Source of the DNA: Candidatus Portnoybacteria bacterium RBG_13_40_8
Lineage (GTDB): Bacteria > Patescibacteriota > Minisyncoccia > RBG-13-40-8-A
Length of the DNA: 64,000 nucleotides
Assembly: GCA_001819435.1 (NCBI GenBank)
Contig: MHMT01000003.1
Location: 5,797-69,796 of the forward strand
Direction of reading: 5' to 3'
The notes under the pieces are model-generated. The model was given only the letters and a program-made list of their open reading frames with translations. It had not been told where the DNA came from and made no database searches. Position numbers and translations under genes: made by a program. This document shows, piece by piece, positions 1-64,000 of the stretch (position 1 is the stretch's first letter; the number at the start of each line of letters is the position of its first letter).

Positions 1-342
1 GGCACGGAAGATGTGGCTAAAATCTATAATCAATCTAAAATTTTCGTAATGCCGTCTTTTAATGAAGGTGGGCCAAGGGTAGTTTTGGAGGCAATGGCGT
101 GCAAGGTGCCGATAATAACAACCAGAGTTGGAGCAATGATTGACATTATAAAAGACAAAGAAAACGGCATATTTATAAATTGGGACGCTGAAGATATTAC
201 GCAGAAAGCTTTAGTATTATTACAAGACGATGAATTAAGAAAAAAAATTGCCGAAAACGGCTATCAAACCGTTCAGCAATTTGAAAGAAGGAAAACCATT
301 AGAGATTACGCGGATAATTATCTTAAATTGGCAAATCGCTAG
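1..342 (+). CDS. GT4-family glycosyltransferase, C-terminal fragment (gene starts upstream of the window)
   Basis: Open frame from nt 1. Motif EGGPRVVLEAMACKVPIITT is the GT4 (E-x7-E) C-terminal core. Tail RKKIAENGY is shared with the GT at 12253-13371, so the two are paralogs. Confidence 0.6.
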   Translation, partial: GTEDVAKIYNQSKIFVMPSFNEGGPRVVLEAMACKVPIITTRVGAMIDIIKDKENGIFINWDAEDITQKALVLLQDDELRKKIAENGYQTVQQFERRKTIRDYADNYLKLANR

Positions 343-1067
343 ATAACTTTATTCTTTTCAAAAACACACACCAGGGCTTGTCCATAATTTTTAAGAACCG
401 GGATTTTACAGAAAAAATTGGTAATTTTATAAATTATATTATTAGTGAACCAAAACTTGGGGAACCCATAGAGATGCAGTGGCGGGAACAAAGTATTTGC
501 CCGTGACTTCAAGAGTTTGAATCCGCACCTTTCTACTAGGGCGATCCATTGTTTTGGAGAATGACTTTGATTGTGCGCATCGGGATTCCATTTATAACCT
601 TTTTCGTTTTTATTTTTTATCCATGGTTTAAAATGTTTAATCATCGAGGCAAGATTTCTGTATTTGTCATACATGGTTGAGAAGGTTATTAAAAATTTAC
701 CGTCACCCTTTAATAATCTATTTGCTTCAAGGCATAATTTTTCGGGATTTTGGACGTGTTCTATAACATCTATCGCTATTGCCTTATCAAAACTTTTGTC
801 GGGAAAGGGGATTTCTTCAATATTTGCACAAAGCGTTTCGTAATTATCAATATTATAAATTTTCATTATTTCTTTTGATTTTTCGAGCCTTTCCTTGCTG
901 ATGTCAACTCCAATCATTTTTTTATAATGTCCAGCATAAACAATGGCCTGTGGACCTTCTCCGCATCCAATATTTATAACTAAATCATTTTTATCAAAAG
1001 GAAACAAATCCAAATAAACCCTTCCAGAAATAATTTTACTTTTTAAAAACTTAAATTCATCTTCCAT
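339..1067 (-). CDS. class I SAM-dependent methyltransferase
   Basis: Motif I VINIGCGEGPQA and post-motif II DVIEHV are typical of Methyltransf_11/23 family. Confidence 0.65.
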   Translation of the reverse strand: MEDEFKFLKSKIISGRVYLDLFPFDKNDLVINIGCGEGPQAIVYAGHYKKMIGVDISKERLEKSKEIMKIYNIDNYETLCANIEEIPFPDKSFDKAIAIDVIEHVQNPEKLCLEANRLLKGDGKFLITFSTMYDKYRNLASMIKHFKPWIKNKNEKGYKWNPDAHNQSHSPKQWIALVERCGFKLLKSRANTLFPPLHLYGFPKFWFTNNIIYKITNFFCKIPVLKNYGQALVCVFEKNKVI

Positions 1068-1106
1068 AAATTTACAGTATAATCAATAGTAATAATAACA
1101 AAATCA

Positions 1107-2177
1107 ATGAAAATTTGCTACATTCTTCCCGAATATAATCAAAATACGGATTCGCATTTTTATCACCATTATGAACGCCTGGAAAAACTTTCCGATAGAT
1201 TGGATGTTTTTTTAATTGCCGAAAAAGGCAGCCATACAAAAGGAAAAATCTTAAACATGAAGCGATTTTATATTCAAAAATTTAAATTTCTACCCTTTAG
1301 ATTTTTGGAAAACTTTTTTATAATTTTGCGGGCCAGGATGCTTGGCTATAAGAAATTTTATACTCATATTTCCTATATTAGTGCTATTAATGCCGCGATT
1401 ATTTCCAGGTTATTTGGCGGGACATCTTATTATTGGAATTGTGCGATGAATTGGTTATTTAAACAAAGAACATTATCTGGTTGGGGATACAAATTGAGCA
1501 TGAAATTGTCCCATTATCTAGTAACCGGAAGCGAAGAAATGAAAAAGGGATACGCTGAACATTATAATTTGTCTTTGAATAAAATTAAGGTTTTGCCGAA
1601 TTGGATTAACCTTAATAGATTTAAAGTTAAAGAACAAATCCCGAAAGTTAAAAACACTTTATTGTTTGTTCATTGGTTGTCAAAAAGGAAAGGAGCAGAT
1701 ATGCTGGTCCCAATCATGAATAATTTAAAATTTAAAATTAAAAATTTAAAATTAATGGTCATCGGTGAGGGACCCTATAAAAACAAATTGATAGACGAGA
1801 TAAAAGACAATGGATTGGAAAAACAAATAAATGTGTTGGGAATGGTGCCCAATAAAGAAATAGCAGATTATTATAATCGAACCGATGTCTTAATCATGCC
1901 TTCAATGGAAGAAGGATTCCCTAGGGTTTTATTGGAAGCAATGGCCTCCGGTATTCCTTATGTTGCTTCTGACGTTGGTGCGGTAAGAGAAATATCTCCG
2001 GAGATCGCCCAAAGATTTTTGGTTAAGGCGGGGGATACGGAAATGTTTGCCCATAAGATAGAAAATCTGATTTTAGACGAAGAGTTGTACCTTAATTTTA
2101 GAAAAGACGGGCTCGAAAAAGTTAAAGAATTTTCTTTGGATAACGCAATTAACAAATTTATTGAATTTTTTGTATGA
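1107..2177 (+). CDS. GT4-family glycosyltransferase
   Basis: C-terminal EEGFPRVLLEAMASGIPYVASDVGA matches the GT4 retaining-GT signature. Stop overlaps the next start (ATGA). Confidence 0.7.
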   Translation: MKICYILPEYNQNTDSHFYHHYERLEKLSDRLDVFLIAEKGSHTKGKILNMKRFYIQKFKFLPFRFLENFFIILRARMLGYKKFYTHISYISAINAAIISRLFGGTSYYWNCAMNWLFKQRTLSGWGYKLSMKLSHYLVTGSEEMKKGYAEHYNLSLNKIKVLPNWINLNRFKVKEQIPKVKNTLLFVHWLSKRKGADMLVPIMNNLKFKIKNLKLMVIGEGPYKNKLIDEIKDNGLEKQINVLGMVPNKEIADYYNRTDVLIMPSMEEGFPRVLLEAMASGIPYVASDVGAVREISPEIAQRFLVKAGDTEMFAHKIENLILDEELYLNFRKDGLEKVKEFSLDNAINKFIEFFV

Positions 2178-3595
2178 AAATCATACTTACAACCTCGCCG
2201 AGAGCTGAAGGAGACGTAGAGAGAAAGGGTTTGCCCTTTTTAGGCATCGGCTATATTGCTGGTTATGTGGAAAAATTCAGTCATCATCAGATTGAGATTT
2301 TCGATGCCCATACTTACGGATTGAACGCTTCTCGGGCAGCAGAAAAAATATTAGAGAGAAAACCGGACGTGGTTGGGATTCACTCGATTACCGATAATAG
2401 ATTTAAAGCCATAGCCCTGGCAAAAGAACTAAAAAAAAGAAATAAAAATGTTATTGTATTGATGGGTGGTCCGCATTTTTCTCTGACCGCGAAAAATGCC
2501 CTAGAGATTGTTCCGGAAATAGATTTTATAATCAAAGGAGAAGGAGAAAAATCGGTTGTCCAATTTCTCAATATTTTGGAAAATAAAGGCGATATTTCCG
2601 AGGTTTCGGGATTGGCTTACAGAACAAAAAGCGGCGAAATTATGGAAAAGCCTTTAACCGATTTGATAATGAATCTCGATGAACTTCCAATGCCCGCCTG
2701 GCACCTGTTTGATTTAAAGGAATATAATAAGCCCATAGATGGTACAAATGTTCGTTCTATAGGCGTTTTAAGCGCCAGGGGATGTCCAAATGTGTGCGTT
2801 TACTGTGCTAATGCTAGATCAGTATTAAGATTAAGAAGCCCGAAAAATTTTGTTGACGAAGTTGAATATTTGTACAAGACATATGGCTATAAGGGTTTTG
2901 ATTTTTGGGATGATACTTTGACCATGGTTAACATTCATGTGGTTGAAATTTGTAAGAAAATTATAGAAAGAAAACTGGATATTGTCTGGTATGCCCGAGC
3001 CAGAGTAAATACGGTTGATAAAAAATTATTAGAGTTAATGAGAAAAGCTGGGTGCATCAGAATTAGTTTTGGCGTTGAGTCGGGAAGTCCGAGAATTTTA
3101 AAAATCATCAAGAAAAATATCACTATTGATCAGGTCAAAAATGCGGTTAGATGGTCCTCCGAAGCGGGCATGGCCGTGATGACTAATTTTATGGTCAACT
3201 TACCAGACGAAACACTTGATGATTTGAAACAGACAATCGACTTAATGAAATGGCTTAGACAAATTAAAAATTCTTATCCTGCCTACGGTTTTACGGTTAT
3301 TTATCCGGGCACAGAATTGGAATTAATGGCAAAAGAAAAAGGATTAATGCCCAAGGATTTTTCCTGGAACAGTCCCTATGAGTCTCCGAAATACAAGGTA
3401 ACCGGTACCGACCCTTCCTTATTTTATATGGAATGGCCGGGCGCCGAACTGGAAAAAATTAAAGCAATAATGACAAAAGAATTGGGAATCAGGGGCAACA
3501 TAATGAAAAAAGGATTTAATAAATTGATAAAAATAAGGTCTATCAGAGAATTAAAAGAATTACTCAGAGCGGGAGTAAATTATTTTAAAAAATGA
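2174..3595 (+). CDS. B12-binding-domain radical SAM enzyme (class B rSAM)
   Basis: N-terminal Rossmann-like B12-binding region (VVGIHSITDN...VLMGGPHFS). Radical-SAM cysteine triad GCPNVCVYC. Also FGVESGS motif. Confidence 0.75.
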   Translation: MKIILTTSPRAEGDVERKGLPFLGIGYIAGYVEKFSHHQIEIFDAHTYGLNASRAAEKILERKPDVVGIHSITDNRFKAIALAKELKKRNKNVIVLMGGPHFSLTAKNALEIVPEIDFIIKGEGEKSVVQFLNILENKGDISEVSGLAYRTKSGEIMEKPLTDLIMNLDELPMPAWHLFDLKEYNKPIDGTNVRSIGVLSARGCPNVCVYCANARSVLRLRSPKNFVDEVEYLYKTYGYKGFDFWDDTLTMVNIHVVEICKKIIERKLDIVWYARARVNTVDKKLLELMRKAGCIRISFGVESGSPRILKIIKKNITIDQVKNAVRWSSEAGMAVMTNFMVNLPDETLDDLKQTIDLMKWLRQIKNSYPAYGFTVIYPGTELELMAKEKGLMPKDFSWNSPYESPKYKVTGTDPSLFYMEWPGAELEKIKAIMTKELGIRGNIMKKGFNKLIKIRSIRELKELLRAGVNYFKK

Positions 3596-4728
3596 AAATT
3601 ATTTATATTGCCAATATTCGAATACCGACTGAAATGGCTCACGGTCTTCAGGTGATGAAAATGTGCGAAGCTTTTTCAAAACATGATAACAAACTGGAAT
3701 TGGTCGTTCCTTGGCGTTTTGGAATTTCCGATTTAATCAAAAAAGACCCATTCGAATATTACCAAGTTGATAAAAATTTTAAAATTAAGAGAATTTTTTG
3801 TTTTGACTTAACCCCGCTGAATAGGTTTTTGGGTCCGATTTCGTTTTTAATTCAGGCTATTTCTTTTGCCTTTTTTGCATCCATCTATTTACTGTTTAAA
3901 AAGTCGGATATTATTTATTCTCGCGACAGATTCAGTTTGTTTTTCATAGCTTTTTTAAAACAAAACATTGTTTCGGAGGTTCATCAACTGCATAGAACTT
4001 TATTCACCTTTTTGTTGAAGAGAGTAAAGAAAATTATTGTTATTACTCAGGGCCTAAAACAATCACTAATAAACAAGGGGATTGGAGAGGAAAAAATTTT
4101 AGTGGCGCCAGACGGGATAGAATTAAAAGATTTCGAGATTAATACCAGCAAAGAAGAATGTAGAAAAAATTTAGGCTTGCCCCGAAACAAAAAAATAATT
4201 CTTTATACTGGCCATCTTTATAAGTGGAAGGGAGTTGAAACCCTGGCTTTGTCTTCTAAATTTTTAGACCCTAGCGCATTGATAGTTATTGTTGGGGGGA
4301 TAAAGTGGTATTTGTCCAGTTTTAAGAAATTTGTTAAAAAAAATAATCTGGAAAAATTACTCGTTTTGGGCCACAAGGAGTATAGTCAAATTCCGTTTTA
4401 TTTAAAAGCGGCTGATTGTTTGATTTTGACCGGAACCCAAAATTACGAGACGTCAAAGAGTTACACTTCACCAATGAAAATGTTTGAATATATGGCCTCT
4501 AATCGGCCGATTGTTGCTTCGGAACTACCGTCATTTAAAGAAATTTTAAATGAGAATAACTGTATTTTTGTTGAACCAGATAATCTCGAATCAATGGCCA
4601 TCGGTATCCAAAAAGCATTGAATGATTCTGTTTTATCCGAAAGCATTTCCAATCAAGCATATCAAGATGTCCAAAAATATAGTTGGAATGATCGTGCGAA
4701 AGCAATTTTAGAATTCATTAAGACTTAA
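3592..4728 (+). CDS. GT4-family glycosyltransferase
   Basis: Translationally coupled to the upstream gene. C-terminal FEYMASNRPIVASELPSFKEIL is a GT4-like nucleotide-sugar binding region. Confidence 0.6.
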   Translation: MKIIYIANIRIPTEMAHGLQVMKMCEAFSKHDNKLELVVPWRFGISDLIKKDPFEYYQVDKNFKIKRIFCFDLTPLNRFLGPISFLIQAISFAFFASIYLLFKKSDIIYSRDRFSLFFIAFLKQNIVSEVHQLHRTLFTFLLKRVKKIIVITQGLKQSLINKGIGEEKILVAPDGIELKDFEINTSKEECRKNLGLPRNKKIILYTGHLYKWKGVETLALSSKFLDPSALIVIVGGIKWYLSSFKKFVKKNNLEKLLVLGHKEYSQIPFYLKAADCLILTGTQNYETSKSYTSPMKMFEYMASNRPIVASELPSFKEILNENNCIFVEPDNLESMAIGIQKALNDSVLSESISNQAYQDVQKYSWNDRAKAILEFIKT

Positions 4729-4782
4729 GGCATCGGGATTTGGTTAGAAATTAGAATTTAGAAATTAGAAATTTTATATATT

Positions 4783-6582
4783 ATGTGTGGAATAAATGGA
4801 TTTTCCGCCCTGGGCGGATCGGCCTCGGGCCGAAATAAAGAATTGATTGAAAGAATGAATAAAAAAATCCAGCATCGGGGGCCGGATGATGAAGGGTTTT
4901 ATTTAGATAATTATATTTCGTTGGGACATCGACGACTTTCAATTATTGATTTATCCGAAAAGGGACGACAACCGATGTTCAATGAAGACAAATCGCTCGT
5001 CCTGATTTTTAATGGTGAGATTTACAATTTTCAGGAGTTACGCAAGGAATTGGAAAATAAAGGTCATAAATTTTGTTCTAAAAGTGACAGCGAAGTTATT
5101 CTTCATCTTTATGAAGAACACAAAGAGGATTGCCCAAAATTTTTAAATGGAATATTTGCTTTTGCGGTCTGGGATAAGCGGAAAAAGGAACTGTTTTTGG
5201 CACGAGACAGAATCGGTGTTAAGCCCCTATATTATTATTTCAAAGATAATAAATTCATCTTTTCGTCTGAAATTAAGGCTATTTTAGAGCACGACATTAA
5301 GCGAGAAATTGACCTAGAAGCATTTAATCATTATTTTAGACTAATGTACGTCCCGGCGCCGTTAACGATGTTTAAAGGCATTTATAAGCTCCCACAGGCA
5401 CATTATTTGAGGTTGCGGGGCGAACAGATAGAAATCAATAGATATTGGAATATTCAAGATTTCAAGGAAATAAACTCTAAACAAGAAATTATTGACAAAA
5501 TTCAAGATTTAATGAGAAAATCAGTCCAAGGTCAGCTTTTGTCAGATAGGCCGGTTGGAGTGTTTTTGAGCGGTGGCATTGATTCAACTTCTGTTTTGGG
5601 AATTGTTAAAGAATTGACGCAAGGTAAAATTAAAACATTCTCGGTGGGTTTTGACATAGAAGATCCTAATAATAAATTCAATGCTGATCTAAAAATAGCC
5701 CGAGAAACAAGCAAATTTTACAATACCGAACATCATGAGCTTATAATTAAAAGTGAAGATATTTTAAATAATTTGGAAAAAGTAATTTATTATTTGGATG
5801 AACCGATTGCCGAGCCCACGCAAACTGCGACCTTTTTGCTTTCGGAAATGGCAAAAAAAGAAGTAGCGGTAGTTTTGGGCGGAGACGGGGGAGATGAATT
5901 ATTCGGCGGATATAAAAGATATTATTATAGTTATTTTTTAGATAAGTATAAATTTATAAGATTTTTTCCATTTTTAAAAACAAAAGTTTATTTTAAATTT
6001 ATGTCGCAAAAAGAGAAAGAAGTCGGTAAGATTTTAAATAAGGGCATAAACAACAAAAAAATAACTCAGCAATATTTTAAAAGAAACTATTTCAAAAATA
6101 GTAAATCAAAATATACAAATCAGTTTATGTTAACAGATTTAAAAACCTGGCTTGCGGACGAATCATTAATGCGTTCTGATAAAATGGCGATGGCTAATGG
6201 TTTAGAGGAGCGAGTTCCTATTTTAGACCATCAATTAGTAGAATTATCCGTAAAAATACCCAGCAGGTATAAAATGTTGAACAAGGATCAGGGCAAGGCG
6301 ATTTTTATTGAGGCAATGAAAAAATATTTGCCAGAACACGTACTGAGATCAGAGAGAAAAAAGGTTTGGATGACTCCAGCCTCGCAATGGTTAAGGGGGA
6401 ATCTAAATCAAAAAGCAAGGGAAATTCTATCTTCGGATTATTTCCTGGAAAATAAAAAATATTTTAATTTCGACGGCGTTCAAAAAATGTTTAATGATCA
6501 TATTGAAAAAAGAAAATATAACCTTAATTTGATTTGGGCTCTAATTACTTTTCAAATCTGGTCCAAAAATACTCACAGATGA
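4783..6582 (+). CDS. asparagine synthase (glutamine-hydrolysing) family amidotransferase
   Basis: N-terminal MCGI nucleophile (Ntn-GATase class II) and the SGGIDS PP-loop. In glycan loci this family amidates uronic acids (WbpS-like). Confidence 0.8.
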   Translation: MCGINGFSALGGSASGRNKELIERMNKKIQHRGPDDEGFYLDNYISLGHRRLSIIDLSEKGRQPMFNEDKSLVLIFNGEIYNFQELRKELENKGHKFCSKSDSEVILHLYEEHKEDCPKFLNGIFAFAVWDKRKKELFLARDRIGVKPLYYYFKDNKFIFSSEIKAILEHDIKREIDLEAFNHYFRLMYVPAPLTMFKGIYKLPQAHYLRLRGEQIEINRYWNIQDFKEINSKQEIIDKIQDLMRKSVQGQLLSDRPVGVFLSGGIDSTSVLGIVKELTQGKIKTFSVGFDIEDPNNKFNADLKIARETSKFYNTEHHELIIKSEDILNNLEKVIYYLDEPIAEPTQTATFLLSEMAKKEVAVVLGGDGGDELFGGYKRYYYSYFLDKYKFIRFFPFLKTKVYFKFMSQKEKEVGKILNKGINNKKITQQYFKRNYFKNSKSKYTNQFMLTDLKTWLADESLMRSDKMAMANGLEERVPILDHQLVELSVKIPSRYKMLNKDQGKAIFIEAMKKYLPEHVLRSERKKVWMTPASQWLRGNLNQKAREILSSDYFLENKKYFNFDGVQKMFNDHIEKRKYNLNLIWALITFQIWSKNTHR

Positions 6583-7250
6583 AAATACTTCCTAAAATTT
6601 TAGAAAAAACAGGATTAGATTCCAAGATTACCAGACGACATCTGGATGATTTTATTAAAAATCACCGAAGTAACGGTCTAACCCTGGATATTGGTTGTGG
6701 AAATTCTCCTTATGCCGATTATTTTCCAAATAGAATTGGATTAGACACGGCAAAGAGAGAAAAAGTTGATATTGTGGCCAGTGTTTATAAACTGCCCTTT
6801 CCTGATGAAAAATTTGATAATATTTTATGCACAGAAGTTTTAGAGCACTTACATTCTCCCAGGGAAGCTATCGAAGAAATGGCGCGGGTTTTAAAAAAGG
6901 GAGGAATTTTAATATTATCCACCAGGTTTTTATTTCCTCTTCACGATATTCCGGATGATTATTATAGATTTACCAAATACGGCTTGAGATACCTATTCAG
7001 AAATTGGGAAATTTTGGAGTTGAAGGAAGAAGCGAAAACATTAGAAACTATTGCCGTTTTGACGCAAAGGATCGGTTATCAATGCAGAGGCCCAATTTTA
7101 AAGCCATTAAAACTATTAATATTCGGTATAGCAAAAATCATTCCATTATTTTCTTTTTTGATTAAAAAGGAGTATGGAGATATAAGTAAAACAAAATTAG
7201 AGAAAAATATAATGACCTCTGGTTATTATTTAGTCGCTAAAAAGAAATGA
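6579..7250 (+). CDS. class I SAM-dependent methyltransferase
   Basis: Motif LDIGCGNSPY plus EVLEHL. Start chosen at the ATGA overlap with the asnB-like stop (MKILPK...). Confidence 0.65.
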   Translation: MKILPKILEKTGLDSKITRRHLDDFIKNHRSNGLTLDIGCGNSPYADYFPNRIGLDTAKREKVDIVASVYKLPFPDEKFDNILCTEVLEHLHSPREAIEEMARVLKKGGILILSTRFLFPLHDIPDDYYRFTKYGLRYLFRNWEILELKEEAKTLETIAVLTQRIGYQCRGPILKPLKLLIFGIAKIIPLFSFLIKKEYGDISKTKLEKNIMTSGYYLVAKKK

Positions 7251-7300
7251 AGAAGGAAAATAAAAAAAATTGCTATTTCGGTTTCTATGAATAACGGTTT
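7137..7300 (+). repeat. copy A of a duplicated gene-junction segment (MT 3' end + GT 5' start)
   Basis: About 105 bp near-identical to 9023-9127, then decaying similarity for ~60 bp more. Confidence 0.8.
7247..7294 (+). pseudogene. 15-codon remnant of a glycosyltransferase N-terminus (MKKENKKNCYFGFYE*)
   Basis: ATGA overlap with the methyltransferase stop. CYFGFYE matches the N-terminus (CYFGFYEPDF) of the intact GT at 12253. Confidence 0.5.
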
Positions 7301-7325
7301 GGGCTTGGTTCGTAGTTTTAAAATA

Positions 7326-7352
7326 AAAAGACAGCAATTACTGTCTTTTTAT
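7326..7352. terminator. bidirectional intrinsic terminator
   Basis: AAGACAG-caatta-CTGTCTT hairpin flanked by an A-run and a T-run, between convergent genes. Confidence 0.65.
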
Positions 7353-7387
7353 TGTTTGTCAGCGCTGAGCTTGATTATTGTTTTTTC

Positions 7388-8908
7388 TTAAGAAAATTTG
7401 AGAACCTTGTTTTTTAGGAATAAACGGAATCGATTCAGCTTTATTAATAGACGGAGTAAAAATCGACTAAAAATATTTTCCTCATAGCAGACCTGAAATA
7501 GTGGATAAAGTATTTCGGAGTAATGTAAGTAAAAATAGCTCATTTTCCTAATGCCATTCAATTCTTTTTGACTTATTTGAGGCATTTTTAAAATCGTTTT
7601 TGACATATCACTTCGCGCAGGTTTGATTTCTTCTTCAGATGCATAACCTTCTTTGACGGCCGTATCTCCCAATGGCGTGCCTCGATAAGGGAAAAACATT
7701 GAGATATTGGCAAGAGAAGGCCTTGCCTTTTTTAAGAGACGGAAGGTATCAAAAATCATCTCTTTCGTTTCGTAGGGCATCCCCATCATGTTAAGTGCTG
7801 CGACTCTGATTCCTTCTTCTTTCAGGATTCTTACCTTTTCGATATAGGTCTCGTCTGTATAGTCCCTTTTGAGTATGTTTTTCCTGAACTCGTAATTTCC
7901 CGATTCGAGAGCCATCGAGATGCTTGCACAGTTCATTTTCTTTAATAATTTAGCCTTTTCTCTAGTCACAGTATGGGGATGAGCATGGGAAGTAAATGGC
8001 ACATTTACTTCTTTTTGGTAAAGTTCTGACAGTCGGGCAAAATCATCAACATTTCTTAGGAGCATGTCTTCAGAAAATATCTTAAAAAATTTCAGGTCAT
8101 AGGTCTTTGTTAGAAATTTCATCTCTTCGACAAATCTTTCGGGAGAGAAAAATCTAACCCTTCCTATGGGGTATAGTTCATTAAGCACCGAGTTTGCGCA
8201 GTAAGGACATCGCCGTGGACACCCTCTGATATCTTGGACATCGCCACTTTTAATAATTTTTCCTTCAAAGGGTCGTAAAAACTGCCTTGGATCATAGATG
8301 GAATAGTCTAAAAATGGCAGTTTATTGATATCTTTTAGCGGTCTTACGGGGTTCTTGTGTACAATGTCATTCTTTTTTATCCATAAATTTTGGATGTCCG
8401 TTCGCGTGATATTACTACCTGAGATGGCATCGACAAATTCTAGGATTGCTTCTTCACCTTCGCCAACACAGAGTGCGTCAATACAATCTTCCGCAATTAC
8501 CTCATCTGGTAAAGTCGTTGCATGAATTCCCCCCATGATAATGGGAATGTCGTAATTATCCTTGGCAATCTTGAGAAAGTCGATAGTGTGAGAATACATG
8601 TCTGACATGCAGCTTGCAGCAATAAGATCTGGGCGCTCTTTTTTAATCAGGTTCAGAAAGACTGATTTGGCATTGATGCTTTTATCTCTCACAAGGTTGT
8701 ATTTTCCCCAATCAACCTTTTTATACTGCATGACCGAATCCGAGACTTCACCGTCTAGGGGAAAGCCGAGGTCCATGAATGTGGTGTCAAAATAGACCAC
8801 TTCGTGACCTTTCGACTTAAGGATAGCCGACAATAATGAGGTGGCAAGGGGCTTGGCACCTGCCGATGACCCCCCAATCGATGTGAGTAATACTTTTTTC
8901 ATAATCAT
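7388..8908 (-). CDS. B12-binding-domain radical SAM enzyme
   Basis: CPRRCPYC radical-SAM motif with an N-terminal B12-binding-like domain. Close paralog of the enzyme at 32822-34399. Confidence 0.75.
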   Translation of the reverse strand: MIMKKVLLTSIGGSSAGAKPLATSLLSAILKSKGHEVVYFDTTFMDLGFPLDGEVSDSVMQYKKVDWGKYNLVRDKSINAKSVFLNLIKKERPDLIAASCMSDMYSHTIDFLKIAKDNYDIPIIMGGIHATTLPDEVIAEDCIDALCVGEGEEAILEFVDAISGSNITRTDIQNLWIKKNDIVHKNPVRPLKDINKLPFLDYSIYDPRQFLRPFEGKIIKSGDVQDIRGCPRRCPYCANSVLNELYPIGRVRFFSPERFVEEMKFLTKTYDLKFFKIFSEDMLLRNVDDFARLSELYQKEVNVPFTSHAHPHTVTREKAKLLKKMNCASISMALESGNYEFRKNILKRDYTDETYIEKVRILKEEGIRVAALNMMGMPYETKEMIFDTFRLLKKARPSLANISMFFPYRGTPLGDTAVKEGYASEEEIKPARSDMSKTILKMPQISQKELNGIRKMSYFYLHYSEILYPLFQVCYEENIFSRFLLRLLIKLNRFRLFLKNKVLKFS

Positions 8909-9004
8909 AGATTAACAATTTATATTCAAAGGGTCAATATAATTGAAGCTTAAAAAGATAAAGGGTATAATAATTATTGAGTTTCAGAAGAAAGAAAAAA
9001 TAAC

Positions 9005-9136
9005 ATGAAAAAGCTATCTATTATCATTCCATTATTTTCTTTTTTGATTAAAAAGGAGTATGGAGATATAAATAAAACAAAATTAGAGAAAAATATAATG
9101 ACCTCAGTTTACTATTTAGTCGCTAAAAAGAGATGA
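9005..9136 (+). pseudogene. 43-codon remnant of a methyltransferase C-terminus
   Basis: IIPLFSFLIKKEYGDINKTKLEKNIMTSVYYLVAKKR is ~90% identical to the C-terminus of the methyltransferase at 6579-7250. Lies within the duplicated segment. Confidence 0.55.
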
Positions 9137-9205
9137 ATAAAAGCAAGGAAAATAAAAAAAATCAAAATCTGTTATTTTGGTTTCTACGAACCCGGGTTCT
9201 CTAGA
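9023..9205 (+). repeat. copy B of the duplicated gene-junction segment
   Basis: Direct repeat of 7137-7300. Together the two copies bracket the minus-strand radical-SAM gene at 7388-8908. Confidence 0.8.
9133..9204 (+). pseudogene. frameshifted remnant of a glycosyltransferase N-terminus
   Basis: ATGA overlap with the methyltransferase remnant. An alternate frame encodes KICYFGFYEPGFSRNEVYIKGLRENG, homologous to the N-terminus of the GT at 12253. Confidence 0.5.
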
Positions 9206-9268
9206 AACGAAGTATACATTAAGGGCTTGAGAGAAAATGGATAGGAAATATATAAAATAAATTTTTAT

Positions 9269-10651
9269 ATGAAAATTTTTATATTAAATCCACCGATTTA
9301 TTCTAAGAAAAAGTCAATAATGAACGTTAGGCCAAGACAACCGCTAAGTTTGGCTTATATTACTAGCTTACTTTTAAAAAAAAGCTACGAAGTTAATTTG
9401 TTTGACGCTAATGTCATGGGTTATAAAACGGACCGGACTATAAAAGAAATTGAAGATTATCATCCAGATATTTTAATTTTAACCTCAACCCCAATTGATA
9501 GGTGGGAATGCCCAAATTCTCATATAGATTCGATTTTCGAGATTATTAATAAAAGTCGGATAAATCCGACAATTTTAACTGGTTCCCATGGTTCATTGAC
9601 CCCTGATTGGATTTTTAAAAAATGTAGTGTTCAGTATATTGTTCGGTGCGAACCAGAAATGACGGTTTTAAATCTAATAGAAGCTCTGGTAAAAAAAGAA
9701 GACATTAAAAAGATTAGAGGGATTTCTTATAAGATTGGTAGTAAGGTCATTAACAATGAAGATGCTGCCCGGATAGAAAATTTAGATAATTTACCCTTGC
9801 CAGCTTACCATTTATTGCCAATGAATAAATACAGATACGGTTTTCCCGAACTGTCTCCGCCATTTACAATTATGTTAACTTCGCGAGGCTGTCCATTTAA
9901 TTGCATTTTTTGTTTGAAAGTAATGTCTAAAGGAAAATATATTACCAGAAGTTCGGAGAACGTCATCAAAGAAATAGAATACTTGATTGATAATTTCAAA
10001 ATTAAATCAATTTTCTTTCAGGACTGGGAATTTACAATTAATAAAGAGAGGGTAAAAAAAATTTGTGATTTGATTTTAAAGAAAAATTTAAGAATTATTT
10101 GGGGTTGTAATGCTCGGGCAAATGATTTATCATATGAATTAGTTGAAAAAATGAAGAAAGCTGGTTGCGTTAGAGTTAATATTGGATTTGAGTCGGGCTC
10201 GCAGAAGATTTTAGACAATATTAATAAAGGTATTAAAGTTGGGGACCTGGAGAATGCAGTGGAAATTTGCAGAAAAAATAATATTAATATTGGAATGTAT
10301 GCTATGTTAAATTTGCCTGGAGAAAACAAAGAAACGATAAAAGAAACCGTTGATTTTTTTGCCCAAAATAAGATTGAGTCAATGACACTAAATTTAGCAA
10401 TTCCTTATTTTGGAACTCCACTTTTTGAGAGATTAAAAACGGCTAATAAAAAAACCAATTTTAATTGGGACAATATTGAGGAATATGCCGGGAAAATAGA
10501 TGTCGAACAAAGCCCAAGGGCAGCCCGTTTATATTATCGGCATTTTAAATTTAAGAATAAATTTGGCTTTTTTTATTTTTTCCACCCAGGATTTTGTAAG
10601 TGGGCAATAAGATTTATAAAGAACAAAATTAAGAAATATATAAAAAAATAA
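9269..10651 (+). CDS. B12-binding-domain radical SAM enzyme
   Basis: GCPFNCIFC motif, IGFESGS motif, and an N-terminal B12-binding-like domain. Confidence 0.75.
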   Translation: MKIFILNPPIYSKKKSIMNVRPRQPLSLAYITSLLLKKSYEVNLFDANVMGYKTDRTIKEIEDYHPDILILTSTPIDRWECPNSHIDSIFEIINKSRINPTILTGSHGSLTPDWIFKKCSVQYIVRCEPEMTVLNLIEALVKKEDIKKIRGISYKIGSKVINNEDAARIENLDNLPLPAYHLLPMNKYRYGFPELSPPFTIMLTSRGCPFNCIFCLKVMSKGKYITRSSENVIKEIEYLIDNFKIKSIFFQDWEFTINKERVKKICDLILKKNLRIIWGCNARANDLSYELVEKMKKAGCVRVNIGFESGSQKILDNINKGIKVGDLENAVEICRKNNINIGMYAMLNLPGENKETIKETVDFFAQNKIESMTLNLAIPYFGTPLFERLKTANKKTNFNWDNIEEYAGKIDVEQSPRAARLYYRHFKFKNKFGFFYFFHPGFCKWAIRFIKNKIKKYIKK

Positions 10652-10660
10652 ATAGATAAC

Positions 10661-12106
10661 ATGATTGTTTTACTTCAAATCAATTATTCTAAATATCAGT
10701 CCGAGATAGATTTTCCTTTGGGGATTTTGTCTGTTGGAAGCGCCTTGAAAAAGGCAGGTTTTGAGGTAAAATTGTTTAATATTACTGAAAATAATATTAA
10801 TGAAACAGTTGATGAAATTATTACCTTATCCCCAGAATTTTTAGGTGTATCTGTAATGACTGGTATCCAAACTAAACATAGCGCTGAGTTTTGTCAGAAA
10901 ATAAAAAAGAAGAAAAATAATCTCACAATTGTTTGGGGGGGGATTCACCCATCACTGTTGCCAGAACAATGTTTGCAGGAAAGTTATATAGATTATGTTG
11001 TTATAGGAGAAGGGGAAATAACAATTATAGAATTTATCAGGAGATTAAGGAATGGCGATGGCTTTGATGATGTGGCTGGTTTGGGTCATAAAAAAAATGG
11101 AAAAGTCATAATTAACAGATCTCGAGACCTTATAGAGAATTTAGATAAATATAGATTAGATTTTAGCCTTATTGATGTTGAAAAGTATATCTTTAAACCA
11201 AGGGGCGCTAAGCGAACAATGGTCTATAAGGCGAGTAGGGGCTGTACTTTTAATTGCGCCTTTTGTTATAATAAGATTTTTAATAGGGGTCGTTGGCGAG
11301 CTTGGTCAGTTGATGCAGTGGTTGAAGATATTGATTTTTTAAAGAAAAATTACGGAGTGAACGCCATTCAATTTTATGACGACAACTTCTTCATTAATCA
11401 ACAGAGGGCCTTAGAGATCTTAGAGAGGGTTGATTTGCCAAGTCACGTAGAAATCAGGATAGATATGATTACTGACGACCTGGCTCAGAAGCTAAAGAAA
11501 TTAAAAGTTGACAAGCTTCTAATTGGTATAGAGTCAGGTAGCAATAGGATGTTGAAGTTGATTAATAAGGGCTATACAGTAGATAGGATTCAAAAAGGTA
11601 TAAAGATTTTGGCAAAATACGATCTTTACACCACTTATTCTACAATTGTGGGTTTGCCCACAGAAACCAAAGAAGAGTTTAATAAAACACTTGATTTAAT
11701 ATATTGGATTCGCAAAATACATCCGCGGTCCGGATTCAATTTGGGTACTTACTTGCCTTATCCTGGCTCTTTAATGTATCAGTTTGCTATTGAACAAGGG
11801 TTTAAGCCACCGCAAAGAACAGAGGACTGGGGAAGTATTGATAGATTTAGAAAAGATTTTTCATCTCCTTGGGTAGATAGTAAAAAAGTTTGGTGGATCA
11901 GGGAGTATTTAAAAATTTTTAATTATAAGATTGGTTTATTGAATAAATGGTTAGAATTCAGGATAAAAAGCAGATTTTTTAGTTTCCATTTGGATGCTTA
12001 TATCATTAAGCGTTTGGCGGGATTGGCCATTGAAGAAAAGGGGATTATTGGTAAGATTTTAAGGAAAATTCATTCTCTAATTAAAAAATTCAAATCAGGT
12101 CCATAA
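10661..12106 (+). CDS. B12-binding-domain radical SAM enzyme
   Basis: GCTFNCAFC motif, IGIESGS motif, and an N-terminal B12-like domain (VIGEGE). Confidence 0.75.
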   Translation: MIVLLQINYSKYQSEIDFPLGILSVGSALKKAGFEVKLFNITENNINETVDEIITLSPEFLGVSVMTGIQTKHSAEFCQKIKKKKNNLTIVWGGIHPSLLPEQCLQESYIDYVVIGEGEITIIEFIRRLRNGDGFDDVAGLGHKKNGKVIINRSRDLIENLDKYRLDFSLIDVEKYIFKPRGAKRTMVYKASRGCTFNCAFCYNKIFNRGRWRAWSVDAVVEDIDFLKKNYGVNAIQFYDDNFFINQQRALEILERVDLPSHVEIRIDMITDDLAQKLKKLKVDKLLIGIESGSNRMLKLINKGYTVDRIQKGIKILAKYDLYTTYSTIVGLPTETKEEFNKTLDLIYWIRKIHPRSGFNLGTYLPYPGSLMYQFAIEQGFKPPQRTEDWGSIDRFRKDFSSPWVDSKKVWWIREYLKIFNYKIGLLNKWLEFRIKSRFFSFHLDAYIIKRLAGLAIEEKGIIGKILRKIHSLIKKFKSGP

Positions 12107-12252
12107 AGACGTTCAAAAATACACTCAAATGATTAAAAAAGTTTTTTCGAGAGAAGTATTTTAGAAATATACCCACTTAATAAAAATTTTGAGCTATCCT
12201 TGATTTATGTTTTTAAAAAGCAGTAATAGAAATTTATAAAATAAATCATTAA

Positions 12253-13371
12253 ATGATAAATAAAGAAAACAATCCCAAAAAACTAACAGTTTGTTATTTT
12301 GGATTTTACGAACCTGACTTTTCCAGAAACCAGGTTTATATTGACGGATTAAAGAAAAACGGAGTCGAAGTAGTTGAATGTAATGACTTTTCTAAATCTA
12401 AATTTTTGAAATACCGGAATCTCTATCGCGAACACTGGAAAATTAGAAAAAAATATGACTTAATGATTGTAAGCCACATATGGAGAACTACAAATCTTTC
12501 AGACCACTTTGCTGTTCCTTTTGCGAAATTGATCTCTAGAAAAAAAATTATCCACAACGCAATGTGTTCGAACTATGAAGCCGCTATTTTATGTCGCGAG
12601 GTGGCAAAACAAGGTTCTTTTAGGGCAAAACTATACTGGATGGCCGATTATCTGGCTTGTCACTACGCCTCCCTGATTTTAGTCGAAACTGAAGAACAAA
12701 AAAAATTCTATATTAAGAATTTTAAAATCAATGAAAAAAAATGTATAAGAATGTGGACCGGAGCAAACGATAAAGATTTCTTTATTGAGCCAGTTAATAA
12801 AAACGAAAAATTTACAGTTGTACTTAGGGGTGGGCTTTTGCCAGAAACAGGCATCGAATACGTGCTTAAGGCTGCTAAAAAATTAGAAGACGAAGGTGTT
12901 AATTTTTTGATATTGGGCTGGGCAAAAACAGAAAAAATTGAAAAAAATATTGAAGAAATTATGAGAAACAAAGGCCCTAAAAATTTAAAATTTATTACCG
13001 AATATCTCCCACTTGAAAATTTAAGAAAAACCATGCTATCCCATCATGCTAGTTTGGGTCAATTTGGAAATCATGAAAGAATTGAAAGAACAATTCCCCA
13101 CCGAGCATTTGAAAGCCTGGCTCTCGGCTTACCATATATAACTGCTGAGGCGGCTGGAGTTAAAGAATTACTAACCAATAGAGTAAATTGTTTGTTTGTC
13201 AAACGAGCTAACCCCAACGATCTTGCTGAAAAAATACTAGAACTAAGGGATAGCCCAGAATTAAGAAAAAAAATAGCCGAAAACGGCTATAAATTGTATA
13301 AAGAAAAATTAACTCCCAAGGTTCTGGGAGAAGAATTATTGAGTATTTGTCATCGCCTTATTAAAAACTAA
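12253..13371 (+). CDS. glycosyltransferase (GT4-like C-terminal domain)
   Basis: ESLALGLPYITAEAAGVKELL and RKKIAENGY. Its N-terminus matches the two remnant fragments. Confidence 0.55.
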   Translation: MINKENNPKKLTVCYFGFYEPDFSRNQVYIDGLKKNGVEVVECNDFSKSKFLKYRNLYREHWKIRKKYDLMIVSHIWRTTNLSDHFAVPFAKLISRKKIIHNAMCSNYEAAILCREVAKQGSFRAKLYWMADYLACHYASLILVETEEQKKFYIKNFKINEKKCIRMWTGANDKDFFIEPVNKNEKFTVVLRGGLLPETGIEYVLKAAKKLEDEGVNFLILGWAKTEKIEKNIEEIMRNKGPKNLKFITEYLPLENLRKTMLSHHASLGQFGNHERIERTIPHRAFESLALGLPYITAEAAGVKELLTNRVNCLFVKRANPNDLAEKILELRDSPELRKKIAENGYKLYKEKLTPKVLGEELLSICHRLIKN

Positions 13372-14538
13372 CAAAGTTTTTTTAGCTGTATTCTCCCAGG
13401 TAAAAGTATCTGCTTTTTGCCGGCCCTTACTTATCAATTGTTCTCGTAAATCGTAATTTAAGAGAACTTTTTTTATACATTCAACAAGTTTTTCTAAATT
13501 ATTGGTCTCGAATAATAATCCGGCATCTCCCACAATCTCGTCGATGCTGGTATTGTTAGCCGCCACAACAGGTAATTCGTGCTCGAATGCTTCTACGATA
13601 GGCAAGCCAAAACCCTCAAAAGAGGAGGGGAAAACCAGCGCTCCTGCTTTTTGATAAATGTAATTTAATTGTTTATCCGGTATATAGCCCAAAAATAATA
13701 CTTTTTTTGACAATCCATAGAGTTTGATTAAGTCGTCAATTTCTTTTTTTACTTTTTCATTTTTTATTATCCCCGTAAGCACTAAGTTCAAATCAGGAAA
13801 TTCATATTTTAATTTATTTAGGGCTTCTATTAATATTTTGTGGTTTTTGTGTGGCCAAAATGTGGCCGGATAAAAGATAAAATTCTTGGGTAGCGAAATA
13901 GCGCCTTTTTCATTTTTTTTATTATCAGCGCCCAAATAAATAGTGGTAATCTTGTTGGGATTAATTTTATATTTTTCTATAATGGTTTTTTTAGTGTAAT
14001 CGGAAATTGCAATAATGTGATTTGAATTTAAAACAGAATATCGATATTCTGTTTTTCTGTGTTCTAGTATATTGCTGGAAAAATTCTTTGGAAAATATTC
14101 ATGCTGCAAATCATATATTGTGGTAATTATTTTAACGTTCTTTATTCCCTTGGGATAAATAATCATTGCCGGGAAAAATAATATATCTATATTTTTTTTA
14201 TTTATCAAAGATTGAATTTCCTTTGTCATTATTTTTTCTTTGGCTAAGTCATTGTTTTTTATTTTTGTAATCAATTTCAAAAAAGCCCTTACAGGATTGA
14301 ATATAAAATCGCGGCGGATATCAATAATTTTTAGTTTAACATTTTTATTTTTTCTGTATCTTTTTTTAAGATATTTATAATTGTATAAATTTATTAAGAG
14401 ACAGTATTTACTGTCTTTATCAATATTAAAAAGATTATCAAGAAGGTTCTGTATATAAACAAAACTACCCGTGCCATTCGGGCGCAATACCCACAAAAGA
14501 TTAATGGCTATATTTTTATTTTTAATATGATCTTTCAT
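13336..14538 (-). CDS. GT4-family glycosyltransferase
   Basis: EGFGLPIVEAFEHELPVVAANNTSIDEIVGDAG is a GT4 signature. Confidence 0.7.
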   Translation of the reverse strand: MKDHIKNKNIAINLLWVLRPNGTGSFVYIQNLLDNLFNIDKDSKYCLLINLYNYKYLKKRYRKNKNVKLKIIDIRRDFIFNPVRAFLKLITKIKNNDLAKEKIMTKEIQSLINKKNIDILFFPAMIIYPKGIKNVKIITTIYDLQHEYFPKNFSSNILEHRKTEYRYSVLNSNHIIAISDYTKKTIIEKYKINPNKITTIYLGADNKKNEKGAISLPKNFIFYPATFWPHKNHKILIEALNKLKYEFPDLNLVLTGIIKNEKVKKEIDDLIKLYGLSKKVLFLGYIPDKQLNYIYQKAGALVFPSSFEGFGLPIVEAFEHELPVVAANNTSIDEIVGDAGLLFETNNLEKLVECIKKVLLNYDLREQLISKGRQKADTFTWENTAKKTLLVFNKAMTNTQ

Positions 14539-15773
14539 TGATTTTTAACAAACTTATTCATAATTTCTTTGTACACTCTTTCAGAAGAATTTGAGTCAAC
14601 ATATTTATGGATTAATTTTTGGCAATTACTAATTTTTTTTGAGCATTCCTTCATAAAATCCTCTTTGTTGTTCATATAATTATCTAGGGCATTCAATAAA
14701 GCATCAAAAGTTTTTACTATCGGTCCAAGCACCAGGTTTTCAAAATCTTCATATAACGTCCGGTGTTCTGTTTTGTATTCCTTCAGATCATACCAATAGA
14801 AAATAATCGGCTTTGAACATAAAAGAAAATTATAACATACCGTGGAATAATCCGTTATAAGAATATCAACGTATTTTAAGGCTGGAAAAATATCATTTAA
14901 ATTATTTGGGGTTAGAATGTTTTTACAAGAATAAGGAATCTGCAAGGTTGATTCTTTAACAGGATGTAATTTTACAATAAAAACACTGTTATTTTTTTCT
15001 AAAAATGAATTCAGCTTTTCCCAATTAATTGGAACATCCATTGATTTCGACTCATAAATTCTGACGTCTCTATAGGTTGGCATATATAGGATGACTTTCT
15101 TTTTATGTGCTTTAAGGCTCTTGATTAATTTTAAGTCCTCGTCGATAAAAGGGTTTTCAACGTTTTTTAAGAGCGTATCATTACATGGATACCCCGTCAC
15201 AACAACATCTCCTGCCCTTTTGCCGAAGGCGCTTTTCATGCATTTTTTTGTCATTTCTGAAATGCAAATCATCATATCATATTTTTCATATTCCCAGGGA
15301 TTAAAAAATCTATTTCTTAACCGCTGTAAGATATCGTCGTGATACAATTTATAGAAATAGTTATTTTTTAAATCCGAATCCAATCCAATTTTCTTAATCC
15401 CTACGCCGTGCCATAAATTTATCTTCTTAGCCCCACGAGAAAGAAAATAACTGATATCGTAATTTGTATGTACATTAAAAATATATATTCCCCCTCGCAC
15501 AGCATAATAATAACCTTTCGGAGAATTTAAATAATATGCTTCAAATCCTTTTGCTTGCAACATTTCGACAATTTTTTTAGTTCTTGATATCCAAATTTTC
15601 CTAATATTCTTTTTATTAGAATTATGTAAATATAAAAATAACCATTTTGAATTACCAAAAAAAGTTTTATTCCTTGAACCAAAAATCCAGATTTTCCGGT
15701 CCCTTGGAATAAATCCTACAAAAAAATATATCATATGCAACAAAAGATGTTTTATTATAGTTTTTATGCGCAT
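14535..15773 (-). CDS. CDP-glycerol glycerophosphotransferase family (TagB/TagF-like)
   Basis: ILYMPTYRD and LITDYSTVCYNFLL match conserved TagF-family motifs. Start trimmed to MRIKT (TAATG overlap with the upstream stop). Confidence 0.55.
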   Translation of the reverse strand: MRIKTIIKHLLLHMIYFFVGFIPRDRKIWIFGSRNKTFFGNSKWLFLYLHNSNKKNIRKIWISRTKKIVEMLQAKGFEAYYLNSPKGYYYAVRGGIYIFNVHTNYDISYFLSRGAKKINLWHGVGIKKIGLDSDLKNNYFYKLYHDDILQRLRNRFFNPWEYEKYDMMICISEMTKKCMKSAFGKRAGDVVVTGYPCNDTLLKNVENPFIDEDLKLIKSLKAHKKKVILYMPTYRDVRIYESKSMDVPINWEKLNSFLEKNNSVFIVKLHPVKESTLQIPYSCKNILTPNNLNDIFPALKYVDILITDYSTVCYNFLLCSKPIIFYWYDLKEYKTEHRTLYEDFENLVLGPIVKTFDALLNALDNYMNNKEDFMKECSKKISNCQKLIHKYVDSNSSERVYKEIMNKFVKNQ

Positions 15774-17320
15774 TATATTTTGCTGGTTAGTTTTTTGAAC
15801 CCGGGTTTTCTCACGGCTTCGATATAACAACTTAGCTCTTTTAGGATGGTATTTTTTTTAGTAGAGTATTGATTAAGGATTTCATTCCAGTACCAATCAT
15901 TAATGGCTTTGTCCTTTAATTGGGAAAATGATAGGAGGGGACAGGCAGTAAGATCTATGCGAGAAATTTTATGAATATAGATATAAACTGCTTTAGCTAT
16001 ATTTTGAGCTTCGGCAGGTAATTTTTCAATTTCATTGGCCCTGTTTAAAATTTCAAAATATTCTTTTTTTGTTTCGGGCTCTAAAACAAAGCCTAATTTA
16101 GTATAACGATTATCGCCAGCTGTAATTGAAGGAATGGCCCCCATTGCGGGTAATTCAAAGCCAGCTGAACCAGTGCATGTAACAATTAAATCAGCGCAAT
16201 AAATTAAACTCCGGGTATCTATTTGATTGTTTTCATCAATGTAAATAACATTATTAGAACATTCGGAGAATAATTTTTTAAAGTTTACGTCTTTTGTGAT
16301 GTACCATTTAATTGAAGGGTGTTGTTTAAAGATCCAATTAATTTTATTATTTTTTTTTGCGAATTCAAGCGTTTGAATAAACCAATCATAGTAATCTTTA
16401 AAAACCATCCATTTGAAAGTAGTGTGTGGGTGGTCATTAAATGCATGGAGCATGATAAAGACATTTTTTTTGTCCGGATTAAGTTTAAAGTCTTTATTAA
16501 AAAAAGTTCGGTCGGTATAATATTTTTTATTTTTCGAGAAGGCATTTGGGCCGTCAAGACTGCCCTTGCCAGAAACTTCTTTTCTAAAAACTTCCAAGAA
16601 AACATTTTTGAGTCTTGGTCCCAGCTGGTTGATGATTTTTTGGGTGTCAGATTGAGAAGATTTATTGGGATGAACAATTTCTTTTAAGCTCTTGAAAGAT
16701 CGTAATGTTGCCTGATGATGACCAGTATGCAGATATCCTTGATAACCATAGCGTAGAGCAGAGCGCAACATAACGCCACCGATGATTCCTTGTTGATGAG
16801 AAACCAGAACACCGGCATAGTTCCCATTTTGTAGAATGTTTTTAATTTTAAGGTGCCGAAAAATACAGAGAGCGGTAATCTTAAAAATTTTAAAGTCGAT
16901 TTTTTTAATTGTTGCAACGTGGTTCTCGTGTAGGTAGGTGTCATAAACAATATCGCCATATTTTACCCCATCATAGCGAATCCCGAGAATATCTTTAGTA
17001 AAAAGAACCTTAAGAAATTTTAAAAGAGCAATAACTATAGCGCGTAGTTTTCGCAATTCTCGGACCAGTGATTTTTTTCGAGTCGTTACTATTTCAATAT
17101 CGGGAAAGTATGATTGTAAGAACTGACGCTCTAAGCATCCCTTTTTACAAAGCCAGGCAGGGGTATAACCTTTTGCCTGGTTTATAATCATGGCAAAAAT
17201 CGCACTTGTGTGAATAATCATTGCCCGCCTTGGTTCTTCAATGAGTATTTTTTTGCCACTATCTTTAATAGTAAATTGCGACCAAAATTTTCTATTTTCT
17301 TTAATGAATCTATTAATCAC
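15773..17320 (-). CDS. hypothetical protein, possibly a capsule-polysaccharide-synthesis (KpsC/KpsS-like) transferase
   Basis: Weak family resemblance only (KQHP motif region and a Gly-rich TCTGSAGFE segment). Confidence 0.3.
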   Translation of the reverse strand: MINRFIKENRKFWSQFTIKDSGKKILIEEPRRAMIIHTSAIFAMIINQAKGYTPAWLCKKGCLERQFLQSYFPDIEIVTTRKKSLVRELRKLRAIVIALLKFLKVLFTKDILGIRYDGVKYGDIVYDTYLHENHVATIKKIDFKIFKITALCIFRHLKIKNILQNGNYAGVLVSHQQGIIGGVMLRSALRYGYQGYLHTGHHQATLRSFKSLKEIVHPNKSSQSDTQKIINQLGPRLKNVFLEVFRKEVSGKGSLDGPNAFSKNKKYYTDRTFFNKDFKLNPDKKNVFIMLHAFNDHPHTTFKWMVFKDYYDWFIQTLEFAKKNNKINWIFKQHPSIKWYITKDVNFKKLFSECSNNVIYIDENNQIDTRSLIYCADLIVTCTGSAGFELPAMGAIPSITAGDNRYTKLGFVLEPETKKEYFEILNRANEIEKLPAEAQNIAKAVYIYIHKISRIDLTACPLLSFSQLKDKAINDWYWNEILNQYSTKKNTILKELSCYIEAVRKPGFKKLTSKI

Positions 17321-18075
17321 ATTCTTATTCTTATATATCTTACACTTTTTCTAATTAAGTCTTTAAATTCCTTAAATGATTTAACTTTTTTAAAGTTTTC
17401 TAAATACTTTTTTAGAATTCTCTCGCGTCCTTTTACCAGGTGGAAAGACTCTACAAGTTCGAAGGTAGTTACATGGGCATTTGCATTGCTCTTGATAACC
17501 CAGTTTCTTTGTAAATTATTGGCTAGAAATCGGCCGTTGTTAGTTCTGCCGTCAACTACTATGAAAGTTCTTTCTGTCAGGGTCGGCTCCATCAAAAGAA
17601 TATCAGCAGCCACTAAACTTCTTTTATTTTGCCAGGATAAGCCATTTATATTTTCTTGAACATCTTTTGGGTCTGGACCGTCAAGGTAAATAAAGTCAGG
17701 AATTATATCCGGAAGGCTTTTGTAAAAATGGCACATTCTTCCGTTAAATGTTCCTGCCCTTACCTCCGAATAACAAAGTTCAACATACTCTTTTAATTCG
17801 GGTGGAATTAGTTTGTTAGCAACATTAATCCACTTCTTTGAAGCATCAACCGAAAATACCTTGCCATTATTAACTCGTGAAGCATCAGCTAAAATTATAG
17901 TCGTCCATCCTACGCCAAATTCAAGTATCTTGATTGCTTTTCTTTCAAGAATCAGTTTGTGTAAATGGGCTAAATCAGGGTAGTCTGGTTTTTTTTGACC
18001 TTCTACTCCGTCCTGTAAGTATTTCATCAACCCGTGTTTTTCCAAGTATTTTTTAGATTTTTTTAGTTTGTTCAT
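17317..18075 (-). CDS. putative SAM-dependent (O-)methyltransferase, TylF/MycF-like
   Basis: ILEFGVGWTT motif-I-like segment and FIYLDGP. Confidence 0.4.
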   Translation of the reverse strand: MNKLKKSKKYLEKHGLMKYLQDGVEGQKKPDYPDLAHLHKLILERKAIKILEFGVGWTTIILADASRVNNGKVFSVDASKKWINVANKLIPPELKEYVELCYSEVRAGTFNGRMCHFYKSLPDIIPDFIYLDGPDPKDVQENINGLSWQNKRSLVAADILLMEPTLTERTFIVVDGRTNNGRFLANNLQRNWVIKSNANAHVTTFELVESFHLVKGRERILKKYLENFKKVKSFKEFKDLIRKSVRYIRIRM

Positions 18076-18085
18076 AAAATATAAT

Positions 18086-19021
18086 TTAATTCTCTTTATT
18101 TTTTAATAATACTTTTCTTAACTTATTGGCTAAGAAAATCTCAGTTTTTGCCATGGATTCATATGTTGCCCCTCCAATATGGGGAGTTAATATAAAATTT
18201 CTATTTTTTGTTAAGTGAATGAATTTGTTTAAATTATTTTTACCATTTTCGTCAGTAATAACATCCAAAGCAATGCCTTTAAAAAAGTTATTTTTAATTT
18301 TTTTAATAAGATAATCTTCGTCTAATAATTCGTTTCTTGCTGTATTAATAAAGTATTTATCTTGCAATAAGTCTATGTAATTTCTATTTAAAAATTTAGA
18401 ACCCTCATAAGAAGCACATAATAATACAATTTCACATTTTTTTATTAATTTTTTTAAATTGGTTATTTTTTTTGCACCATAACACGGCTTTATATTGAGC
18501 CTTACATCATAGAAGAACACATTGGCGCCGAATTCCGAGAAGTATTTTGCCAAAATTTTACCAATCCTGCCAAAGCCAATTATGCCAATATTTTTATTAT
18601 AAATTTCATGTCCTTTAAACTTATCTCTATTCCATTCTTTATTGTTTTTATTTAAAAAAGCATCTTTATAATTTCTTAAGAGCGACAAAACCAGGCCAAA
18701 AGCATGTTCGGGAGTTGCTCTTATGTTAGATAAAAATTTATTTTCATCTTTTAAAGAAATTAATAAAATATTTCTTTTTTTTATTTCTTCCAAATCTAAG
18801 TGATTAAGTCCAGTAGTAGGGGTGCAAATAAATTTCAATTTTTTAGCAGATTCTAATACCTTTTTGCCAATAAAATAATTAAGTCTAATAAAAATAATTT
18901 CTTTATTTCTGATAAAAGACTTCAAATTTTTACCATCAAAAAATTCAACACCACCAATTTTATTGAGAGAGTTAAGAGCTTTTTGTGAAAAATCCCCCTT
19001 TTCCAAAATTCCTATTCGCAT
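18086..19021 (-). CDS. D-isomer-specific 2-hydroxyacid dehydrogenase family, NAD-binding
   Basis: GIIGFGRIGKILAKYF dinucleotide-binding motif and the overall 2-HADH architecture. Confidence 0.65.
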   Translation of the reverse strand: MRIGILEKGDFSQKALNSLNKIGGVEFFDGKNLKSFIRNKEIIFIRLNYFIGKKVLESAKKLKFICTPTTGLNHLDLEEIKKRNILLISLKDENKFLSNIRATPEHAFGLVLSLLRNYKDAFLNKNNKEWNRDKFKGHEIYNKNIGIIGFGRIGKILAKYFSEFGANVFFYDVRLNIKPCYGAKKITNLKKLIKKCEIVLLCASYEGSKFLNRNYIDLLQDKYFINTARNELLDEDYLIKKIKNNFFKGIALDVITDENGKNNLNKFIHLTKNRNFILTPHIGGATYESMAKTEIFLANKLRKVLLKNKEN

Positions 19022-19722
19022 AGAGTTTTACGTAGTGTTTTTAAGTCTTTTTGTGTATCTATGTCTAGGGCTCTGTTTTTAGATATTTCGAAAAGTAATG
19101 GAGTATTAGAAATAATCCGATGGCATTTTTTAATATGCTTGACAGATGAAATATATATTGTGCCATCTCGAACAAAAATATTTTTTAACTCTTGTCTCCT
19201 TATCCCTTTATTGTGATTAAAAGATAACGGAATACCAAAGTTTTTTTCCTTATGGTAAAGCTCCGTTTCATCAATTTCGTCTTCACAATAAGCAGAAATT
19301 AACGATTCATTTTTATTTTTAAGATAAAGCTTTATCGCTTCTTTTATGTCTTTATATTTTCTTAGGGGTGAAGTCGGTTGCAGTATAACAACACAGTCAT
19401 AAAAAATTCCTTTTTTCTCGAAATGATTTATTGCGTGTACAACAAAATCAATCGGCTTCGCCTTATCTCCGGAAATCTTTTTGGGTCTTAAAAACGGCAC
19501 ATGCGCCCCTAGTCTTTGAGCAATATCTGCAATTTTTCGGCTATCGGTTGAGACAATAACCTCATCCACTAATCTATCTTTCTTAATTCTTAGAGCTGGA
19601 CCTATCGTGTAAGCAACTAAAGGCTTATTGCAAACATTAGTAATATTTTTATTTTTTATTCCTTTTGAACCACCTCGAGCGGGGATAATAACTAAAATTT
19701 TTTTGTTTTTATACATTATCAT
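19012..19722 (-). CDS. acylneuraminate cytidylyltransferase (CMP-nonulosonate synthetase family)
   Basis: ILVIIPARGGSKGIKNKNI is the N-terminal signature of CMP-NeuAc/CMP-Kdo synthetases. Confidence 0.75.
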   Translation of the reverse strand: MIMYKNKKILVIIPARGGSKGIKNKNITNVCNKPLVAYTIGPALRIKKDRLVDEVIVSTDSRKIADIAQRLGAHVPFLRPKKISGDKAKPIDFVVHAINHFEKKGIFYDCVVILQPTSPLRKYKDIKEAIKLYLKNKNESLISAYCEDEIDETELYHKEKNFGIPLSFNHNKGIRRQELKNIFVRDGTIYISSVKHIKKCHRIISNTPLLFEISKNRALDIDTQKDLKTLRKTLCE

Positions 19723-20881
19723 CGTTAAATTTTTTCTGAATATAGAGATTTATATTACTAAGAATATCTACGATCTTTTTACTAGAATTTGGTTTATAAT
19801 AGATATCTGATGACGGATATGGTCCGTGCGAAATTTGTTTAAGAATGGCTTTTTTGATTTTTCTTCTGTCATAGTCAACATCAATAACATTTTCAGCTCT
19901 CATTCTGCCATCTTGTCTAGTGCCAATATTAACTACCGGGATTTTCAGATAAGAACATTCTTTTATACCGGCCGATGAATTACCCACCAAACAAGAAGTT
20001 TTTTTCAATAAACTAATAAATTCTTCAGGTAGCAAAAACTTAATAAAGAGAACACTTCTGTCAAGATTATGTTTCTCTCTGTAACGTCGTAACATTCCAG
20101 AAATTCTATCTGTTCCAGCATCAACGTTTGGCCAGAACCAGATCGTAGGAATATTCAGTTCTGATATTGATTTTATTGTTTCAATAATATTTTTTTCGTT
20201 CATCTCTATCTCGGTGGTAACGGGATGCTGTGTTACAATCAAAAAATTCTTATTAATATCAACCCTAGCTCCCAATCCCATATTATTAATTATTCTATTG
20301 GTAATTTTAAAATTATTTTTAGCAGCAATTTCCAACCCAGGGCAGCCAACATTAAAAACATAATCAGGTCTTTCTCCCATTTGAATAATTCTTTTCTTGG
20401 AATCTTCATTGGTAGCAAAATGAATATGAGCTAATTTCGTAATAGCATGCCTGACGCTTTCATCAATATTGCCGCTTACATCCCCGCCTTCAATGTGGGC
20501 TATTGGAATATTTAGGTAGGCAGCTGCTATGGCAGCAGAAAGCACTTCGTATCTATCGGCTCTTAATACAACAATGTCCGGCTTTAATTTCTCAAAAGTT
20601 GAGGTAAATTCAATTACACCCAAGCCCGCTGTTTTTGCCATGGATACATTGTTTCCTCCTTCTAGGGTTATAGAAACGACGGCACTAACATCCAATCCAT
20701 CGTGCTTTAACCATTTATCAACTTCACCGTATTTGCTAAGTATGGCAGAGCCGCCAATAACGATCTGTAAATCCACATCATCCCTTTTTTTCAATTTTAC
20801 TAAAATCAGTTTACTCCTGGCATAATGAATTGTGCTCGTTATAACAAAACAAATTTTTCTTTTTTTGGTTTGATTCATCAT
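19709..20881 (-). CDS. UDP-N-acetylglucosamine 2-epimerase (hydrolysing, NeuC-type)
   Basis: HIEGGD and ITKLAHIHF motifs. Paralog of the gene at 34414. Confidence 0.75.
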   Translation of the reverse strand: MMNQTKKRKICFVITSTIHYARSKLILVKLKKRDDVDLQIVIGGSAILSKYGEVDKWLKHDGLDVSAVVSITLEGGNNVSMAKTAGLGVIEFTSTFEKLKPDIVVLRADRYEVLSAAIAAAYLNIPIAHIEGGDVSGNIDESVRHAITKLAHIHFATNEDSKKRIIQMGERPDYVFNVGCPGLEIAAKNNFKITNRIINNMGLGARVDINKNFLIVTQHPVTTEIEMNEKNIIETIKSISELNIPTIWFWPNVDAGTDRISGMLRRYREKHNLDRSVLFIKFLLPEEFISLLKKTSCLVGNSSAGIKECSYLKIPVVNIGTRQDGRMRAENVIDVDYDRRKIKKAILKQISHGPYPSSDIYYKPNSSKKIVDILSNINLYIQKKFNDDNV

Positions 20882-20882
20882 A

Positions 20883-21995
20883 TTATTCTAAATATTCAAG
20901 CTTAATTGGATTATATTTATTTAAATCTTTTTTGGTTTTTTTACCAACGACGTCCCCGAACTTATCAGAGGGTAAACCATTAATATACTTTTTTGGTCGC
21001 ATGGCAAAAATCATCTCTTTAGTTATAACTGTACCAGCTGGTATGTTGGCTCCGGCTACCAATGACTTATTAAAATATGGCCTGAATTTATTATTGGCGC
21101 CTTCAAGTTCTTTTTCTTTTATTCCATAAAAAGTACTCTCGTCCATATTTTTATATTCATTATTGCGGATAGCGCTTACCATTTTTTTCATTTCTTCTGG
21201 TGTGATAGAAGCCTTATGATCGGGTCCCCATAAATCCCTTGAAAAAGAAAAATGCTTTTCAATAACCTTGGCGCCAAGTTTCACTGCCGACAACGAAGCA
21301 TTGGGACCCAAAGAATGATCGGAAAATCCAACAACTATATCCGGATATTTTTCTTTCAAATATTCTATGGTAGATAAATTAAAATCTTCGGCTGGGCAAG
21401 GATACTGACTGACGCAATATAAAACCGCAAGTGGCACTCCTTTGGACTGGATGTATTTTATAATTCTATCCAATTCGTCCAAGCTGACCATTCCGCTTGA
21501 AATAATAATCGGTTTACCTGTTTCAATCATATAATCAAGCATCACATAATCCTGTACATCGCCAGAGCCGACTTTCCAAAAAGGAACCTCAAGTGCATCC
21601 AATGTTACAGCTGCCTTACGACTCATGGGCGTAGAAAAGAAAATAATTCCTTTTTTGTCGCAATATTGTTTTAATGGTTTCCAAAATTCTTCAAAGGGGG
21701 TAGCATTGGTGTTTCTTTTAACCCAGGAATACCTATCGCTCTCCTTAAAATGTGGCGAGACGATATTAATGTTCATTTGTTCATCTTCAAGATTATGAGT
21801 TTGAAATTTTACCGCATCAGCCCCTGATTCCTTAGCTAATTTTATTAACTTTTTGGCGTTTTCTAAATATTCTTCTGTTTTTTTTTCTTCTTCTGACTGA
21901 ATAAAGTTCTTGCCGATTTCGGCAATAATAAAAACTCCTTTTTGAATTTTTCCCCAAATATATTCTTCGTTAAAATTATTTTTATTTTTATGCAT
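20883..21995 (-). CDS. NeuB-family nonulosonate synthase homolog (divergent)
   Basis: NeuB-fold motifs (AEIGKNF..., ADAVKFQTH, GFSDHS) plus a C-terminal SAF-like domain. The canonical N-H-N motif is replaced. Confidence 0.6.
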   Translation of the reverse strand: MHKNKNNFNEEYIWGKIQKGVFIIAEIGKNFIQSEEEKKTEEYLENAKKLIKLAKESGADAVKFQTHNLEDEQMNINIVSPHFKESDRYSWVKRNTNATPFEEFWKPLKQYCDKKGIIFFSTPMSRKAAVTLDALEVPFWKVGSGDVQDYVMLDYMIETGKPIIISSGMVSLDELDRIIKYIQSKGVPLAVLYCVSQYPCPAEDFNLSTIEYLKEKYPDIVVGFSDHSLGPNASLSAVKLGAKVIEKHFSFSRDLWGPDHKASITPEEMKKMVSAIRNNEYKNMDESTFYGIKEKELEGANNKFRPYFNKSLVAGANIPAGTVITKEMIFAMRPKKYINGLPSDKFGDVVGKKTKKDLNKYNPIKLEYLE

Positions 21996-22051
21996 AACTT
22001 TCTTTCGGTTGCCCTTGAAGACCAGTCGAAATTTTATTACTGGGTATAATT

Positions 22052-23488
22052 TTAATTATTATTTTTTTCTATTTCTAATAAAATTCCTTGAAGGATATTA
22101 TTTAGGCTTTCTTGTTTGGTGAGTTTAGAGGTTTTTTCAAGATCGGGACAGATATATCCATGGATGGTTGCGTTGTCAAAACATTTTAAATAATTGATAA
22201 TTTTTTGCTGGTTTACAACAAAACCACTTGCGATTTTTTTAAAAGCATTTTTGCATGATTCAACGTCTTTAACTTTAAATATTTCCGAGCAGTCCCTATA
22301 CCAGGGATAACCAAAAACCAAGCTTGGTTTCGACCTTAAAATTGCCTCCCATGCAGCTGTTCCGGTAACTGTAGCAACTGCCTGAGATTTATTAATTAAG
22401 GTATACGTATTAATTTCAACCGGGATTACTTGAACATTTTTTAATTCGGCTATTTTTTTGTAATAACCTTGATACCGGTAGTAGAAAAACCTTATTCCTC
22501 GACGAATCCATTGGATTGGATGCTCTTTTACATAAATAATCCAACCCGGAGGGAGCGAGGCGGATAAGGTTTCAATCATTAAAACTTGGTCAACAAATAC
22601 GTCTCCTTGAGGAGAGGTGGTGCATTCGGGTTGGACTTGAAGCGCTACATAAATAAATTTTTTATTAAAATCAGGTTCAATTTGAATGCTTTTATATTCT
22701 TTTTTAAGGTTTTGTTCAAGTCTGCTGTTTATGCTTTGCATTATTAGTTTTAAAAGAGATTCTTCTTTAAGGTATTTTTTCAGTCGTTTTAATCTGTGCA
22801 CCAATGAATTAGATTTAGAATATCGATTCCTTATTATGTCCATGGATACTATTGTCCCGTTTGGCGCAGAGTTACGGTTAGGGTCTGTTTGTAATTTGTA
22901 GTATTCTTGTAGGTCATTACTTAAATCTTTTAAGGAAAAATTTTTATCCTGATTTTTTTTAAGCTCTTTATGTAAATTATCGCTTCCTTGCCAAAAATCA
23001 GTATAAATTAATGTTCTGTCAGTGGTTTCTGCGTCTTCAAGCACAATTGTTTTGATATTTAATAAGTGTCCTAATTCATAAACAAGATAACTACTAATAT
23101 CGTGCGGAATGGTTTGATTAATAATTATATCCGGTTTGTATTTTTTGAGGACACCGTACCAGTATTGCAGCATATTATAATATAAATGTTTGCGTTCATC
23201 TGTTTGCAGCTTGCCAGTTTTAGCCCTGTTCATCATTGTTAAAATTAAGGATTCGACTTTGTGTAATCGCTCAATCAAATCCTTTCCCGGTGGTAGAAAT
23301 CCAGACATATCAATGCCCTTGGCTGGTATTCCAGATAGGGCATCCAAAAGATTATGGAAAATAGTTTCCGAGGGTTTATATTTTTCTCCCCTGTTAGCCA
23401 GCCAGTAAACAATCTTATTTGATTGTCCCTTTAATGTTGAAAGGATTATTTCTGGATCTGAGCTGTTCCATGTTAAAAATATTTTCAT
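22052..23488 (-). CDS. hypothetical protein, polysaccharide-biosynthesis context
   Basis: No confident family assignment. Possibly a TagF/capsule-synthesis-like transferase. Confidence 0.25.
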   Translation of the reverse strand: MKIFLTWNSSDPEIILSTLKGQSNKIVYWLANRGEKYKPSETIFHNLLDALSGIPAKGIDMSGFLPPGKDLIERLHKVESLILTMMNRAKTGKLQTDERKHLYYNMLQYWYGVLKKYKPDIIINQTIPHDISSYLVYELGHLLNIKTIVLEDAETTDRTLIYTDFWQGSDNLHKELKKNQDKNFSLKDLSNDLQEYYKLQTDPNRNSAPNGTIVSMDIIRNRYSKSNSLVHRLKRLKKYLKEESLLKLIMQSINSRLEQNLKKEYKSIQIEPDFNKKFIYVALQVQPECTTSPQGDVFVDQVLMIETLSASLPPGWIIYVKEHPIQWIRRGIRFFYYRYQGYYKKIAELKNVQVIPVEINTYTLINKSQAVATVTGTAAWEAILRSKPSLVFGYPWYRDCSEIFKVKDVESCKNAFKKIASGFVVNQQKIINYLKCFDNATIHGYICPDLEKTSKLTKQESLNNILQGILLEIEKNNN

Positions 23489-23500
23489 ATACGTTCTTAT

Positions 23501-25330
23501 TTATTTTCTAATATTATAAATCTTATAAAAATAAGATTTTTTATCTTTTAATAATTCACCTGGTATACCTTGTTCAATAATTTTACCTTTTTCTAATATT
23601 AACAACTTATCGCAATTAATTACAGTGGATAATCTATGGGCAATCGCTAAAACTGTAATTTTACCCTTAAGATTTTCGATTATTTTCTGGATTCGTATTT
23701 CTGATTCGTTATCAAGAGCGCTGGTTGCTTCATCTAATATTAGAAATTCTGGATTTCTGGCCAGAATTCTGGCTATAACGATTCTTTGTCGCTGGCCGGC
23801 CGACAAGAATATTCCTCTTTCTCCAATAATAGTAGAAAATTTCTTTGGTAGGGTTTGTATAAAATCATATATATTAGCCTTTTTTGCTGATTGTTCTATT
23901 TCTTCTTTATTAATAGTATCATCATAAAACCTAATATTATTAGTAATAGTATCATTTATCAAAAATATGTCTTGGGGAATATAACCAATATTTTTTCTCC
24001 ATTGTTTTATATCAATTTTTGAAATATTCTTTCCATTCATTAAAATTTCACCCTTACTAAGAGGGAATAGCCGTAAAATTAAATCAACAATAGTAGTTTT
24101 CCCGACCCCAGAGGGGCCGATTAAACCGACCATTTCTCCTTTTTTAATATTAAAACTTAGATTGTTTAAAATTATTGCACTTCTATTATAGGAGAAATTT
24201 ACATTTTTAAGTTCTAAATCATTATCAAACTTGAAATGACCTGAGCCCTTGATTTTTTCTCTATTTTTGTCAACCTCTTTTTCAAAGATTAATACATCCT
24301 CCAAATGGGGGACTAATTCATTTGCCGTGTGCAGTCCTTGTTGCAGATCTTGAATATATTGAAAGATTTTATAGATTAGATATGTTATTGGAATAAAGGC
24401 GGCAAAACTGAAATTCGGAGATTTATATGCGAATAAGAATACAATGCAAACAAAAATTAAACTAGTTGGTTGAAAAAAAAGGTGGGCGCAGTTTTTTAAT
24501 AAGAAAATTTTTACTTTAATTTTTTTTAGTTTGTTAAAATATTTTTTTCCAATTTCAATAATTTTATCGTTAACAAACATCGTTTTTACTGTTTTTATTC
24601 CTATAATATTTTCATTAACAAAATGAGCAACCTGCTTATTTGTGGTGGCTACTTTTTGAGCAGCTATTCTTGTTCTATACATCAGGGGTTTAAAAGAAAA
24701 GAACAGAATACTCCCCATGACAAGAGCAAATAGTGTGATACGGGATGAAATATTGATTGCTACTGTTGTATAAATTATTAGACCCGTTAATGTCATTACG
24801 GCCGCGCTAATGGTATTTAAAAGGCTCGTACTATTTGCTATATCCACTTTTAAAATAGTCTCTAAATAGCCCAATTTTTGTTTTATTAGATAGGACCAAT
24901 TAGCGTTTATGGTTTTGCTGAACAAATTATTTCTGGTTTGTTCTTCATAATTTGCGCTAATTTTAATTCTAATATAGTTGCAAAAAACTAAAGCGATGGC
25001 TTTGAAAACAAATAATAAAACAATAAAGACAAGTAAATATTTTAAACTGAAATCAATATTAAAATACAAAAAAGCTTTTTCAATGGTTTGAGATATTATA
25101 TCAGCCTCGCCAAGCCCTTCTTCTGTGGCAAGAGAAATTACGGGAATTGCAGCATTAATTCCAATGCCTTCTAATGTACCAGTTACAAATCCTAATATTA
25201 TTAAAAGGAAAATTTGTAACTTGTATCTACCAAAAGCTTGTTTTGATAATTTTGTTATTGTTGTTAATCTATTTTTTGACATAATGTCTCGCACCCCTGA
25301 AATTAATTTTTTCTTTAAAGTATAAATCAT
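23501..25330 (-). CDS. ABC transporter, fused permease-ATPase (MsbA/PglK-like exporter; candidate lipid-linked glycan flippase)
   Basis: Six-TM N-terminal half; Walker A GPSGVGKTT, signature LSAGQRQRIVIARIL, Walker B ILDEATSALD. The true start is probably internal (MSKNRL) to avoid overlap. Confidence 0.8.
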   Translation of the reverse strand: MIYTLKKKLISGVRDIMSKNRLTTITKLSKQAFGRYKLQIFLLIILGFVTGTLEGIGINAAIPVISLATEEGLGEADIISQTIEKAFLYFNIDFSLKYLLVFIVLLFVFKAIALVFCNYIRIKISANYEEQTRNNLFSKTINANWSYLIKQKLGYLETILKVDIANSTSLLNTISAAVMTLTGLIIYTTVAINISSRITLFALVMGSILFFSFKPLMYRTRIAAQKVATTNKQVAHFVNENIIGIKTVKTMFVNDKIIEIGKKYFNKLKKIKVKIFLLKNCAHLFFQPTSLIFVCIVFLFAYKSPNFSFAAFIPITYLIYKIFQYIQDLQQGLHTANELVPHLEDVLIFEKEVDKNREKIKGSGHFKFDNDLELKNVNFSYNRSAIILNNLSFNIKKGEMVGLIGPSGVGKTTIVDLILRLFPLSKGEILMNGKNISKIDIKQWRKNIGYIPQDIFLINDTITNNIRFYDDTINKEEIEQSAKKANIYDFIQTLPKKFSTIIGERGIFLSAGQRQRIVIARILARNPEFLILDEATSALDNESEIRIQKIIENLKGKITVLAIAHRLSTVINCDKLLILEKGKIIEQGIPGELLKDKKSYFYKIYNIRK

Positions 25331-26693
25331 AAAAGCTCTTTATTAATCTGTTGGCATTATTCATATCTTTTGTCGTGTGCATAAAATGATCAGTTATTAA
25401 TTCTTTATTTGCTTCGTATAATAATTTATAAAATTTTTCTTTCGGAATATCGGTGAAGTTGACGGTTAACAAATCCGAATTCTTGAACTTATTGAAGAAA
25501 TCTTCTGGTCCGGACAATAAACCTCTGTCTATTGCTTCGTAATATAGGTCGCTTCCGGGATAAGGAGTTACGGGTCTAATTGTTCTGATTTGATCGTATA
25601 AATTATATTTTTTGATTAGTTTTACATTATTCTTCAAGGATTCTTCGGTATCTCCTTTATTGCCCCAAATAAAATTTAATCCGAGTCCCACTCCCGCTTT
25701 GTTTGTGATCTCTGCGGCCATTATATTTTGTTCAACTCTAGTGTTTTTATTCATCAAATCCAACACCCTTTGGTCTGAAGATTCCATTCCAAAATTAATA
25801 AATTGACAGCCGGATTCTTTTAAGCTGTTAACGATTTCCTCGTCAAAAATATCTACCCTTGCATTACATGAAAATTTGATTTTAAGATTATTTTTTTTTA
25901 AAGCGTCCCGAAATTCAAAAATCCTCTTTTTTGAAAAAACGAATAATTCATCACCCATGAGAAAATAATTGACACCATATTTACTGTTTAAAAGCAGAAT
26001 TTCTTTTATGACATTTTTTACGCTTCGAAACCGTATTCCTTTTTCCATCCTGTAGCAAAAATTACATCTGTTAATACATCCTCTGCCAGTTAGAATGTCT
26101 AACGTTTTATCATCTTTGGTTCCCCTGAATAGTTTTAGGCAGGTAGTATATTTATCCATTGGGAATAGCGACCAGTCTGGAAAAGGAATGGAATCTAAAT
26201 CTCTGATAGGTTCTCTTCTTTCATTAATTATTATCTTTCCATTTTTACGATAAGCAATGCCTTTTACCTTAGAAAGATCCGAACCATTTATTTTACATTT
26301 TAACAAATCAACAATGGTTTCTTCTGCCTCTCCTATTGCAATAATATCTGCTTTAGTTTCTTTCAGCACATATCCGGGTATAGGAGATGGTCCGGGGCCG
26401 CCCAAAACTAACCAGGCATTTTTTTTGTATTTATTTATTGTGTTGCAGAGTCCAAGCACAGTTTCCTTGAATCTTGCCGCCAAAAAACCAACGCCAATCA
26501 AATCGTAGTCTTCATTTTTCAAAAAAAGATTAGCCAGTTCTTCATTTGAATAATGGAAAACATCTTGACAACATATCCCTACATTAAATCCTTCTTTTTT
26601 AAGCACGGCAGCCATATACGCATATCCCAGTGGTAAATAGTTGTCTTCTTGATATATGTCGTGAACAATTAATAATACCTTTCCTTCTCGCAT
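25269..26693 (-). CDS. B12-binding-domain radical SAM enzyme (candidate Fom3-like C-methyltransferase)
   Basis: GRGCINRCNFCY motif, FGMESS motif, and an N-terminal B12-like domain. Immediately adjacent to the phosphonate genes. Confidence 0.7.
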   Translation of the reverse strand: MREGKVLLIVHDIYQEDNYLPLGYAYMAAVLKKEGFNVGICCQDVFHYSNEELANLFLKNEDYDLIGVGFLAARFKETVLGLCNTINKYKKNAWLVLGGPGPSPIPGYVLKETKADIIAIGEAEETIVDLLKCKINGSDLSKVKGIAYRKNGKIIINERREPIRDLDSIPFPDWSLFPMDKYTTCLKLFRGTKDDKTLDILTGRGCINRCNFCYRMEKGIRFRSVKNVIKEILLLNSKYGVNYFLMGDELFVFSKKRIFEFRDALKKNNLKIKFSCNARVDIFDEEIVNSLKESGCQFINFGMESSDQRVLDLMNKNTRVEQNIMAAEITNKAGVGLGLNFIWGNKGDTEESLKNNVKLIKKYNLYDQIRTIRPVTPYPGSDLYYEAIDRGLLSGPEDFFNKFKNSDLLTVNFTDIPKEKFYKLLYEANKELITDHFMHTTKDMNNANRLIKSFYDLYFKEKINFRGARHYVKK

Positions 26694-26732
26694 AATTTAA
26701 TTAGATTACCGTTACTATATTAATATTGATGA

Positions 26733-27896
26733 TTAATAAATCTTTTCTAATAATTTTCTTAAAATTTTCTTTGTTACAAAACGAGGATTATTAGCCACTT
26801 TATTTGAAGTAAGGCCATGTTTAATTATTGTTTCAACATCAGTAATCCCGACCTTACTTAATGAAGTTTCTAATCCGATTGATTTCATAACGCCATTGAT
26901 TTTATTACAGGCTTCATTAACAGTATTGCAACCGAGATTTTTGACAACTTCCATAATTTTCTTTTTTACAAATTCCGGACCTCTTTTATCATTACAGTCC
27001 TTACCCGTCACGTCATAGTTGTATTTTAAAAACATTGATAAGGTTAAAGCGCAGGCATGTCCGTGAGGAATATTAAAAAAGGCAGTCATTGGATAAGAGA
27101 CAGAATGTACGGCCGTAGTAGCGGTCTGACTGAAGGCTTGACCGGTTTCAATAGTAGCTAGCATCATTTGTTCACGATAAAATAATTCTTTTGGTTTTTT
27201 GACTGCGTTTTCTAAATTATTAATAGCTAATGACATGCCTTGAGCTGCATGAATATCAGAAAATGGAGTTGAATGAATTGACCAATAAGCCTCTGTAGCT
27301 TGAGATAGAACATCCAGTCCTGTACAGGCCGTGAGGAAAGGGGGCATACTTAAAGTTAATCTCGGATCACATATGGCCGCCAAAGGAAACATCAATGGAG
27401 AACTAAGGGAGTATTTTATTTTATTTTCTCCCCAAATTGTTGCCCAAGGAGTAACTTCGCTGCCAGTTCCTGCTGTTGTGGGAATTGCTATAAAAGAAAT
27501 TCCTTTTTTATTTAATTTTCTTTTTTTTGTAAGAAAATCAATCAAGGTCCCCTTATTATTAGCAAGTATTGCTGCAGATTTTGCTGTATCTAAAACACTA
27601 CCTCCCCCTATAGCAATAATTAAATCAGTTCCGAAGTCTCTAATTAAATGTCTTACATTTTCTATTTGGGTTACATTTGGTTTTGGGGGAATTTTACTAA
27701 AAACTTTGATTTTTATTTTTGGAAAAGAGTCTTTTACCTTTTTAAATGTTTTGTCTTTCAAAACATGTTTACCTACAACTAAATAAACCCTTTCCCCTTT
27801 TGTTTCTAAAATATCGGGTAGGTATTTTAAAATTCCTGAACCAAAATATATTTTTGTGGGAAGATAATATTTATTAAATTTTTTTAATTTGAGCAC
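26733..27896 (-). CDS. iron-containing alcohol dehydrogenase (candidate phosphonoacetaldehyde reductase, FomC/PhpC-like)
   Basis: GGGSVLDTAK signature of group III Fe-ADHs. Gene context. Confidence 0.7.
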   Translation of the reverse strand: MLKLKKFNKYYLPTKIYFGSGILKYLPDILETKGERVYLVVGKHVLKDKTFKKVKDSFPKIKIKVFSKIPPKPNVTQIENVRHLIRDFGTDLIIAIGGGSVLDTAKSAAILANNKGTLIDFLTKKRKLNKKGISFIAIPTTAGTGSEVTPWATIWGENKIKYSLSSPLMFPLAAICDPRLTLSMPPFLTACTGLDVLSQATEAYWSIHSTPFSDIHAAQGMSLAINNLENAVKKPKELFYREQMMLATIETGQAFSQTATTAVHSVSYPMTAFFNIPHGHACALTLSMFLKYNYDVTGKDCNDKRGPEFVKKKIMEVVKNLGCNTVNEACNKINGVMKSIGLETSLSKVGITDVETIIKHGLTSNKVANNPRFVTKKILRKLLEKIY

Positions 27897-27906
27897 GAAC
27901 GGTTCT

Positions 27907-29034
27907 CTATTTATTTTGAAGAAATTTCATAAATGCGATTTTGTTTTCTTGGGGTGTTTTGGTCGGTCTTCCTAAATTCTTTCTTGAGCCTCTTTTTATT
28001 TTTACAATCAGCATACTAGGACATTTTTGAAATTTTATTGTTTTAACAAAATTAACTAATTCTTTTTGCGTCGTTGCAATTTTAGCGCTTTTATATCCGC
28101 AAGCTAATGCAATTCTACTGAAATCAGCAGAATTAGAAACAGTTTTTTGGCCGCCGGTTGAATCGTAAGTATTATTGTCGAAAATTATATGAAAGAGATT
28201 CTTGGGCAAGAAATGACCTATGGTAGCCAATGTGCCCATTTTCATTAAGACAGAGCCGTCGCCATCAAAAATAAAAATTTTTTTTCTGGGCTTGGTCAAG
28301 GCAATGCCCAGGGCAATACCAGCAGAACAGCCCATTGAGCCAACTACATAAAAATCAGTACGATGGTTTTGTTTTTTTATTTCTCTGCATTCAAATAATT
28401 CTCTTGAGGTTTTGCCGGTTGTAGAGATTATTGCTTCATCACCTTTTAGATTAGCAAGTATGATCTTAATGGCTTCTTCTCTTGTTAATGAATAAATGTT
28501 TTTTTCTTCTGCCTTAGATTGGCAGGATTCTATTGTTTCTTTTTTGACGATGATAGCGTAGGGTGAGCCGTTTTTTTTCAAGTATAGTTTGGCTTTTTCA
28601 ATTTCTTTTGCTGCCTTTACCTGATCTGGGGGAAGAAAGCTAAAGGGGATGCTTAAGGTTTTTAGCAATTTTAAAGTGATTCTGCCCATTTTAATGTGTT
28701 GCGGTTCGTCTTTTTTCCCTGGTTCGCCACGCCAGGAAATTAAAAGCAAAGCCGGAATACCATAAATAGCTTTATCCAATAATGAGGTTAGGGGATTGAT
28801 GGAATTTCCCAAGCCGGAATTTTGCATATAAACCATCGGAATTTTTTTGGTAGCTAAATAATAACCAGAAGCAATGGCGCACGCTTCACCTTCGCTGGTA
28901 GCAGGAACATGATTAAGTTTGCCAGTATCATTTATATAAATCAAAAAATCCTTAAATATACTGCAAGGAACTCCCGTAACGAAAGTTAAATCTTTCTTTA
29001 TTAATAAACTGATTAATTCATTGTTTTTAAGCAT
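27907..29034 (-). CDS. ppd: phosphonopyruvate decarboxylase (thiamine-diphosphate dependent)
   Basis: TPP-enzyme N-terminal and C-terminal halves with a GDGS Mg/TPP-binding motif. About 375 aa, typical for Ppd. Directly downstream of pepM. Confidence 0.75.
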   Translation of the reverse strand: MLKNNELISLLIKKDLTFVTGVPCSIFKDFLIYINDTGKLNHVPATSEGEACAIASGYYLATKKIPMVYMQNSGLGNSINPLTSLLDKAIYGIPALLLISWRGEPGKKDEPQHIKMGRITLKLLKTLSIPFSFLPPDQVKAAKEIEKAKLYLKKNGSPYAIIVKKETIESCQSKAEEKNIYSLTREEAIKIILANLKGDEAIISTTGKTSRELFECREIKKQNHRTDFYVVGSMGCSAGIALGIALTKPRKKIFIFDGDGSVLMKMGTLATIGHFLPKNLFHIIFDNNTYDSTGGQKTVSNSADFSRIALACGYKSAKIATTQKELVNFVKTIKFQKCPSMLIVKIKRGSRKNLGRPTKTPQENKIAFMKFLQNK

Positions 29035-29035
29035 A

Positions 29036-30382
29036 TTATTCTATGGTTGGAATTAGTTCTAGAATTTCTTTAATAGACAGACAAAACTTATCTGCTTCAT
29101 GGGCTCTATTGTGTTTTAATATTAATTTTGCTGTTTTTACCATAGCAGGATAAGCGCTCCTTAACAGCTGATTTGCATATATTACAATTCTGACTCCTGC
29201 TTTGATTAATTCTTTTTCCGTTATTTGGTTGTATGTTGAAGGCACAACCACAAGAGGAACTTTATATTTAAATTTCTTATATTCTTTGCAAAATTCGAGT
29301 ATTTCCTTCGGGTCTTTTTCTTTACTATGTATCATTATGCCGTCAGCCCCTGCATTTATGTAGGCTTTTGCTCGTTTAAGGGCATCTTTTAGCCCTGCTT
29401 TTAAAATCAAGCTCTCAATTCTAGCTATAATCATAAAATCATCTGTCACTTGAGCTCTTTTACCCGCAGAAATTTTATTACAAAAACCCTTTATAGTATC
29501 TTGGGCTTGTTTAACGCCTGTTCCAAAAAGAGAATTTCTTTTAGCGCCGATTTTATCTTCTATAATAACGGCGGAAACACCAAGCCTTTCAAGAGATTTA
29601 ACCGTAAACATAAAATGCTCAGGCAGTCCTCCGCTGTCTGCGTCAACAATCATTGGCTTGGTTGTTACCTCTAATATTTGTTCAATTGTTTGGATTCTGG
29701 ATGTAATGTCTACTGCGGCTATATCTGGCTTGCCTTTTGATATTGAATCAGTTAAACTGCTTTCCCACATACCATCGAATTCACGAACTTTTCCGTTTTT
29801 ATTGATCTTTGTTTTTTCAACTATGAGTCCGGTTAGTCCATTATGAACTTCCATAATTCTCACTAATGGCTTAAGCTCCAATAACCTCCTAAGCATTTTT
29901 AATCTGTAAGCAGGAGTAACCCCTACTGCAACTACAGAACTAATAAGTTGTGTTGATGATATTCCTGGAACAAATTTGCGTTCAACTAATTTACCATGCC
30001 ATTCTTTAAGCGCTTGAATAACTCTTTTTCTTGTTTCTCGTTGAATACCTGTTTTCCAATCATCTCCGTGAACAACATAATCTGGCTTGATTTTTCTCAA
30101 ATTCGGAACATAATCTAGGGTTGTCTGGGCTACTATATTCTTTACTCCTGCAATATTCTCCACTATTTTTTTTCTTTGCTCATATGTCAAAAACGGCACC
30201 CTTTTATAACTAGCTATGGCTTTATCTGTTAGTAAGCCAACCACTACATCTCCTAATTCTTTTGCTTTTATTATGGTATTTATATGCTCCGTATGAATAA
30301 GGTCAGCGCACATTCCTATATATACTATCTTTGGTTTTTTTTGTTTATGTTTCATATTACTTATTTTTTTACTTATTTTCAA
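29036..30382 (-). CDS. pepM: bifunctional cytidylyltransferase / phosphoenolpyruvate phosphomutase (Fom1-like)
   Basis: N-terminal domain: [11 protein letters not shown] is a cytidylyltransferase H-x-x-H-type motif. C-terminal domain: [16 protein letters not shown] is the PEP-mutase EDK(x5)NS signature. Confidence 0.8.
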
Positions 30383-30942
30383 AAGATTTCTTTATGAATC
30401 ATGTCCTTTAGTCTTCTTTTTGGAACATGTAAAATGCCTTTTTTATCAAGCCAGTATTTTATATCTTTTTTAAATTTATCCTCAACAGATTTCTGTTTGG
30501 GATAGCCGAGAGCTATTGCCAATTCAATCATGTAATCTTTTGGAATATTTAAATATTTGATCAACTTGTCTCTGTTTAGCGAACCAATTATACAGCTTGC
30601 TATTCCTTTCTCTAGTGCAGTTAATAATATGTTTTCTATCGCTAAACCCACATCATATTTAGCATTAGTACTTATTTTAGTGTTAGAGATTATTAAAATA
30701 TAAGCAGTGGGCCTTTCTCCTGTTTTTGGAGCTCCATTTTTCAAATAACCTGCCCAATTGGTGCATTCAAAAACTCGGTCAAGATTCTTGGTTATCAAAA
30801 TATATTCTAAGGGTTGAAGATTGGCAGAGCTTGGTGCAAGTCTGGCCGTATTTATGCATGAAAGAATGTCAGATTTTTTAATTTCTTTTTGAGAAAATTT
30901 TCTTATCGTCCTTCTTTTTAGAATTAATTTATATGTATTCAT
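30379..30942 (-). CDS. nitroreductase-family flavoprotein
   Basis: N-terminal RRTIRKF...APSSANLQP matches the nitroreductase fold signature. Confidence 0.6.
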
Positions 30943-30943
30943 T

Positions 30944-31663
30944 TTAATCTGTGGTTAATTTTTCTTTTATACCGCTTCCCAGGGATTTTTTTAATTTTTT
31001 TAATGTTTTTACAAGATTATCTACATTATCTATAATTATTGCATGTTCGTCATCGGGAAATTTTTCTTGTGAATTATCTTTTACGTAAAAAAAGATATCC
31101 GATGGCTCAAATGCTACCGACAGATAGAGTATATTGTGTTCTGAACAATGCAATCCAAAAGCTATTTTTTTGTTTGTAAGTCTTCTGAGTCTGTCAATGG
31201 CTTTTAGATTGGTATCTTCTATTTTTCGTGATAACTGAGTATGAATAAATTTTATATTTTTTAATTTTTTACTCATTTTAATTATTTCTTTTTCACTTGA
31301 GATGCCGGTAGATACAAAAATAGGCTTATTTGTTTTCTGTAGTTTGCTTAGAAGGGCATCATCTAAAATAGAAGTACTCAAAGATTTCCAGAAATCAGCC
31401 CCGGCCGAATTAAGAAAAGAAATCATTTTTTTATCCGTAATCGCAAAGCCTATTAACTTGTTGTTTTTGTGAACAAAATCTATCGCATTTTTATAAAAAT
31501 TTTTGCTAAGTGGCCCTCCCCATTTTTTTATTTTGTCATAATACGTAGGTTCTACAACTTGAAAAGTAATCGCATCAATATCTGTACTAATCAATTTCTT
31601 AAGCATTTTGAATGCCCTCGTTTCACTACCTTTATAATTTTTACCTATTTCCGAAATAAACAT
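30944..31663 (-). CDS. short NeuB-like (TIM-barrel only) protein lacking the catalytic motif and SAF domain
   Basis: ISEIGKNYKGS...AITFQ aligns to the NeuB N-terminus, but the N-H-N motif is absent and the protein is only 239 aa. Confidence 0.4.
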   Translation of the reverse strand: MFISEIGKNYKGSETRAFKMLKKLISTDIDAITFQVVEPTYYDKIKKWGGPLSKNFYKNAIDFVHKNNKLIGFAITDKKMISFLNSAGADFWKSLSTSILDDALLSKLQKTNKPIFVSTGISSEKEIIKMSKKLKNIKFIHTQLSRKIEDTNLKAIDRLRRLTNKKIAFGLHCSEHNILYLSVAFEPSDIFFYVKDNSQEKFPDDEHAIIIDNVDNLVKTLKKLKKSLGSGIKEKLTTD

Positions 31664-31690
31664 TTTATTTTTCTAATATATTTTAAGTTT

Positions 31691-32812
31691 TTACTGAACT
31701 TCTTTTTTTAATCTCCAAACCCCATTTCTTTTTTCCAGAATTTCTTTATTGGCAAACTTGTCTGCTATTGCCCAAAACTTTTCTTCTGGATACTCAATAA
31801 AGTCAAGAAAATCTTTTAACATCTTTCTGTCTAGTTTATAATCTTCTTCATTCACCAATTTCACTGCTTCCTCTCTGGTTAGTCTGCCTTCTCTTATCAA
31901 GACGCTGCTGGTTGCCGTGGTGTAGCAAAAACCGAACTTGAGAAACTTAAACCAGGCATCAGTAAGGTATCCTACTGTGTCAATCTGATTATATTGTTCT
32001 ATGTAGCCTTCTCTTTTCCATTCACCAGTATCATCGAGCGTCTTAAACCCCTTACTTCTGGCAAACTCCATGTGTTTATATTGGCTCCACGGAACAAAAT
32101 AACTTAAATAAATTGGGTCTAATTTGGCTCTTTTTATTTCTTCTGCCGAAGGATAGATACAAGGATTAAAGTCTTTCATAGAGAGAGATGGATCTTCTTT
32201 TAGCCAAACACTCCAATCTATTGGCTTAATAACATCATTGTTGATCTGTTCAAGGGCGCTATATGTCTCTTTGTCTCCTAACGTTCCGCCGTATTCATAG
32301 CTAGTATTCTCGCCATAAACAACTAAAGGTATGCCGAGTTTAATAGCCATTTGAATAGGATAAGCATAAATAGCAAGATCAAAATACCATCCTGGTTTAC
32401 CAATTTTCTCTAACCCCATTCGAAACATTTTCTTACATACCTTTGGGTTTAACGACATTATATGGGCATCTACTCCAAACTTTTGTAAAAGATTACTCCA
32501 GTTTTGCTTGCCGGTCTTGGTCCAACTAAAATTATCAATATTTATCAAAAGCGGATTCATTCCTAACTTCTCTTTTAAGATATAGGTTTGATAATAGCTA
32601 TCTTTTCCAGCGCTAACAGTATTAATACAATCATAATAATTACCATTTGAGCCACGGTATTTATCTGCCAATTTTTCCAATTCTTGCCATCGTTTATTCC
32701 AGTCAGTTTTGGCCTTGGTTTCATGATGTCGGCACGGATAACAAACTCCTTCATCATCGAATTTTATGCCAGGCCTAGTGTCTGGCATGACGCATTTTTT
32801 ACAATATCTCAT
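31691..32812 (-). CDS. N-acetyl-sugar amidotransferase (PP-loop ATPase, WbuX/PseA-like)
   Basis: N-terminal CxxC pairs, SAGKDS PP-loop, and similarity to the family that adds acetamidino/amide groups to nonulosonic or uronic sugars. Confidence 0.6.
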   Translation of the reverse strand: MRYCKKCVMPDTRPGIKFDDEGVCYPCRHHETKAKTDWNKRWQELEKLADKYRGSNGNYYDCINTVSAGKDSYYQTYILKEKLGMNPLLINIDNFSWTKTGKQNWSNLLQKFGVDAHIMSLNPKVCKKMFRMGLEKIGKPGWYFDLAIYAYPIQMAIKLGIPLVVYGENTSYEYGGTLGDKETYSALEQINNDVIKPIDWSVWLKEDPSLSMKDFNPCIYPSAEEIKRAKLDPIYLSYFVPWSQYKHMEFARSKGFKTLDDTGEWKREGYIEQYNQIDTVGYLTDAWFKFLKFGFCYTTATSSVLIREGRLTREEAVKLVNEEDYKLDRKMLKDFLDFIEYPEEKFWAIADKFANKEILEKRNGVWRLKKEVQ

Positions 32813-32821
32813 ATTTTTATT

Positions 32822-34399
32822 TTAATTGTTAATTTTTTTATTATATATATTTTCTAAAGCCCTTATATATTTCTTTGTTTTTCCGTTATCGTTCCAAACG
32901 CCATCGTGAGCAAATACACATTCTTCATGTATTTTATATAATTCTTCTGTTAATTTTTTTCCGATCTCGTCATCCTTTTCCGATCGTTCTATATATTTAT
33001 AAAAAAGACGGGGCATTTTTATATACAATACAAATCGTTCCCGAAGAGCTATAAGCTCTTTTTGGGGAATATCGGGGAAAGTCAAGGCCGGTCTGTCATT
33101 TTGGAATACTGCATCGGAGTTTTCGTCAAAGAAGCCATTTTTTACGGCAATCTCTCTTAGCTCAGTTTTTTCTAAAGGAAAGAAGAATCCCGCATTCGGA
33201 TATCGAACCTCTGCCTTTCTATTCAATTCGATAGTTTCCATAACGGTTTTTCTATTTTCAAATGGAACACCCAGCATATTGAAAGCAGAAGTGCGAATGC
33301 CGGCGTCATTAAATAATTTAGTTGCCTCTATGATTTCTTCTTCGGTTTCAATCCTTTTGAACATTTCCTTTCTTAATTTATGATTTCCTGTTTCAATGCC
33401 TAGGCTTACACTGACACAGTTCATTTTTTTAAGAAGTTCTACTTTTTCTCGGGTTACATTTCGGGCATTAGCCATAATAACAAACGGAACTCCGACTTCT
33501 TTTTTATATTTATCAGCCAATTCATTGAAATAATCCAGTGATTTGAGACAAAAATCTTCATCGTGAAATTTAAAGAATTCCAAATCCCATTTATCAACCA
33601 GATATTTTAATTCCTTAATAATTCTATCTATGTTGTAATATCTTAAGAAAGGACCGGCTCCTGGCCCATAAAGTTTACGGTAAGCGGCATTAATGCAATA
33701 TGTGCATTGATTTGGACAGCCCCAGTATATCATGTGGTCGCCGCCTCTATATATTTTGCCGTCAAATGGTTTAAGGAAATGACGTTTGTCAAAAATTGAC
33801 CAATCAAAAAATGGCAGAGAATCCAGGTTCTGAAAATATGGTCGCAAGGGATTTTTTTTAATCCCCCCATTATCATCCTTATATGCGATATTATTAATTG
33901 TCTTAGGATTACAATTTTTAGCAATACATTCAACAAACTCTGGCATAAATTCTATTCCCTCGCCAACGCAAGCAAAGTCTATATGATTACAATCAAGAAT
34001 CTTTTCGGGTACCATTGTTGCTGCTTTGCCTCCCCATATAACTATGGTGTGGTTATTCCATTCCTTGACAATCCTTGAAATCTCGAAACCAATGTATATC
34101 TCATCTGACAAAGCAGAAATTCCGATTATATCGGGATTAAATTCGTTTAATTTTTTCAACAATTCTTCTTTTAAATTAACTTTTTTCTTGGCCACATCGT
34201 ATTTACTGAAATCAACATCTTTGAAAATTTTTATCTTACTACGGACTTGAGTATTGTTTTGAAAGTTAAAATCTATAAAAGTGGTATCGAATAAATCAAC
34301 CTCGTGTCCTTTGTTTTTTAAGATACCGAATAATAAAGATAGGCTCATTGGTTTAAAGCCAAATTGATCTTTATTGGGCCATACAAATAATATTTTCAT
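32822..34399 (-). CDS. B12-binding-domain radical SAM enzyme
   Basis: WGCPNQCTYC motif and GIETGN motif. Paralog of the enzyme at 7388. Confidence 0.75.
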   Translation of the reverse strand: MKILFVWPNKDQFGFKPMSLSLLFGILKNKGHEVDLFDTTFIDFNFQNNTQVRSKIKIFKDVDFSKYDVAKKKVNLKEELLKKLNEFNPDIIGISALSDEIYIGFEISRIVKEWNNHTIVIWGGKAATMVPEKILDCNHIDFACVGEGIEFMPEFVECIAKNCNPKTINNIAYKDDNGGIKKNPLRPYFQNLDSLPFFDWSIFDKRHFLKPFDGKIYRGGDHMIYWGCPNQCTYCINAAYRKLYGPGAGPFLRYYNIDRIIKELKYLVDKWDLEFFKFHDEDFCLKSLDYFNELADKYKKEVGVPFVIMANARNVTREKVELLKKMNCVSVSLGIETGNHKLRKEMFKRIETEEEIIEATKLFNDAGIRTSAFNMLGVPFENRKTVMETIELNRKAEVRYPNAGFFFPLEKTELREIAVKNGFFDENSDAVFQNDRPALTFPDIPQKELIALRERFVLYIKMPRLFYKYIERSEKDDEIGKKLTEELYKIHEECVFAHDGVWNDNGKTKKYIRALENIYNKKINN

Positions 34400-34413
34400 A
34401 ATATCCTCATCTT

Positions 34414-35571
34414 TTAAATAGTAATTTTCTTCTGGATAATGTTATCTAATTCTATAGTAGACAATATATTAACGATTTTCTTGCTAGTATTTCCTTTTCC
34501 ATATATATATTCGGGCGGATACTTGCCATGTTGAATAGATTTTAAGATAGCTTTTTTGATTTCGGCTTTATCATAACCAACATTAATAACATTTTTTCCT
34601 CTTTCTCTTCCATTTTGTCTGGTTCCAATATTTATAGTCGGAGTACCAAAATAACAAGATTCCCGAATACCGCTGCTAGAGTTACCAACCATACAAGTAG
34701 CCTTGGCAAGTAATGAAATGTAATCTTCGAATACGATATTCTTGCCCATGGTAACATGCCCGAGTTTCTTGGCAATATCAAATAATCTTATTTCTCTGAC
34801 CATGTCTTTTGAACCAGCATCCACATTTGGGAATAGCATAATTGTTTTAATTTTTAACTCAGAAATTGCCTTGAGGGTTTCTCGGATTTGTTGCCGGCAA
34901 TATTGATATTCGGTTGTTACCGGATGTTGAACAACTATTAAAAACGGCTTATTTTTGTCTAAATTATATTTTCTATAAATTTCGCTCCTGGGTTTATTTT
35001 TCTTTGATAAAATAATATCTACAGCAGAACAGCCAACGTTAAAGACCATATCGGGTCTTTCTCCCATTTTTATTATTCTTTCAGCGCTTTTGGCTGTAGC
35101 CGGAAAATGAATATGAGCAAGTTTTGTTATCGCATGACGAATACTTTCATCTATTGAGCCAGTAGTTTCGCCTCCTTCCATATGAGCTATTGGTATATTC
35201 ATAAAAGCAGCAGATACCACCGTTCCTAAAATATCAAAACGGTCGCCTGATACAAAAACCATATCTGGTTTATATAAGCTCAAAAGCGTTGGAATTTCTA
35301 ATGCGCATAAACCAACTGACTTAGCCATTGAAATCAAATCTTCTCCCGCTGCTATGGTTCTTGCAACAGCATTTATTTTAAAGCCGTCGTCTCTTATTGC
35401 ATTGATTGTTTTGCCAAAATCATCAAGAAGATGTGATGCCGTTACAATCAATATCAATTTTAGTTTGGGATTTTTTTTGATTGCCCTCATTACGGGTTTA
35501 AGCTTGCTGTATTCAGACCGATTTCCAGTAACAACGCAAATTTTTCTTATTTTAGCTTTAGATTTTCCCAT
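34414..35571 (-). CDS. neuC: UDP-N-acetylglucosamine 2-epimerase (hydrolysing)
   Basis: HMEGGE and ITKLAHIHF motifs. Confidence 0.75.
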   Translation of the reverse strand: MGKSKAKIRKICVVTGNRSEYSKLKPVMRAIKKNPKLKLILIVTASHLLDDFGKTINAIRDDGFKINAVARTIAAGEDLISMAKSVGLCALEIPTLLSLYKPDMVFVSGDRFDILGTVVSAAFMNIPIAHMEGGETTGSIDESIRHAITKLAHIHFPATAKSAERIIKMGERPDMVFNVGCSAVDIILSKKNKPRSEIYRKYNLDKNKPFLIVVQHPVTTEYQYCRQQIRETLKAISELKIKTIMLFPNVDAGSKDMVREIRLFDIAKKLGHVTMGKNIVFEDYISLLAKATCMVGNSSSGIRESCYFGTPTINIGTRQNGRERGKNVINVGYDKAEIKKAILKSIQHGKYPPEYIYGKGNTSKKIVNILSTIELDNIIQKKITI

Positions 35572-36581
35572 TTTATTAATTGATTGGCCTTTATGCTTTT
35601 TTTGGCTCTCAGGCCAACTATTTTATTTAAATATTTTGCCGGGATGCCTGTCCCGGGGCGTTTAACCCAGACCATATTTTTCTTTATCGTCGCTCCGTTT
35701 GGTATATCAACAAGAGAGACCACGCTTTCCCGAGCCATTTTTTTAACTGGCAACTCATCCGAAGTTATTTTTTTGGTAGAGCCCAGGGCTTTTTCTACGG
35801 CCCTCACTCCTTGAACCAATTCCTTTAACTCTTTTGGCTCAATAGATGCTTTTTGGTCGGGGCCTGGCCATTTTCTGCTTATGGTAAAGTGTTTCTCTAA
35901 AACACAAGCGCCGAGAGCAATTGCTGTCAGGGCAGTATAGATGCCTATCGAATGGTCGGATAAACCAACGGGTATTTTAAGTTCTTTCTTCAGTCTTTCT
36001 ATGACTCTTAGATTCAAATCCTCATACTTTGCCGGATATGAAGATGTGCAGTGAAGAATTATAAATTTATTATTAAATCTCTTAACAAAATTGACCGTTT
36101 CCCGGACTTCCCTAAAAGTGCTCATGCCTGTTGAAATAATCATAGGTTTTCCTTTTCGGACTATATGTTCCAATAATGGAAGGTTTGTCATTTCTCCAGA
36201 CCCAACTTTATACGCCTTAACTCCTATTTTTTCTAATAAATCAGCTGCCTCTCTGCTAAATGGTGTTGATAAAAATAAAATTCCTTTCTTCTCAGCGTAT
36301 TTTTTAAGATTAATATGGTCTTTTTTAGACAGTTCAACCTTTTTAAGAAGATCGAAAAGGGAGCTTTTTACATATTCGGCAGTAAAACCATCCTTGAGCA
36401 TCTCTTTTTCTGGCAGATGGGTTTGAAATTTTATAGCGTCGGCTCCGGCTTCGGCTGCCTTTTGAATCAAAAGCATTGCTTTTTCGATATTACCATTGTG
36501 ATTTATTCCAGCTTCAGCAATGATAAAGCAGGGTTGATTTTCCCCAATTAATTTTTCCCCAATTTTAATTTTATTTATCAT
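35547..36581 (-). CDS. neuB: N-acetylneuraminate (nonulosonate) synthase
   Basis: Canonical IIAEAGINHNGN, ADAIKFQTH and GLSDHS motifs, plus a C-terminal SAF domain. Confidence 0.8.
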   Translation of the reverse strand: MINKIKIGEKLIGENQPCFIIAEAGINHNGNIEKAMLLIQKAAEAGADAIKFQTHLPEKEMLKDGFTAEYVKSSLFDLLKKVELSKKDHINLKKYAEKKGILFLSTPFSREAADLLEKIGVKAYKVGSGEMTNLPLLEHIVRKGKPMIISTGMSTFREVRETVNFVKRFNNKFIILHCTSSYPAKYEDLNLRVIERLKKELKIPVGLSDHSIGIYTALTAIALGACVLEKHFTISRKWPGPDQKASIEPKELKELVQGVRAVEKALGSTKKITSDELPVKKMARESVVSLVDIPNGATIKKNMVWVKRPGTGIPAKYLNKIVGLRAKKSIKANQLIKWENLKLK

Positions 36582-37272
36582 ATTTTTTTATTTGTTTAGT
36601 TAGCCAAAAATCAAATTCTGTATCAATTTCAAGGGAATTTTTTTCTGGCATAATATATAATCCAATTTTCCCATTTAGTATGTTGTGTTTTTTTATAAAG
36701 TTTTCATACTTTGTGATATATATTGCTCCATTTTCTTTATATTCAGGTTTTCTATCTTGTCTTCGAGCTTGTTTTCGAGTTCTTTTTTTAAAATCGTAGT
36801 TTATGCAAATCGCTGTGCTCCGATTAATTTTCCATATAAATGCATGTGAAGGACAGACGCTTAATAAGGAATCGTATTTTTCTTCTAAAAATTTATTTAT
36901 CGCTTCATCTATATGATGAGCAGCGCGAAGAGGAGAGGTGGGTTGAAGCAAAACAATAATATTTGGTTTATAATTTCCGTGTTTTTTCAAATAACTAATA
37001 ATATGTTCTAATACCGATTGCATTGGAGTAGTGTCCCCTGATAACTTTTTTGGTCTTTTTACCACCTCGGCTTTATATCTTTTTGAAATTTCCTTTATTT
37101 CTTTATCTTCCGTAGAAACAATTACTCTGTCTAATAATTTGCTTTTTAATGCCGCTTCTATGGTGTAGGCAATCAATGGTTTGTTTGTTAAAAGCCTAAT
37201 ATTTTTCTTGGGAATTCCCTTAGATCCTCCCCGAGCTGGAATTATTGCTAAAATTTTTTTATTTTTATACAT
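36571..37272 (-). CDS. neuA: CMP-nonulosonate synthetase (acylneuraminate cytidylyltransferase)
   Basis: ILAIIPARGGSKGIPKKNI motif. Confidence 0.8.
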   Translation of the reverse strand: MYKNKKILAIIPARGGSKGIPKKNIRLLTNKPLIAYTIEAALKSKLLDRVIVSTEDKEIKEISKRYKAEVVKRPKKLSGDTTPMQSVLEHIISYLKKHGNYKPNIIVLLQPTSPLRAAHHIDEAINKFLEEKYDSLLSVCPSHAFIWKINRSTAICINYDFKKRTRKQARRQDRKPEYKENGAIYITKYENFIKKHNILNGKIGLYIMPEKNSLEIDTEFDFWLTKQIKKYDK

Positions 37273-37291
37273 GATTTATTGCTTAATAAAA

Positions 37292-38257
37292 TTAATTTGA
37301 TTTATTTATTTCAACTTGATCCTTAATCCAAGAATATGTTTTAGTCAGGCCGTCACGCAGAGAAAACTGAGAAATCCAGCCCAGGGAAGAAATGCGGTCA
37401 ATGCGGAAATTTCTGGCTTTTACTCCTACGGGTCCTTCTATGTGCTTAAGGTTTATTTTCTTGCCGGAAATTTCGGCAATTGTTTTTGCTAATTCATCTA
37501 CGCTCACGTATTCCTGGCGACCGATGTTGACACCGTTTTCTATATCTGAATCCATAAGCATTCGGATTCCCTCGATCATGTCGTCGATATAAGTGTAGGC
37601 GCGCATGGCCGTGCCGTCGCCCCAAATTTCAATGGTATCATTATCCTTGGCTTCAGCAATCTTGCGGCAGAGCGCTGCAGGGGCCTTTTCCCGTCCGCCT
37701 TTCCACGTGCCCTCCGGCCCATAGCAATTCTGGAATCGAGCCAATCGGATAGTCAGACCAAAACGACGGCCATAAGCCATAGCCATACGTTCAGCATAAA
37801 GTTTTTCCCAGCCGTATTCATTATCCGGTAAGGCGGGATAGGCATTCTCTTCAGATAATTCGAGTTCATTATACTCCATATCCCTATAAACACAGGCAGA
37901 AGAAGAAAAGAAATAGCGCTTAACCCCTGCGTTAGCACTAGAATGAATCATATGGATATTTATCAAGGCGCTGTTGTGCATAATTTCGCATTCAGCCGCA
38001 TGGATGAATCCCATGCCGCCCATGTCAGCTGCTAATTGGTAAACCTCGTCAAAGCTTTCATGATTTGGTCCAAGAATAGCTGTCTGGCAGTTCTTTTCTT
38101 CTCTCAAATCCAGAATTAAGAATTCATCCGCAGCGCTCGGAGAGAATTCTGGTTTTTTTAAATCAACTCCGCGCACCCAATAACCTTCTTTTTTAAGTTG
38201 CCTTACCAGATGGCCGCCAATAAAACCTCCTGCTCCGCAGACTAAGGCTTTTTTCAT
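37292..38257 (-). CDS. NAD-dependent nucleotide-sugar epimerase/dehydratase (SDR family)
   Basis: GAGGFIGGHL Rossmann motif. GC noticeably higher (~44%) than neighbouring genes. Confidence 0.65.
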   Translation of the reverse strand: MKKALVCGAGGFIGGHLVRQLKKEGYWVRGVDLKKPEFSPSAADEFLILDLREEKNCQTAILGPNHESFDEVYQLAADMGGMGFIHAAECEIMHNSALINIHMIHSSANAGVKRYFFSSSACVYRDMEYNELELSEENAYPALPDNEYGWEKLYAERMAMAYGRRFGLTIRLARFQNCYGPEGTWKGGREKAPAALCRKIAEAKDNDTIEIWGDGTAMRAYTYIDDMIEGIRMLMDSDIENGVNIGRQEYVSVDELAKTIAEISGKKINLKHIEGPVGVKARNFRIDRISSLGWISQFSLRDGLTKTYSWIKDQVEINKSN

Positions 38258-38267
38258 AGTGATTATA

Positions 38268-38516
38268 TTACCACTTTTTGATTTTGTTTTTTATATTCTT
38301 TTTCAGTTTTTGATAAACTGCCACTGCCTTCCTTTCAACTTTAGGAGAGACCAGTCTCAGGATTTCTTTCCCTAAAATCCTGTATTGCCCCCCGACTTTA
38401 TTTGCCTTGATAATGCCATTCTTAAGAAGGCGTTTTATGGTGCTGTCGCTCACTTTCAAAATTTCTTTAGTTTCGTTGGTGGTATATATTGAGTTTGGAT
38501 TTACTTCTTTTTCCAT
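38268..38516 (-). CDS. small helix-turn-helix DNA-binding protein (excisionase/MerR-type HTH_17)
   Basis: ILKVSDSTIKRLLKNGIIKANKVGGQYRI resembles the Xis/MerR N-terminal HTH. 82 aa. Confidence 0.5.
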   Translation of the reverse strand: MEKEVNPNSIYTTNETKEILKVSDSTIKRLLKNGIIKANKVGGQYRILGKEILRLVSPKVERKAVAVYQKLKKNIKNKIKKW

Positions 38517-38522
38517 ATTAGT

Positions 38523-38577
38523 TTAATTGTACGGCAGTTAAAATACTGGTGTCAATAGGTGTCAAAAGGTGTCAAGC
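38523..38577 (-). promoter_or_regulatory. sigma70-like promoter with three 10-bp-phased TTGACACC repeats (nested -35 elements / operator) for the HTH gene
   Basis: Plus strand carries GGTGTCAA at 38548, 38558 and 38568. On the minus strand: TTGACA-N18-TACAAT, then 9 nt to the ATG at 38516. Confidence 0.55.
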
Positions 38578-38629
38578 ATATTCCCGTGGATAAACAAAAA
38601 AAGAGCAATCTTGCGCTTTTTCTATTTGA

Positions 38630-40042
38630 TTATCTTCCTCCTCCGCGGAGAACAATGTTAATTGTTTTTAAAATAATACCTAAATCTAAAACAAAAGAAC
38701 GATTTTTAACATAAAAAAGGTCATACTGAAGCTTCTCAAAATTGCCTTCTATTGATGATGTGTAGCCGTGTTTAATTTGGGCCCAACCGGAAAGACCCGG
38801 TTTTATCAAGTATCTTTCCTGATAGAATGGTATTTTGGATTTAAGTTCTTGATGGAATTCCGGTCTTTCTGCTCGGGGTCCGACAAAACTCATTTTCCCT
38901 TTAATTATATCCCAAAGCTGTGGCAGTTCGTCTAGCCTGGCTTTTCTTAGAAATTTTCCGAATTTGGTTATTCTGGGGTCGTTTTTCTGGGCCATTTTCG
39001 GTCCATCTTTTTCTGCATCTATAATCATTGAACGGAATTTAAAGAGATTAAAGGGTCTTCCGCCTTGACCCACTCTGGTTTGTTTGTAAAATATCGGTCC
39101 AGGTGATTCGAATTTTATAATCAGCGCAATTATAGTCCAGAAAGGAAGTGACAAAATCAAAAATAAAAAAGCAAAGAAAAAATCAAAAATCCTTTTACTA
39201 ATTTCATAGAGATTTTTTTCTCTTTGAGATATATTTTCCAGAAACCAGACCTGATTAATGGCGGTCAAGGGAATTCGTTGGGCGACTTTTTCATAAAATT
39301 CCGAAAGATTTACAAAATCAATTTTATAACGAATACACTCGAAAAGATTTTGGATTAAATCTGGAGAATGATATATCTCTGGAGCTACTACGACCACGGC
39401 AATTTTTTCTTGTTCCAATAACTCTTTTAAGTTTTTTATTCCCTCGGTTATTTTAATTTCTGGAAAATCGGTTTTATCTATTTCCTCATGGTTTTTAATA
39501 ATTAGTTTTAACCTATATCCAAGTTGCGGATTTTTGATTATTTCTTTTGCCAATTCTATTGCCTGAAGATTATAGCCGACAATGGCAGTATTCATCCTAA
39601 GTTTTATGGATCCGGCCAAGAAATTAAACAGATGTCTCCAAGTATAAAACAGAACAATGAATACCAGAACATTTAAAAATAAATTTGTTTTAGGCGTGAT
39701 TGCGCCAAAAGCAAAATTTGGAACAAGGTAGAAGAATATTACCGAAATCAGGCCGCTAATTATCAGAGCGCGAATAAGGGCAGAGGAGAATTCTACATTA
39801 TTTTTAGCAATATCTAATTCATAAAGATTATGAATATAGAATATAATTAACCAGATAATGTAGATTATCGAAAAGGGTAAAAGATGTTTTTCAAAAATAT
39901 TAAAATCAAATGCTCGATAACGAATTGTCAAAGCAATAACCAAAGAAGCATACAAAATAAGTATGTCTCCAATTAAAAGAATGAATTTTTTGATTTTCAT
40001 TTTCTTAATTTTAATGATATTATATTTATACGTAATTGACAA
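38630..40042 (-). CDS. polyprenyl-phosphate sugar phosphotransferase (WbaP/PglC/EpsL 'bacterial sugar transferase' family), initiating enzyme
   Basis: C-terminal domain KRIFDFFFAFL...SPGPIFYKQTRVG...PFNLFKFRSM is the family signature. N-terminal TM segments. Confidence 0.8.
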   Translation of the reverse strand: MSITYKYNIIKIKKMKIKKFILLIGDILILYASLVIALTIRYRAFDFNIFEKHLLPFSIIYIIWLIIFYIHNLYELDIAKNNVEFSSALIRALIISGLISVIFFYLVPNFAFGAITPKTNLFLNVLVFIVLFYTWRHLFNFLAGSIKLRMNTAIVGYNLQAIELAKEIIKNPQLGYRLKLIIKNHEEIDKTDFPEIKITEGIKNLKELLEQEKIAVVVVAPEIYHSPDLIQNLFECIRYKIDFVNLSEFYEKVAQRIPLTAINQVWFLENISQREKNLYEISKRIFDFFFAFLFLILSLPFWTIIALIIKFESPGPIFYKQTRVGQGGRPFNLFKFRSMIIDAEKDGPKMAQKNDPRITKFGKFLRKARLDELPQLWDIIKGKMSFVGPRAERPEFHQELKSKIPFYQERYLIKPGLSGWAQIKHGYTSSIEGNFEKLQYDLFYVKNRSFVLDLGIILKTINIVLRGGGR

Positions 40043-40077
40043 GGATCTTAAAGTTAAAGTAATATTAATATATTAAT
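40040..40077. promoter_or_regulatory. divergent promoter region
   Basis: TTGACA-N18-TAATAT lies between the divergently transcribed sugar transferase and Wzy_C genes. Confidence 0.35.
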
Positions 40078-42309
40078 ATGAATCCATCTTTAACCTATGT
40101 AAAAATACTCCGCTGGGGGATTTTTATTTCCCTATTTTTGCCGTTGGTTATTTTTTCCCAATATATTTCACCATTCCATTTTGGCAAAATGGTTGTTTTT
40201 CGGGTCATTGTGGAATTTCTGGCGGTTTTTTATATTCTTTTGATTATAGTTGATAGAAATTATCGTCCTAAGTGGACTTTTCTTTTAATCGCTTTTTCGG
40301 TTTTTACGGCCCTCTATTTTTTAACTGGCGTTATCGGAGTTAATTTTTATAACAGTTGGTGGGGTTCTCTCGAAAGGATGGGTGGTATTTTCAGTTTTCT
40401 GCATTTCTGGGTTTATTTTATTATTTTGACTAGCGTAATTAAAAATATAGAAGATTGGAATAAAATTTTGAAAATATCGGTTGGAGTTGGTTTTTTGTCT
40501 ATCTTATTTGCTTATGGTCAGCGCTTAAGACTGGGAGACTTTTTTGTTGGTTGGCAGCACGGAGAAAGGGTAATTGGCACAATTGGTAATCCGGCCCTTT
40601 TTGCCGGTTATCTTCTCTTTATTCTTTATTTGGCTCTTTTATTTTTATTGAAAAAAGAAACCAAGATACAGGAAAAAGGATTTTTTACGGCAGTGATTAT
40701 TTTGGGCATCCCGGTTTTATTGATGACCGCAGTAAGAGGGGCAATACTTTCTTTTCTGGGCTCTATTTTTCTCTTGGCCATATTTTTTATTTTTACCTTG
40801 AAGAATCGGAAGATTAAAATTTCTCTATTAATTGCGGTAATTATTTTTATAATTTTGACCGTCTTTATTTTATTGAACAAAGATCAGGCCTGGGTGAGAG
40901 GCGTTAGTTGGTTAAGCAGAATAACAGACATCTCTAAAGATACTTCTACCATTCAGACCAGATTATGGTCTTGGACAAGTGCAATTAATGGATGGAAGGA
41001 AAAACCAATCTTTGGTTGGGGCCCAGAAAATTTTATGTTTCTGCATATGAAATATTTTGATGCTCGTCACTTTACTGGTCTGGGCTCGGAGACGATCTGG
41101 GATCGGGCTCATAATATATTTTTGGAAATGCTGTCTACCGAGGGCGTGGCGGGTCTTATAAGTTATTTATCTATTTTTGGTATTGCTTTTTATTTTTTGA
41201 TTAAAAAGCTAAAAACAGGAGCCATTGATGGGTTGACTTTTGGAGTTTTATCGGCAGCCCTGATTGCTTACATCGGTCAGAATCTTTTTATTTTTGATAC
41301 TTTTGCTAATTATTTCTTATTCTTTTTGGTGTTGGGATATATTAATTTTTTGCTTTTTAAAAAGGATCAGGCCGAGATTCCTGTTTCGGGGCCCGCTCAA
41401 AGTCCTTCTCTTTTTTTAATATCCATCCTTTTAATATTGGTAGCCTTTATTGTTTATCAAACAAACATAAAGCCGGCTCGAGCTAATTTTGCCTGTACCC
41501 GGGCGATTATCGCTGGTCAGGGTGGCAATGCCCAAAGGGCATACGACAAATACGTAGAGGCCCTTAATTATAATACCCCTCAAGGAGCCTATGAAATAAG
41601 ACATAAATTAGCCACTTTTGCCATTCAGGTTTCAGAATCCCAAAGACAAAAGAATGGGGATTTTAATCCAGAGCTACTTCGCTACGCAATAAAAGAAACG
41701 GAGAAAAATATAGATAAGTATCCACTTGATACAACTCCCTATCTTTATGTCGGGAGAATGCATATTCTTCTCATCAATAAGGACTCCGGGGCTGGCAATA
41801 GAGCAGAAGAATATATTAACAAAGCCATTGCTCTTAATGATAAGAATCCCAGAATCTGGTATGAATTGGGACAGGCTCAAATGTCTGAAAAGAAATACCA
41901 AGAATCGTACGAGAGCTTTAAAAAGGCGCTTGAACTCAATCCCAGTGTTTCCCTGTCTTGGTGGTTTTTGGGGGTAGTTGCCCTTCAGGTCGGACATTAC
42001 GATGAGGCGGTTTACGACGTTGAAAAGGCGATAGCAATGGGTTATTCGGATTACAAGAACAGCATCGCGGATTTAATGCGTTTGGTAAATATTTATGAAA
42101 AAGTCGGAAATATCCCGAAAGTTACAGAATATTATCTTTTGGCAATAGCCGAACAGCCGGGAAATCCTCAATTTTACGCCTCTTTAGCGGCTGCCTATGC
42201 CAAAACGGGGGATTATAATAAGGCAAAAGAAACGGCTTTAAAAGCGGTGGAAATAGATCCTAAATTTAAAGAAGAAGCAGAAAAATTTATTAATTCCTTG
42301 CCGAAATAA
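40078..42309 (+). CDS. O-antigen ligase/Wzy_C-family membrane protein fused to a C-terminal TPR domain (candidate O-oligosaccharyltransferase or polymerase)
   Basis: About 12 TM helices. WSWTSAINGWKEKPIFGWGPENF is a Wzy_C motif. The last ~190 aa carry TPR-like repeats (AYAKTGDYNKAKETALKAVEIDP). Confidence 0.7.
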   Translation: MNPSLTYVKILRWGIFISLFLPLVIFSQYISPFHFGKMVVFRVIVEFLAVFYILLIIVDRNYRPKWTFLLIAFSVFTALYFLTGVIGVNFYNSWWGSLERMGGIFSFLHFWVYFIILTSVIKNIEDWNKILKISVGVGFLSILFAYGQRLRLGDFFVGWQHGERVIGTIGNPALFAGYLLFILYLALLFLLKKETKIQEKGFFTAVIILGIPVLLMTAVRGAILSFLGSIFLLAIFFIFTLKNRKIKISLLIAVIIFIILTVFILLNKDQAWVRGVSWLSRITDISKDTSTIQTRLWSWTSAINGWKEKPIFGWGPENFMFLHMKYFDARHFTGLGSETIWDRAHNIFLEMLSTEGVAGLISYLSIFGIAFYFLIKKLKTGAIDGLTFGVLSAALIAYIGQNLFIFDTFANYFLFFLVLGYINFLLFKKDQAEIPVSGPAQSPSLFLISILLILVAFIVYQTNIKPARANFACTRAIIAGQGGNAQRAYDKYVEALNYNTPQGAYEIRHKLATFAIQVSESQRQKNGDFNPELLRYAIKETEKNIDKYPLDTTPYLYVGRMHILLINKDSGAGNRAEEYINKAIALNDKNPRIWYELGQAQMSEKKYQESYESFKKALELNPSVSLSWWFLGVVALQVGHYDEAVYDVEKAIAMGYSDYKNSIADLMRLVNIYEKVGNIPKVTEYYLLAIAEQPGNPQFYASLAAAYAKTGDYNKAKETALKAVEIDPKFKEEAEKFINSLPK

Positions 42310-42317
42310 TCGAATCC

Positions 42318-43328
42318 ATGAACGAGAAATTAAAAATAGGAATCATTGGCATAGGTATGGTGGGTGAATCGCTGAGAAGGTGGTTTGAAGAAATTTTAGG
42401 ATATAAGCGCGGAAAAGAACTATTTTGCTATGATACAGATCCCAAAAAGGGTTATTCCGATGATTTTAATAAAGCCGATATTGTATTCGTTGCTGTTCCC
42501 ACTCCATCTAACCCCGATGGAAGTTGCAATATTTCGATAGTTGAAAGCGCCATAGACTCAATAAAAAATGGGAAAATCATAGTTATAAAATCGACAATTC
42601 CTCCGGGTACGGCCGAAACAATACAGAAGAAACACAGAAAGAAAAGGATTATTTTTAATCCCGAGTTTCTTACCGAAGCTCAGGCTTGGATAGATTTTAT
42701 TAGTCCCGACAGGCAGATAGTTGCGCATACGGCAGAGAGCATAAGCGATGCATTGGAGGTTCTTTCCGTTTTGCCCAAGAAGCATTTTATCAGACCGTGG
42801 GCAAGTGATTATACCAAGAGGAGCGTAAACGCCTCGGAAGCCGAATTGAGCAAATATGCCAGTAATATTTTCGGTTACATTAAAGTAATCTTTGGAAATA
42901 TATTAGCCGATATTTGTCATGCCCTGAATTTAAAGTTTAAACAGGAGAAAATTCCGACAAAGACTGACTACGAGAACGTAAGAGAAATTATTTCAGCCGA
43001 TTTAAGAATTGGTCCGTCTTGGCTTAATATCGAGCACGGGAATTATTGTGGCGTGGGAGGTTATTGTTTTCCCAAAGATATGAATGCTTTTATTTTTTTT
43101 GCCGAAGATTTGATTGAATTTTTGAAAAAATCCCCCCCAAAATCGGGAGTAGATGTCGGACAGGTTAAGACCCTGGAAAAGGGGATAGGCGTTTTACGCG
43201 CAGTAAGAGTTTATAATGAAGAATTACTCAAATGGCAGGGATTAAACGCCGAAGATGTGACAAAACATGAAAAAGAGATAATAATCAATAAGAGAAAAAA
43301 AATCAGAACTCATTCCAAAAACCATTAA
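42318..43328 (+). CDS. UDP-glucose/GDP-mannose dehydrogenase-family protein (short, possibly lacking the C-terminal domain)
   Basis: IGIIGIGMVG NAD motif, VFVAVPTP, and NPEFLTEA (cf. NPEFLREG). Only 336 aa. Confidence 0.5.
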   Translation: MNEKLKIGIIGIGMVGESLRRWFEEILGYKRGKELFCYDTDPKKGYSDDFNKADIVFVAVPTPSNPDGSCNISIVESAIDSIKNGKIIVIKSTIPPGTAETIQKKHRKKRIIFNPEFLTEAQAWIDFISPDRQIVAHTAESISDALEVLSVLPKKHFIRPWASDYTKRSVNASEAELSKYASNIFGYIKVIFGNILADICHALNLKFKQEKIPTKTDYENVREIISADLRIGPSWLNIEHGNYCGVGGYCFPKDMNAFIFFAEDLIEFLKKSPPKSGVDVGQVKTLEKGIGVLRAVRVYNEELLKWQGLNAEDVTKHEKEIIINKRKKIRTHSKNH

Positions 43329-43378
43329 AAGAAATAGAATTATTTGACAATAAATTTAAAAGGGTTTATTAGATAGTT

Positions 43379-44953
43379 ATGGATCAAAAAAGCAAAAAAG
43401 TATTAGTAACCGGCGGAGCCGGTTTTATTGGTTCTAATTTGGTTGATGCCCTTATCGAGAGAGGTTTTGATGTTGTTGTGATTGATAATCTTTCAACCGG
43501 CAATAAGGAGAATATAAAAAATTTTTTGAACTACGGGAAATTTAAGTTTATTAATGGCAGCCTTACTGATTTGAATGTTTGTCGTCAAGCGGTAAAAGGT
43601 ATTGATTATATTTTCCATTTAGCAGCCATTCCTTCGGTTTTTCGCTCGGTCGAAAATCCATTAGCCACCAATGAAGCCAATATATCGGGTACCTTAAATT
43701 TATTGATTGCTGCGCGAGACGAGGGAAGTATCAAAAAGTTTGTCTACTCTTCTTCGTCTTCGGTCTACGGCGATTCGCCGAAATTACCCAAACAAGAAGA
43801 CGATCCAGTAAACCCGATTTCGCCATACGCTCTTTCTAAGTATACGGGCGAAAGATACTGTCAGATTTTTAATAAAATTTTTGGTTTACCGACAATTTGT
43901 CTTCGCTATTTTAATGTTTTCGGGCCTCGTCAAAACCCCCTTTCTCAATACGGAGCAGCCATTCCGAAGTTTGTTTTTTCCATGATTCAGAATAAGTCCC
44001 CGATTATTTACGGAGACGGCGAGCAGACCAGGGATTTTACCTATGTTGATAATGTTGTCGAGGCCAATGTGCTGGCCGTCCAATCAAAACATTCCGGCGA
44101 GGTAATTAATGTTGCATGCAATCAAAGAATTTCACTTAATCAGATTATAGAATTGATTAATGGATTTTTGAAAACAAACATTAAAGCCCTTTATTATTCA
44201 CCACGGCCCGGCGATGTAAGACACTCCCTAGCAGATGTTTCTAAAGCCAAAGAGTTACTTTCATATCATCCCAAGGTTTATTTTGAAGAAGGCCTAAGAG
44301 AGACAATTAATTGGTTTAAGGGACTGAAAATTTACGAAATTACTGAGCGATTCGCATCCATTCGTCCGGCCGAAGAAAGAGATATTAATCAAATTTCCGG
44401 ATTATATCAAAAAGAAATAAAAACCGGATTTTTAAGTTCTTTTGGGCCGCCATTTTTAAACAAATTGTTTCAGGCAATCATCAGATTTGATGACACTTTT
44501 TGTATCGTGGCCGAGCTTGATAATCAATTAGCCGGATTCATTGTTGGAGTAGTTAATGCTAATAAATTTTATAGAGATTTTACTAGAAAATATTCTTTAA
44601 GAGCCGGATTGTCTATTTTGTTAAAATCCTTGAAAGCCAAAAATTTAAAGAAAATTTTAGAAACCATTTTTTATCTAAGAAAAGAAGGAGATTTACCGCC
44701 GGCAGAATTATTTGTAATTGTAGTTGGTGAAAGATTCCAAAGACAAAAACTAGGTACCGCCCTATTGGAAAATTTTATAGCCGAAATGAAGCGATTGGGG
44801 GTTAAGTCTTTTAGGAGTACGGTTAGTGAAAAATTTAAACCAACCATTGCATTTTACACAAAAATGGGATTTAAATTTCATCAACCTACAGAGGTTCACA
44901 AGGGCCAACCATCAAAAACCTTTACATATAACGTCTTGACAGATAAAGATTGA
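43379..44953 (+). CDS. fusion of a UDP-sugar 4-epimerase (SDR, WbpP-like) with a C-terminal GNAT-like acetyltransferase domain
   Basis: N-terminus: VLVTGGAGFIGSNL, YxxxK region, YGDGEQTRDFTYVDNVVEAN. C-terminal ~200 aa has an acyl-CoA N-acyltransferase-like pattern. Confidence 0.6.
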   Translation: MDQKSKKVLVTGGAGFIGSNLVDALIERGFDVVVIDNLSTGNKENIKNFLNYGKFKFINGSLTDLNVCRQAVKGIDYIFHLAAIPSVFRSVENPLATNEANISGTLNLLIAARDEGSIKKFVYSSSSSVYGDSPKLPKQEDDPVNPISPYALSKYTGERYCQIFNKIFGLPTICLRYFNVFGPRQNPLSQYGAAIPKFVFSMIQNKSPIIYGDGEQTRDFTYVDNVVEANVLAVQSKHSGEVINVACNQRISLNQIIELINGFLKTNIKALYYSPRPGDVRHSLADVSKAKELLSYHPKVYFEEGLRETINWFKGLKIYEITERFASIRPAEERDINQISGLYQKEIKTGFLSSFGPPFLNKLFQAIIRFDDTFCIVAELDNQLAGFIVGVVNANKFYRDFTRKYSLRAGLSILLKSLKAKNLKKILETIFYLRKEGDLPPAELFVIVVGERFQRQKLGTALLENFIAEMKRLGVKSFRSTVSEKFKPTIAFYTKMGFKFHQPTEVHKGQPSKTFTYNVLTDKD

Positions 44954-44997
44954 TATGATAGAATATAATTACTACTGAAATCTAAAAGGAGGAGAAA

Positions 44998-45777
44998 ATG
45001 TATCTTAAAAACATTGTGGCGATTACACCGGTTTGGAATGAGCCACTGGGATTAATTCAGAAATTTCTTAGTGGTATTAAAAGAGTCCGGAGCATTTTAG
45101 CCGAGAAAGAGATCGGTTTCCGACATTTTTTTCTTGATGATGGGGCGCTTCATTTGCCCGATGAGTGTTCGATTCTGGTTCGTCATAAAGAAAACCTGCG
45201 ACTCGCAAAGACTTTAGTGGATGGTTATGAGGCGGTACTGAATCTTAAATCGGTTCCCGATCTTGTTATTCGGTTGGATTGCCAGGAACATGATCCGGAG
45301 AAAATTCCTTTCGTTATTGATCACTTCTCGCATGCATCTCAGCTTCAAGCTCTTTTTCTTCCTGTATGGTACTGGGTCAAGGGCGAAGATAGGCCGTTGA
45401 TGAAAGATATTACCATGATGATTACAAAATTCATTTCCGGCATATCGCCAGTCAACAGACAGGCTGTGCTTGAAGTGTACAATCAGAAATTTCCCCTCGG
45501 ATACCAGGCGTTCAGGATCGCGGCACTTAGAAAGTTGATGAACCCACTAAAGAAAGGTCTCGTGCTTTTTCAGCAGAAATTTAACACTTCTGCTTCGTGG
45601 GGCTTGGATCTCTTGGTTATTCTTTTGGCGGCAAAAGAATATCCAGAGGGCGTTGATTTTATCTTTGGGGGCTGGTCAGAGCCATGGCAAGAGAATCGGT
45701 CTCCGGAAAAAATCGATGCTCAGCGCGTGAAAGCAGAGGCCATGGTAGAATTAGCAGAAGAATTAGATTATCAGTAA
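44998..45777 (+). CDS. hypothetical protein, GT2-like N-terminus (ITPVWNE..., FFLDDGA)
   Basis: Weak GT-A motifs only. GC (~42%) is clearly above the locus average. Confidence 0.3.
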   Translation: MYLKNIVAITPVWNEPLGLIQKFLSGIKRVRSILAEKEIGFRHFFLDDGALHLPDECSILVRHKENLRLAKTLVDGYEAVLNLKSVPDLVIRLDCQEHDPEKIPFVIDHFSHASQLQALFLPVWYWVKGEDRPLMKDITMMITKFISGISPVNRQAVLEVYNQKFPLGYQAFRIAALRKLMNPLKKGLVLFQQKFNTSASWGLDLLVILLAAKEYPEGVDFIFGGWSEPWQENRSPEKIDAQRVKAEAMVELAEELDYQ

Positions 45778-45784
45778 GAAGAAC

Positions 45785-45823
45785 TTGGGCAAGCTTCGTA
45801 TGGCTTGCCCAATTTTTATTTTT
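45785..45823 (+). terminator. intrinsic terminator
   Basis: TTGGGCAAGC-ttcgtatg-GCTTGCCCAA 10-bp stem followed by TTTTTATTTTT. Confidence 0.75.
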
Positions 45824-45861
45824 AAAATCTTACAAAAGACAAGATAAATAGGAGGCATCTC

Positions 45862-45977
45862 TTGACAACTAATTTTTGATTTGCTAATATAAAAGTACGT
45901 TGAGTGGGGAATGTCGTAAGACAAACCTCTTACTACGGGAAGAGAGACCTCTGGCTATATGTCGAGGCCTCTTTTCT
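45862..45977 (+). ncRNA. candidate small RNA: promoter (TTGACA-N17-TAATAT) followed by an ~80-nt structured transcript ending in an intrinsic terminator
   Basis: -35 at 45862-45867 and -10 at 45885-45890. Internal hairpin GTAAGA/TCTTAC. Terminal hairpin AGAGACCTC...GAGGCCTCT followed by TTTT at 45972. Confidence 0.4.
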
Positions 45978-45979
45978 AT

Positions 45980-46120
45980 TTGACACTTTTATTTTATGAA
46001 TTTATACTAAGAAATGTATCGTGATTACGCTTCGCGATCCGAAAGGGAGTCAGAACAAGTACCCATTCAACACGTAGTATTGGGGTTTAACTTTCTGGCT
46101 CCCTTTCGTATCAATTTTTA
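45980..46120 (+). ncRNA. second promoter-to-terminator structured RNA element (sRNA or leader attenuator) upstream of the metalloprotease gene
   Basis: TTGACA-N17-TATACT at 45980-46008. 15-bp stem GAAAGGGAGTCAGAA/TTCTGGCTCCCTTTC (46041-46107) with a 37-nt loop, then a T-run at 46114. Confidence 0.4.
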
Positions 46121-46146
46121 GATGTCTGTGGTATAATTTATTTAGA

Positions 46147-47955
46147 ATGATTTCTTTATCTAAAAAAGGAAAAATTTTTTTGACCCTGCTGATTTCGGGC
46201 GGGCTTTTTATTTCTTTATGTTCCTTCGCCTCGGCCTTTGAAGCGGGGGATAAAGACACTTTTTATATCGATCCTTTCTATGATACAAGCGGGAGAAATC
46301 AGGTATCGGCTACCCTGAAGAATATTTCCGAAAAAGTATATTTTTACATAGAAGACGAATATTGGAGCGCACTTTCAAGTAATGACCAAAATTCTTATCT
46401 TGTTTTGATCGATAACATTGCCAAAGAATTTGATAACACGATTTATTCTTCGCTTCATTATATTTTTGGTTCCGAGTGGAGTCCGGGCATTGATAATGAT
46501 GAAAGAATAACCATCCTTTTAACCGATATTAAGGCTACGGCCGGAGGATATTTCAATTCAAAAGATGAATTTACAAAAAGCGAAGAATCTACCTCTAACG
46601 AACGAGAAATGCTTTATATAAACGCCACCCAGATTAATAATCCTTTAATGAAAAGTTTCATTGCCCACGAGTTTCAACACCTGATAACCTGGAACGAAAA
46701 AGAAAGAACGCAAGGATTGTTGGACGATGTTTGGTTAAATGAGGTGAGAAGCGAATATGCTCCAACAGCTGCCGGATATGACAGCGTTTTTTCCGGTACA
46801 AACCTGGAAAGAAGGATAGGCGATTTTTTGGCTAATCCCTTCGATTCTTTGACCGAATGGAAGGGGGATAGGTTTGATTATCCTCCGGTTAATATCTTCG
46901 GCCACTATTTAGCCGAACAATTTGGTGAAGATATTTTTTCTTTAATGCTTAAAAATAATAAAGTCGGGATTTATAGCGTAGAACAGGCCATAAAAGACAA
47001 AGGATTCAATTTTAATTTTTCTCAAATTTTCAATAATTGGACGATTGCCAACTATTTGAATAATTCTTCTTTAAGCGATGGCCGTTACGGCTATGAGAAC
47101 CCCTATCTTAAGGGCGCGATAAATGTTTCGCCCATAAATTATAGCATCGTTTCTACCAGCGTTATTAGTATTGCGCAAAACATAAAAGATTGGGCTCCTT
47201 ACTGGTATAGATTTATCAACAAACAAGATGCCGGAACGATTGCCGGAGATTTGGAAATAGAATTTGAAGGAGGCGTTGAAAGGGGAAATTTTAATGTTTT
47301 TTATATTATTGAATATTTTTCAAGGCCAACCCTAATTAACTCTCTTGTCCTATCTAATCAGAAAGGAGTTTTAAAAATTCCGGATTTCAAGAATGATATT
47401 GATTCGGTAACGATTATTGTTTCTAATCAGTTTAAAAAAAGCGGTTTTAACAGCAACGGAGAATCAAATAATTTTGTATTGTCTGTGGCCACCACTATTT
47501 TTGGAGAAGAGGTGCCGGAACCTCAGCCTCAACCAGAACCAAATCCCAATAAATTAGCCCGTCCAGAAGATTATGGTCTTAAAGAAGGAGATCTAATCAG
47601 GGCAGAAGGAGATTTTGACATTTTTATCATTAATCAGTACGGCTACAAGCGATTATTCCTTAATCCGACTATTTTCAATATGTATGGACATCTTACGGGC
47701 GGCTGGAAAGCGGTGAAAACCGTTAGCCCATCAACTCGAGACGCTTTTGTAACTTCCGGTCTTTACCGTTACGTAGATTCGCCCAAAGTCTATTTTCTGG
47801 AAGTCACCGGCGGAGATACGGGAATGCTTCACTGGGTTAATATAACCGCGAATAGCTTTCTGACCCAAGGCGGTAAATCCGAATCGATATTTACTGTCAA
47901 TAAATCCGAATTCAATTGGTATCCCAAGGGAGTAGATAAAAATTCACTGCAATGA
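46147..47955 (+). CDS. secreted zinc metallopeptidase-like protein (gluzincin HExxH...NExxSE)
   Basis: N-terminal signal peptide (LTLLISGGLFISLCSFASA). IAHEFQHL with NEVRSE 24 aa downstream. PEPQPQPEPNP linker precedes a C-terminal domain. Confidence 0.5.
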   Translation: MISLSKKGKIFLTLLISGGLFISLCSFASAFEAGDKDTFYIDPFYDTSGRNQVSATLKNISEKVYFYIEDEYWSALSSNDQNSYLVLIDNIAKEFDNTIYSSLHYIFGSEWSPGIDNDERITILLTDIKATAGGYFNSKDEFTKSEESTSNEREMLYINATQINNPLMKSFIAHEFQHLITWNEKERTQGLLDDVWLNEVRSEYAPTAAGYDSVFSGTNLERRIGDFLANPFDSLTEWKGDRFDYPPVNIFGHYLAEQFGEDIFSLMLKNNKVGIYSVEQAIKDKGFNFNFSQIFNNWTIANYLNNSSLSDGRYGYENPYLKGAINVSPINYSIVSTSVISIAQNIKDWAPYWYRFINKQDAGTIAGDLEIEFEGGVERGNFNVFYIIEYFSRPTLINSLVLSNQKGVLKIPDFKNDIDSVTIIVSNQFKKSGFNSNGESNNFVLSVATTIFGEEVPEPQPQPEPNPNKLARPEDYGLKEGDLIRAEGDFDIFIINQYGYKRLFLNPTIFNMYGHLTGGWKAVKTVSPSTRDAFVTSGLYRYVDSPKVYFLEVTGGDTGMLHWVNITANSFLTQGGKSESIFTVNKSEFNWYPKGVDKNSLQ

Positions 47956-47973
47956 GATTTTATTAAAGAGATT

Positions 47974-50382
47974 ATGCTTTATAAGCTTTTTGGCGATCCG
48001 AATAAGAAATACTTGCAGAAAATCCAGCCGATTGTTGAAGAAATAAACAAGCTCGAATCAAAATTCGAGCGTTTTTCTAATGAGGGGCTAAAAAATTTAA
48101 CCACTGAATTTAAAGCCAGACTAGAAAAAGGAGAATCGCTCGACAATATTTTGCCCGAAGCTTTTGCCGCGGTCCGCGAAGCAGCCAAAAGAACTTTGAA
48201 ACAACGCCATTTTGATGCTCAGTTGATAGGGGGAGTCGTTTTACATCAGGGGAAAATTGCCGAAATGAAAACCGGAGAAGGAAAAACCCTGGCCGCCACC
48301 TTGCCATTATATTTAAATGCTTTAACCAATGCGGGTGCTCATTTGGTAACGGTCAATGATTATTTAGCCAGGCGTGATACGGTTTGGATGGGACAAATTT
48401 ATAATTTACTGGGATTGTCGGTTGCCTGTATTAATCACGAAAATTCATATATTTACGATCCAGAATATAGCAGTCAAGAAAAAGATCAAATCAGAGATGA
48501 CCTGGGGAGCTTTAAGGTAGTTGAAGATTATTTAAGGCCGGTTTCGAGAAAAGAAGCTTATTTGGCCGATATTCTTTATGGCACAAACAATGAGTTTGGC
48601 TTTGATTATCTCCGAGATAATATGGCTTATGGCAAAGACGAATTGTCACAGAGAGGATTCAATTATGCGATTGTTGATGAAGTTGACAGCATTTTAATTG
48701 ATGAGGCGAGAACACCGCTGATTATTTCTGCCCCGGATATTGAATCAGCTGATTTGTATAAAAAATTCGCCAAAATTGCTCCTCAGCTGAAAGGAAATAT
48801 TGATTATACCATTGATGAAAAAATGAGAGCAGTAACCTTGACTAATGAGGGGATGGATAAAATTGAGAAAATTTTGGGCATGGGGAATATTTATCAGGAG
48901 AAAAGTATTCAGGTTATCCATCACCTTGAACAAGCCTTACGAGCCGAAGTTTTATTTAAGAAAGACAAAGATTATGTAGTAAGAAATGGCGAAGTAATCA
49001 TCGTGGATGAATTTACTGGTCGTTTAATGCCTGGCAGACGCTATTCCGGCGGATTACACCAGGCGATTGAAGCCAAAGAAGGAGTTGAGGTTCAGAAAGA
49101 ATCAAAAACCTTAGCCACGATTACATTTCAGAATTTTTTCAGAATGTATAAAAAATTAGCCGGTATGACCGGAACCGCCCTAACCAATGCTGAGGAATTT
49201 GATAAAGTTTATAAATTAGATGTAATTAGCATTCCAACCAATAAACCAATGATTAGAGAAGATTTAGCCGATTTAATCTACAAAAATGAAGCCGGGAAAT
49301 TTAAAGCAGTAGTTGAGAAAATAAGAGAATCTTATCAAAAAGGACAGCCAGTTTTAGTGGGCACGGTTTCCATAGAGAAGAACGAACATCTGGGGAGTTT
49401 GCTTAAAAGAGAAGGCATACCTTGCAATATTTTAAATGCTAAAAATCACGAAAAAGAAGGAGAAATAATTGCGCAGGCAGGCCAATCAAAAGCAGTAACC
49501 GTGGCCACGAATATGGCTGGTCGAGGAGTGGATATAATTTTGGGAGGAAATCCGCCGGATGAAAATAATGCCAAAAAAGTCAAAGAACTTGGCGGTTTAT
49601 TTGTTCTTGGCACCGAAAGACACGAAGCGAGAAGAATAGACAATCAATTGCGCGGTCGTTCCGGTCGTCAGGGCGACTCGGGGATGAGTCAATTTTTTGT
49701 TTCTCTGGAAGACGAATTAATGCAAAGATTTGGTTCAGACCGAATAAAGAACCTAATGGACACTTTCAAGATTCCCGAAGACCAGCCGATTCAGAATAAA
49801 CTGATTTCCAATGCCATTGAAAAGGCCCAGGCCAGAATTGAGGGATATAACCTGGATATCCGACATCATGTTTTGGAATATGATGAAGTGATGAATAAAC
49901 AAAGGCAGGCAATTTATAAAATGAGAAAAGACATCTTGTTTGCCAGCGACGAGGAAATACATAATCAAGTAAATGAGTTGATGAACGATGGGGAAATGAA
50001 AAATTATCAGGAAAAGCATAAACAAATTTCTGATAATGACAAAGCAAATTTAGAAAGATTTATAATGCTGAGAACTATTGATATGCTTTGGATGGAGCAT
50101 TTGGAGACAATGGAATGTCTGCGTGATAGTGTTAGATTGCGTGCTTATGGCCAGCGCGATCCGTTGGTAGAATATAAAAATGAAAGCCGAAGATTATTCG
50201 GCCAGATGATGGATGAAATTAATAATGCAATTGTAAATATATTAATCGGCGCAGAAATTCAAAAAAATCCAGCATCCCGGCAAAGGATTTCCGAAGTTAA
50301 ACCCACCAAAAACAAGGTTGGCCGCAACGACCCCTGTCCGTGTGGTTCAGGGAAAAAATATAAGAAGTGTCATGGAAAATAA
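47974..50382 (+). CDS. secA: preprotein translocase ATPase SecA
   Basis: GEGKTL Walker A, DEVDSILIDEARTPLIIS, TNMAGRGVDI, and the C-terminal zinc-binding CPCGSGKKYKKCHG. Confidence 0.95.
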   Translation: MLYKLFGDPNKKYLQKIQPIVEEINKLESKFERFSNEGLKNLTTEFKARLEKGESLDNILPEAFAAVREAAKRTLKQRHFDAQLIGGVVLHQGKIAEMKTGEGKTLAATLPLYLNALTNAGAHLVTVNDYLARRDTVWMGQIYNLLGLSVACINHENSYIYDPEYSSQEKDQIRDDLGSFKVVEDYLRPVSRKEAYLADILYGTNNEFGFDYLRDNMAYGKDELSQRGFNYAIVDEVDSILIDEARTPLIISAPDIESADLYKKFAKIAPQLKGNIDYTIDEKMRAVTLTNEGMDKIEKILGMGNIYQEKSIQVIHHLEQALRAEVLFKKDKDYVVRNGEVIIVDEFTGRLMPGRRYSGGLHQAIEAKEGVEVQKESKTLATITFQNFFRMYKKLAGMTGTALTNAEEFDKVYKLDVISIPTNKPMIREDLADLIYKNEAGKFKAVVEKIRESYQKGQPVLVGTVSIEKNEHLGSLLKREGIPCNILNAKNHEKEGEIIAQAGQSKAVTVATNMAGRGVDIILGGNPPDENNAKKVKELGGLFVLGTERHEARRIDNQLRGRSGRQGDSGMSQFFVSLEDELMQRFGSDRIKNLMDTFKIPEDQPIQNKLISNAIEKAQARIEGYNLDIRHHVLEYDEVMNKQRQAIYKMRKDILFASDEEIHNQVNELMNDGEMKNYQEKHKQISDNDKANLERFIMLRTIDMLWMEHLETMECLRDSVRLRAYGQRDPLVEYKNESRRLFGQMMDEINNAIVNILIGAEIQKNPASRQRISEVKPTKNKVGRNDPCPCGSGKKYKKCHGK

Positions 50383-50383
50383 T

Positions 50384-50806
50384 ATGCCTCAAAAGGGAGC
50401 AATGTTCATAATCTTGAGACCGGATGGCACGGTTCTTATGCAATTGCGTGACGCAAAAAGTAAATTTTATCCCAACATGTGGTGTTTTCCCGGAGGAGGA
50501 TGCAGTGGCGATGAAGAACCGATTGATACAGTGATACGCGAAGCGAAAGAAGAGTATGGTTTAAATTTAGAAAAAAGCACTTGCCGTTTTTTGATGGAGT
50601 ATCAACTACTTTTGCCGGAGAACTATTGCCCAACGGCTTATATATTTATTTGTCCCATCGATTTGGAGCAAGAACCAATACTAAACGAAGGCGTAGATAT
50701 GAAATGGATGAAAATTAACGAGATTAAAAAGATAGAATTAGGTTTTGAACAGAAAATTATTATCCCTAAATTAGAAGAATTTTTGCGGTTCAGGGAAAAA
50801 GTTTAA
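50384..50806 (+). CDS. Nudix hydrolase
   Basis: Nudix box GGGCSGDEEPIDTVIREAKEEYGL. Start set just after the secA stop (MPQKGAM...). Confidence 0.7.
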   Translation: MPQKGAMFIILRPDGTVLMQLRDAKSKFYPNMWCFPGGGCSGDEEPIDTVIREAKEEYGLNLEKSTCRFLMEYQLLLPENYCPTAYIFICPIDLEQEPILNEGVDMKWMKINEIKKIELGFEQKIIIPKLEEFLRFREKV

Positions 50807-50882
50807 AAAGCACCATGGAAAATAAAAAAAGCCACATGGTTTACCGGGTATTGCGTGGGTCCCGGGCCACATGGCTTTTTAA

Positions 50883-50908
50883 GATGTACGAGAATTATCT
50901 CGTACATC
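50883..50908. promoter_or_regulatory. perfect 10-bp inverted repeat (candidate operator) upstream of the dipeptidase-like gene
   Basis: GATGTACGAG-aattat-CTCGTACATC. A TTGTCA -35-like hexamer follows at 50931. Confidence 0.4.
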
Positions 50909-50966
50909 CATTATAGCAAGCCCACAGGATTTGTCAAGTCCCGTGGTAAGAAAATCAAAAAGCATC

Positions 50967-51548
50967 ATGAAAAGTAGAAAAACAAAAATAAAATTTGTTG
51001 ATGTGAAAAAATACGGGTTTATTACAGAACCGAGGTATTATTTTTGGGGATGGAGTAATTTTTCGAAAATTTTAGCACGGGATTCAGCTGTAAAAGCATT
51101 GGTCAAGGCAAAACGATTTTTACCAAAAGGACACAATTTTAAAATCTGGGACGTAAAAAGGACGTATAATATCCAAGCTGAAATGATAAAAAGCTTCAGA
51201 CGGAGATTAAAATTATTGCATCCCAAATTATCTAAAGCCAAGTTGGAGAAATTAGTTTTTAAATTCAGCGGCGGGCTGGGTAAATCAGTAAAGCGTTTGG
51301 ACACACACAGAAAAGGCGGTTCATTTGACCTGACAATTATTGATAAAAAATGTAATGAATTGTATATGGGAACTGACCACGATGATTTGACCAAAAAAGC
51401 AGCAACCGATTATTATGAAAATAAGCTACAGCTCAATTCATTGGAAAAGCAAGCCAAAAAGAATCGCAGATTGCTAAAGAGGGTTATGAAAAAAGCGGGA
51501 TTCGTTAATTATGCGGCTGAATGGTGGCACTGGAGCTACGACAAATAA
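50967..51548 (+). CDS. M15-family D-Ala-D-Ala dipeptidase/carboxypeptidase-like protein (VanX-like)
   Basis: DTHRKGGSFD (H-x-x-G-x-x-D zinc ligands) and C-terminal EWWHWSY as in VanX/DdpX. Start placed at the first ATG (MKSRKT). Confidence 0.5.
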   Translation: MKSRKTKIKFVDVKKYGFITEPRYYFWGWSNFSKILARDSAVKALVKAKRFLPKGHNFKIWDVKRTYNIQAEMIKSFRRRLKLLHPKLSKAKLEKLVFKFSGGLGKSVKRLDTHRKGGSFDLTIIDKKCNELYMGTDHDDLTKKAATDYYENKLQLNSLEKQAKKNRRLLKRVMKKAGFVNYAAEWWHWSYDK

Positions 51549-51553
51549 GCTTT

Positions 51554-51601
51554 ACCCTACACCAAAATTTTTGGTGTAGGGTTGCCAAATATTTTTTTTT
51601 G
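51554..51601 (+). terminator. intrinsic terminator
   Basis: ACCCTACACCA-aaatttt-TGGTGTAGGGT 11-bp stem with a T-run shortly downstream. Confidence 0.6.
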
Positions 51602-51635
51602 TTTTATACTAAAAAATCAATCTTGAATTAATTCC

Positions 51636-53048
51636 ATGGGGATTTTTTTAAAACGACAAAAATCAACTGAACGAGAAGGATTTCATGACCGACAAAAGAG
51701 TAAAATCCGGCTGATTATGCTGGGGATTTTTATTTTAACCATTGTCGCCGGCAGCTTAAATTATCCGAATTTATGGGATAAAGGAGTTGATTGGATAAAT
51801 TCCAATATTGGTATCAAAATTCCTCATTTTTATAAATTGCCATTTAAACTCGGCTTGGATTTACAAGGCGGTACGCATTTAATTTATGAGGCCAATCTTT
51901 CAACCATAGAAGCGGGCGAAAGAGATGCGTCTCTTGACGGGATTAGAGACGTGATTGAAAGAAGGGTTAATATTTTTGGAGTAGCCGAACCAACCATTCA
52001 AATAAATAAATCCGGTGATTCCTATCGTTTGATAGTCGATTTGCCGGGAGTAACCGATATTCATCAAGCAATTGAAATGATTGGAGCCACGCCTTATCTT
52101 GAATTCAAAGAACAAAGAGAACAAGCAGAGACCGATGAAATTTTAAAAAGACAACAAGAAGGCGACGAAGAAGCCCAAAAAATTGACCCTTATTTCACAT
52201 CAACTCAATTAACTGGTCGATATCTGAAAAAATCTCAACTGGCCTTTGACCAAACCACCAGCAAGCCTCATGTGGGTTTGGAATTTACCGATGAAGGTGG
52301 AAAAATTTTTGCCGAATTAACCAAGAATAATGTTGGTAAGATATTGGCGATTTATTTGGACGGGTTTCCGATCAGCGCTCCCCGGGTCCAAGAGGAAATT
52401 ACTGGCGGCAATGCCCAAATTACGGGCAGTTTCACAACGGAAGAAGCCAAAGAATTGGCTCAGCGTTTAAATGCCGGAGCTTTGCCCGTGCCGATTAATT
52501 TAATCAGTCAGCAAAATATCGGCGCCTCTCTCGGGCACGATTCATTGATTAAAAGCTTAAAAGCGGGGCTTATCGGCTTTTTGGCCATCCTTCTTTTTAT
52601 GGTTGTGTCTTATAGATTAAGCGGTTTTTTTGCTTCTCTTTCTTTGATTATTTATGTAATAGTTCTTTTGGCTTTATTTAAATTGATACCCGTTACCCTG
52701 ACCTTGGCCGGTATTGCCGGGTTTTTACTTTCTATGGGTATGGCAGTTGATGCCAATATTTTAATATTTTCAAGAACCAAGGAAGAAGTAAGGGAAGGAA
52801 GAGGTTTTTTTGATGCCCTGAATGTCGGAATTAAGAGAGCCTGGCCATCGATTAGAGACGGCAACTTTACTACAATTTTAGTCGGTTTGATTCTGTTTAT
52901 GTTTGGAACGGGTTTCGTCAAGGGTTTCGCCCTCACCTTGATTATTGGTAATTTGATTAATATGTTTTCAGCCATAGTTATAACAAACTATTTAATAAGA
53001 TTCTTTATAAAGGGTGGCGCAGGAGGTCATAAAAAAATTTGGTTATGA
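51636..53048 (+). CDS. secD: protein-export membrane protein SecD
   Basis: LGLDLQGGTHLIYEA SecD periplasmic-domain motif and a C-terminal 6-TM domain. Confidence 0.9.
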   Translation: MGIFLKRQKSTEREGFHDRQKSKIRLIMLGIFILTIVAGSLNYPNLWDKGVDWINSNIGIKIPHFYKLPFKLGLDLQGGTHLIYEANLSTIEAGERDASLDGIRDVIERRVNIFGVAEPTIQINKSGDSYRLIVDLPGVTDIHQAIEMIGATPYLEFKEQREQAETDEILKRQQEGDEEAQKIDPYFTSTQLTGRYLKKSQLAFDQTTSKPHVGLEFTDEGGKIFAELTKNNVGKILAIYLDGFPISAPRVQEEITGGNAQITGSFTTEEAKELAQRLNAGALPVPINLISQQNIGASLGHDSLIKSLKAGLIGFLAILLFMVVSYRLSGFFASLSLIIYVIVLLALFKLIPVTLTLAGIAGFLLSMGMAVDANILIFSRTKEEVREGRGFFDALNVGIKRAWPSIRDGNFTTILVGLILFMFGTGFVKGFALTLIIGNLINMFSAIVITNYLIRFFIKGGAGGHKKIWL

Positions 53049-53938
53049 ATATCTCATTTATAAAATATCATAAGATTCATTATTTTATTGTTGGGGCATT
53101 AATTATCGCCAGCGTAATTTGTTTGGTTGTTTTTGGTTTAAATTTGGGAATTGATTTTCTTGGCGGGAGTATTTCGGAGGTTAATTTCGAAAATAGACCG
53201 GCCAATACCGTAATTCAGGAAAAATTAAATAGTTTAAATTTAGGCGAAATTACCGTTCAGCCAACCGGCGAAAGAGGAGTCATTTTAAGATTAAAAAATA
53301 TCGACGAAAACACTCATCAGGAAATTCTTTTTAAATTAGGCGAAATTTCAAAAATTGAGGAAAAAAGATTTGAAAGTATCGGACCGACGGTGGGTAAAGA
53401 GTTAAGAGAAAAAACCATAATTTTAATAACCGTTTCACTAATTGCCCTGCTTATTTATATTGCCATTGCTTTTAGAAAGTTGAAATGGCCAATTTCAAGT
53501 TGGCAGTATGGCGTTGTATCGGTTATAACTTTATTTATAGATATTCTTATACCGTTTTTGGTTCTGGTAATTTTGGGCAAATTTTACAATGTTCAGTTCA
53601 ATATCCCGATTATCTCTGCCCTATTAACGATTTTGGGTTACACCATTAACGATAAAGTAATTATTTTTGACAGGGTTAGGGAAAATATTCTCAGAACCAG
53701 GTCTGATAATTTTTCTGATACCGTTAATTCCAGTTTAAATCAAATACTCGGCCGTTCCCTCGGTACGGGCCTTTGTACGCTTTTGGTATTATTTTCCATA
53801 TTTTTCCTCGGTGGAGAAACTTTAAAATATTTTTCTCTGACACTGATTATCGGGGTAATTGTCGGCACTTATACTTCTTTATTCATTGCCAGTTCTTTAT
53901 TGGTAACCTGGAATAGATTTAAAACAAAAGGTGCTTGA
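53039..53938 (+). CDS. secF: protein-export membrane protein SecF
   Basis: LGIDFLGGSISEV motif, 6 TM helices, overlaps secD. Confidence 0.9.
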   Translation: MVMNISFIKYHKIHYFIVGALIIASVICLVVFGLNLGIDFLGGSISEVNFENRPANTVIQEKLNSLNLGEITVQPTGERGVILRLKNIDENTHQEILFKLGEISKIEEKRFESIGPTVGKELREKTIILITVSLIALLIYIAIAFRKLKWPISSWQYGVVSVITLFIDILIPFLVLVILGKFYNVQFNIPIISALLTILGYTINDKVIIFDRVRENILRTRSDNFSDTVNSSLNQILGRSLGTGLCTLLVLFSIFFLGGETLKYFSLTLIIGVIVGTYTSLFIASSLLVTWNRFKTKGA

Positions 53939-54006
53939 CATTGTTTTTTTAGTATGATATATTAATTTATTGATAAAAATTAAATTCAATTTAACAGGGT
54001 AAAATT

Positions 54007-55059
54007 ATGGCAAAATCAACATCCACAAAAAATATTAATAAAACCTTATCTACCAGAACAGAAAAGGCATTATTGTTTTTGACAAATCCGCGAGTCAGAG
54101 ACGTAATTGAAAGAAGGTTTGGAATTAAAAACGGTAAAATTGAAACTCTTGAGGCAATTGGTCATGGTTATGGTATTACCCGAGAACGGGTCCGTCAAAT
54201 CGAAGAAAATGGCCTAAGAGCTTTAAAATCAGAAAGAGTTTTACCGTTGTTTGAGCCAGTTTTTGCATATTTGAATGATTTCTTTAATGAACACGGTAAT
54301 TTGGCCGGTGAAGAATATTTGTATTGTACTTTGACCAATACAAATGAATTTCATCCTCTGAGAGGCCAGCTTTATTTGGTTTTAACTATTGGTGACCCCT
54401 ATCAAAGAATAATTAATGATGAACGTTTTAACCCTTACTGGATAACCGATAAATCAGTCAGAAATGTAGCCGGGAAAGTGGTTGACTTTTTAATCGACCA
54501 TTTCACCAAGCAGAATAAAGTTTTTCACGAATCAGATATTTTAGATGTTTTGTCTCAAAAGCATTCGAATCTGTCACAAAAGATGCTTTGCGTTATATTG
54601 GATATTTCCAAAGAGATAAATAAAAATATCTTTGGTCAACTGGGCTTAACCTATTGGCCGGAAATTTCTCCTCAAGGAGTAAAAGACAGGGCTTATTTGA
54701 TATTAAAGAAAGAAGGGAAGCCACTTCATTTCACCCTGATAACCGAATTGATAAATAAAAGTGATTTTGGCGATAGATTGGCCCATACCCAGACCGTTCA
54801 TAATGAATTAATAAAAAGCCCCAAATTTGTCTTAACTGGTCGAGGTACTTACGCTTTGGCTGAATGGGGTTATGAGCCGGGAACTGTAGAAGAGACAATA
54901 GAGAAAATTTTAAAAACCAATAAAAGACCGATGACCAAAGAAGAAATATTGGAAGCGGTCTTATTGCAGCGTCAAGTTAAGCCAACTACGATATTGCTTA
55001 ACCTTCAGAGATCTCCCAAGACCAAGAAATTAGGTGATGGGAAATATGCTTTGGTTTAA
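54007..55059 (+). CDS. sigma-70 region-4 (HTH) domain protein with a ~270-aa uncharacterised C-terminal extension
   Basis: RVRDVIERRFGIKNGKIETLEAIGHGYGITRERVRQIEENGLRALK matches sigma70 region 4.2. No regions 2 or 3 are present. Confidence 0.5.
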   Translation: MAKSTSTKNINKTLSTRTEKALLFLTNPRVRDVIERRFGIKNGKIETLEAIGHGYGITRERVRQIEENGLRALKSERVLPLFEPVFAYLNDFFNEHGNLAGEEYLYCTLTNTNEFHPLRGQLYLVLTIGDPYQRIINDERFNPYWITDKSVRNVAGKVVDFLIDHFTKQNKVFHESDILDVLSQKHSNLSQKMLCVILDISKEINKNIFGQLGLTYWPEISPQGVKDRAYLILKKEGKPLHFTLITELINKSDFGDRLAHTQTVHNELIKSPKFVLTGRGTYALAEWGYEPGTVEETIEKILKTNKRPMTKEEILEAVLLQRQVKPTTILLNLQRSPKTKKLGDGKYALV

Positions 55060-55101
55060 TAATTAACATTAACAATCATATTTTTAGATAACGGTTATAA
55101 T

Positions 55102-56388
55102 ATGACTGGCGGATTGCCTGACATTTTCAATATTTATAAGGTAATACTCCTGGGCTATTGGTGGATTTGGCTACCGGTGGCTCTTTTTTTTATTTTAAGA
55201 ATGATGTGGCTGGATTATATCCGTTCCGAATATTTGAAAAGCATCGAGTGGACACTTTTGGAGATAAGCTTTCCAAGAGAGGCGATAAAAAGTCCCAAGG
55301 CGATGGAGCAGATTTTTAGCGGATTGCATGTCACAGAGAGAAAACTTAAATTTAAGGACAAATATATAAAAGGTGAACTTCCAACATGGTTTAGCATTGA
55401 AATAGTGGGCGATGGTGGAAGAATCAGAATATTATTAAGAACACCAGAGAAATATAGAAATTTAGTAGAGTCCCAAATCTACGCTCAGTATCCGGATGCC
55501 GAAATTTCGGAAACCCAGGATTATGTTAATGATTTACCATTCGGTATTCCCAATAAAGATTACGATATCTGGGGAACTGAGTTGATTTTAACTCAACCCG
55601 ATGCTTATCCAATCCGAACCTATCCTTTCTTTTTTCAGGAAAAAGAAATTGAAGAAAGAACCGATCCGATGGCTGGTCTTTTTGAGTTTTTAAGCAGTCT
55701 GAACTTCCAAGAACATCTTTGGCTGCAAATTTTGATTAGCCCTGTTGACGATGAATGGAAAAAAGAAGCAGAAAAGGTGGTTGGAAAAATTCTTGGCAAG
55801 GAAGTAAAAAGTTCCAAGAAGAGCGGGTCATTGATTATTAAAGAAGTTAGCGGTTGGCTTGACGCATTTTTAAAAGGAGTTACTGATTTTTTCACCGGAC
55901 CATCGACCAAGGCCGAGACCAAAGAAGAGAAAAAGGTAGAAAATTTAGCTGCTTATTTAAGCCCCGGTCAGAAAGAAGTGGTTTCGGCCATTGAAGCCAA
56001 TATTGCCAAATTAGGATTTAGAACAATGATTAGAGAAATGTATTGGGCCCACAAAGATGTTTTTTCCAAAGACAAGACAGCAGCGGTTGGCGGATTTTTT
56101 AAACAATTTAACACCCAAAACCTTAATGGTTTTAAGCCGAATAAATTGGTCACTCCGGGGCGGAGCAAAATATTCAAAAAACGTCGAGAACCGGGTCAAA
56201 AAAGATATATCTTAAGGTTATATAAAAACAGGCAATTTATTTTCCATAGACCCAGAAGAGGGTTCGTATTCAATACCGAAGAACTGGCTACTGTTTTTCA
56301 TATTCCTCTCAAATACGTTAAAGTGGAAAGAATTCCCAGAATTGAGGCCAAGAAAGGCGGACCACCCACCAGTTTACCCACTATTTAA
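55102..56388 (+). CDS. hypothetical membrane-anchored protein
   Basis: N-terminal TM segment (ILLGYWWIWLPVALFFIL). Immediately upstream of the coupling-ATPase gene. No family assignable. Confidence 0.3.
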   Translation: MTGGLPDIFNIYKVILLGYWWIWLPVALFFILRMMWLDYIRSEYLKSIEWTLLEISFPREAIKSPKAMEQIFSGLHVTERKLKFKDKYIKGELPTWFSIEIVGDGGRIRILLRTPEKYRNLVESQIYAQYPDAEISETQDYVNDLPFGIPNKDYDIWGTELILTQPDAYPIRTYPFFFQEKEIEERTDPMAGLFEFLSSLNFQEHLWLQILISPVDDEWKKEAEKVVGKILGKEVKSSKKSGSLIIKEVSGWLDAFLKGVTDFFTGPSTKAETKEEKKVENLAAYLSPGQKEVVSAIEANIAKLGFRTMIREMYWAHKDVFSKDKTAAVGGFFKQFNTQNLNGFKPNKLVTPGRSKIFKKRREPGQKRYILRLYKNRQFIFHRPRRGFVFNTEELATVFHIPLKYVKVERIPRIEAKKGGPPTSLPTI

Positions 56389-56398
56389 TCAATGAATT

Positions 56399-57988
56399 AT
56401 GGACAATAACGATATAACAATTTTTGCCGAGACAAATTTCCGCAACAGGAAAACAAAATTTGGCATTAAAACCGATGATCGCCGACGCCACGTGTATATT
56501 GTGGGAAAAACCGGAACTGGCAAGACCGCCCTCTTGGAGAATATGGCTGTTCAAGATATTCAAAAAGGATATGGTGTGGCGGTTGTTGATCCCCACGGCG
56601 AATTTGCCGAGAAAATGCTTGATTTCGTTCCGTCTAATCGGGTAAATGATGTGGTTTATATTAATCCGGCAGATATCGAACATCCAATCAGTTTTAATAT
56701 TATGGAAAAAGTCGGACCGGAATATCGCCATTTGGTCGCTTCCGGATTAGTCGGTGTTTTCAAAAAAATCTGGTTTGATATGTGGAGCTCCAGAATGGAA
56801 TATATAACCTATAATACTGTTTTAGCTCTTTTGGAATATCCCGGCAGTACATTAATGGGCATTAACAGAATGTTAGCTGACAAGGATTATCGTCAAAGAG
56901 TAGTCGAAAAAATTACCGACCCGACTGTTAAGGGATTTTGGAATAACGAGTTCGCCAAATACCCGGATAGATTCAGGGAAGAAGCAGTGGCGCCAATCCA
57001 GAATAAAATTGGCCAGTTTATTTCCAGTCCTTTAATCAGAAATATTATTGGCCAAGTTAAGTCCTCTATAGATATGAGAAAAATAATAGATGAAGGCAAG
57101 ATTCTGATAGTTAATCTTTCGAAAGGAAGAATAGGGGAGGATGCCAGTAATCTTTTGGGTGCTTTGGTTATAACCAGACTGCAATTAGCCGCCATGACCA
57201 GAGTTGATGTTCCGGAAGAAGAGAGAAGAGATTTCTATCTTTATGTTGATGAATTTCAGAACTTTGCCACTGAAGCTTTTGCCAACATTCTGTCCGAGGC
57301 CAGAAAATACCATCTCTGCTTGATTTTGACTCATCAATATATTGCCCAGCTTGACCAAATGACTGATAAGGGAAAAAGCACCAAGGTGAGAGACGCAGTT
57401 TTTGGCAACGTTGGAACGTTAATTACTTTTCGTGTTGGCGCATCCGATGCCGAATTCCTGGAAAAAGAGTTTGTACCGGAATTTACGATTGACGATTTGG
57501 TTAATTTGGATAAGTATAATATTTATTTGAAATTAATGATTGATGGAGCGGCTTCTCGGGCATTCAGCGCAACCACACTGGCGCCATTTCCCAAACTGGA
57601 AAAGTCATATCGGGATAAAATTATTAAAGCCTCCAGAGAGCACTACAGTGTGCCCAAGAAAGATATTGAAGAAAAGCTGATTAAGTGGAGTGAGTCGGTC
57701 CAACAGGAAGAAGACAAGAAGAAAAAATATGATGCCACTTGTTCTCAGTGCGGAAAAAAGACAAAAGTCGCTTTTCAGCCAGACGGAGTAAGGCCGGTTT
57801 ATTGTCCGGATTGTTTAAGAAAAACAAGAGAGGTGGTAACCAAGCCCGCAACAGAAGCCAAAAAAGAAACGATTTCTTTGGAAGAGGCAATAAAGCAATC
57901 CCCCCAATCTTTTAAAAAGATCAAAAAAGAACCCGATTTAGAGGAAGTCCGTAAAGCAATTGAAGAGGCAATGAAAGAAAAAGAGTAG
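56399..57988 (+). CDS. VirD4/TraD-like (type IV secretion coupling protein family, DUF87-like) P-loop ATPase with a C-terminal zinc ribbon
   Basis: Walker A GKTGTGKT, Walker B YLYVDEFQNF, and C-terminal CSQCGKK...YCPDCLRK. Confidence 0.55.
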   Translation: MDNNDITIFAETNFRNRKTKFGIKTDDRRRHVYIVGKTGTGKTALLENMAVQDIQKGYGVAVVDPHGEFAEKMLDFVPSNRVNDVVYINPADIEHPISFNIMEKVGPEYRHLVASGLVGVFKKIWFDMWSSRMEYITYNTVLALLEYPGSTLMGINRMLADKDYRQRVVEKITDPTVKGFWNNEFAKYPDRFREEAVAPIQNKIGQFISSPLIRNIIGQVKSSIDMRKIIDEGKILIVNLSKGRIGEDASNLLGALVITRLQLAAMTRVDVPEEERRDFYLYVDEFQNFATEAFANILSEARKYHLCLILTHQYIAQLDQMTDKGKSTKVRDAVFGNVGTLITFRVGASDAEFLEKEFVPEFTIDDLVNLDKYNIYLKLMIDGAASRAFSATTLAPFPKLEKSYRDKIIKASREHYSVPKKDIEEKLIKWSESVQQEEDKKKKYDATCSQCGKKTKVAFQPDGVRPVYCPDCLRKTREVVTKPATEAKKETISLEEAIKQSPQSFKKIKKEPDLEEVRKAIEEAMKEKE

Positions 57989-58023
57989 ATGGTATTTGGT
58001 ATTCAGTATTCAGTATTTAACAT

Positions 58024-58056
58024 ATTGCTATTGAATTTTCAGTAGCAATTTTTTTA
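58024..58056 (+). terminator. intrinsic terminator
   Basis: ATTGCTA-ttgaattttcag-TAGCAAT followed by TTTTTTT. Confidence 0.55.
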
Positions 58057-58080
58057 TAAAAGTGATATTATTAAGGAGGT

Positions 58081-59439
58081 ATGAAAAATTTGGAAGAAAT
58101 TCGAAAAAATCGGCTGAAAAAGTTGGCCAATTTGATAAAAGCCGGGATTAATCCCTATCCGGCCGAGGTTTTGCGTACTCATACCAATCAGGAAGCGCTG
58201 GATAATTTTAATAAATTACAAAATAAGAAAATCATTTTAGTCGGTCGAATTCGTTCAATCAGAGAACACGGCGGCTCGACTTTTTTTAATATAGAAGACG
58301 AGACAACACAGATTCAGGCATATTTGAAAAAAGATGAGGCGGGAGACAAGAATTATAAATTATTTTTGGAAAATATCGATATTGGAGACTTTGTTGAACT
58401 TGGTGGCATTTTGTTCAAAACCAAAAAAGGCGAGAAGACGGTCAAAGTTTCTAAATGGCGAATCATTGGTAAATCACTTTTGCCTTTACCGAGCGAATGG
58501 TATGGCTTGGAGGATATTGAGGAAAGATTCAGAAAAAGATATTTGGATTTGATTTTAAACAAAGAAATTCGGGATAAATTTATCAAACGTTCGGAAATTA
58601 TCAAGAAAATCCGAAAATTTTTGGACGAAAACGGATTCTTGGAAGTGGAAACTCCGATGTTACAGACAATAGCCGGTGGCACTATTGCCCGTCCTTTCAA
58701 AACCCATCTTAATGCTTTGGATATGGATTTATATTTGCGAATCGCGCCTGAACTTTATTTGAAAAGATTATTGGTTGCCGGATTTGAAAAAGTTTATGAA
58801 TTGAACCGTAATTTCCGAAATGAAGGCATGGACAGGGAGCATAATCCGGAATTTACCATGCTTGAATTTTACGCTGCTTATTGGGATTATCAACAAATGA
58901 TGGATTTTACCGAGAAATTATTGAAATCTTTGGATAATAAAGTTTTCGGAAAAAAGTTCGAGCGCGTTGAGTATGATAAGTTGATTCACCCCGTTAAATC
59001 CCGCAAAGCGGGAGCTGCGAAGCAGCAATTTAACGGGGCAAGCGATAAAGAAGCTTTTGCCAAAATTAAAGCACCGACATTTGTCATAAATCATCCAGTA
59101 GAAATCTCACCCTTAGCCAAGAAATTAGATAATAGTTCCAAAAAAGTAGCCAGATTTCAGCTAATTGCCGATGGCCTCGAAATCGCCAATGGTTGGTCGG
59201 AAATCAATAGCCCGCTTGACCAGGCAGAAAGATTTGAAGCCCAGGAAATAAAGAGGAAAAAAGGCGACCAGGAAGCGCATCAATATGATAAAGATTATAT
59301 TGAAGCCTTGGAATATGGTATGCCGCCAGCCGCCGGAATCGGCATCGGCATCGACAGATTGGCGGTTTTGTTAACCAATTCTAAAACATTAAGGGAAATA
59401 ATTTTATTCCCCACAATGAGACCGAAGAGTAATAAATAG
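58081..59439 (+). CDS. lysS: lysyl-tRNA synthetase, class II
   Basis: N-terminal OB-fold region. Motif 2 FRNEGMDREHNPEFTMLEFY, motif 3 GIGIDRL. Confidence 0.85.
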   Translation: MKNLEEIRKNRLKKLANLIKAGINPYPAEVLRTHTNQEALDNFNKLQNKKIILVGRIRSIREHGGSTFFNIEDETTQIQAYLKKDEAGDKNYKLFLENIDIGDFVELGGILFKTKKGEKTVKVSKWRIIGKSLLPLPSEWYGLEDIEERFRKRYLDLILNKEIRDKFIKRSEIIKKIRKFLDENGFLEVETPMLQTIAGGTIARPFKTHLNALDMDLYLRIAPELYLKRLLVAGFEKVYELNRNFRNEGMDREHNPEFTMLEFYAAYWDYQQMMDFTEKLLKSLDNKVFGKKFERVEYDKLIHPVKSRKAGAAKQQFNGASDKEAFAKIKAPTFVINHPVEISPLAKKLDNSSKKVARFQLIADGLEIANGWSEINSPLDQAERFEAQEIKRKKGDQEAHQYDKDYIEALEYGMPPAAGIGIGIDRLAVLLTNSKTLREIILFPTMRPKSNK

Positions 59440-59584
59440 CTCAGATTTATTTTACATGTCGACACGTGTCGCCGCTTCCAGCGAAGCGTCGCACTAATTC
59501 TCGGCCAAAATTTTGCCTTCGGCAAAAACCATGCTTTTGGCCTCCGAAATTGTCTCAGTGTAAAACAAATCTTCGCTAAAAGTT

Positions 59585-60166
59585 ATGAATAGAGAAGAAG
59601 GACTAAAATTAGTTCAGGAAAAAATTCAGAACCAGAATTTAGTAAAACATTGTCTGGCAACAGAGGTATGTATGAGAGAATTGGCGAAACATTTTGCAAA
59701 AGACCCCTCGACTTCGCTCGGGGCAGGAGACCTGGAAAAATGGGGATTGACTGGATTGCTTCACGATATTGATTACGAAGAAACAAAAAATGACCCGGAT
59801 AAACATTCTATTCTGGCCGCGGAAATTTTGGAAAAAGCAGGATTAGAAAAAGATATTGTCGATGCAGTAAAAACCCATAACGAAAGACACGGCATTGCGC
59901 CGGAATCCAAAATGGCAAAAGCCATATTTACGGTTGATCCCTTGACTGGCTTGATTGTTGCCGCAACTTTGGTTTTGCCGTCTAAAAAAATTGCTGATTT
60001 GACCGCGGAAAACGTTATTAATCGCTTCGGAGAAAAAAGTTTTGCCAAAGGCGCCAATCGGGAAATTATTTCCCAATGCCAGGAATTATTAGATATAAAT
60101 TTAAAAGAATTTATAGAAATTGGGCTAAAAGCAATGCAGGGTATTAGTGGAGATCTTGGCTTATAA
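59585..60166 (+). CDS. HD-domain phosphohydrolase
   Basis: H...HD motif (LLHDIDY). About 190 aa. Confidence 0.6.
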   Translation: MNREEGLKLVQEKIQNQNLVKHCLATEVCMRELAKHFAKDPSTSLGAGDLEKWGLTGLLHDIDYEETKNDPDKHSILAAEILEKAGLEKDIVDAVKTHNERHGIAPESKMAKAIFTVDPLTGLIVAATLVLPSKKIADLTAENVINRFGEKSFAKGANREIISQCQELLDINLKEFIEIGLKAMQGISGDLGL

Positions 60167-60288
60167 GTTCAAATTTCAAAACTCAAACTATTTCAAATCA
60201 AGTTCAAATGACTAAACTTTTAAACATTCGGTTTTCGGGATTTGATTTGGAATAATTTGGATTTTGAGATAATTTGGATTTTAAATAT

Positions 60289-61509
60289 ATGATAGACATT
60301 AAACTTCTAAGAGACAATCCGGAAAAAGTGAAAAAAGCTTGCGAGAATAAGCAAGTTAAAATTGACATTGATAAAATCTTGGAATTGGACAAAAAGAAAA
60401 GGGGATTGATTCAGGAAATTGAGGGAATGAAAGCGGAACAAAAGAAACTGGGAAAAGATAAAATAGAAAAAGCAAAAGAATTAAAAGAAAAAATCAAAAA
60501 ACTTGAGCCGGATTTGAAAAAAGCGGAAAAAGAATTTAATGAATTATTTTTGCAGATTCCCAATTTACCCTTGGATGATGTGCCGGTCGGGAAAGGCGAA
60601 TCGGAAAATAAAATTATCAGAGAGATTGGCAAGAAGCCGAAATTCAGTTTTAAGCCGAAAGATTATATGGAACTGGCCAAATGCGACGATATTATTGACA
60701 TGGAAAGAGCGGCCAAGGTTTCTGGAGCCCGATTCGGATATTTGAAGGGCGGAGCAGTTTATTTGGAATTTGCCTTAATTCAATTGGCTTTCAATACTTT
60801 GGTTAAAGAAGGATTTTGCCCGGTGATTCCGCCAGTAATGATAAAAACCGAAATGATGAAAGCTATGGGTTATACGGAGAGAGGTAGTGAGGAAATTTAT
60901 CAATTTCTTAAAGATAATTTAGTTTTAGTCGGTACTTCAGAGCAGTCAATCGGTCCAATGCACGCTGGCGAGGTTTTTAATGAAAAAGAATTGCCCAAAA
61001 GATATGTGGCTTTTTCACCATGTTTCAGGCGAGAGGCGGGTTCTTACGGTAAAGACACCAAAGGAATTTTCAGGGTGCATCAGTTTTATAAAGTAGAGAT
61101 GTTCAGTTTTTGCCATCCGGAAAAATCCAAGCAAGAACACCAGTTTTTCCTGAAAATGGAGGAGAAATTAATGTGGGTATTAAAAATTCCCTACCGCGTG
61201 GTAGAGATGTGTACCGGTGATTTAGGCGATCCTGCTGCGGCAAAATACGATATTGAAGCCTGGTTGCCGAGCGAAAATCGTTATCGGGAAACCCACTCAA
61301 CCTCAAATTGCACCGACTTTCAAGCTCGAAGATTGAATATCAGATATAAAGCAAAAGACGGGAAAATGAATTTCGTGCACACTTTAAACGGCACGGCTTT
61401 TGCTACGGGCAGAATAATTATCGCGATTTTAGAAAATTATCAGCAAAAAGACGGAAGCATAAAAATTCCAGCTGCTTTACAGAAATATACAAAAATGAAA
61501 GAAATATGA
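60289..61509 (+). CDS. serS: seryl-tRNA synthetase
   Basis: MIDIKLLRDNPE N-terminus and a class II core (FRRE, motif-3 region). An alternative upstream ATG at 60274 is possible. Confidence 0.9.
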   Translation: MIDIKLLRDNPEKVKKACENKQVKIDIDKILELDKKKRGLIQEIEGMKAEQKKLGKDKIEKAKELKEKIKKLEPDLKKAEKEFNELFLQIPNLPLDDVPVGKGESENKIIREIGKKPKFSFKPKDYMELAKCDDIIDMERAAKVSGARFGYLKGGAVYLEFALIQLAFNTLVKEGFCPVIPPVMIKTEMMKAMGYTERGSEEIYQFLKDNLVLVGTSEQSIGPMHAGEVFNEKELPKRYVAFSPCFRREAGSYGKDTKGIFRVHQFYKVEMFSFCHPEKSKQEHQFFLKMEEKLMWVLKIPYRVVEMCTGDLGDPAAAKYDIEAWLPSENRYRETHSTSNCTDFQARRLNIRYKAKDGKMNFVHTLNGTAFATGRIIIAILENYQQKDGSIKIPAALQKYTKMKEI

Positions 61510-62285
61510 AAGCGGTTTATTATCGGAAAAGAAAAAAGAAGAAAATTAGGGGACTGATATTTATAATTTGTCTCTTTTTTTTAATTTTAGCCGGGATATT
61601 CTTTGTTCTATTTCGATTTAAAATAAAGACAATAGAGATTTCCGGCAATAGAGAAATAGGTACAGAAGAGGTTAGAAGTGTTTTAAATTATAAAAATATT
61701 TTTTCCGCTACCGAAGATAAAATAAGAAATGATTTATTTAAAAAATTCCCCCAAATTTTAGAATTGGAGGTAATTAGAGACATGGCAAAAAGAGGAATCG
61801 AAATTAAGATAAAGGAAAGAGAAGAATTTGGGATTATTTGCCGGGCGGCAAAAATAAAACAAGAAAATATTGAGATAGATCAGACCCAAAATTGTTTTTA
61901 TATTGATAAAAATGGAGTTATTTTTAAAGACGCGCCCCAAACCAGCGGTTCCTTGGTAATACTGATAAAAGATTACTCGAACAGAGATTACAAACTCGGA
62001 GAGAAAATTTTTGAAGAAAAAATAATGAATTTTATTTCAGAAACAAAGGATTTTTTGTCTTCCGAAGTTGATTTGAAGATTGTTGATTTTAATATTCTAT
62101 CTTTTCCGCCGGATGACTTAAAAGTTGTTATTGACGAAGGATGGTATATTTTCTTCAATTTACAAAAAGAGGCCGGAGACCAGCTCACGGCCCTAAAAGC
62201 GGTTTTAGATGAAAAAATAAAAGATAAGAGGAACGAATTGGAGTATATAGATTTAACAATTGAGAATAGGGTGTATTACAAATAA
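61506..62285 (+). CDS. ftsQ: cell-division protein FtsQ/DivIB-like (POTRA domain)
   Basis: N-terminal TM segment followed by IKTIEISGNREIGTEEV (POTRA). Confidence 0.5.
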   Translation: MKAVYYRKRKKKKIRGLIFIICLFFLILAGIFFVLFRFKIKTIEISGNREIGTEEVRSVLNYKNIFSATEDKIRNDLFKKFPQILELEVIRDMAKRGIEIKIKEREEFGIICRAAKIKQENIEIDQTQNCFYIDKNGVIFKDAPQTSGSLVILIKDYSNRDYKLGEKIFEEKIMNFISETKDFLSSEVDLKIVDFNILSFPPDDLKVVIDEGWYIFFNLQKEAGDQLTALKAVLDEKIKDKRNELEYIDLTIENRVYYK

Positions 62286-63965
62286 CTAAGGAATATAGTA
62301 TACAAAAATTGAATTGCCGATGACCGTGACTGGTTGGTAGCGATCGAGCCACATATAAAAATCAGTCTGTTTACTGAAACCTTTTGTCGGGACAGCTTGG
62401 TTCTGCTGTTTGAAAGTGGCGGAGATTGCCAGCCAACTGCCCCTGGCTTCTTTGGGATCGCGATCTGCCCACCAACGTTCAAATTTATCGCCTAAATAGT
62501 ATTCAGCCGTTGCTCCACCAAAATAATCGACTTTAATTTTTCTGATTTGTTGCTCGTCAACCCATTTGGCGAGTCTTTTTAAATCTTGCCCCCAATCAAG
62601 GTTAGAATCGGTGACATAAATATAACCGTTTTTTGCTCCGCCAATTATTTCATTAAAATGAGTTAAATAGTAAGGAAAAATATTCAAGGACGATAAGACA
62701 TACCAAAAAAGCAGAAATCCAACAAGAATTTTTATATAAGTTGCTTTTTGGGTATTTTTAACATATTCAAAAATTCTTTTAATTTGCCCCGAAATAAGAA
62801 TATAGACAAACGGAAAAGTCGGTAAAATATGGCGAACACCGATATTTAAGTTGCTTCTGATGCTTACGAACCAATAAACAGCCAAAAATATAAGCATAGC
62901 GATTTCAGGAAAATACTTTTTCAATATCGGGCCAAATGAGCTAAAAATCCTACGAGTGAAACCTTTCGGAACTTGCCAGGCCAAGAACAACAAGGCAATA
63001 ATAGTAAAAATATGAAGAGCCAGAGGCGGCTTTATTGCATAGACAATGGGAAAATAACTGAACCAACCCACATTATTTACCTCTCCCAAAAAATAGGTCG
63101 TATTTCCGCCAGTCGCTCTTTGAAAAACCATAAATAATCCAAGCAGATATTGGGCATAGGGTCTCAGTATTGGTTTTTTGACTATCCAGTCAACCAGTTT
63201 AGCCGCTGGTCGGAATGGAAAATGAGATGAGTGATATTGGGTATCGGAAATCTGTTTTTCAGCCGGATAACCGGCAACATGGAAAAGATAAATCGGATAA
63301 ACCAGAACATAACCGATAATCATTATTAGGGCAAATTTTAGACAATAATTTATAAGGGGCTTTAATAGATTTTTATTTTCGCGCCATTTAATATAAATCC
63401 AGATTAAAATTAAAAGACCGAAATAGGGGACGAGCAAGAATAAAGAAAATTTAATCAATTGAGCTAAGCCGAAAAATATTCCGGCTAAAATAAGATTCTT
63501 TTTGGTCGGTAATTGTAACCATTTTACAAAAAAATAGATAGCAATAAAGAAAGCCGCGGCCGCACCGACATCGGTAGTGACGTATCTTCCGTGGGCAATA
63601 AAAGTCGGAGAAAAAGAAAACAGAAAAATAGCGAATAAGGCTGGCCATTTACCGTATAATTCTTTTGTCCATTTATAAATAAAAAAGCCCAAAGCAATCA
63701 GGAGTAAAAGCATGGGCAAGCGGGACCAGAATATAATTTTATCGGCGTCATTATTGGAATAATATAAAAAAGAAAATCCAAAGTCCCATTGACTGTTAAC
63801 TTCGTCTTTCCAGGATTTAAGCTGAGAAGGAAAATTTATACCATTGATAAATAAAAGAGGAATGGCCGAAAGGTCTTTCAAAAGAGGTGGATGTTCGGGA
63901 TTAAGACGCATATCCTGCTGGGTTAAATATGAATAACCGGCCGGAATATGAGCCACTTCATCCAT
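62286..63965 (-). CDS. GT-C glycosyltransferase, GT39 (protein O-mannosyltransferase)/ArnT-like
   Basis: N-terminal MDEVAHIPAGY resembles the PMT DE-motif (DEVHFG). More than 10 TM helices. Confidence 0.6.
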   Translation of the reverse strand: MDEVAHIPAGYSYLTQQDMRLNPEHPPLLKDLSAIPLLFINGINFPSQLKSWKDEVNSQWDFGFSFLYYSNNDADKIIFWSRLPMLLLLIALGFFIYKWTKELYGKWPALFAIFLFSFSPTFIAHGRYVTTDVGAAAAFFIAIYFFVKWLQLPTKKNLILAGIFFGLAQLIKFSLFLLVPYFGLLILIWIYIKWRENKNLLKPLINYCLKFALIMIIGYVLVYPIYLFHVAGYPAEKQISDTQYHSSHFPFRPAAKLVDWIVKKPILRPYAQYLLGLFMVFQRATGGNTTYFLGEVNNVGWFSYFPIVYAIKPPLALHIFTIIALLFLAWQVPKGFTRRIFSSFGPILKKYFPEIAMLIFLAVYWFVSIRSNLNIGVRHILPTFPFVYILISGQIKRIFEYVKNTQKATYIKILVGFLLFWYVLSSLNIFPYYLTHFNEIIGGAKNGYIYVTDSNLDWGQDLKRLAKWVDEQQIRKIKVDYFGGATAEYYLGDKFERWWADRDPKEARGSWLAISATFKQQNQAVPTKGFSKQTDFYMWLDRYQPVTVIGNSIFVYYIP

Positions 63966-64000
63966 AATCGCCGATTCCTGTTTTTGGGAAATCGTAGCTA

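Follow-up and report, generated by a model that had tools for sequence, protein, structure and literature searches.

What might be the function of a bacterial gene cluster that places a protein carrying only the last region of a sigma factor beside a membrane protein and a VirD4-like ATPase? This arrangement was noted in a window of 64,000 nucleotides of Candidatus Portnoybacteria bacterium RBG_13_40_8 (contig MHMT01000003.1), an ultra-small member of the CPR/Patescibacteria, where a sequence-only reading proposed that the ATPase could serve DNA uptake, with the region-4 protein as its DNA-binding partner. The three open reading frames, here called A, B and C, lie at exactly the coordinates which that reading had given, and its domain calls for A and C were upheld (Table 1). 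We give roughly even odds to the interpretation that they constitute a Patescibacteria operon for a split motor resembling type IV coupling proteins (T4CPs), with A as its constant third partner. The function of such an operon would be membrane-anchored translocation of nucleic acid, in which A would act as a DNA-binding adaptor or regulator.

Table 1. Features of the A-B-C locus, in window coordinates.
Feature	Position	Strand	Details
Promoter-like site, sigma-70-type	53935..53963	+	TTGACA-17 nt-TATATT with TG extension
Gene A	54007..55059	+	350 aa; sigma region 4, then four winged-helix domains
A sigma-70 region 4 (4.1 + 4.2 HTH), primary-sigma type	54031..54234	+	residues 9-76
A HARE-HTH winged helix	54679..54867	+	residues 225-287
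Gene B	55102..56388	+	428 aa; DUF8128 (PF26449), judged from its homologues
B single predicted transmembrane helix, VILLGYWWIWLPVALFFIL	55141..55197	+	residues 14-32; hydropathy
B alpha/beta domain, VirB4 N-terminal-domain-like predicted fold	55243..56307	+	residues ~48-402
Gene C	56399..57988	+	529 aa; VirD4/TrwB-type ATPase, FtsK-HerA superfamily
C Walker A, GKTGTGKT	56504..56527	+	residues 36-43
C Walker B, LYVDEF	57239..57256	+	residues 281-286; aligns with TrwB Walker B region
C zinc ribbon, CxxC-x17-CxxC	57740..57814	+	residues 448-472
C C-terminal amphipathic motif, DLEEVRKAIEEAM	57935..57973	+	residues 513-525
Terminator-like hairpin	58024..58056	+	11 pairs, loop of 4, then T7

As had been proposed, C is a coupling-type P-loop ATPase and not a member of an unrelated AAA+ family. 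Profile searches aligned it to TrwB_AAD_bind over residues 24-347 (E 1.6e-14, 54 bits, cutoff 20.5) and also returned T4SS-DNA_transf (22.2 bits, cutoff 20.1), TraG-D_C (26 bits, cutoff 22), DUF87 and a CD1115-type VirD4-like model (E 2e-11); its best sequence match in the PDB is TrwB. With VirD4, TrwB and TraD it shares the Walker A and B motifs, a nucleotide-binding domain with an all-alpha insertion and the TraG-D_C region, and Walker A is kept in 70 of the 71 complete orthologues. When C is compared with the definition of a T4CP, the P-loop domain and above-threshold T4CP profiles are present, whereas a transmembrane domain in the same polypeptide is absent (hydropathy reveals no hydrophobic or transmembrane segment in C, and the anchor sits on B), as are accompanying relaxase and virB4 genes in the scanned ORFs. 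The named T4CP equivalogs (TraD_Ftype, SXT_TraD, CD1115, CedD and others) were all far below their cutoffs, with NCBIfam scores such as 49.5 against 366, 43.3 against 250 and 50 against 600. Unlike VirD4, TrwB and TraD, C carries a zinc ribbon and has a VirB4-N-like module in trans. The ribbon (zf_Tbcl_2, E 7e-14; TIGR04272, E 1.4e-13) is real in the window copy, but it is not a constant feature of the family, occurring in only 36 of 71 orthologues. The disordered tail of C is capped by an amphipathic motif with the family consensus (V/I)(D/N)xxxL(R/K)xxhxE(S/A)h, in which the window copy has V for L. Orthologue tails cannot otherwise be aligned, and at least 46 of 71 carry this motif no more than a few residues from the C-terminus. 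It is a candidate docking peptide; an accessory protein that binds DNA may attach to the tail, much as TraM docks on the tail of TraD.

B had been described as a membrane-anchored unknown. The anchoring stands, as the predicted helix is also helical in the structure model and a hydrophobic N-terminal segment is found in 74 of 79 orthologues; the label of unknown does not, as B is, judging from its homologues, a DUF8128 protein that corresponds to the N-terminal half of a coupling ATPase. Our Pfam search, which used a copy of the database without the PF26449 model, gave no match to B, but this family is precomputed for 120 of 120 B homologues among the matches listed, one of them 92% identical, and a B orthologue in a related locus (L084) carries the DUF8128 label. 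By two methods, the predicted fold of B resembles the N-terminal, non-ATPase domain of VirB4/TrwK, with low Foldseek TM-scores against TrwK (about 0.35) and a moderately confident model of B (pLDDT 72.6). The alpha/beta domain terminates in a conserved EELAT(I/V)FH(I/V)P motif. Although the layout of VirB4, an N-domain followed by an ATPase, is mirrored by B plus C, sequence models of the VirB4 N-domain did not match B, the VirB4-like protein of Embleya showed no similarity to it, and C had no match to VirB4 ATPase families; CagE_TrbE_VirB, TraC_F_IV, AAA_10 and P-loop_TraG were absent among the matches of B or C. A stand-alone VirB4-N-terminal-like protein, TrsD, is abundant in Patescibacteria. 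B also resembles EccE, the partner of the FtsK-like EccC in type VII secretion, but only at the level of fold, with no sequence similarity and no other genes of that system.

The relationship between B and C is evident from proteins in which the two are joined. In conjugative plasmids of Bacillus and actinomycetes and in SPO1-like phages, B-like and C-like parts form one protein, which adjoins a MOB_C (Replic_Relax, PF13814) relaxase. The phage family phrog_5156 matches B at profile positions 65-307 (1.4e-12) and C at positions 398-821 (8.7e-64). An 833-aa protein of pBM69, annotated as a 'DUF87 protein', aligns with B (hhalign probability 97.6%, E 2.9e-12) and has Replic_Relax and then conjugal-transfer genes downstream; the fused 812-aa T4CP of an Embleya plasmid is flanked by a VirB4-like ATPase and Replic_Relax; and SPO1 gp27.4, a fused member of phrog_5156 (BLASTP 2e-25 in the B+C test), is followed by gp27.3. 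The arrangement had earlier been described from phages as a 'DNA translocation operon' (PMC3357382). These proteins and orf201 of the 'DNA translocation operon' of phage 0305phi8-36 have the two modules in the same order as B and C and share with B the junction motif ...EELAxxxHxP. A coupling-protein role can be assigned to the fused relatives because a separate VirB4 coexists in their clusters, and since B-like and C-like parts are fused elsewhere beside a relaxase, B and C are a split coupling ATPase, of which B is the N-terminal, membrane-anchored module. The combination of a VirD4-like ATPase with a DUF8128-like N-domain ahead of it is thus found here as two adjacent genes, with a membrane helix on the N-module, but the adjacent MOB_C relaxase of the fused type is not, the next gene being lysS. 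The locus further differs from these relatives in having no adjacent T4SS genes, a sigma4/HARE-HTH protein as neighbor, and a chromosomal core location rather than a mobile one, and identity to the phage and plasmid ATPases is just 24-32%.

That neighbor, A, has a bona fide sigma region 4 at its N-terminus (Pfam Sigma70_r4, residues 27-74, E 3e-11, 43 bits, cutoff 24.1), which is 35% identical to region 4 of Taq SigA; its T-R-E-R-x-R-Q motif and its -35-contacting residues are invariant. A match to HARE-HTH (E 2e-9, 38 bits, cutoff 25.9) and winged helices at residues ~79-146, 150-214 and 294-349 complete a set of five HTH-type modules; no enzymatic or catalytic domain or fold was found, so that A is predicted to be a non-catalytic, DNA-binding or RNAP-binding protein. 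Profile searches for sigma regions 2 and 3 gave no match, in keeping with what had been claimed for this protein. We rejected assignment to the sigma-70 family, as only Sigma70_r4 matches and region 2 is missing; NCBIfam sigma models matched through their last ~70 positions only, far under cutoffs, and A cannot act as a sigma factor because regions 1-3 are missing. Assignment as the RNA polymerase delta subunit (RpoE) was likewise rejected: HARE-HTH is common to A and the delta N-domain, but TIGR04567 scored 24.7 bits (cutoff 42), the HARE-HTH of A is internal, the acidic delta tail is absent and A has three further winged helices. Nor does A match PF13814 or show profile similarity to the pBM69 relaxase. 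On an Abditibacteriota plasmid, an A-like sigma4+HARE-HTH protein lies beside an Eco57I-type methylase and DUF4007.

The three genes stay together. Our sample comprised the 80 loci nearest to the query, all of them from the classes Paceibacteria and ABY1. A, B and C are collinear in all 75 Patescibacteria loci that hold all three, which is the conserved co-occurrence on which the sequence-only reading had staked its proposal; two further loci (L021 and L078) have B with no C downstream. The cluster typically lies directly downstream of secDF, and its order persists where secDF is missing (8 loci) and also in a second lineage. Median spacing is 30 nt from A to B and 14 nt from B to C, with many 4-nt overlaps at the latter junction, and median identity is 61% for C against 54% for SecD. 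The pattern goes well beyond chance: a relative of B is encoded by at least 570 species genomes, and a DUF8128 profile search returned 2952 clusters (at 50% identity). A-B-C is a deeply conserved and probably vertically inherited chromosomal operon of Patescibacteria, though in the small, syntenic genomes of CPR bacteria synteny can persist without direct physical interaction.

Control signals frame the same unit. The promoter-like site, which overlaps the end of secF 44 nt upstream of A, matches 11 of 12 consensus positions and was the top scorer of a 6.9-kb scan. By the same test across related loci (a score of at least 10/12 within 150 nt upstream of the gene), such a site precedes A in 49 of 77, compared with 1 of 66 for secF, 8 of 78 for B, 3 of 77 for C and 4% of random windows. 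In 37 of the 77 loci the TTGACA ahead of A is perfect. Among the three genes, a conserved near-consensus sigma-70 promoter stands ahead of A only. The terminator-like hairpin starts 36 nt past the stop codon of C. The surroundings are core genes (secA, secDF, tRNA synthetases and ftsQ), and the earlier observation that no full conjugation system lies nearby was borne out: no relaxase or T4SS domains were found in the scanned window ORFs (339-13371 and 38630-63965), and the inspected neighborhoods of related loci contain no such genes either.

How might these parts work together? In the split-motor interpretation, B, with its membrane helix and cytoplasmic VirB4-N-domain-like module, would hold C, an ATPase of the FtsK/HerA superfamily that is presumably hexameric, at the cytoplasmic face of the membrane, the pair being equivalent to the single-chain coupling ATPases of Bacillota and Actinomycetota conjugative plasmids and SPO1-like phages. 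By analogy with the VirB4 N-domain, B may also dock C on other inner-membrane components, for instance the monoderm-type T4SS of Patescibacteria. C would then use ATP to thread nucleic acid, most likely DNA; T4CPs transport proteins too. The relaxase would be missing in Patescibacteria and A would be the constant third partner, binding DNA through a sigma-4 HTH that retains -35-reading residues. It might present this DNA to the motor, as the FtsK gamma domain does or as TraM-type proteins do for TraD, possibly by touching the conserved C-terminal peptide of C; it might instead control the operon's own TTGACA promoter, and both roles are possible. Synteny and analogy make A a candidate physical partner of the ATPase. 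Points against the interpretation are the low TM-scores and moderate confidence of the B model, the lack of a match between B and VirB4 N-domain sequence models, the zinc ribbon missing from half of the orthologues, and the two loci that have B with no C downstream. HerA/FtsK pumps are recurrently accompanied by multi-wHTH or sigma-HTH modules (PMC10853773, PMC12839542). The pairing of a motor of this superfamily with HTH or wHTH DNA recognition is seen in the FtsK/SpoIIIE gamma winged helix, DndG and BrxA/DUF4007, but here recognition falls to a polypeptide of its own, which has a sigma-4 domain.

The best of the alternatives, possible though in our view unlikely, is that A is a transcription factor only, either RNAP-associated in the manner of sigma-4 or delta proteins or an autoregulator of the operon, and that B and C feed proteins to the Patescibacteria T4SS. 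A would then be a competitor of the housekeeping sigma, either at the TTGACA -35 box or on the beta-flap, a role that fits its invariant -35-contacting residues and the perfect TTGACA upstream of its gene. Association with RNAP is known for sigma region 4 as well as for HARE-HTH, and JGI annotates homologues as 'RNA polymerase delta subunit', a name at odds with the sub-cutoff score and missing tail reported above; five conserved HTH modules, moreover, would be unneeded by an autoregulator. For B and C, protein export has been suggested for the T4SS of Southlakia, which has no relaxase (PMC10633639), yet all characterized fused relatives adjoin relaxases and hence belong to DNA systems.

It is decidedly unlikely that B and C are instead a housekeeping DNA pump like FtsK/SpoIIIE, serving chromosome segregation or division, with A as its sequence-reading loader. 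The core-gene context, the stronger conservation of C than of SecD, and the membership of C and FtsK in one ATPase superfamily are consistent with such a role, and A could act as the FtsK gamma winged helix does. However, C matches T4CP families best and not FtsK_SpoIIIE, it has neither the alpha nor the gamma domain of FtsK, and a t4cp homologue of Southlakia epibionticum, which may not be the C of this operon, is reported as non-essential (PMC12102498), a finding that also speaks against the split-motor interpretation.

Less likely still is an anti-invader defense of the 'HerA/FtsK capture' kind, in which A would sense foreign or modified DNA through its HARE-HTH and B and C would pump or block it at the membrane. 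PADLOC matched C to mad8 (2e-17), HerA and DndH and A to MzaA, published defense themes combine HerA/FtsK with wHTH (PMC10853773, PMC12839542), and the methylase beside the Abditibacteriota relative of A could be read in the same way. We nevertheless rejected MADS, MZA and Dnd as identities for the locus: the matches are limited to generic ATPase or sigma-4 cores (A scored 50 bits for MzaA, whose cutoff is 800), and none of the partner genes of these systems is found near A-B-C. The operon also has no nuclease or other effector, and it occupies a fixed syntenic site beside secDF in hundreds of species under purifying selection stronger than that on SecD, the opposite of defense islands. That A-B-C is what is left of a decaying prophage or integrated conjugative element is very unlikely, for although its nearest fused relatives are plasmid and phage proteins, integrase, relaxase, T4SS genes and flanking repeats are all missing from its scanned surroundings, GC content is uniform, motifs are intact in 70 of 71 orthologues, the same locus is kept across classes, and IMG/VR viral contigs hold no relatives.

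The observation made from the sequence alone is confirmed and its interpretation partly supported. A survey of Patescibacteria counted 5,713 VirD4-type homologues in 2,918 genomes, only 148 of them near virB4, and suggested that t4cp homologues were maybe 'exapted for other functions' (PMC12102498); a role in DNA uptake is not stated for them in the literature we found. The A-B-C operon provides a genetic context for these 'orphan coupling proteins' recently noticed in CPR bacteria. A bolder version, which we regard as unlikely, is that A-B-C is a Patescibacteria-specific, relaxase-independent and sequence-guided DNA translocation machine, running from A through the split ATPase to a relaxase-less T4SS or other channel. 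The sigma-4 and winged helices of A would recognize duplex DNA at -35-like TTGACA motifs, its HARE-HTH would perhaps recognize modified or host DNA, and the membrane-anchored ATPase would import (or export) it. If this were true, nucleotide-auxotrophic epibionts would gain a route to the nucleic acids of their hosts.

In the window, ORF calling places the genes for a sigma-4/HARE-HTH protein (A), a DUF8128 membrane protein (B) and a VirD4/TrwB-type ATPase (C) head to tail on one strand, exactly where the sequence-only reading had put them. A is 100% identical to A2V69_01635 and C to A2V69_01645 of Candidatus Portnoybacteria bacterium RBG_13_40_8.

Coordinates of the A-B-C genes and associated features
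Feature	Position	Strand	Remarks
Promoter-like TTGACA-17-TATATT with TG extension	53935-53963	+	11 of 12 positions; 44 nt before A
A	54007-55059	+	350 aa
Winged helices of A (predicted model)	residues ~79-146, 150-214, 225-284 (HARE-HTH), 294-349		after the sigma-4 module
B	55102-56388	+	428 aa
C	56399-57988	+	529 aa
C-terminal motif of C, DLEEVRKAIEEAM	57935-57973 (residues 513-525)	+	window copy; end of the tail at 57872-57973 (residues 492-525)
Hairpin and T7	58024-58056	+	3' of C

To place these genes in a comparative context, we scanned one genome per GTDB species, found a B relative in at least 570 species, and examined the 80 closest loci. All 80 belong to Patescibacteria (Portnoy-, Azam-, Yanofsky-, Wolfe-, Harrison- and Magasanikbacteria, among others). 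The genes follow the order A-B-C on one strand in 75 of the 75 loci in which tblastn with the window proteins found all three, which bears out the proposal of a three-gene module that should co-occur across genomes. Loci missing a gene comprise three contig ends together with L021 (3740-7655) and L078 (7170-11695), which hold A and B with no C within ~4 kb downstream; in L021, B is followed by an 880-nt gap free of ORFs. Gene loss, relocation or chimeric assembly could account for the absence of C from these two loci. Spacing is tight, with a median of 30 nt between A and B and of 14 nt between B and C, where 4-nt overlaps are common. In 66 loci, secF is no more than 800 nt upstream of A; A-B-C is kept without secDF in eight, and the downstream neighbour changes quickly. 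In a second lineage, whose C is ~66% identical, the order is secD-metK-secF-A-B-C-pgk; there (L081, L083, L084 and L085) the S-adenosylmethionine synthetase gene metK sits between secD and secF and overlaps both. One contig of this lineage carries the NCBI label Humimicrobiaceae, probably a binning or taxonomy error, and L033 is labelled Nanoarchaeota yet contains this same bacterial operon. Median identities across the 62 complete loci were 54% for SecD, 44% for SecF, 40% for A, 42% for B and 61% for C, with C more conserved than SecD in 48 of them. Altogether, the comparison covers the 80 closest loci (Paceibacteria/ABY1) and one further lineage.

The promoter-like element before A is a recurrent feature. 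Taking the best -35/-10 match within 150 nt upstream and requiring at least 10 of 12 positions, we found such an element before A in 49 of 77 loci; the spacer is 17 nt in nearly all of these, and 37 have a perfect TTGACA. The corresponding counts are 17/58 before secD, 1/66 before secF, 8/78 before B and 3/77 before C, against 4% of random windows. This enrichment, together with the hairpin after C, argues that A-B-C is an autonomous operon with a predicted, conserved near-consensus promoter.

The genes 5' of the operon in the window are secA, a Nudix gene, a VanX-like peptidase gene, secD and secF, and those 3' of it are lysS, an HD-domain gene, serS and ftsQ. Among the scanned window ORFs (339-13371 and 38630-63965) we found no T4SS, relaxase, integrase or competence genes, in line with the earlier observation that no full conjugation system lies near A-B-C. 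An Rfam scan of 50-60 kb returned no RNA families. Elsewhere, the scanned parts of the first 13 kb (339-13371) form a glycan-biosynthesis island with three group-1 glycosyltransferases, four radical-SAM enzymes, two methyltransferases and an asparagine synthase, and similar genes recur at 38-45 kb. Three of the four radical-SAM enzymes carry B12-binding domains, a density unusual for a reduced genome. A single 743-aa protein (40078-42309) combines an O-antigen-ligase (Wzy_C) domain with C-terminal TPR repeats, while two ORFs just 5' of secA (44998-45777, 259 aa; 46147-47955, 602 aa) had no Pfam matches at E <= 1e-5.

HMM searches confirmed the assignment of C to the VirD4/TraD-like coupling ATPases: TrwB_AAD_bind covers residues 24-347, TraG-D_C, T4SS-DNA_transf and CD1115-type VirD4-like models also matched, and the best solved relative in a PDB sequence search is TrwB. 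Walker A and Walker B are intact, and hydropathy gave no membrane segment. Downstream of the ATPase part, the window copy has the CxxC-x17-CxxC ribbon noted from the sequence (zf_Tbcl_2 / TIGR04272, E ~1e-13), followed by a Lys/Glu-rich tail. The ribbon is not a constant feature, being present in only 36 of 71 C orthologues, and we rejected it as a defining one because about half of them lack it. The tails of the orthologues are long, P/Q/R-rich, disordered and unalignable; at least 46 of the 71 end in an amphipathic motif, (V/I)(D/N)xxxL(R/K)xxhxE(S/A)h, which makes it commoner than the ribbon. A second short motif, (I/V/L)SLx(E/D)A(I/L/F)(K/R), precedes it in 14/71. These tail motifs look like docking peptides. 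In the plasmid collection, the nearest relative of C from outside the CPR is a stand-alone ATPase of 395 aa (41% identity, E 4e-94), encoded at 6983-8170 on Sulfitobacter mediterraneus plasmid NZ_CP081110.1. It lies among transposases with no B-like or A-like neighbour and may reflect horizontal transfer of a CPR-type ATPase core.

B had been described as a membrane-anchored unknown. The anchor stands, as a single hydrophobic N-terminal helix (residues 14-32) with a soluble remainder, while "unknown" can be replaced by DUF8128 and, as argued below, one half of a split ATPase. B had no match in the Pfam copy searched, which lacked the PF26449 model, and every B homologue among the matches listed carries PF26449 (DUF8128). 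At E <= 1e-3 the DUF8128 profile recovers 2952 clusters (50% identity), and 967 remain at E <= 1e-30; searched against IMG/VR viral contigs, the B profile found no relatives, and we found DUF8128 in no paper. A model of B from a 42-sequence alignment is moderately confident (pLDDT 72.6, pTM 0.71). An independent Foldseek search ranked 13 chains of TrwK, a VirB4 protein, first (E 4e-5 to 5e-4). Since B has no P-loop and its structural matches include no other P-loop ATPase, the matched part is probably the non-ATPase N-terminal domain of VirB4. B against PDB chains by sequence found nothing, and the B profile has no sequence similarity to the VirB4-like protein of the Embleya plasmid cluster, so the link to VirB4 is one of fold only. 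In the structural searches with the DUF8128 domain, EccE3 and EccE5 rank next behind VirB4; EccE is the membrane subunit beside the FtsK-like EccC in type VII secretion. This is a hint that the membrane partners of FtsK/HerA-type secretion ATPases may have a fold in common.

The relationship between B and C becomes apparent from proteins in which both parts occur in one chain. In PHROG family 5156 (824 profile positions) B aligns at 65-307 and C at 398-821, and in the 906-aa SPO1 gp27.4 residues 70-362 align to B and 419-793 to C. An 833-aa "DUF87 protein" of Bacillus methanolicus pBM69 matches the B profile over residues 54-313 (97.6% probability, E 2.9e-12) with the ATPase part downstream, and an 812-aa T4CP of an Embleya plasmid has the same layout with a weaker alignment. 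These fused proteins show B and C to be a split coupling ATPase of the MOB_C-associated type. Those of pBM69 and Embleya sit in monoderm conjugation clusters, which include a separate VirB4-like ATPase, PrgI or conjugal-transfer proteins and an NlpC/P60 hydrolase, and directly adjoin a Replic_Relax (PF13814) protein; gp27.3, next to gp27.4, is also Replic_Relax. PF13814 is the MOB_C relaxase family (PMC5357655). The phage arrangement was described in 2012 as a "DNA translocation operon" that pairs a MobC-type relaxase with a coupling ATPase having no membrane helix in its N-domain (PMC3357382). In contrast to the fused ATPases, the CPR version is divided between two genes and bears a membrane helix on its N-terminal piece, B, and A stands where the relaxase stands in the related mobile systems. 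In SPO1 (2774-8284), gp27.4 and gp27.3 share a + strand block with the "partition protein" gp27.9, and sigma gene 28 is in the neighbouring block on the opposite strand. In pBM69 (1-9740) the ATPase/relaxase pair follows a primase gene and precedes conjugal-transfer genes.

Pfam agrees with the earlier view of A as a sigma region 4 protein without regions 2 or 3: Sigma70_r4 (residues 27-74, E 3e-11) and HARE-HTH (E 2e-9) both score above gathering, and neither of the other regions was matched. All NCBIfam and PDB sequence matches are to region 4 of primary-type sigmas. The 270-aa domain thought to be of unknown function proved otherwise, as a model from a 40-sequence alignment (pLDDT 92) resolves it into winged helices. 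The segment T58-R-E-R-V-R-Q64 is invariant among the 40 aligned orthologues; we take it to correspond to T583 to Q589 of sigma-70, which read the -35 hexamer in established sigma-4/-35 DNA structures. Together, the sigma-4, HARE-HTH and winged-helix findings point to a predicted DNA-binding protein that is possibly RNAP-binding. With region 4 alone matched, we ruled out a sigma factor; A is not a delta subunit either, scoring 24.7 bits on that model against a cutoff of 42. A degenerate relaxase was dropped because the model contains only HTH and winged-helix modules; A also has no similarity to the pBM69 MOB_C relaxase. A TTGACA box with a 17-nt spacer precedes this gene for a sigma-4 protein with intact -35-reading residues, and A might bind its own promoter. 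We found no paper joining HARE-HTH with Patescibacteria. On Abditibacteriota plasmid pIAD-21 (AP024153.1, 26-6403), a 568-aa "RpoD" resembles A (BLASTP 8e-17) with a collinear layout of sigma-4, HARE-HTH and winged helices. Next to it, downstream, are an Eco57I/MmeI-type methylase fusion, a DUF4007 protein and a small AAA_33 kinase-like protein; here the A architecture occurs in a defence-type setting.

Confidence in the anatomy of A-B-C is high; for the mechanism that we propose, we consider the chances about even. B would hold C at the membrane. In the inner-membrane complex of R388 the VirB4 N-domain touches VirB3 and VirB8, and B may in an analogous way dock C on other membrane components. 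C would form a ring and translocate DNA, as its plasmid and phage relatives beside relaxases are thought to do. A would recognise DNA and either load the motor or regulate the operon. Much as the TraD tail serves TraM, the conserved peptide at the end of C could plausibly provide a docking site. HerA/FtsK pumps are repeatedly seen in partnership with multi-wHTH or sigma-like HTH modules (PMC10853773, PMC12839542). DNA uptake, as raised in the sequence-only reading, is a hypothesis for what such a motor might do.

Alternatively, A could act only as a transcription factor or RNAP-associated protein while B and C form a coupling ATPase for protein substrates, a reading that we regard as unlikely though worth keeping in mind. 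That B and C are an FtsK-like segregation pump is improbable. A defence "capture" module ranks lower still: the cores match PADLOC mad8, DndH and MzaA, and the pIAD-21 protein lies beside a methylase and DUF4007, but the operon, a core and syntenic locus, lacks an effector. Least credible is a remnant of a mobile element, GC content being even across the window and a repeat search around the operon giving only chance-level short repeats and no att-like or inverted-repeat boundaries.

The ATPase family and its fused relatives are already known. A 2025 survey counted thousands of VirD4-type coupling genes in Patescibacteria, nearly all far from T4SS and without relaxases, and read them as possibly exapted (PMC12102498). 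Relaxase-less T4SS of Patescibacteria are also described (PMC12102498, PMC10633639), and a Southlakia Tn-seq paper mentions a coupling protein solely as not recognisable in the T4SS cluster. We did not find in the literature the split architecture, DUF8128 as a VirB4-N-like membrane half, the constant sigma-4/HARE-HTH partner replacing a relaxase, or the conserved promoter and secDF-adjacent core position. In Paceibacteria/ABY1 at least, C belongs to a tightly conserved three-gene operon that has a promoter of its own, and its two constant partners there are a DUF8128 membrane subunit that would complete the motor and the sigma-4/HARE-HTH protein. It becomes possible to propose a function for DUF8128, a Pfam family of ~3,000 clusters at 50% identity. 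Structurally, a T4CP-like ATPase with a VirB4-like N-domain is relevant to the evolution of coupling proteins from VirB4. Should the substrate be DNA, the operon could be relevant to the acquisition of host nucleic acids by CPR bacteria.
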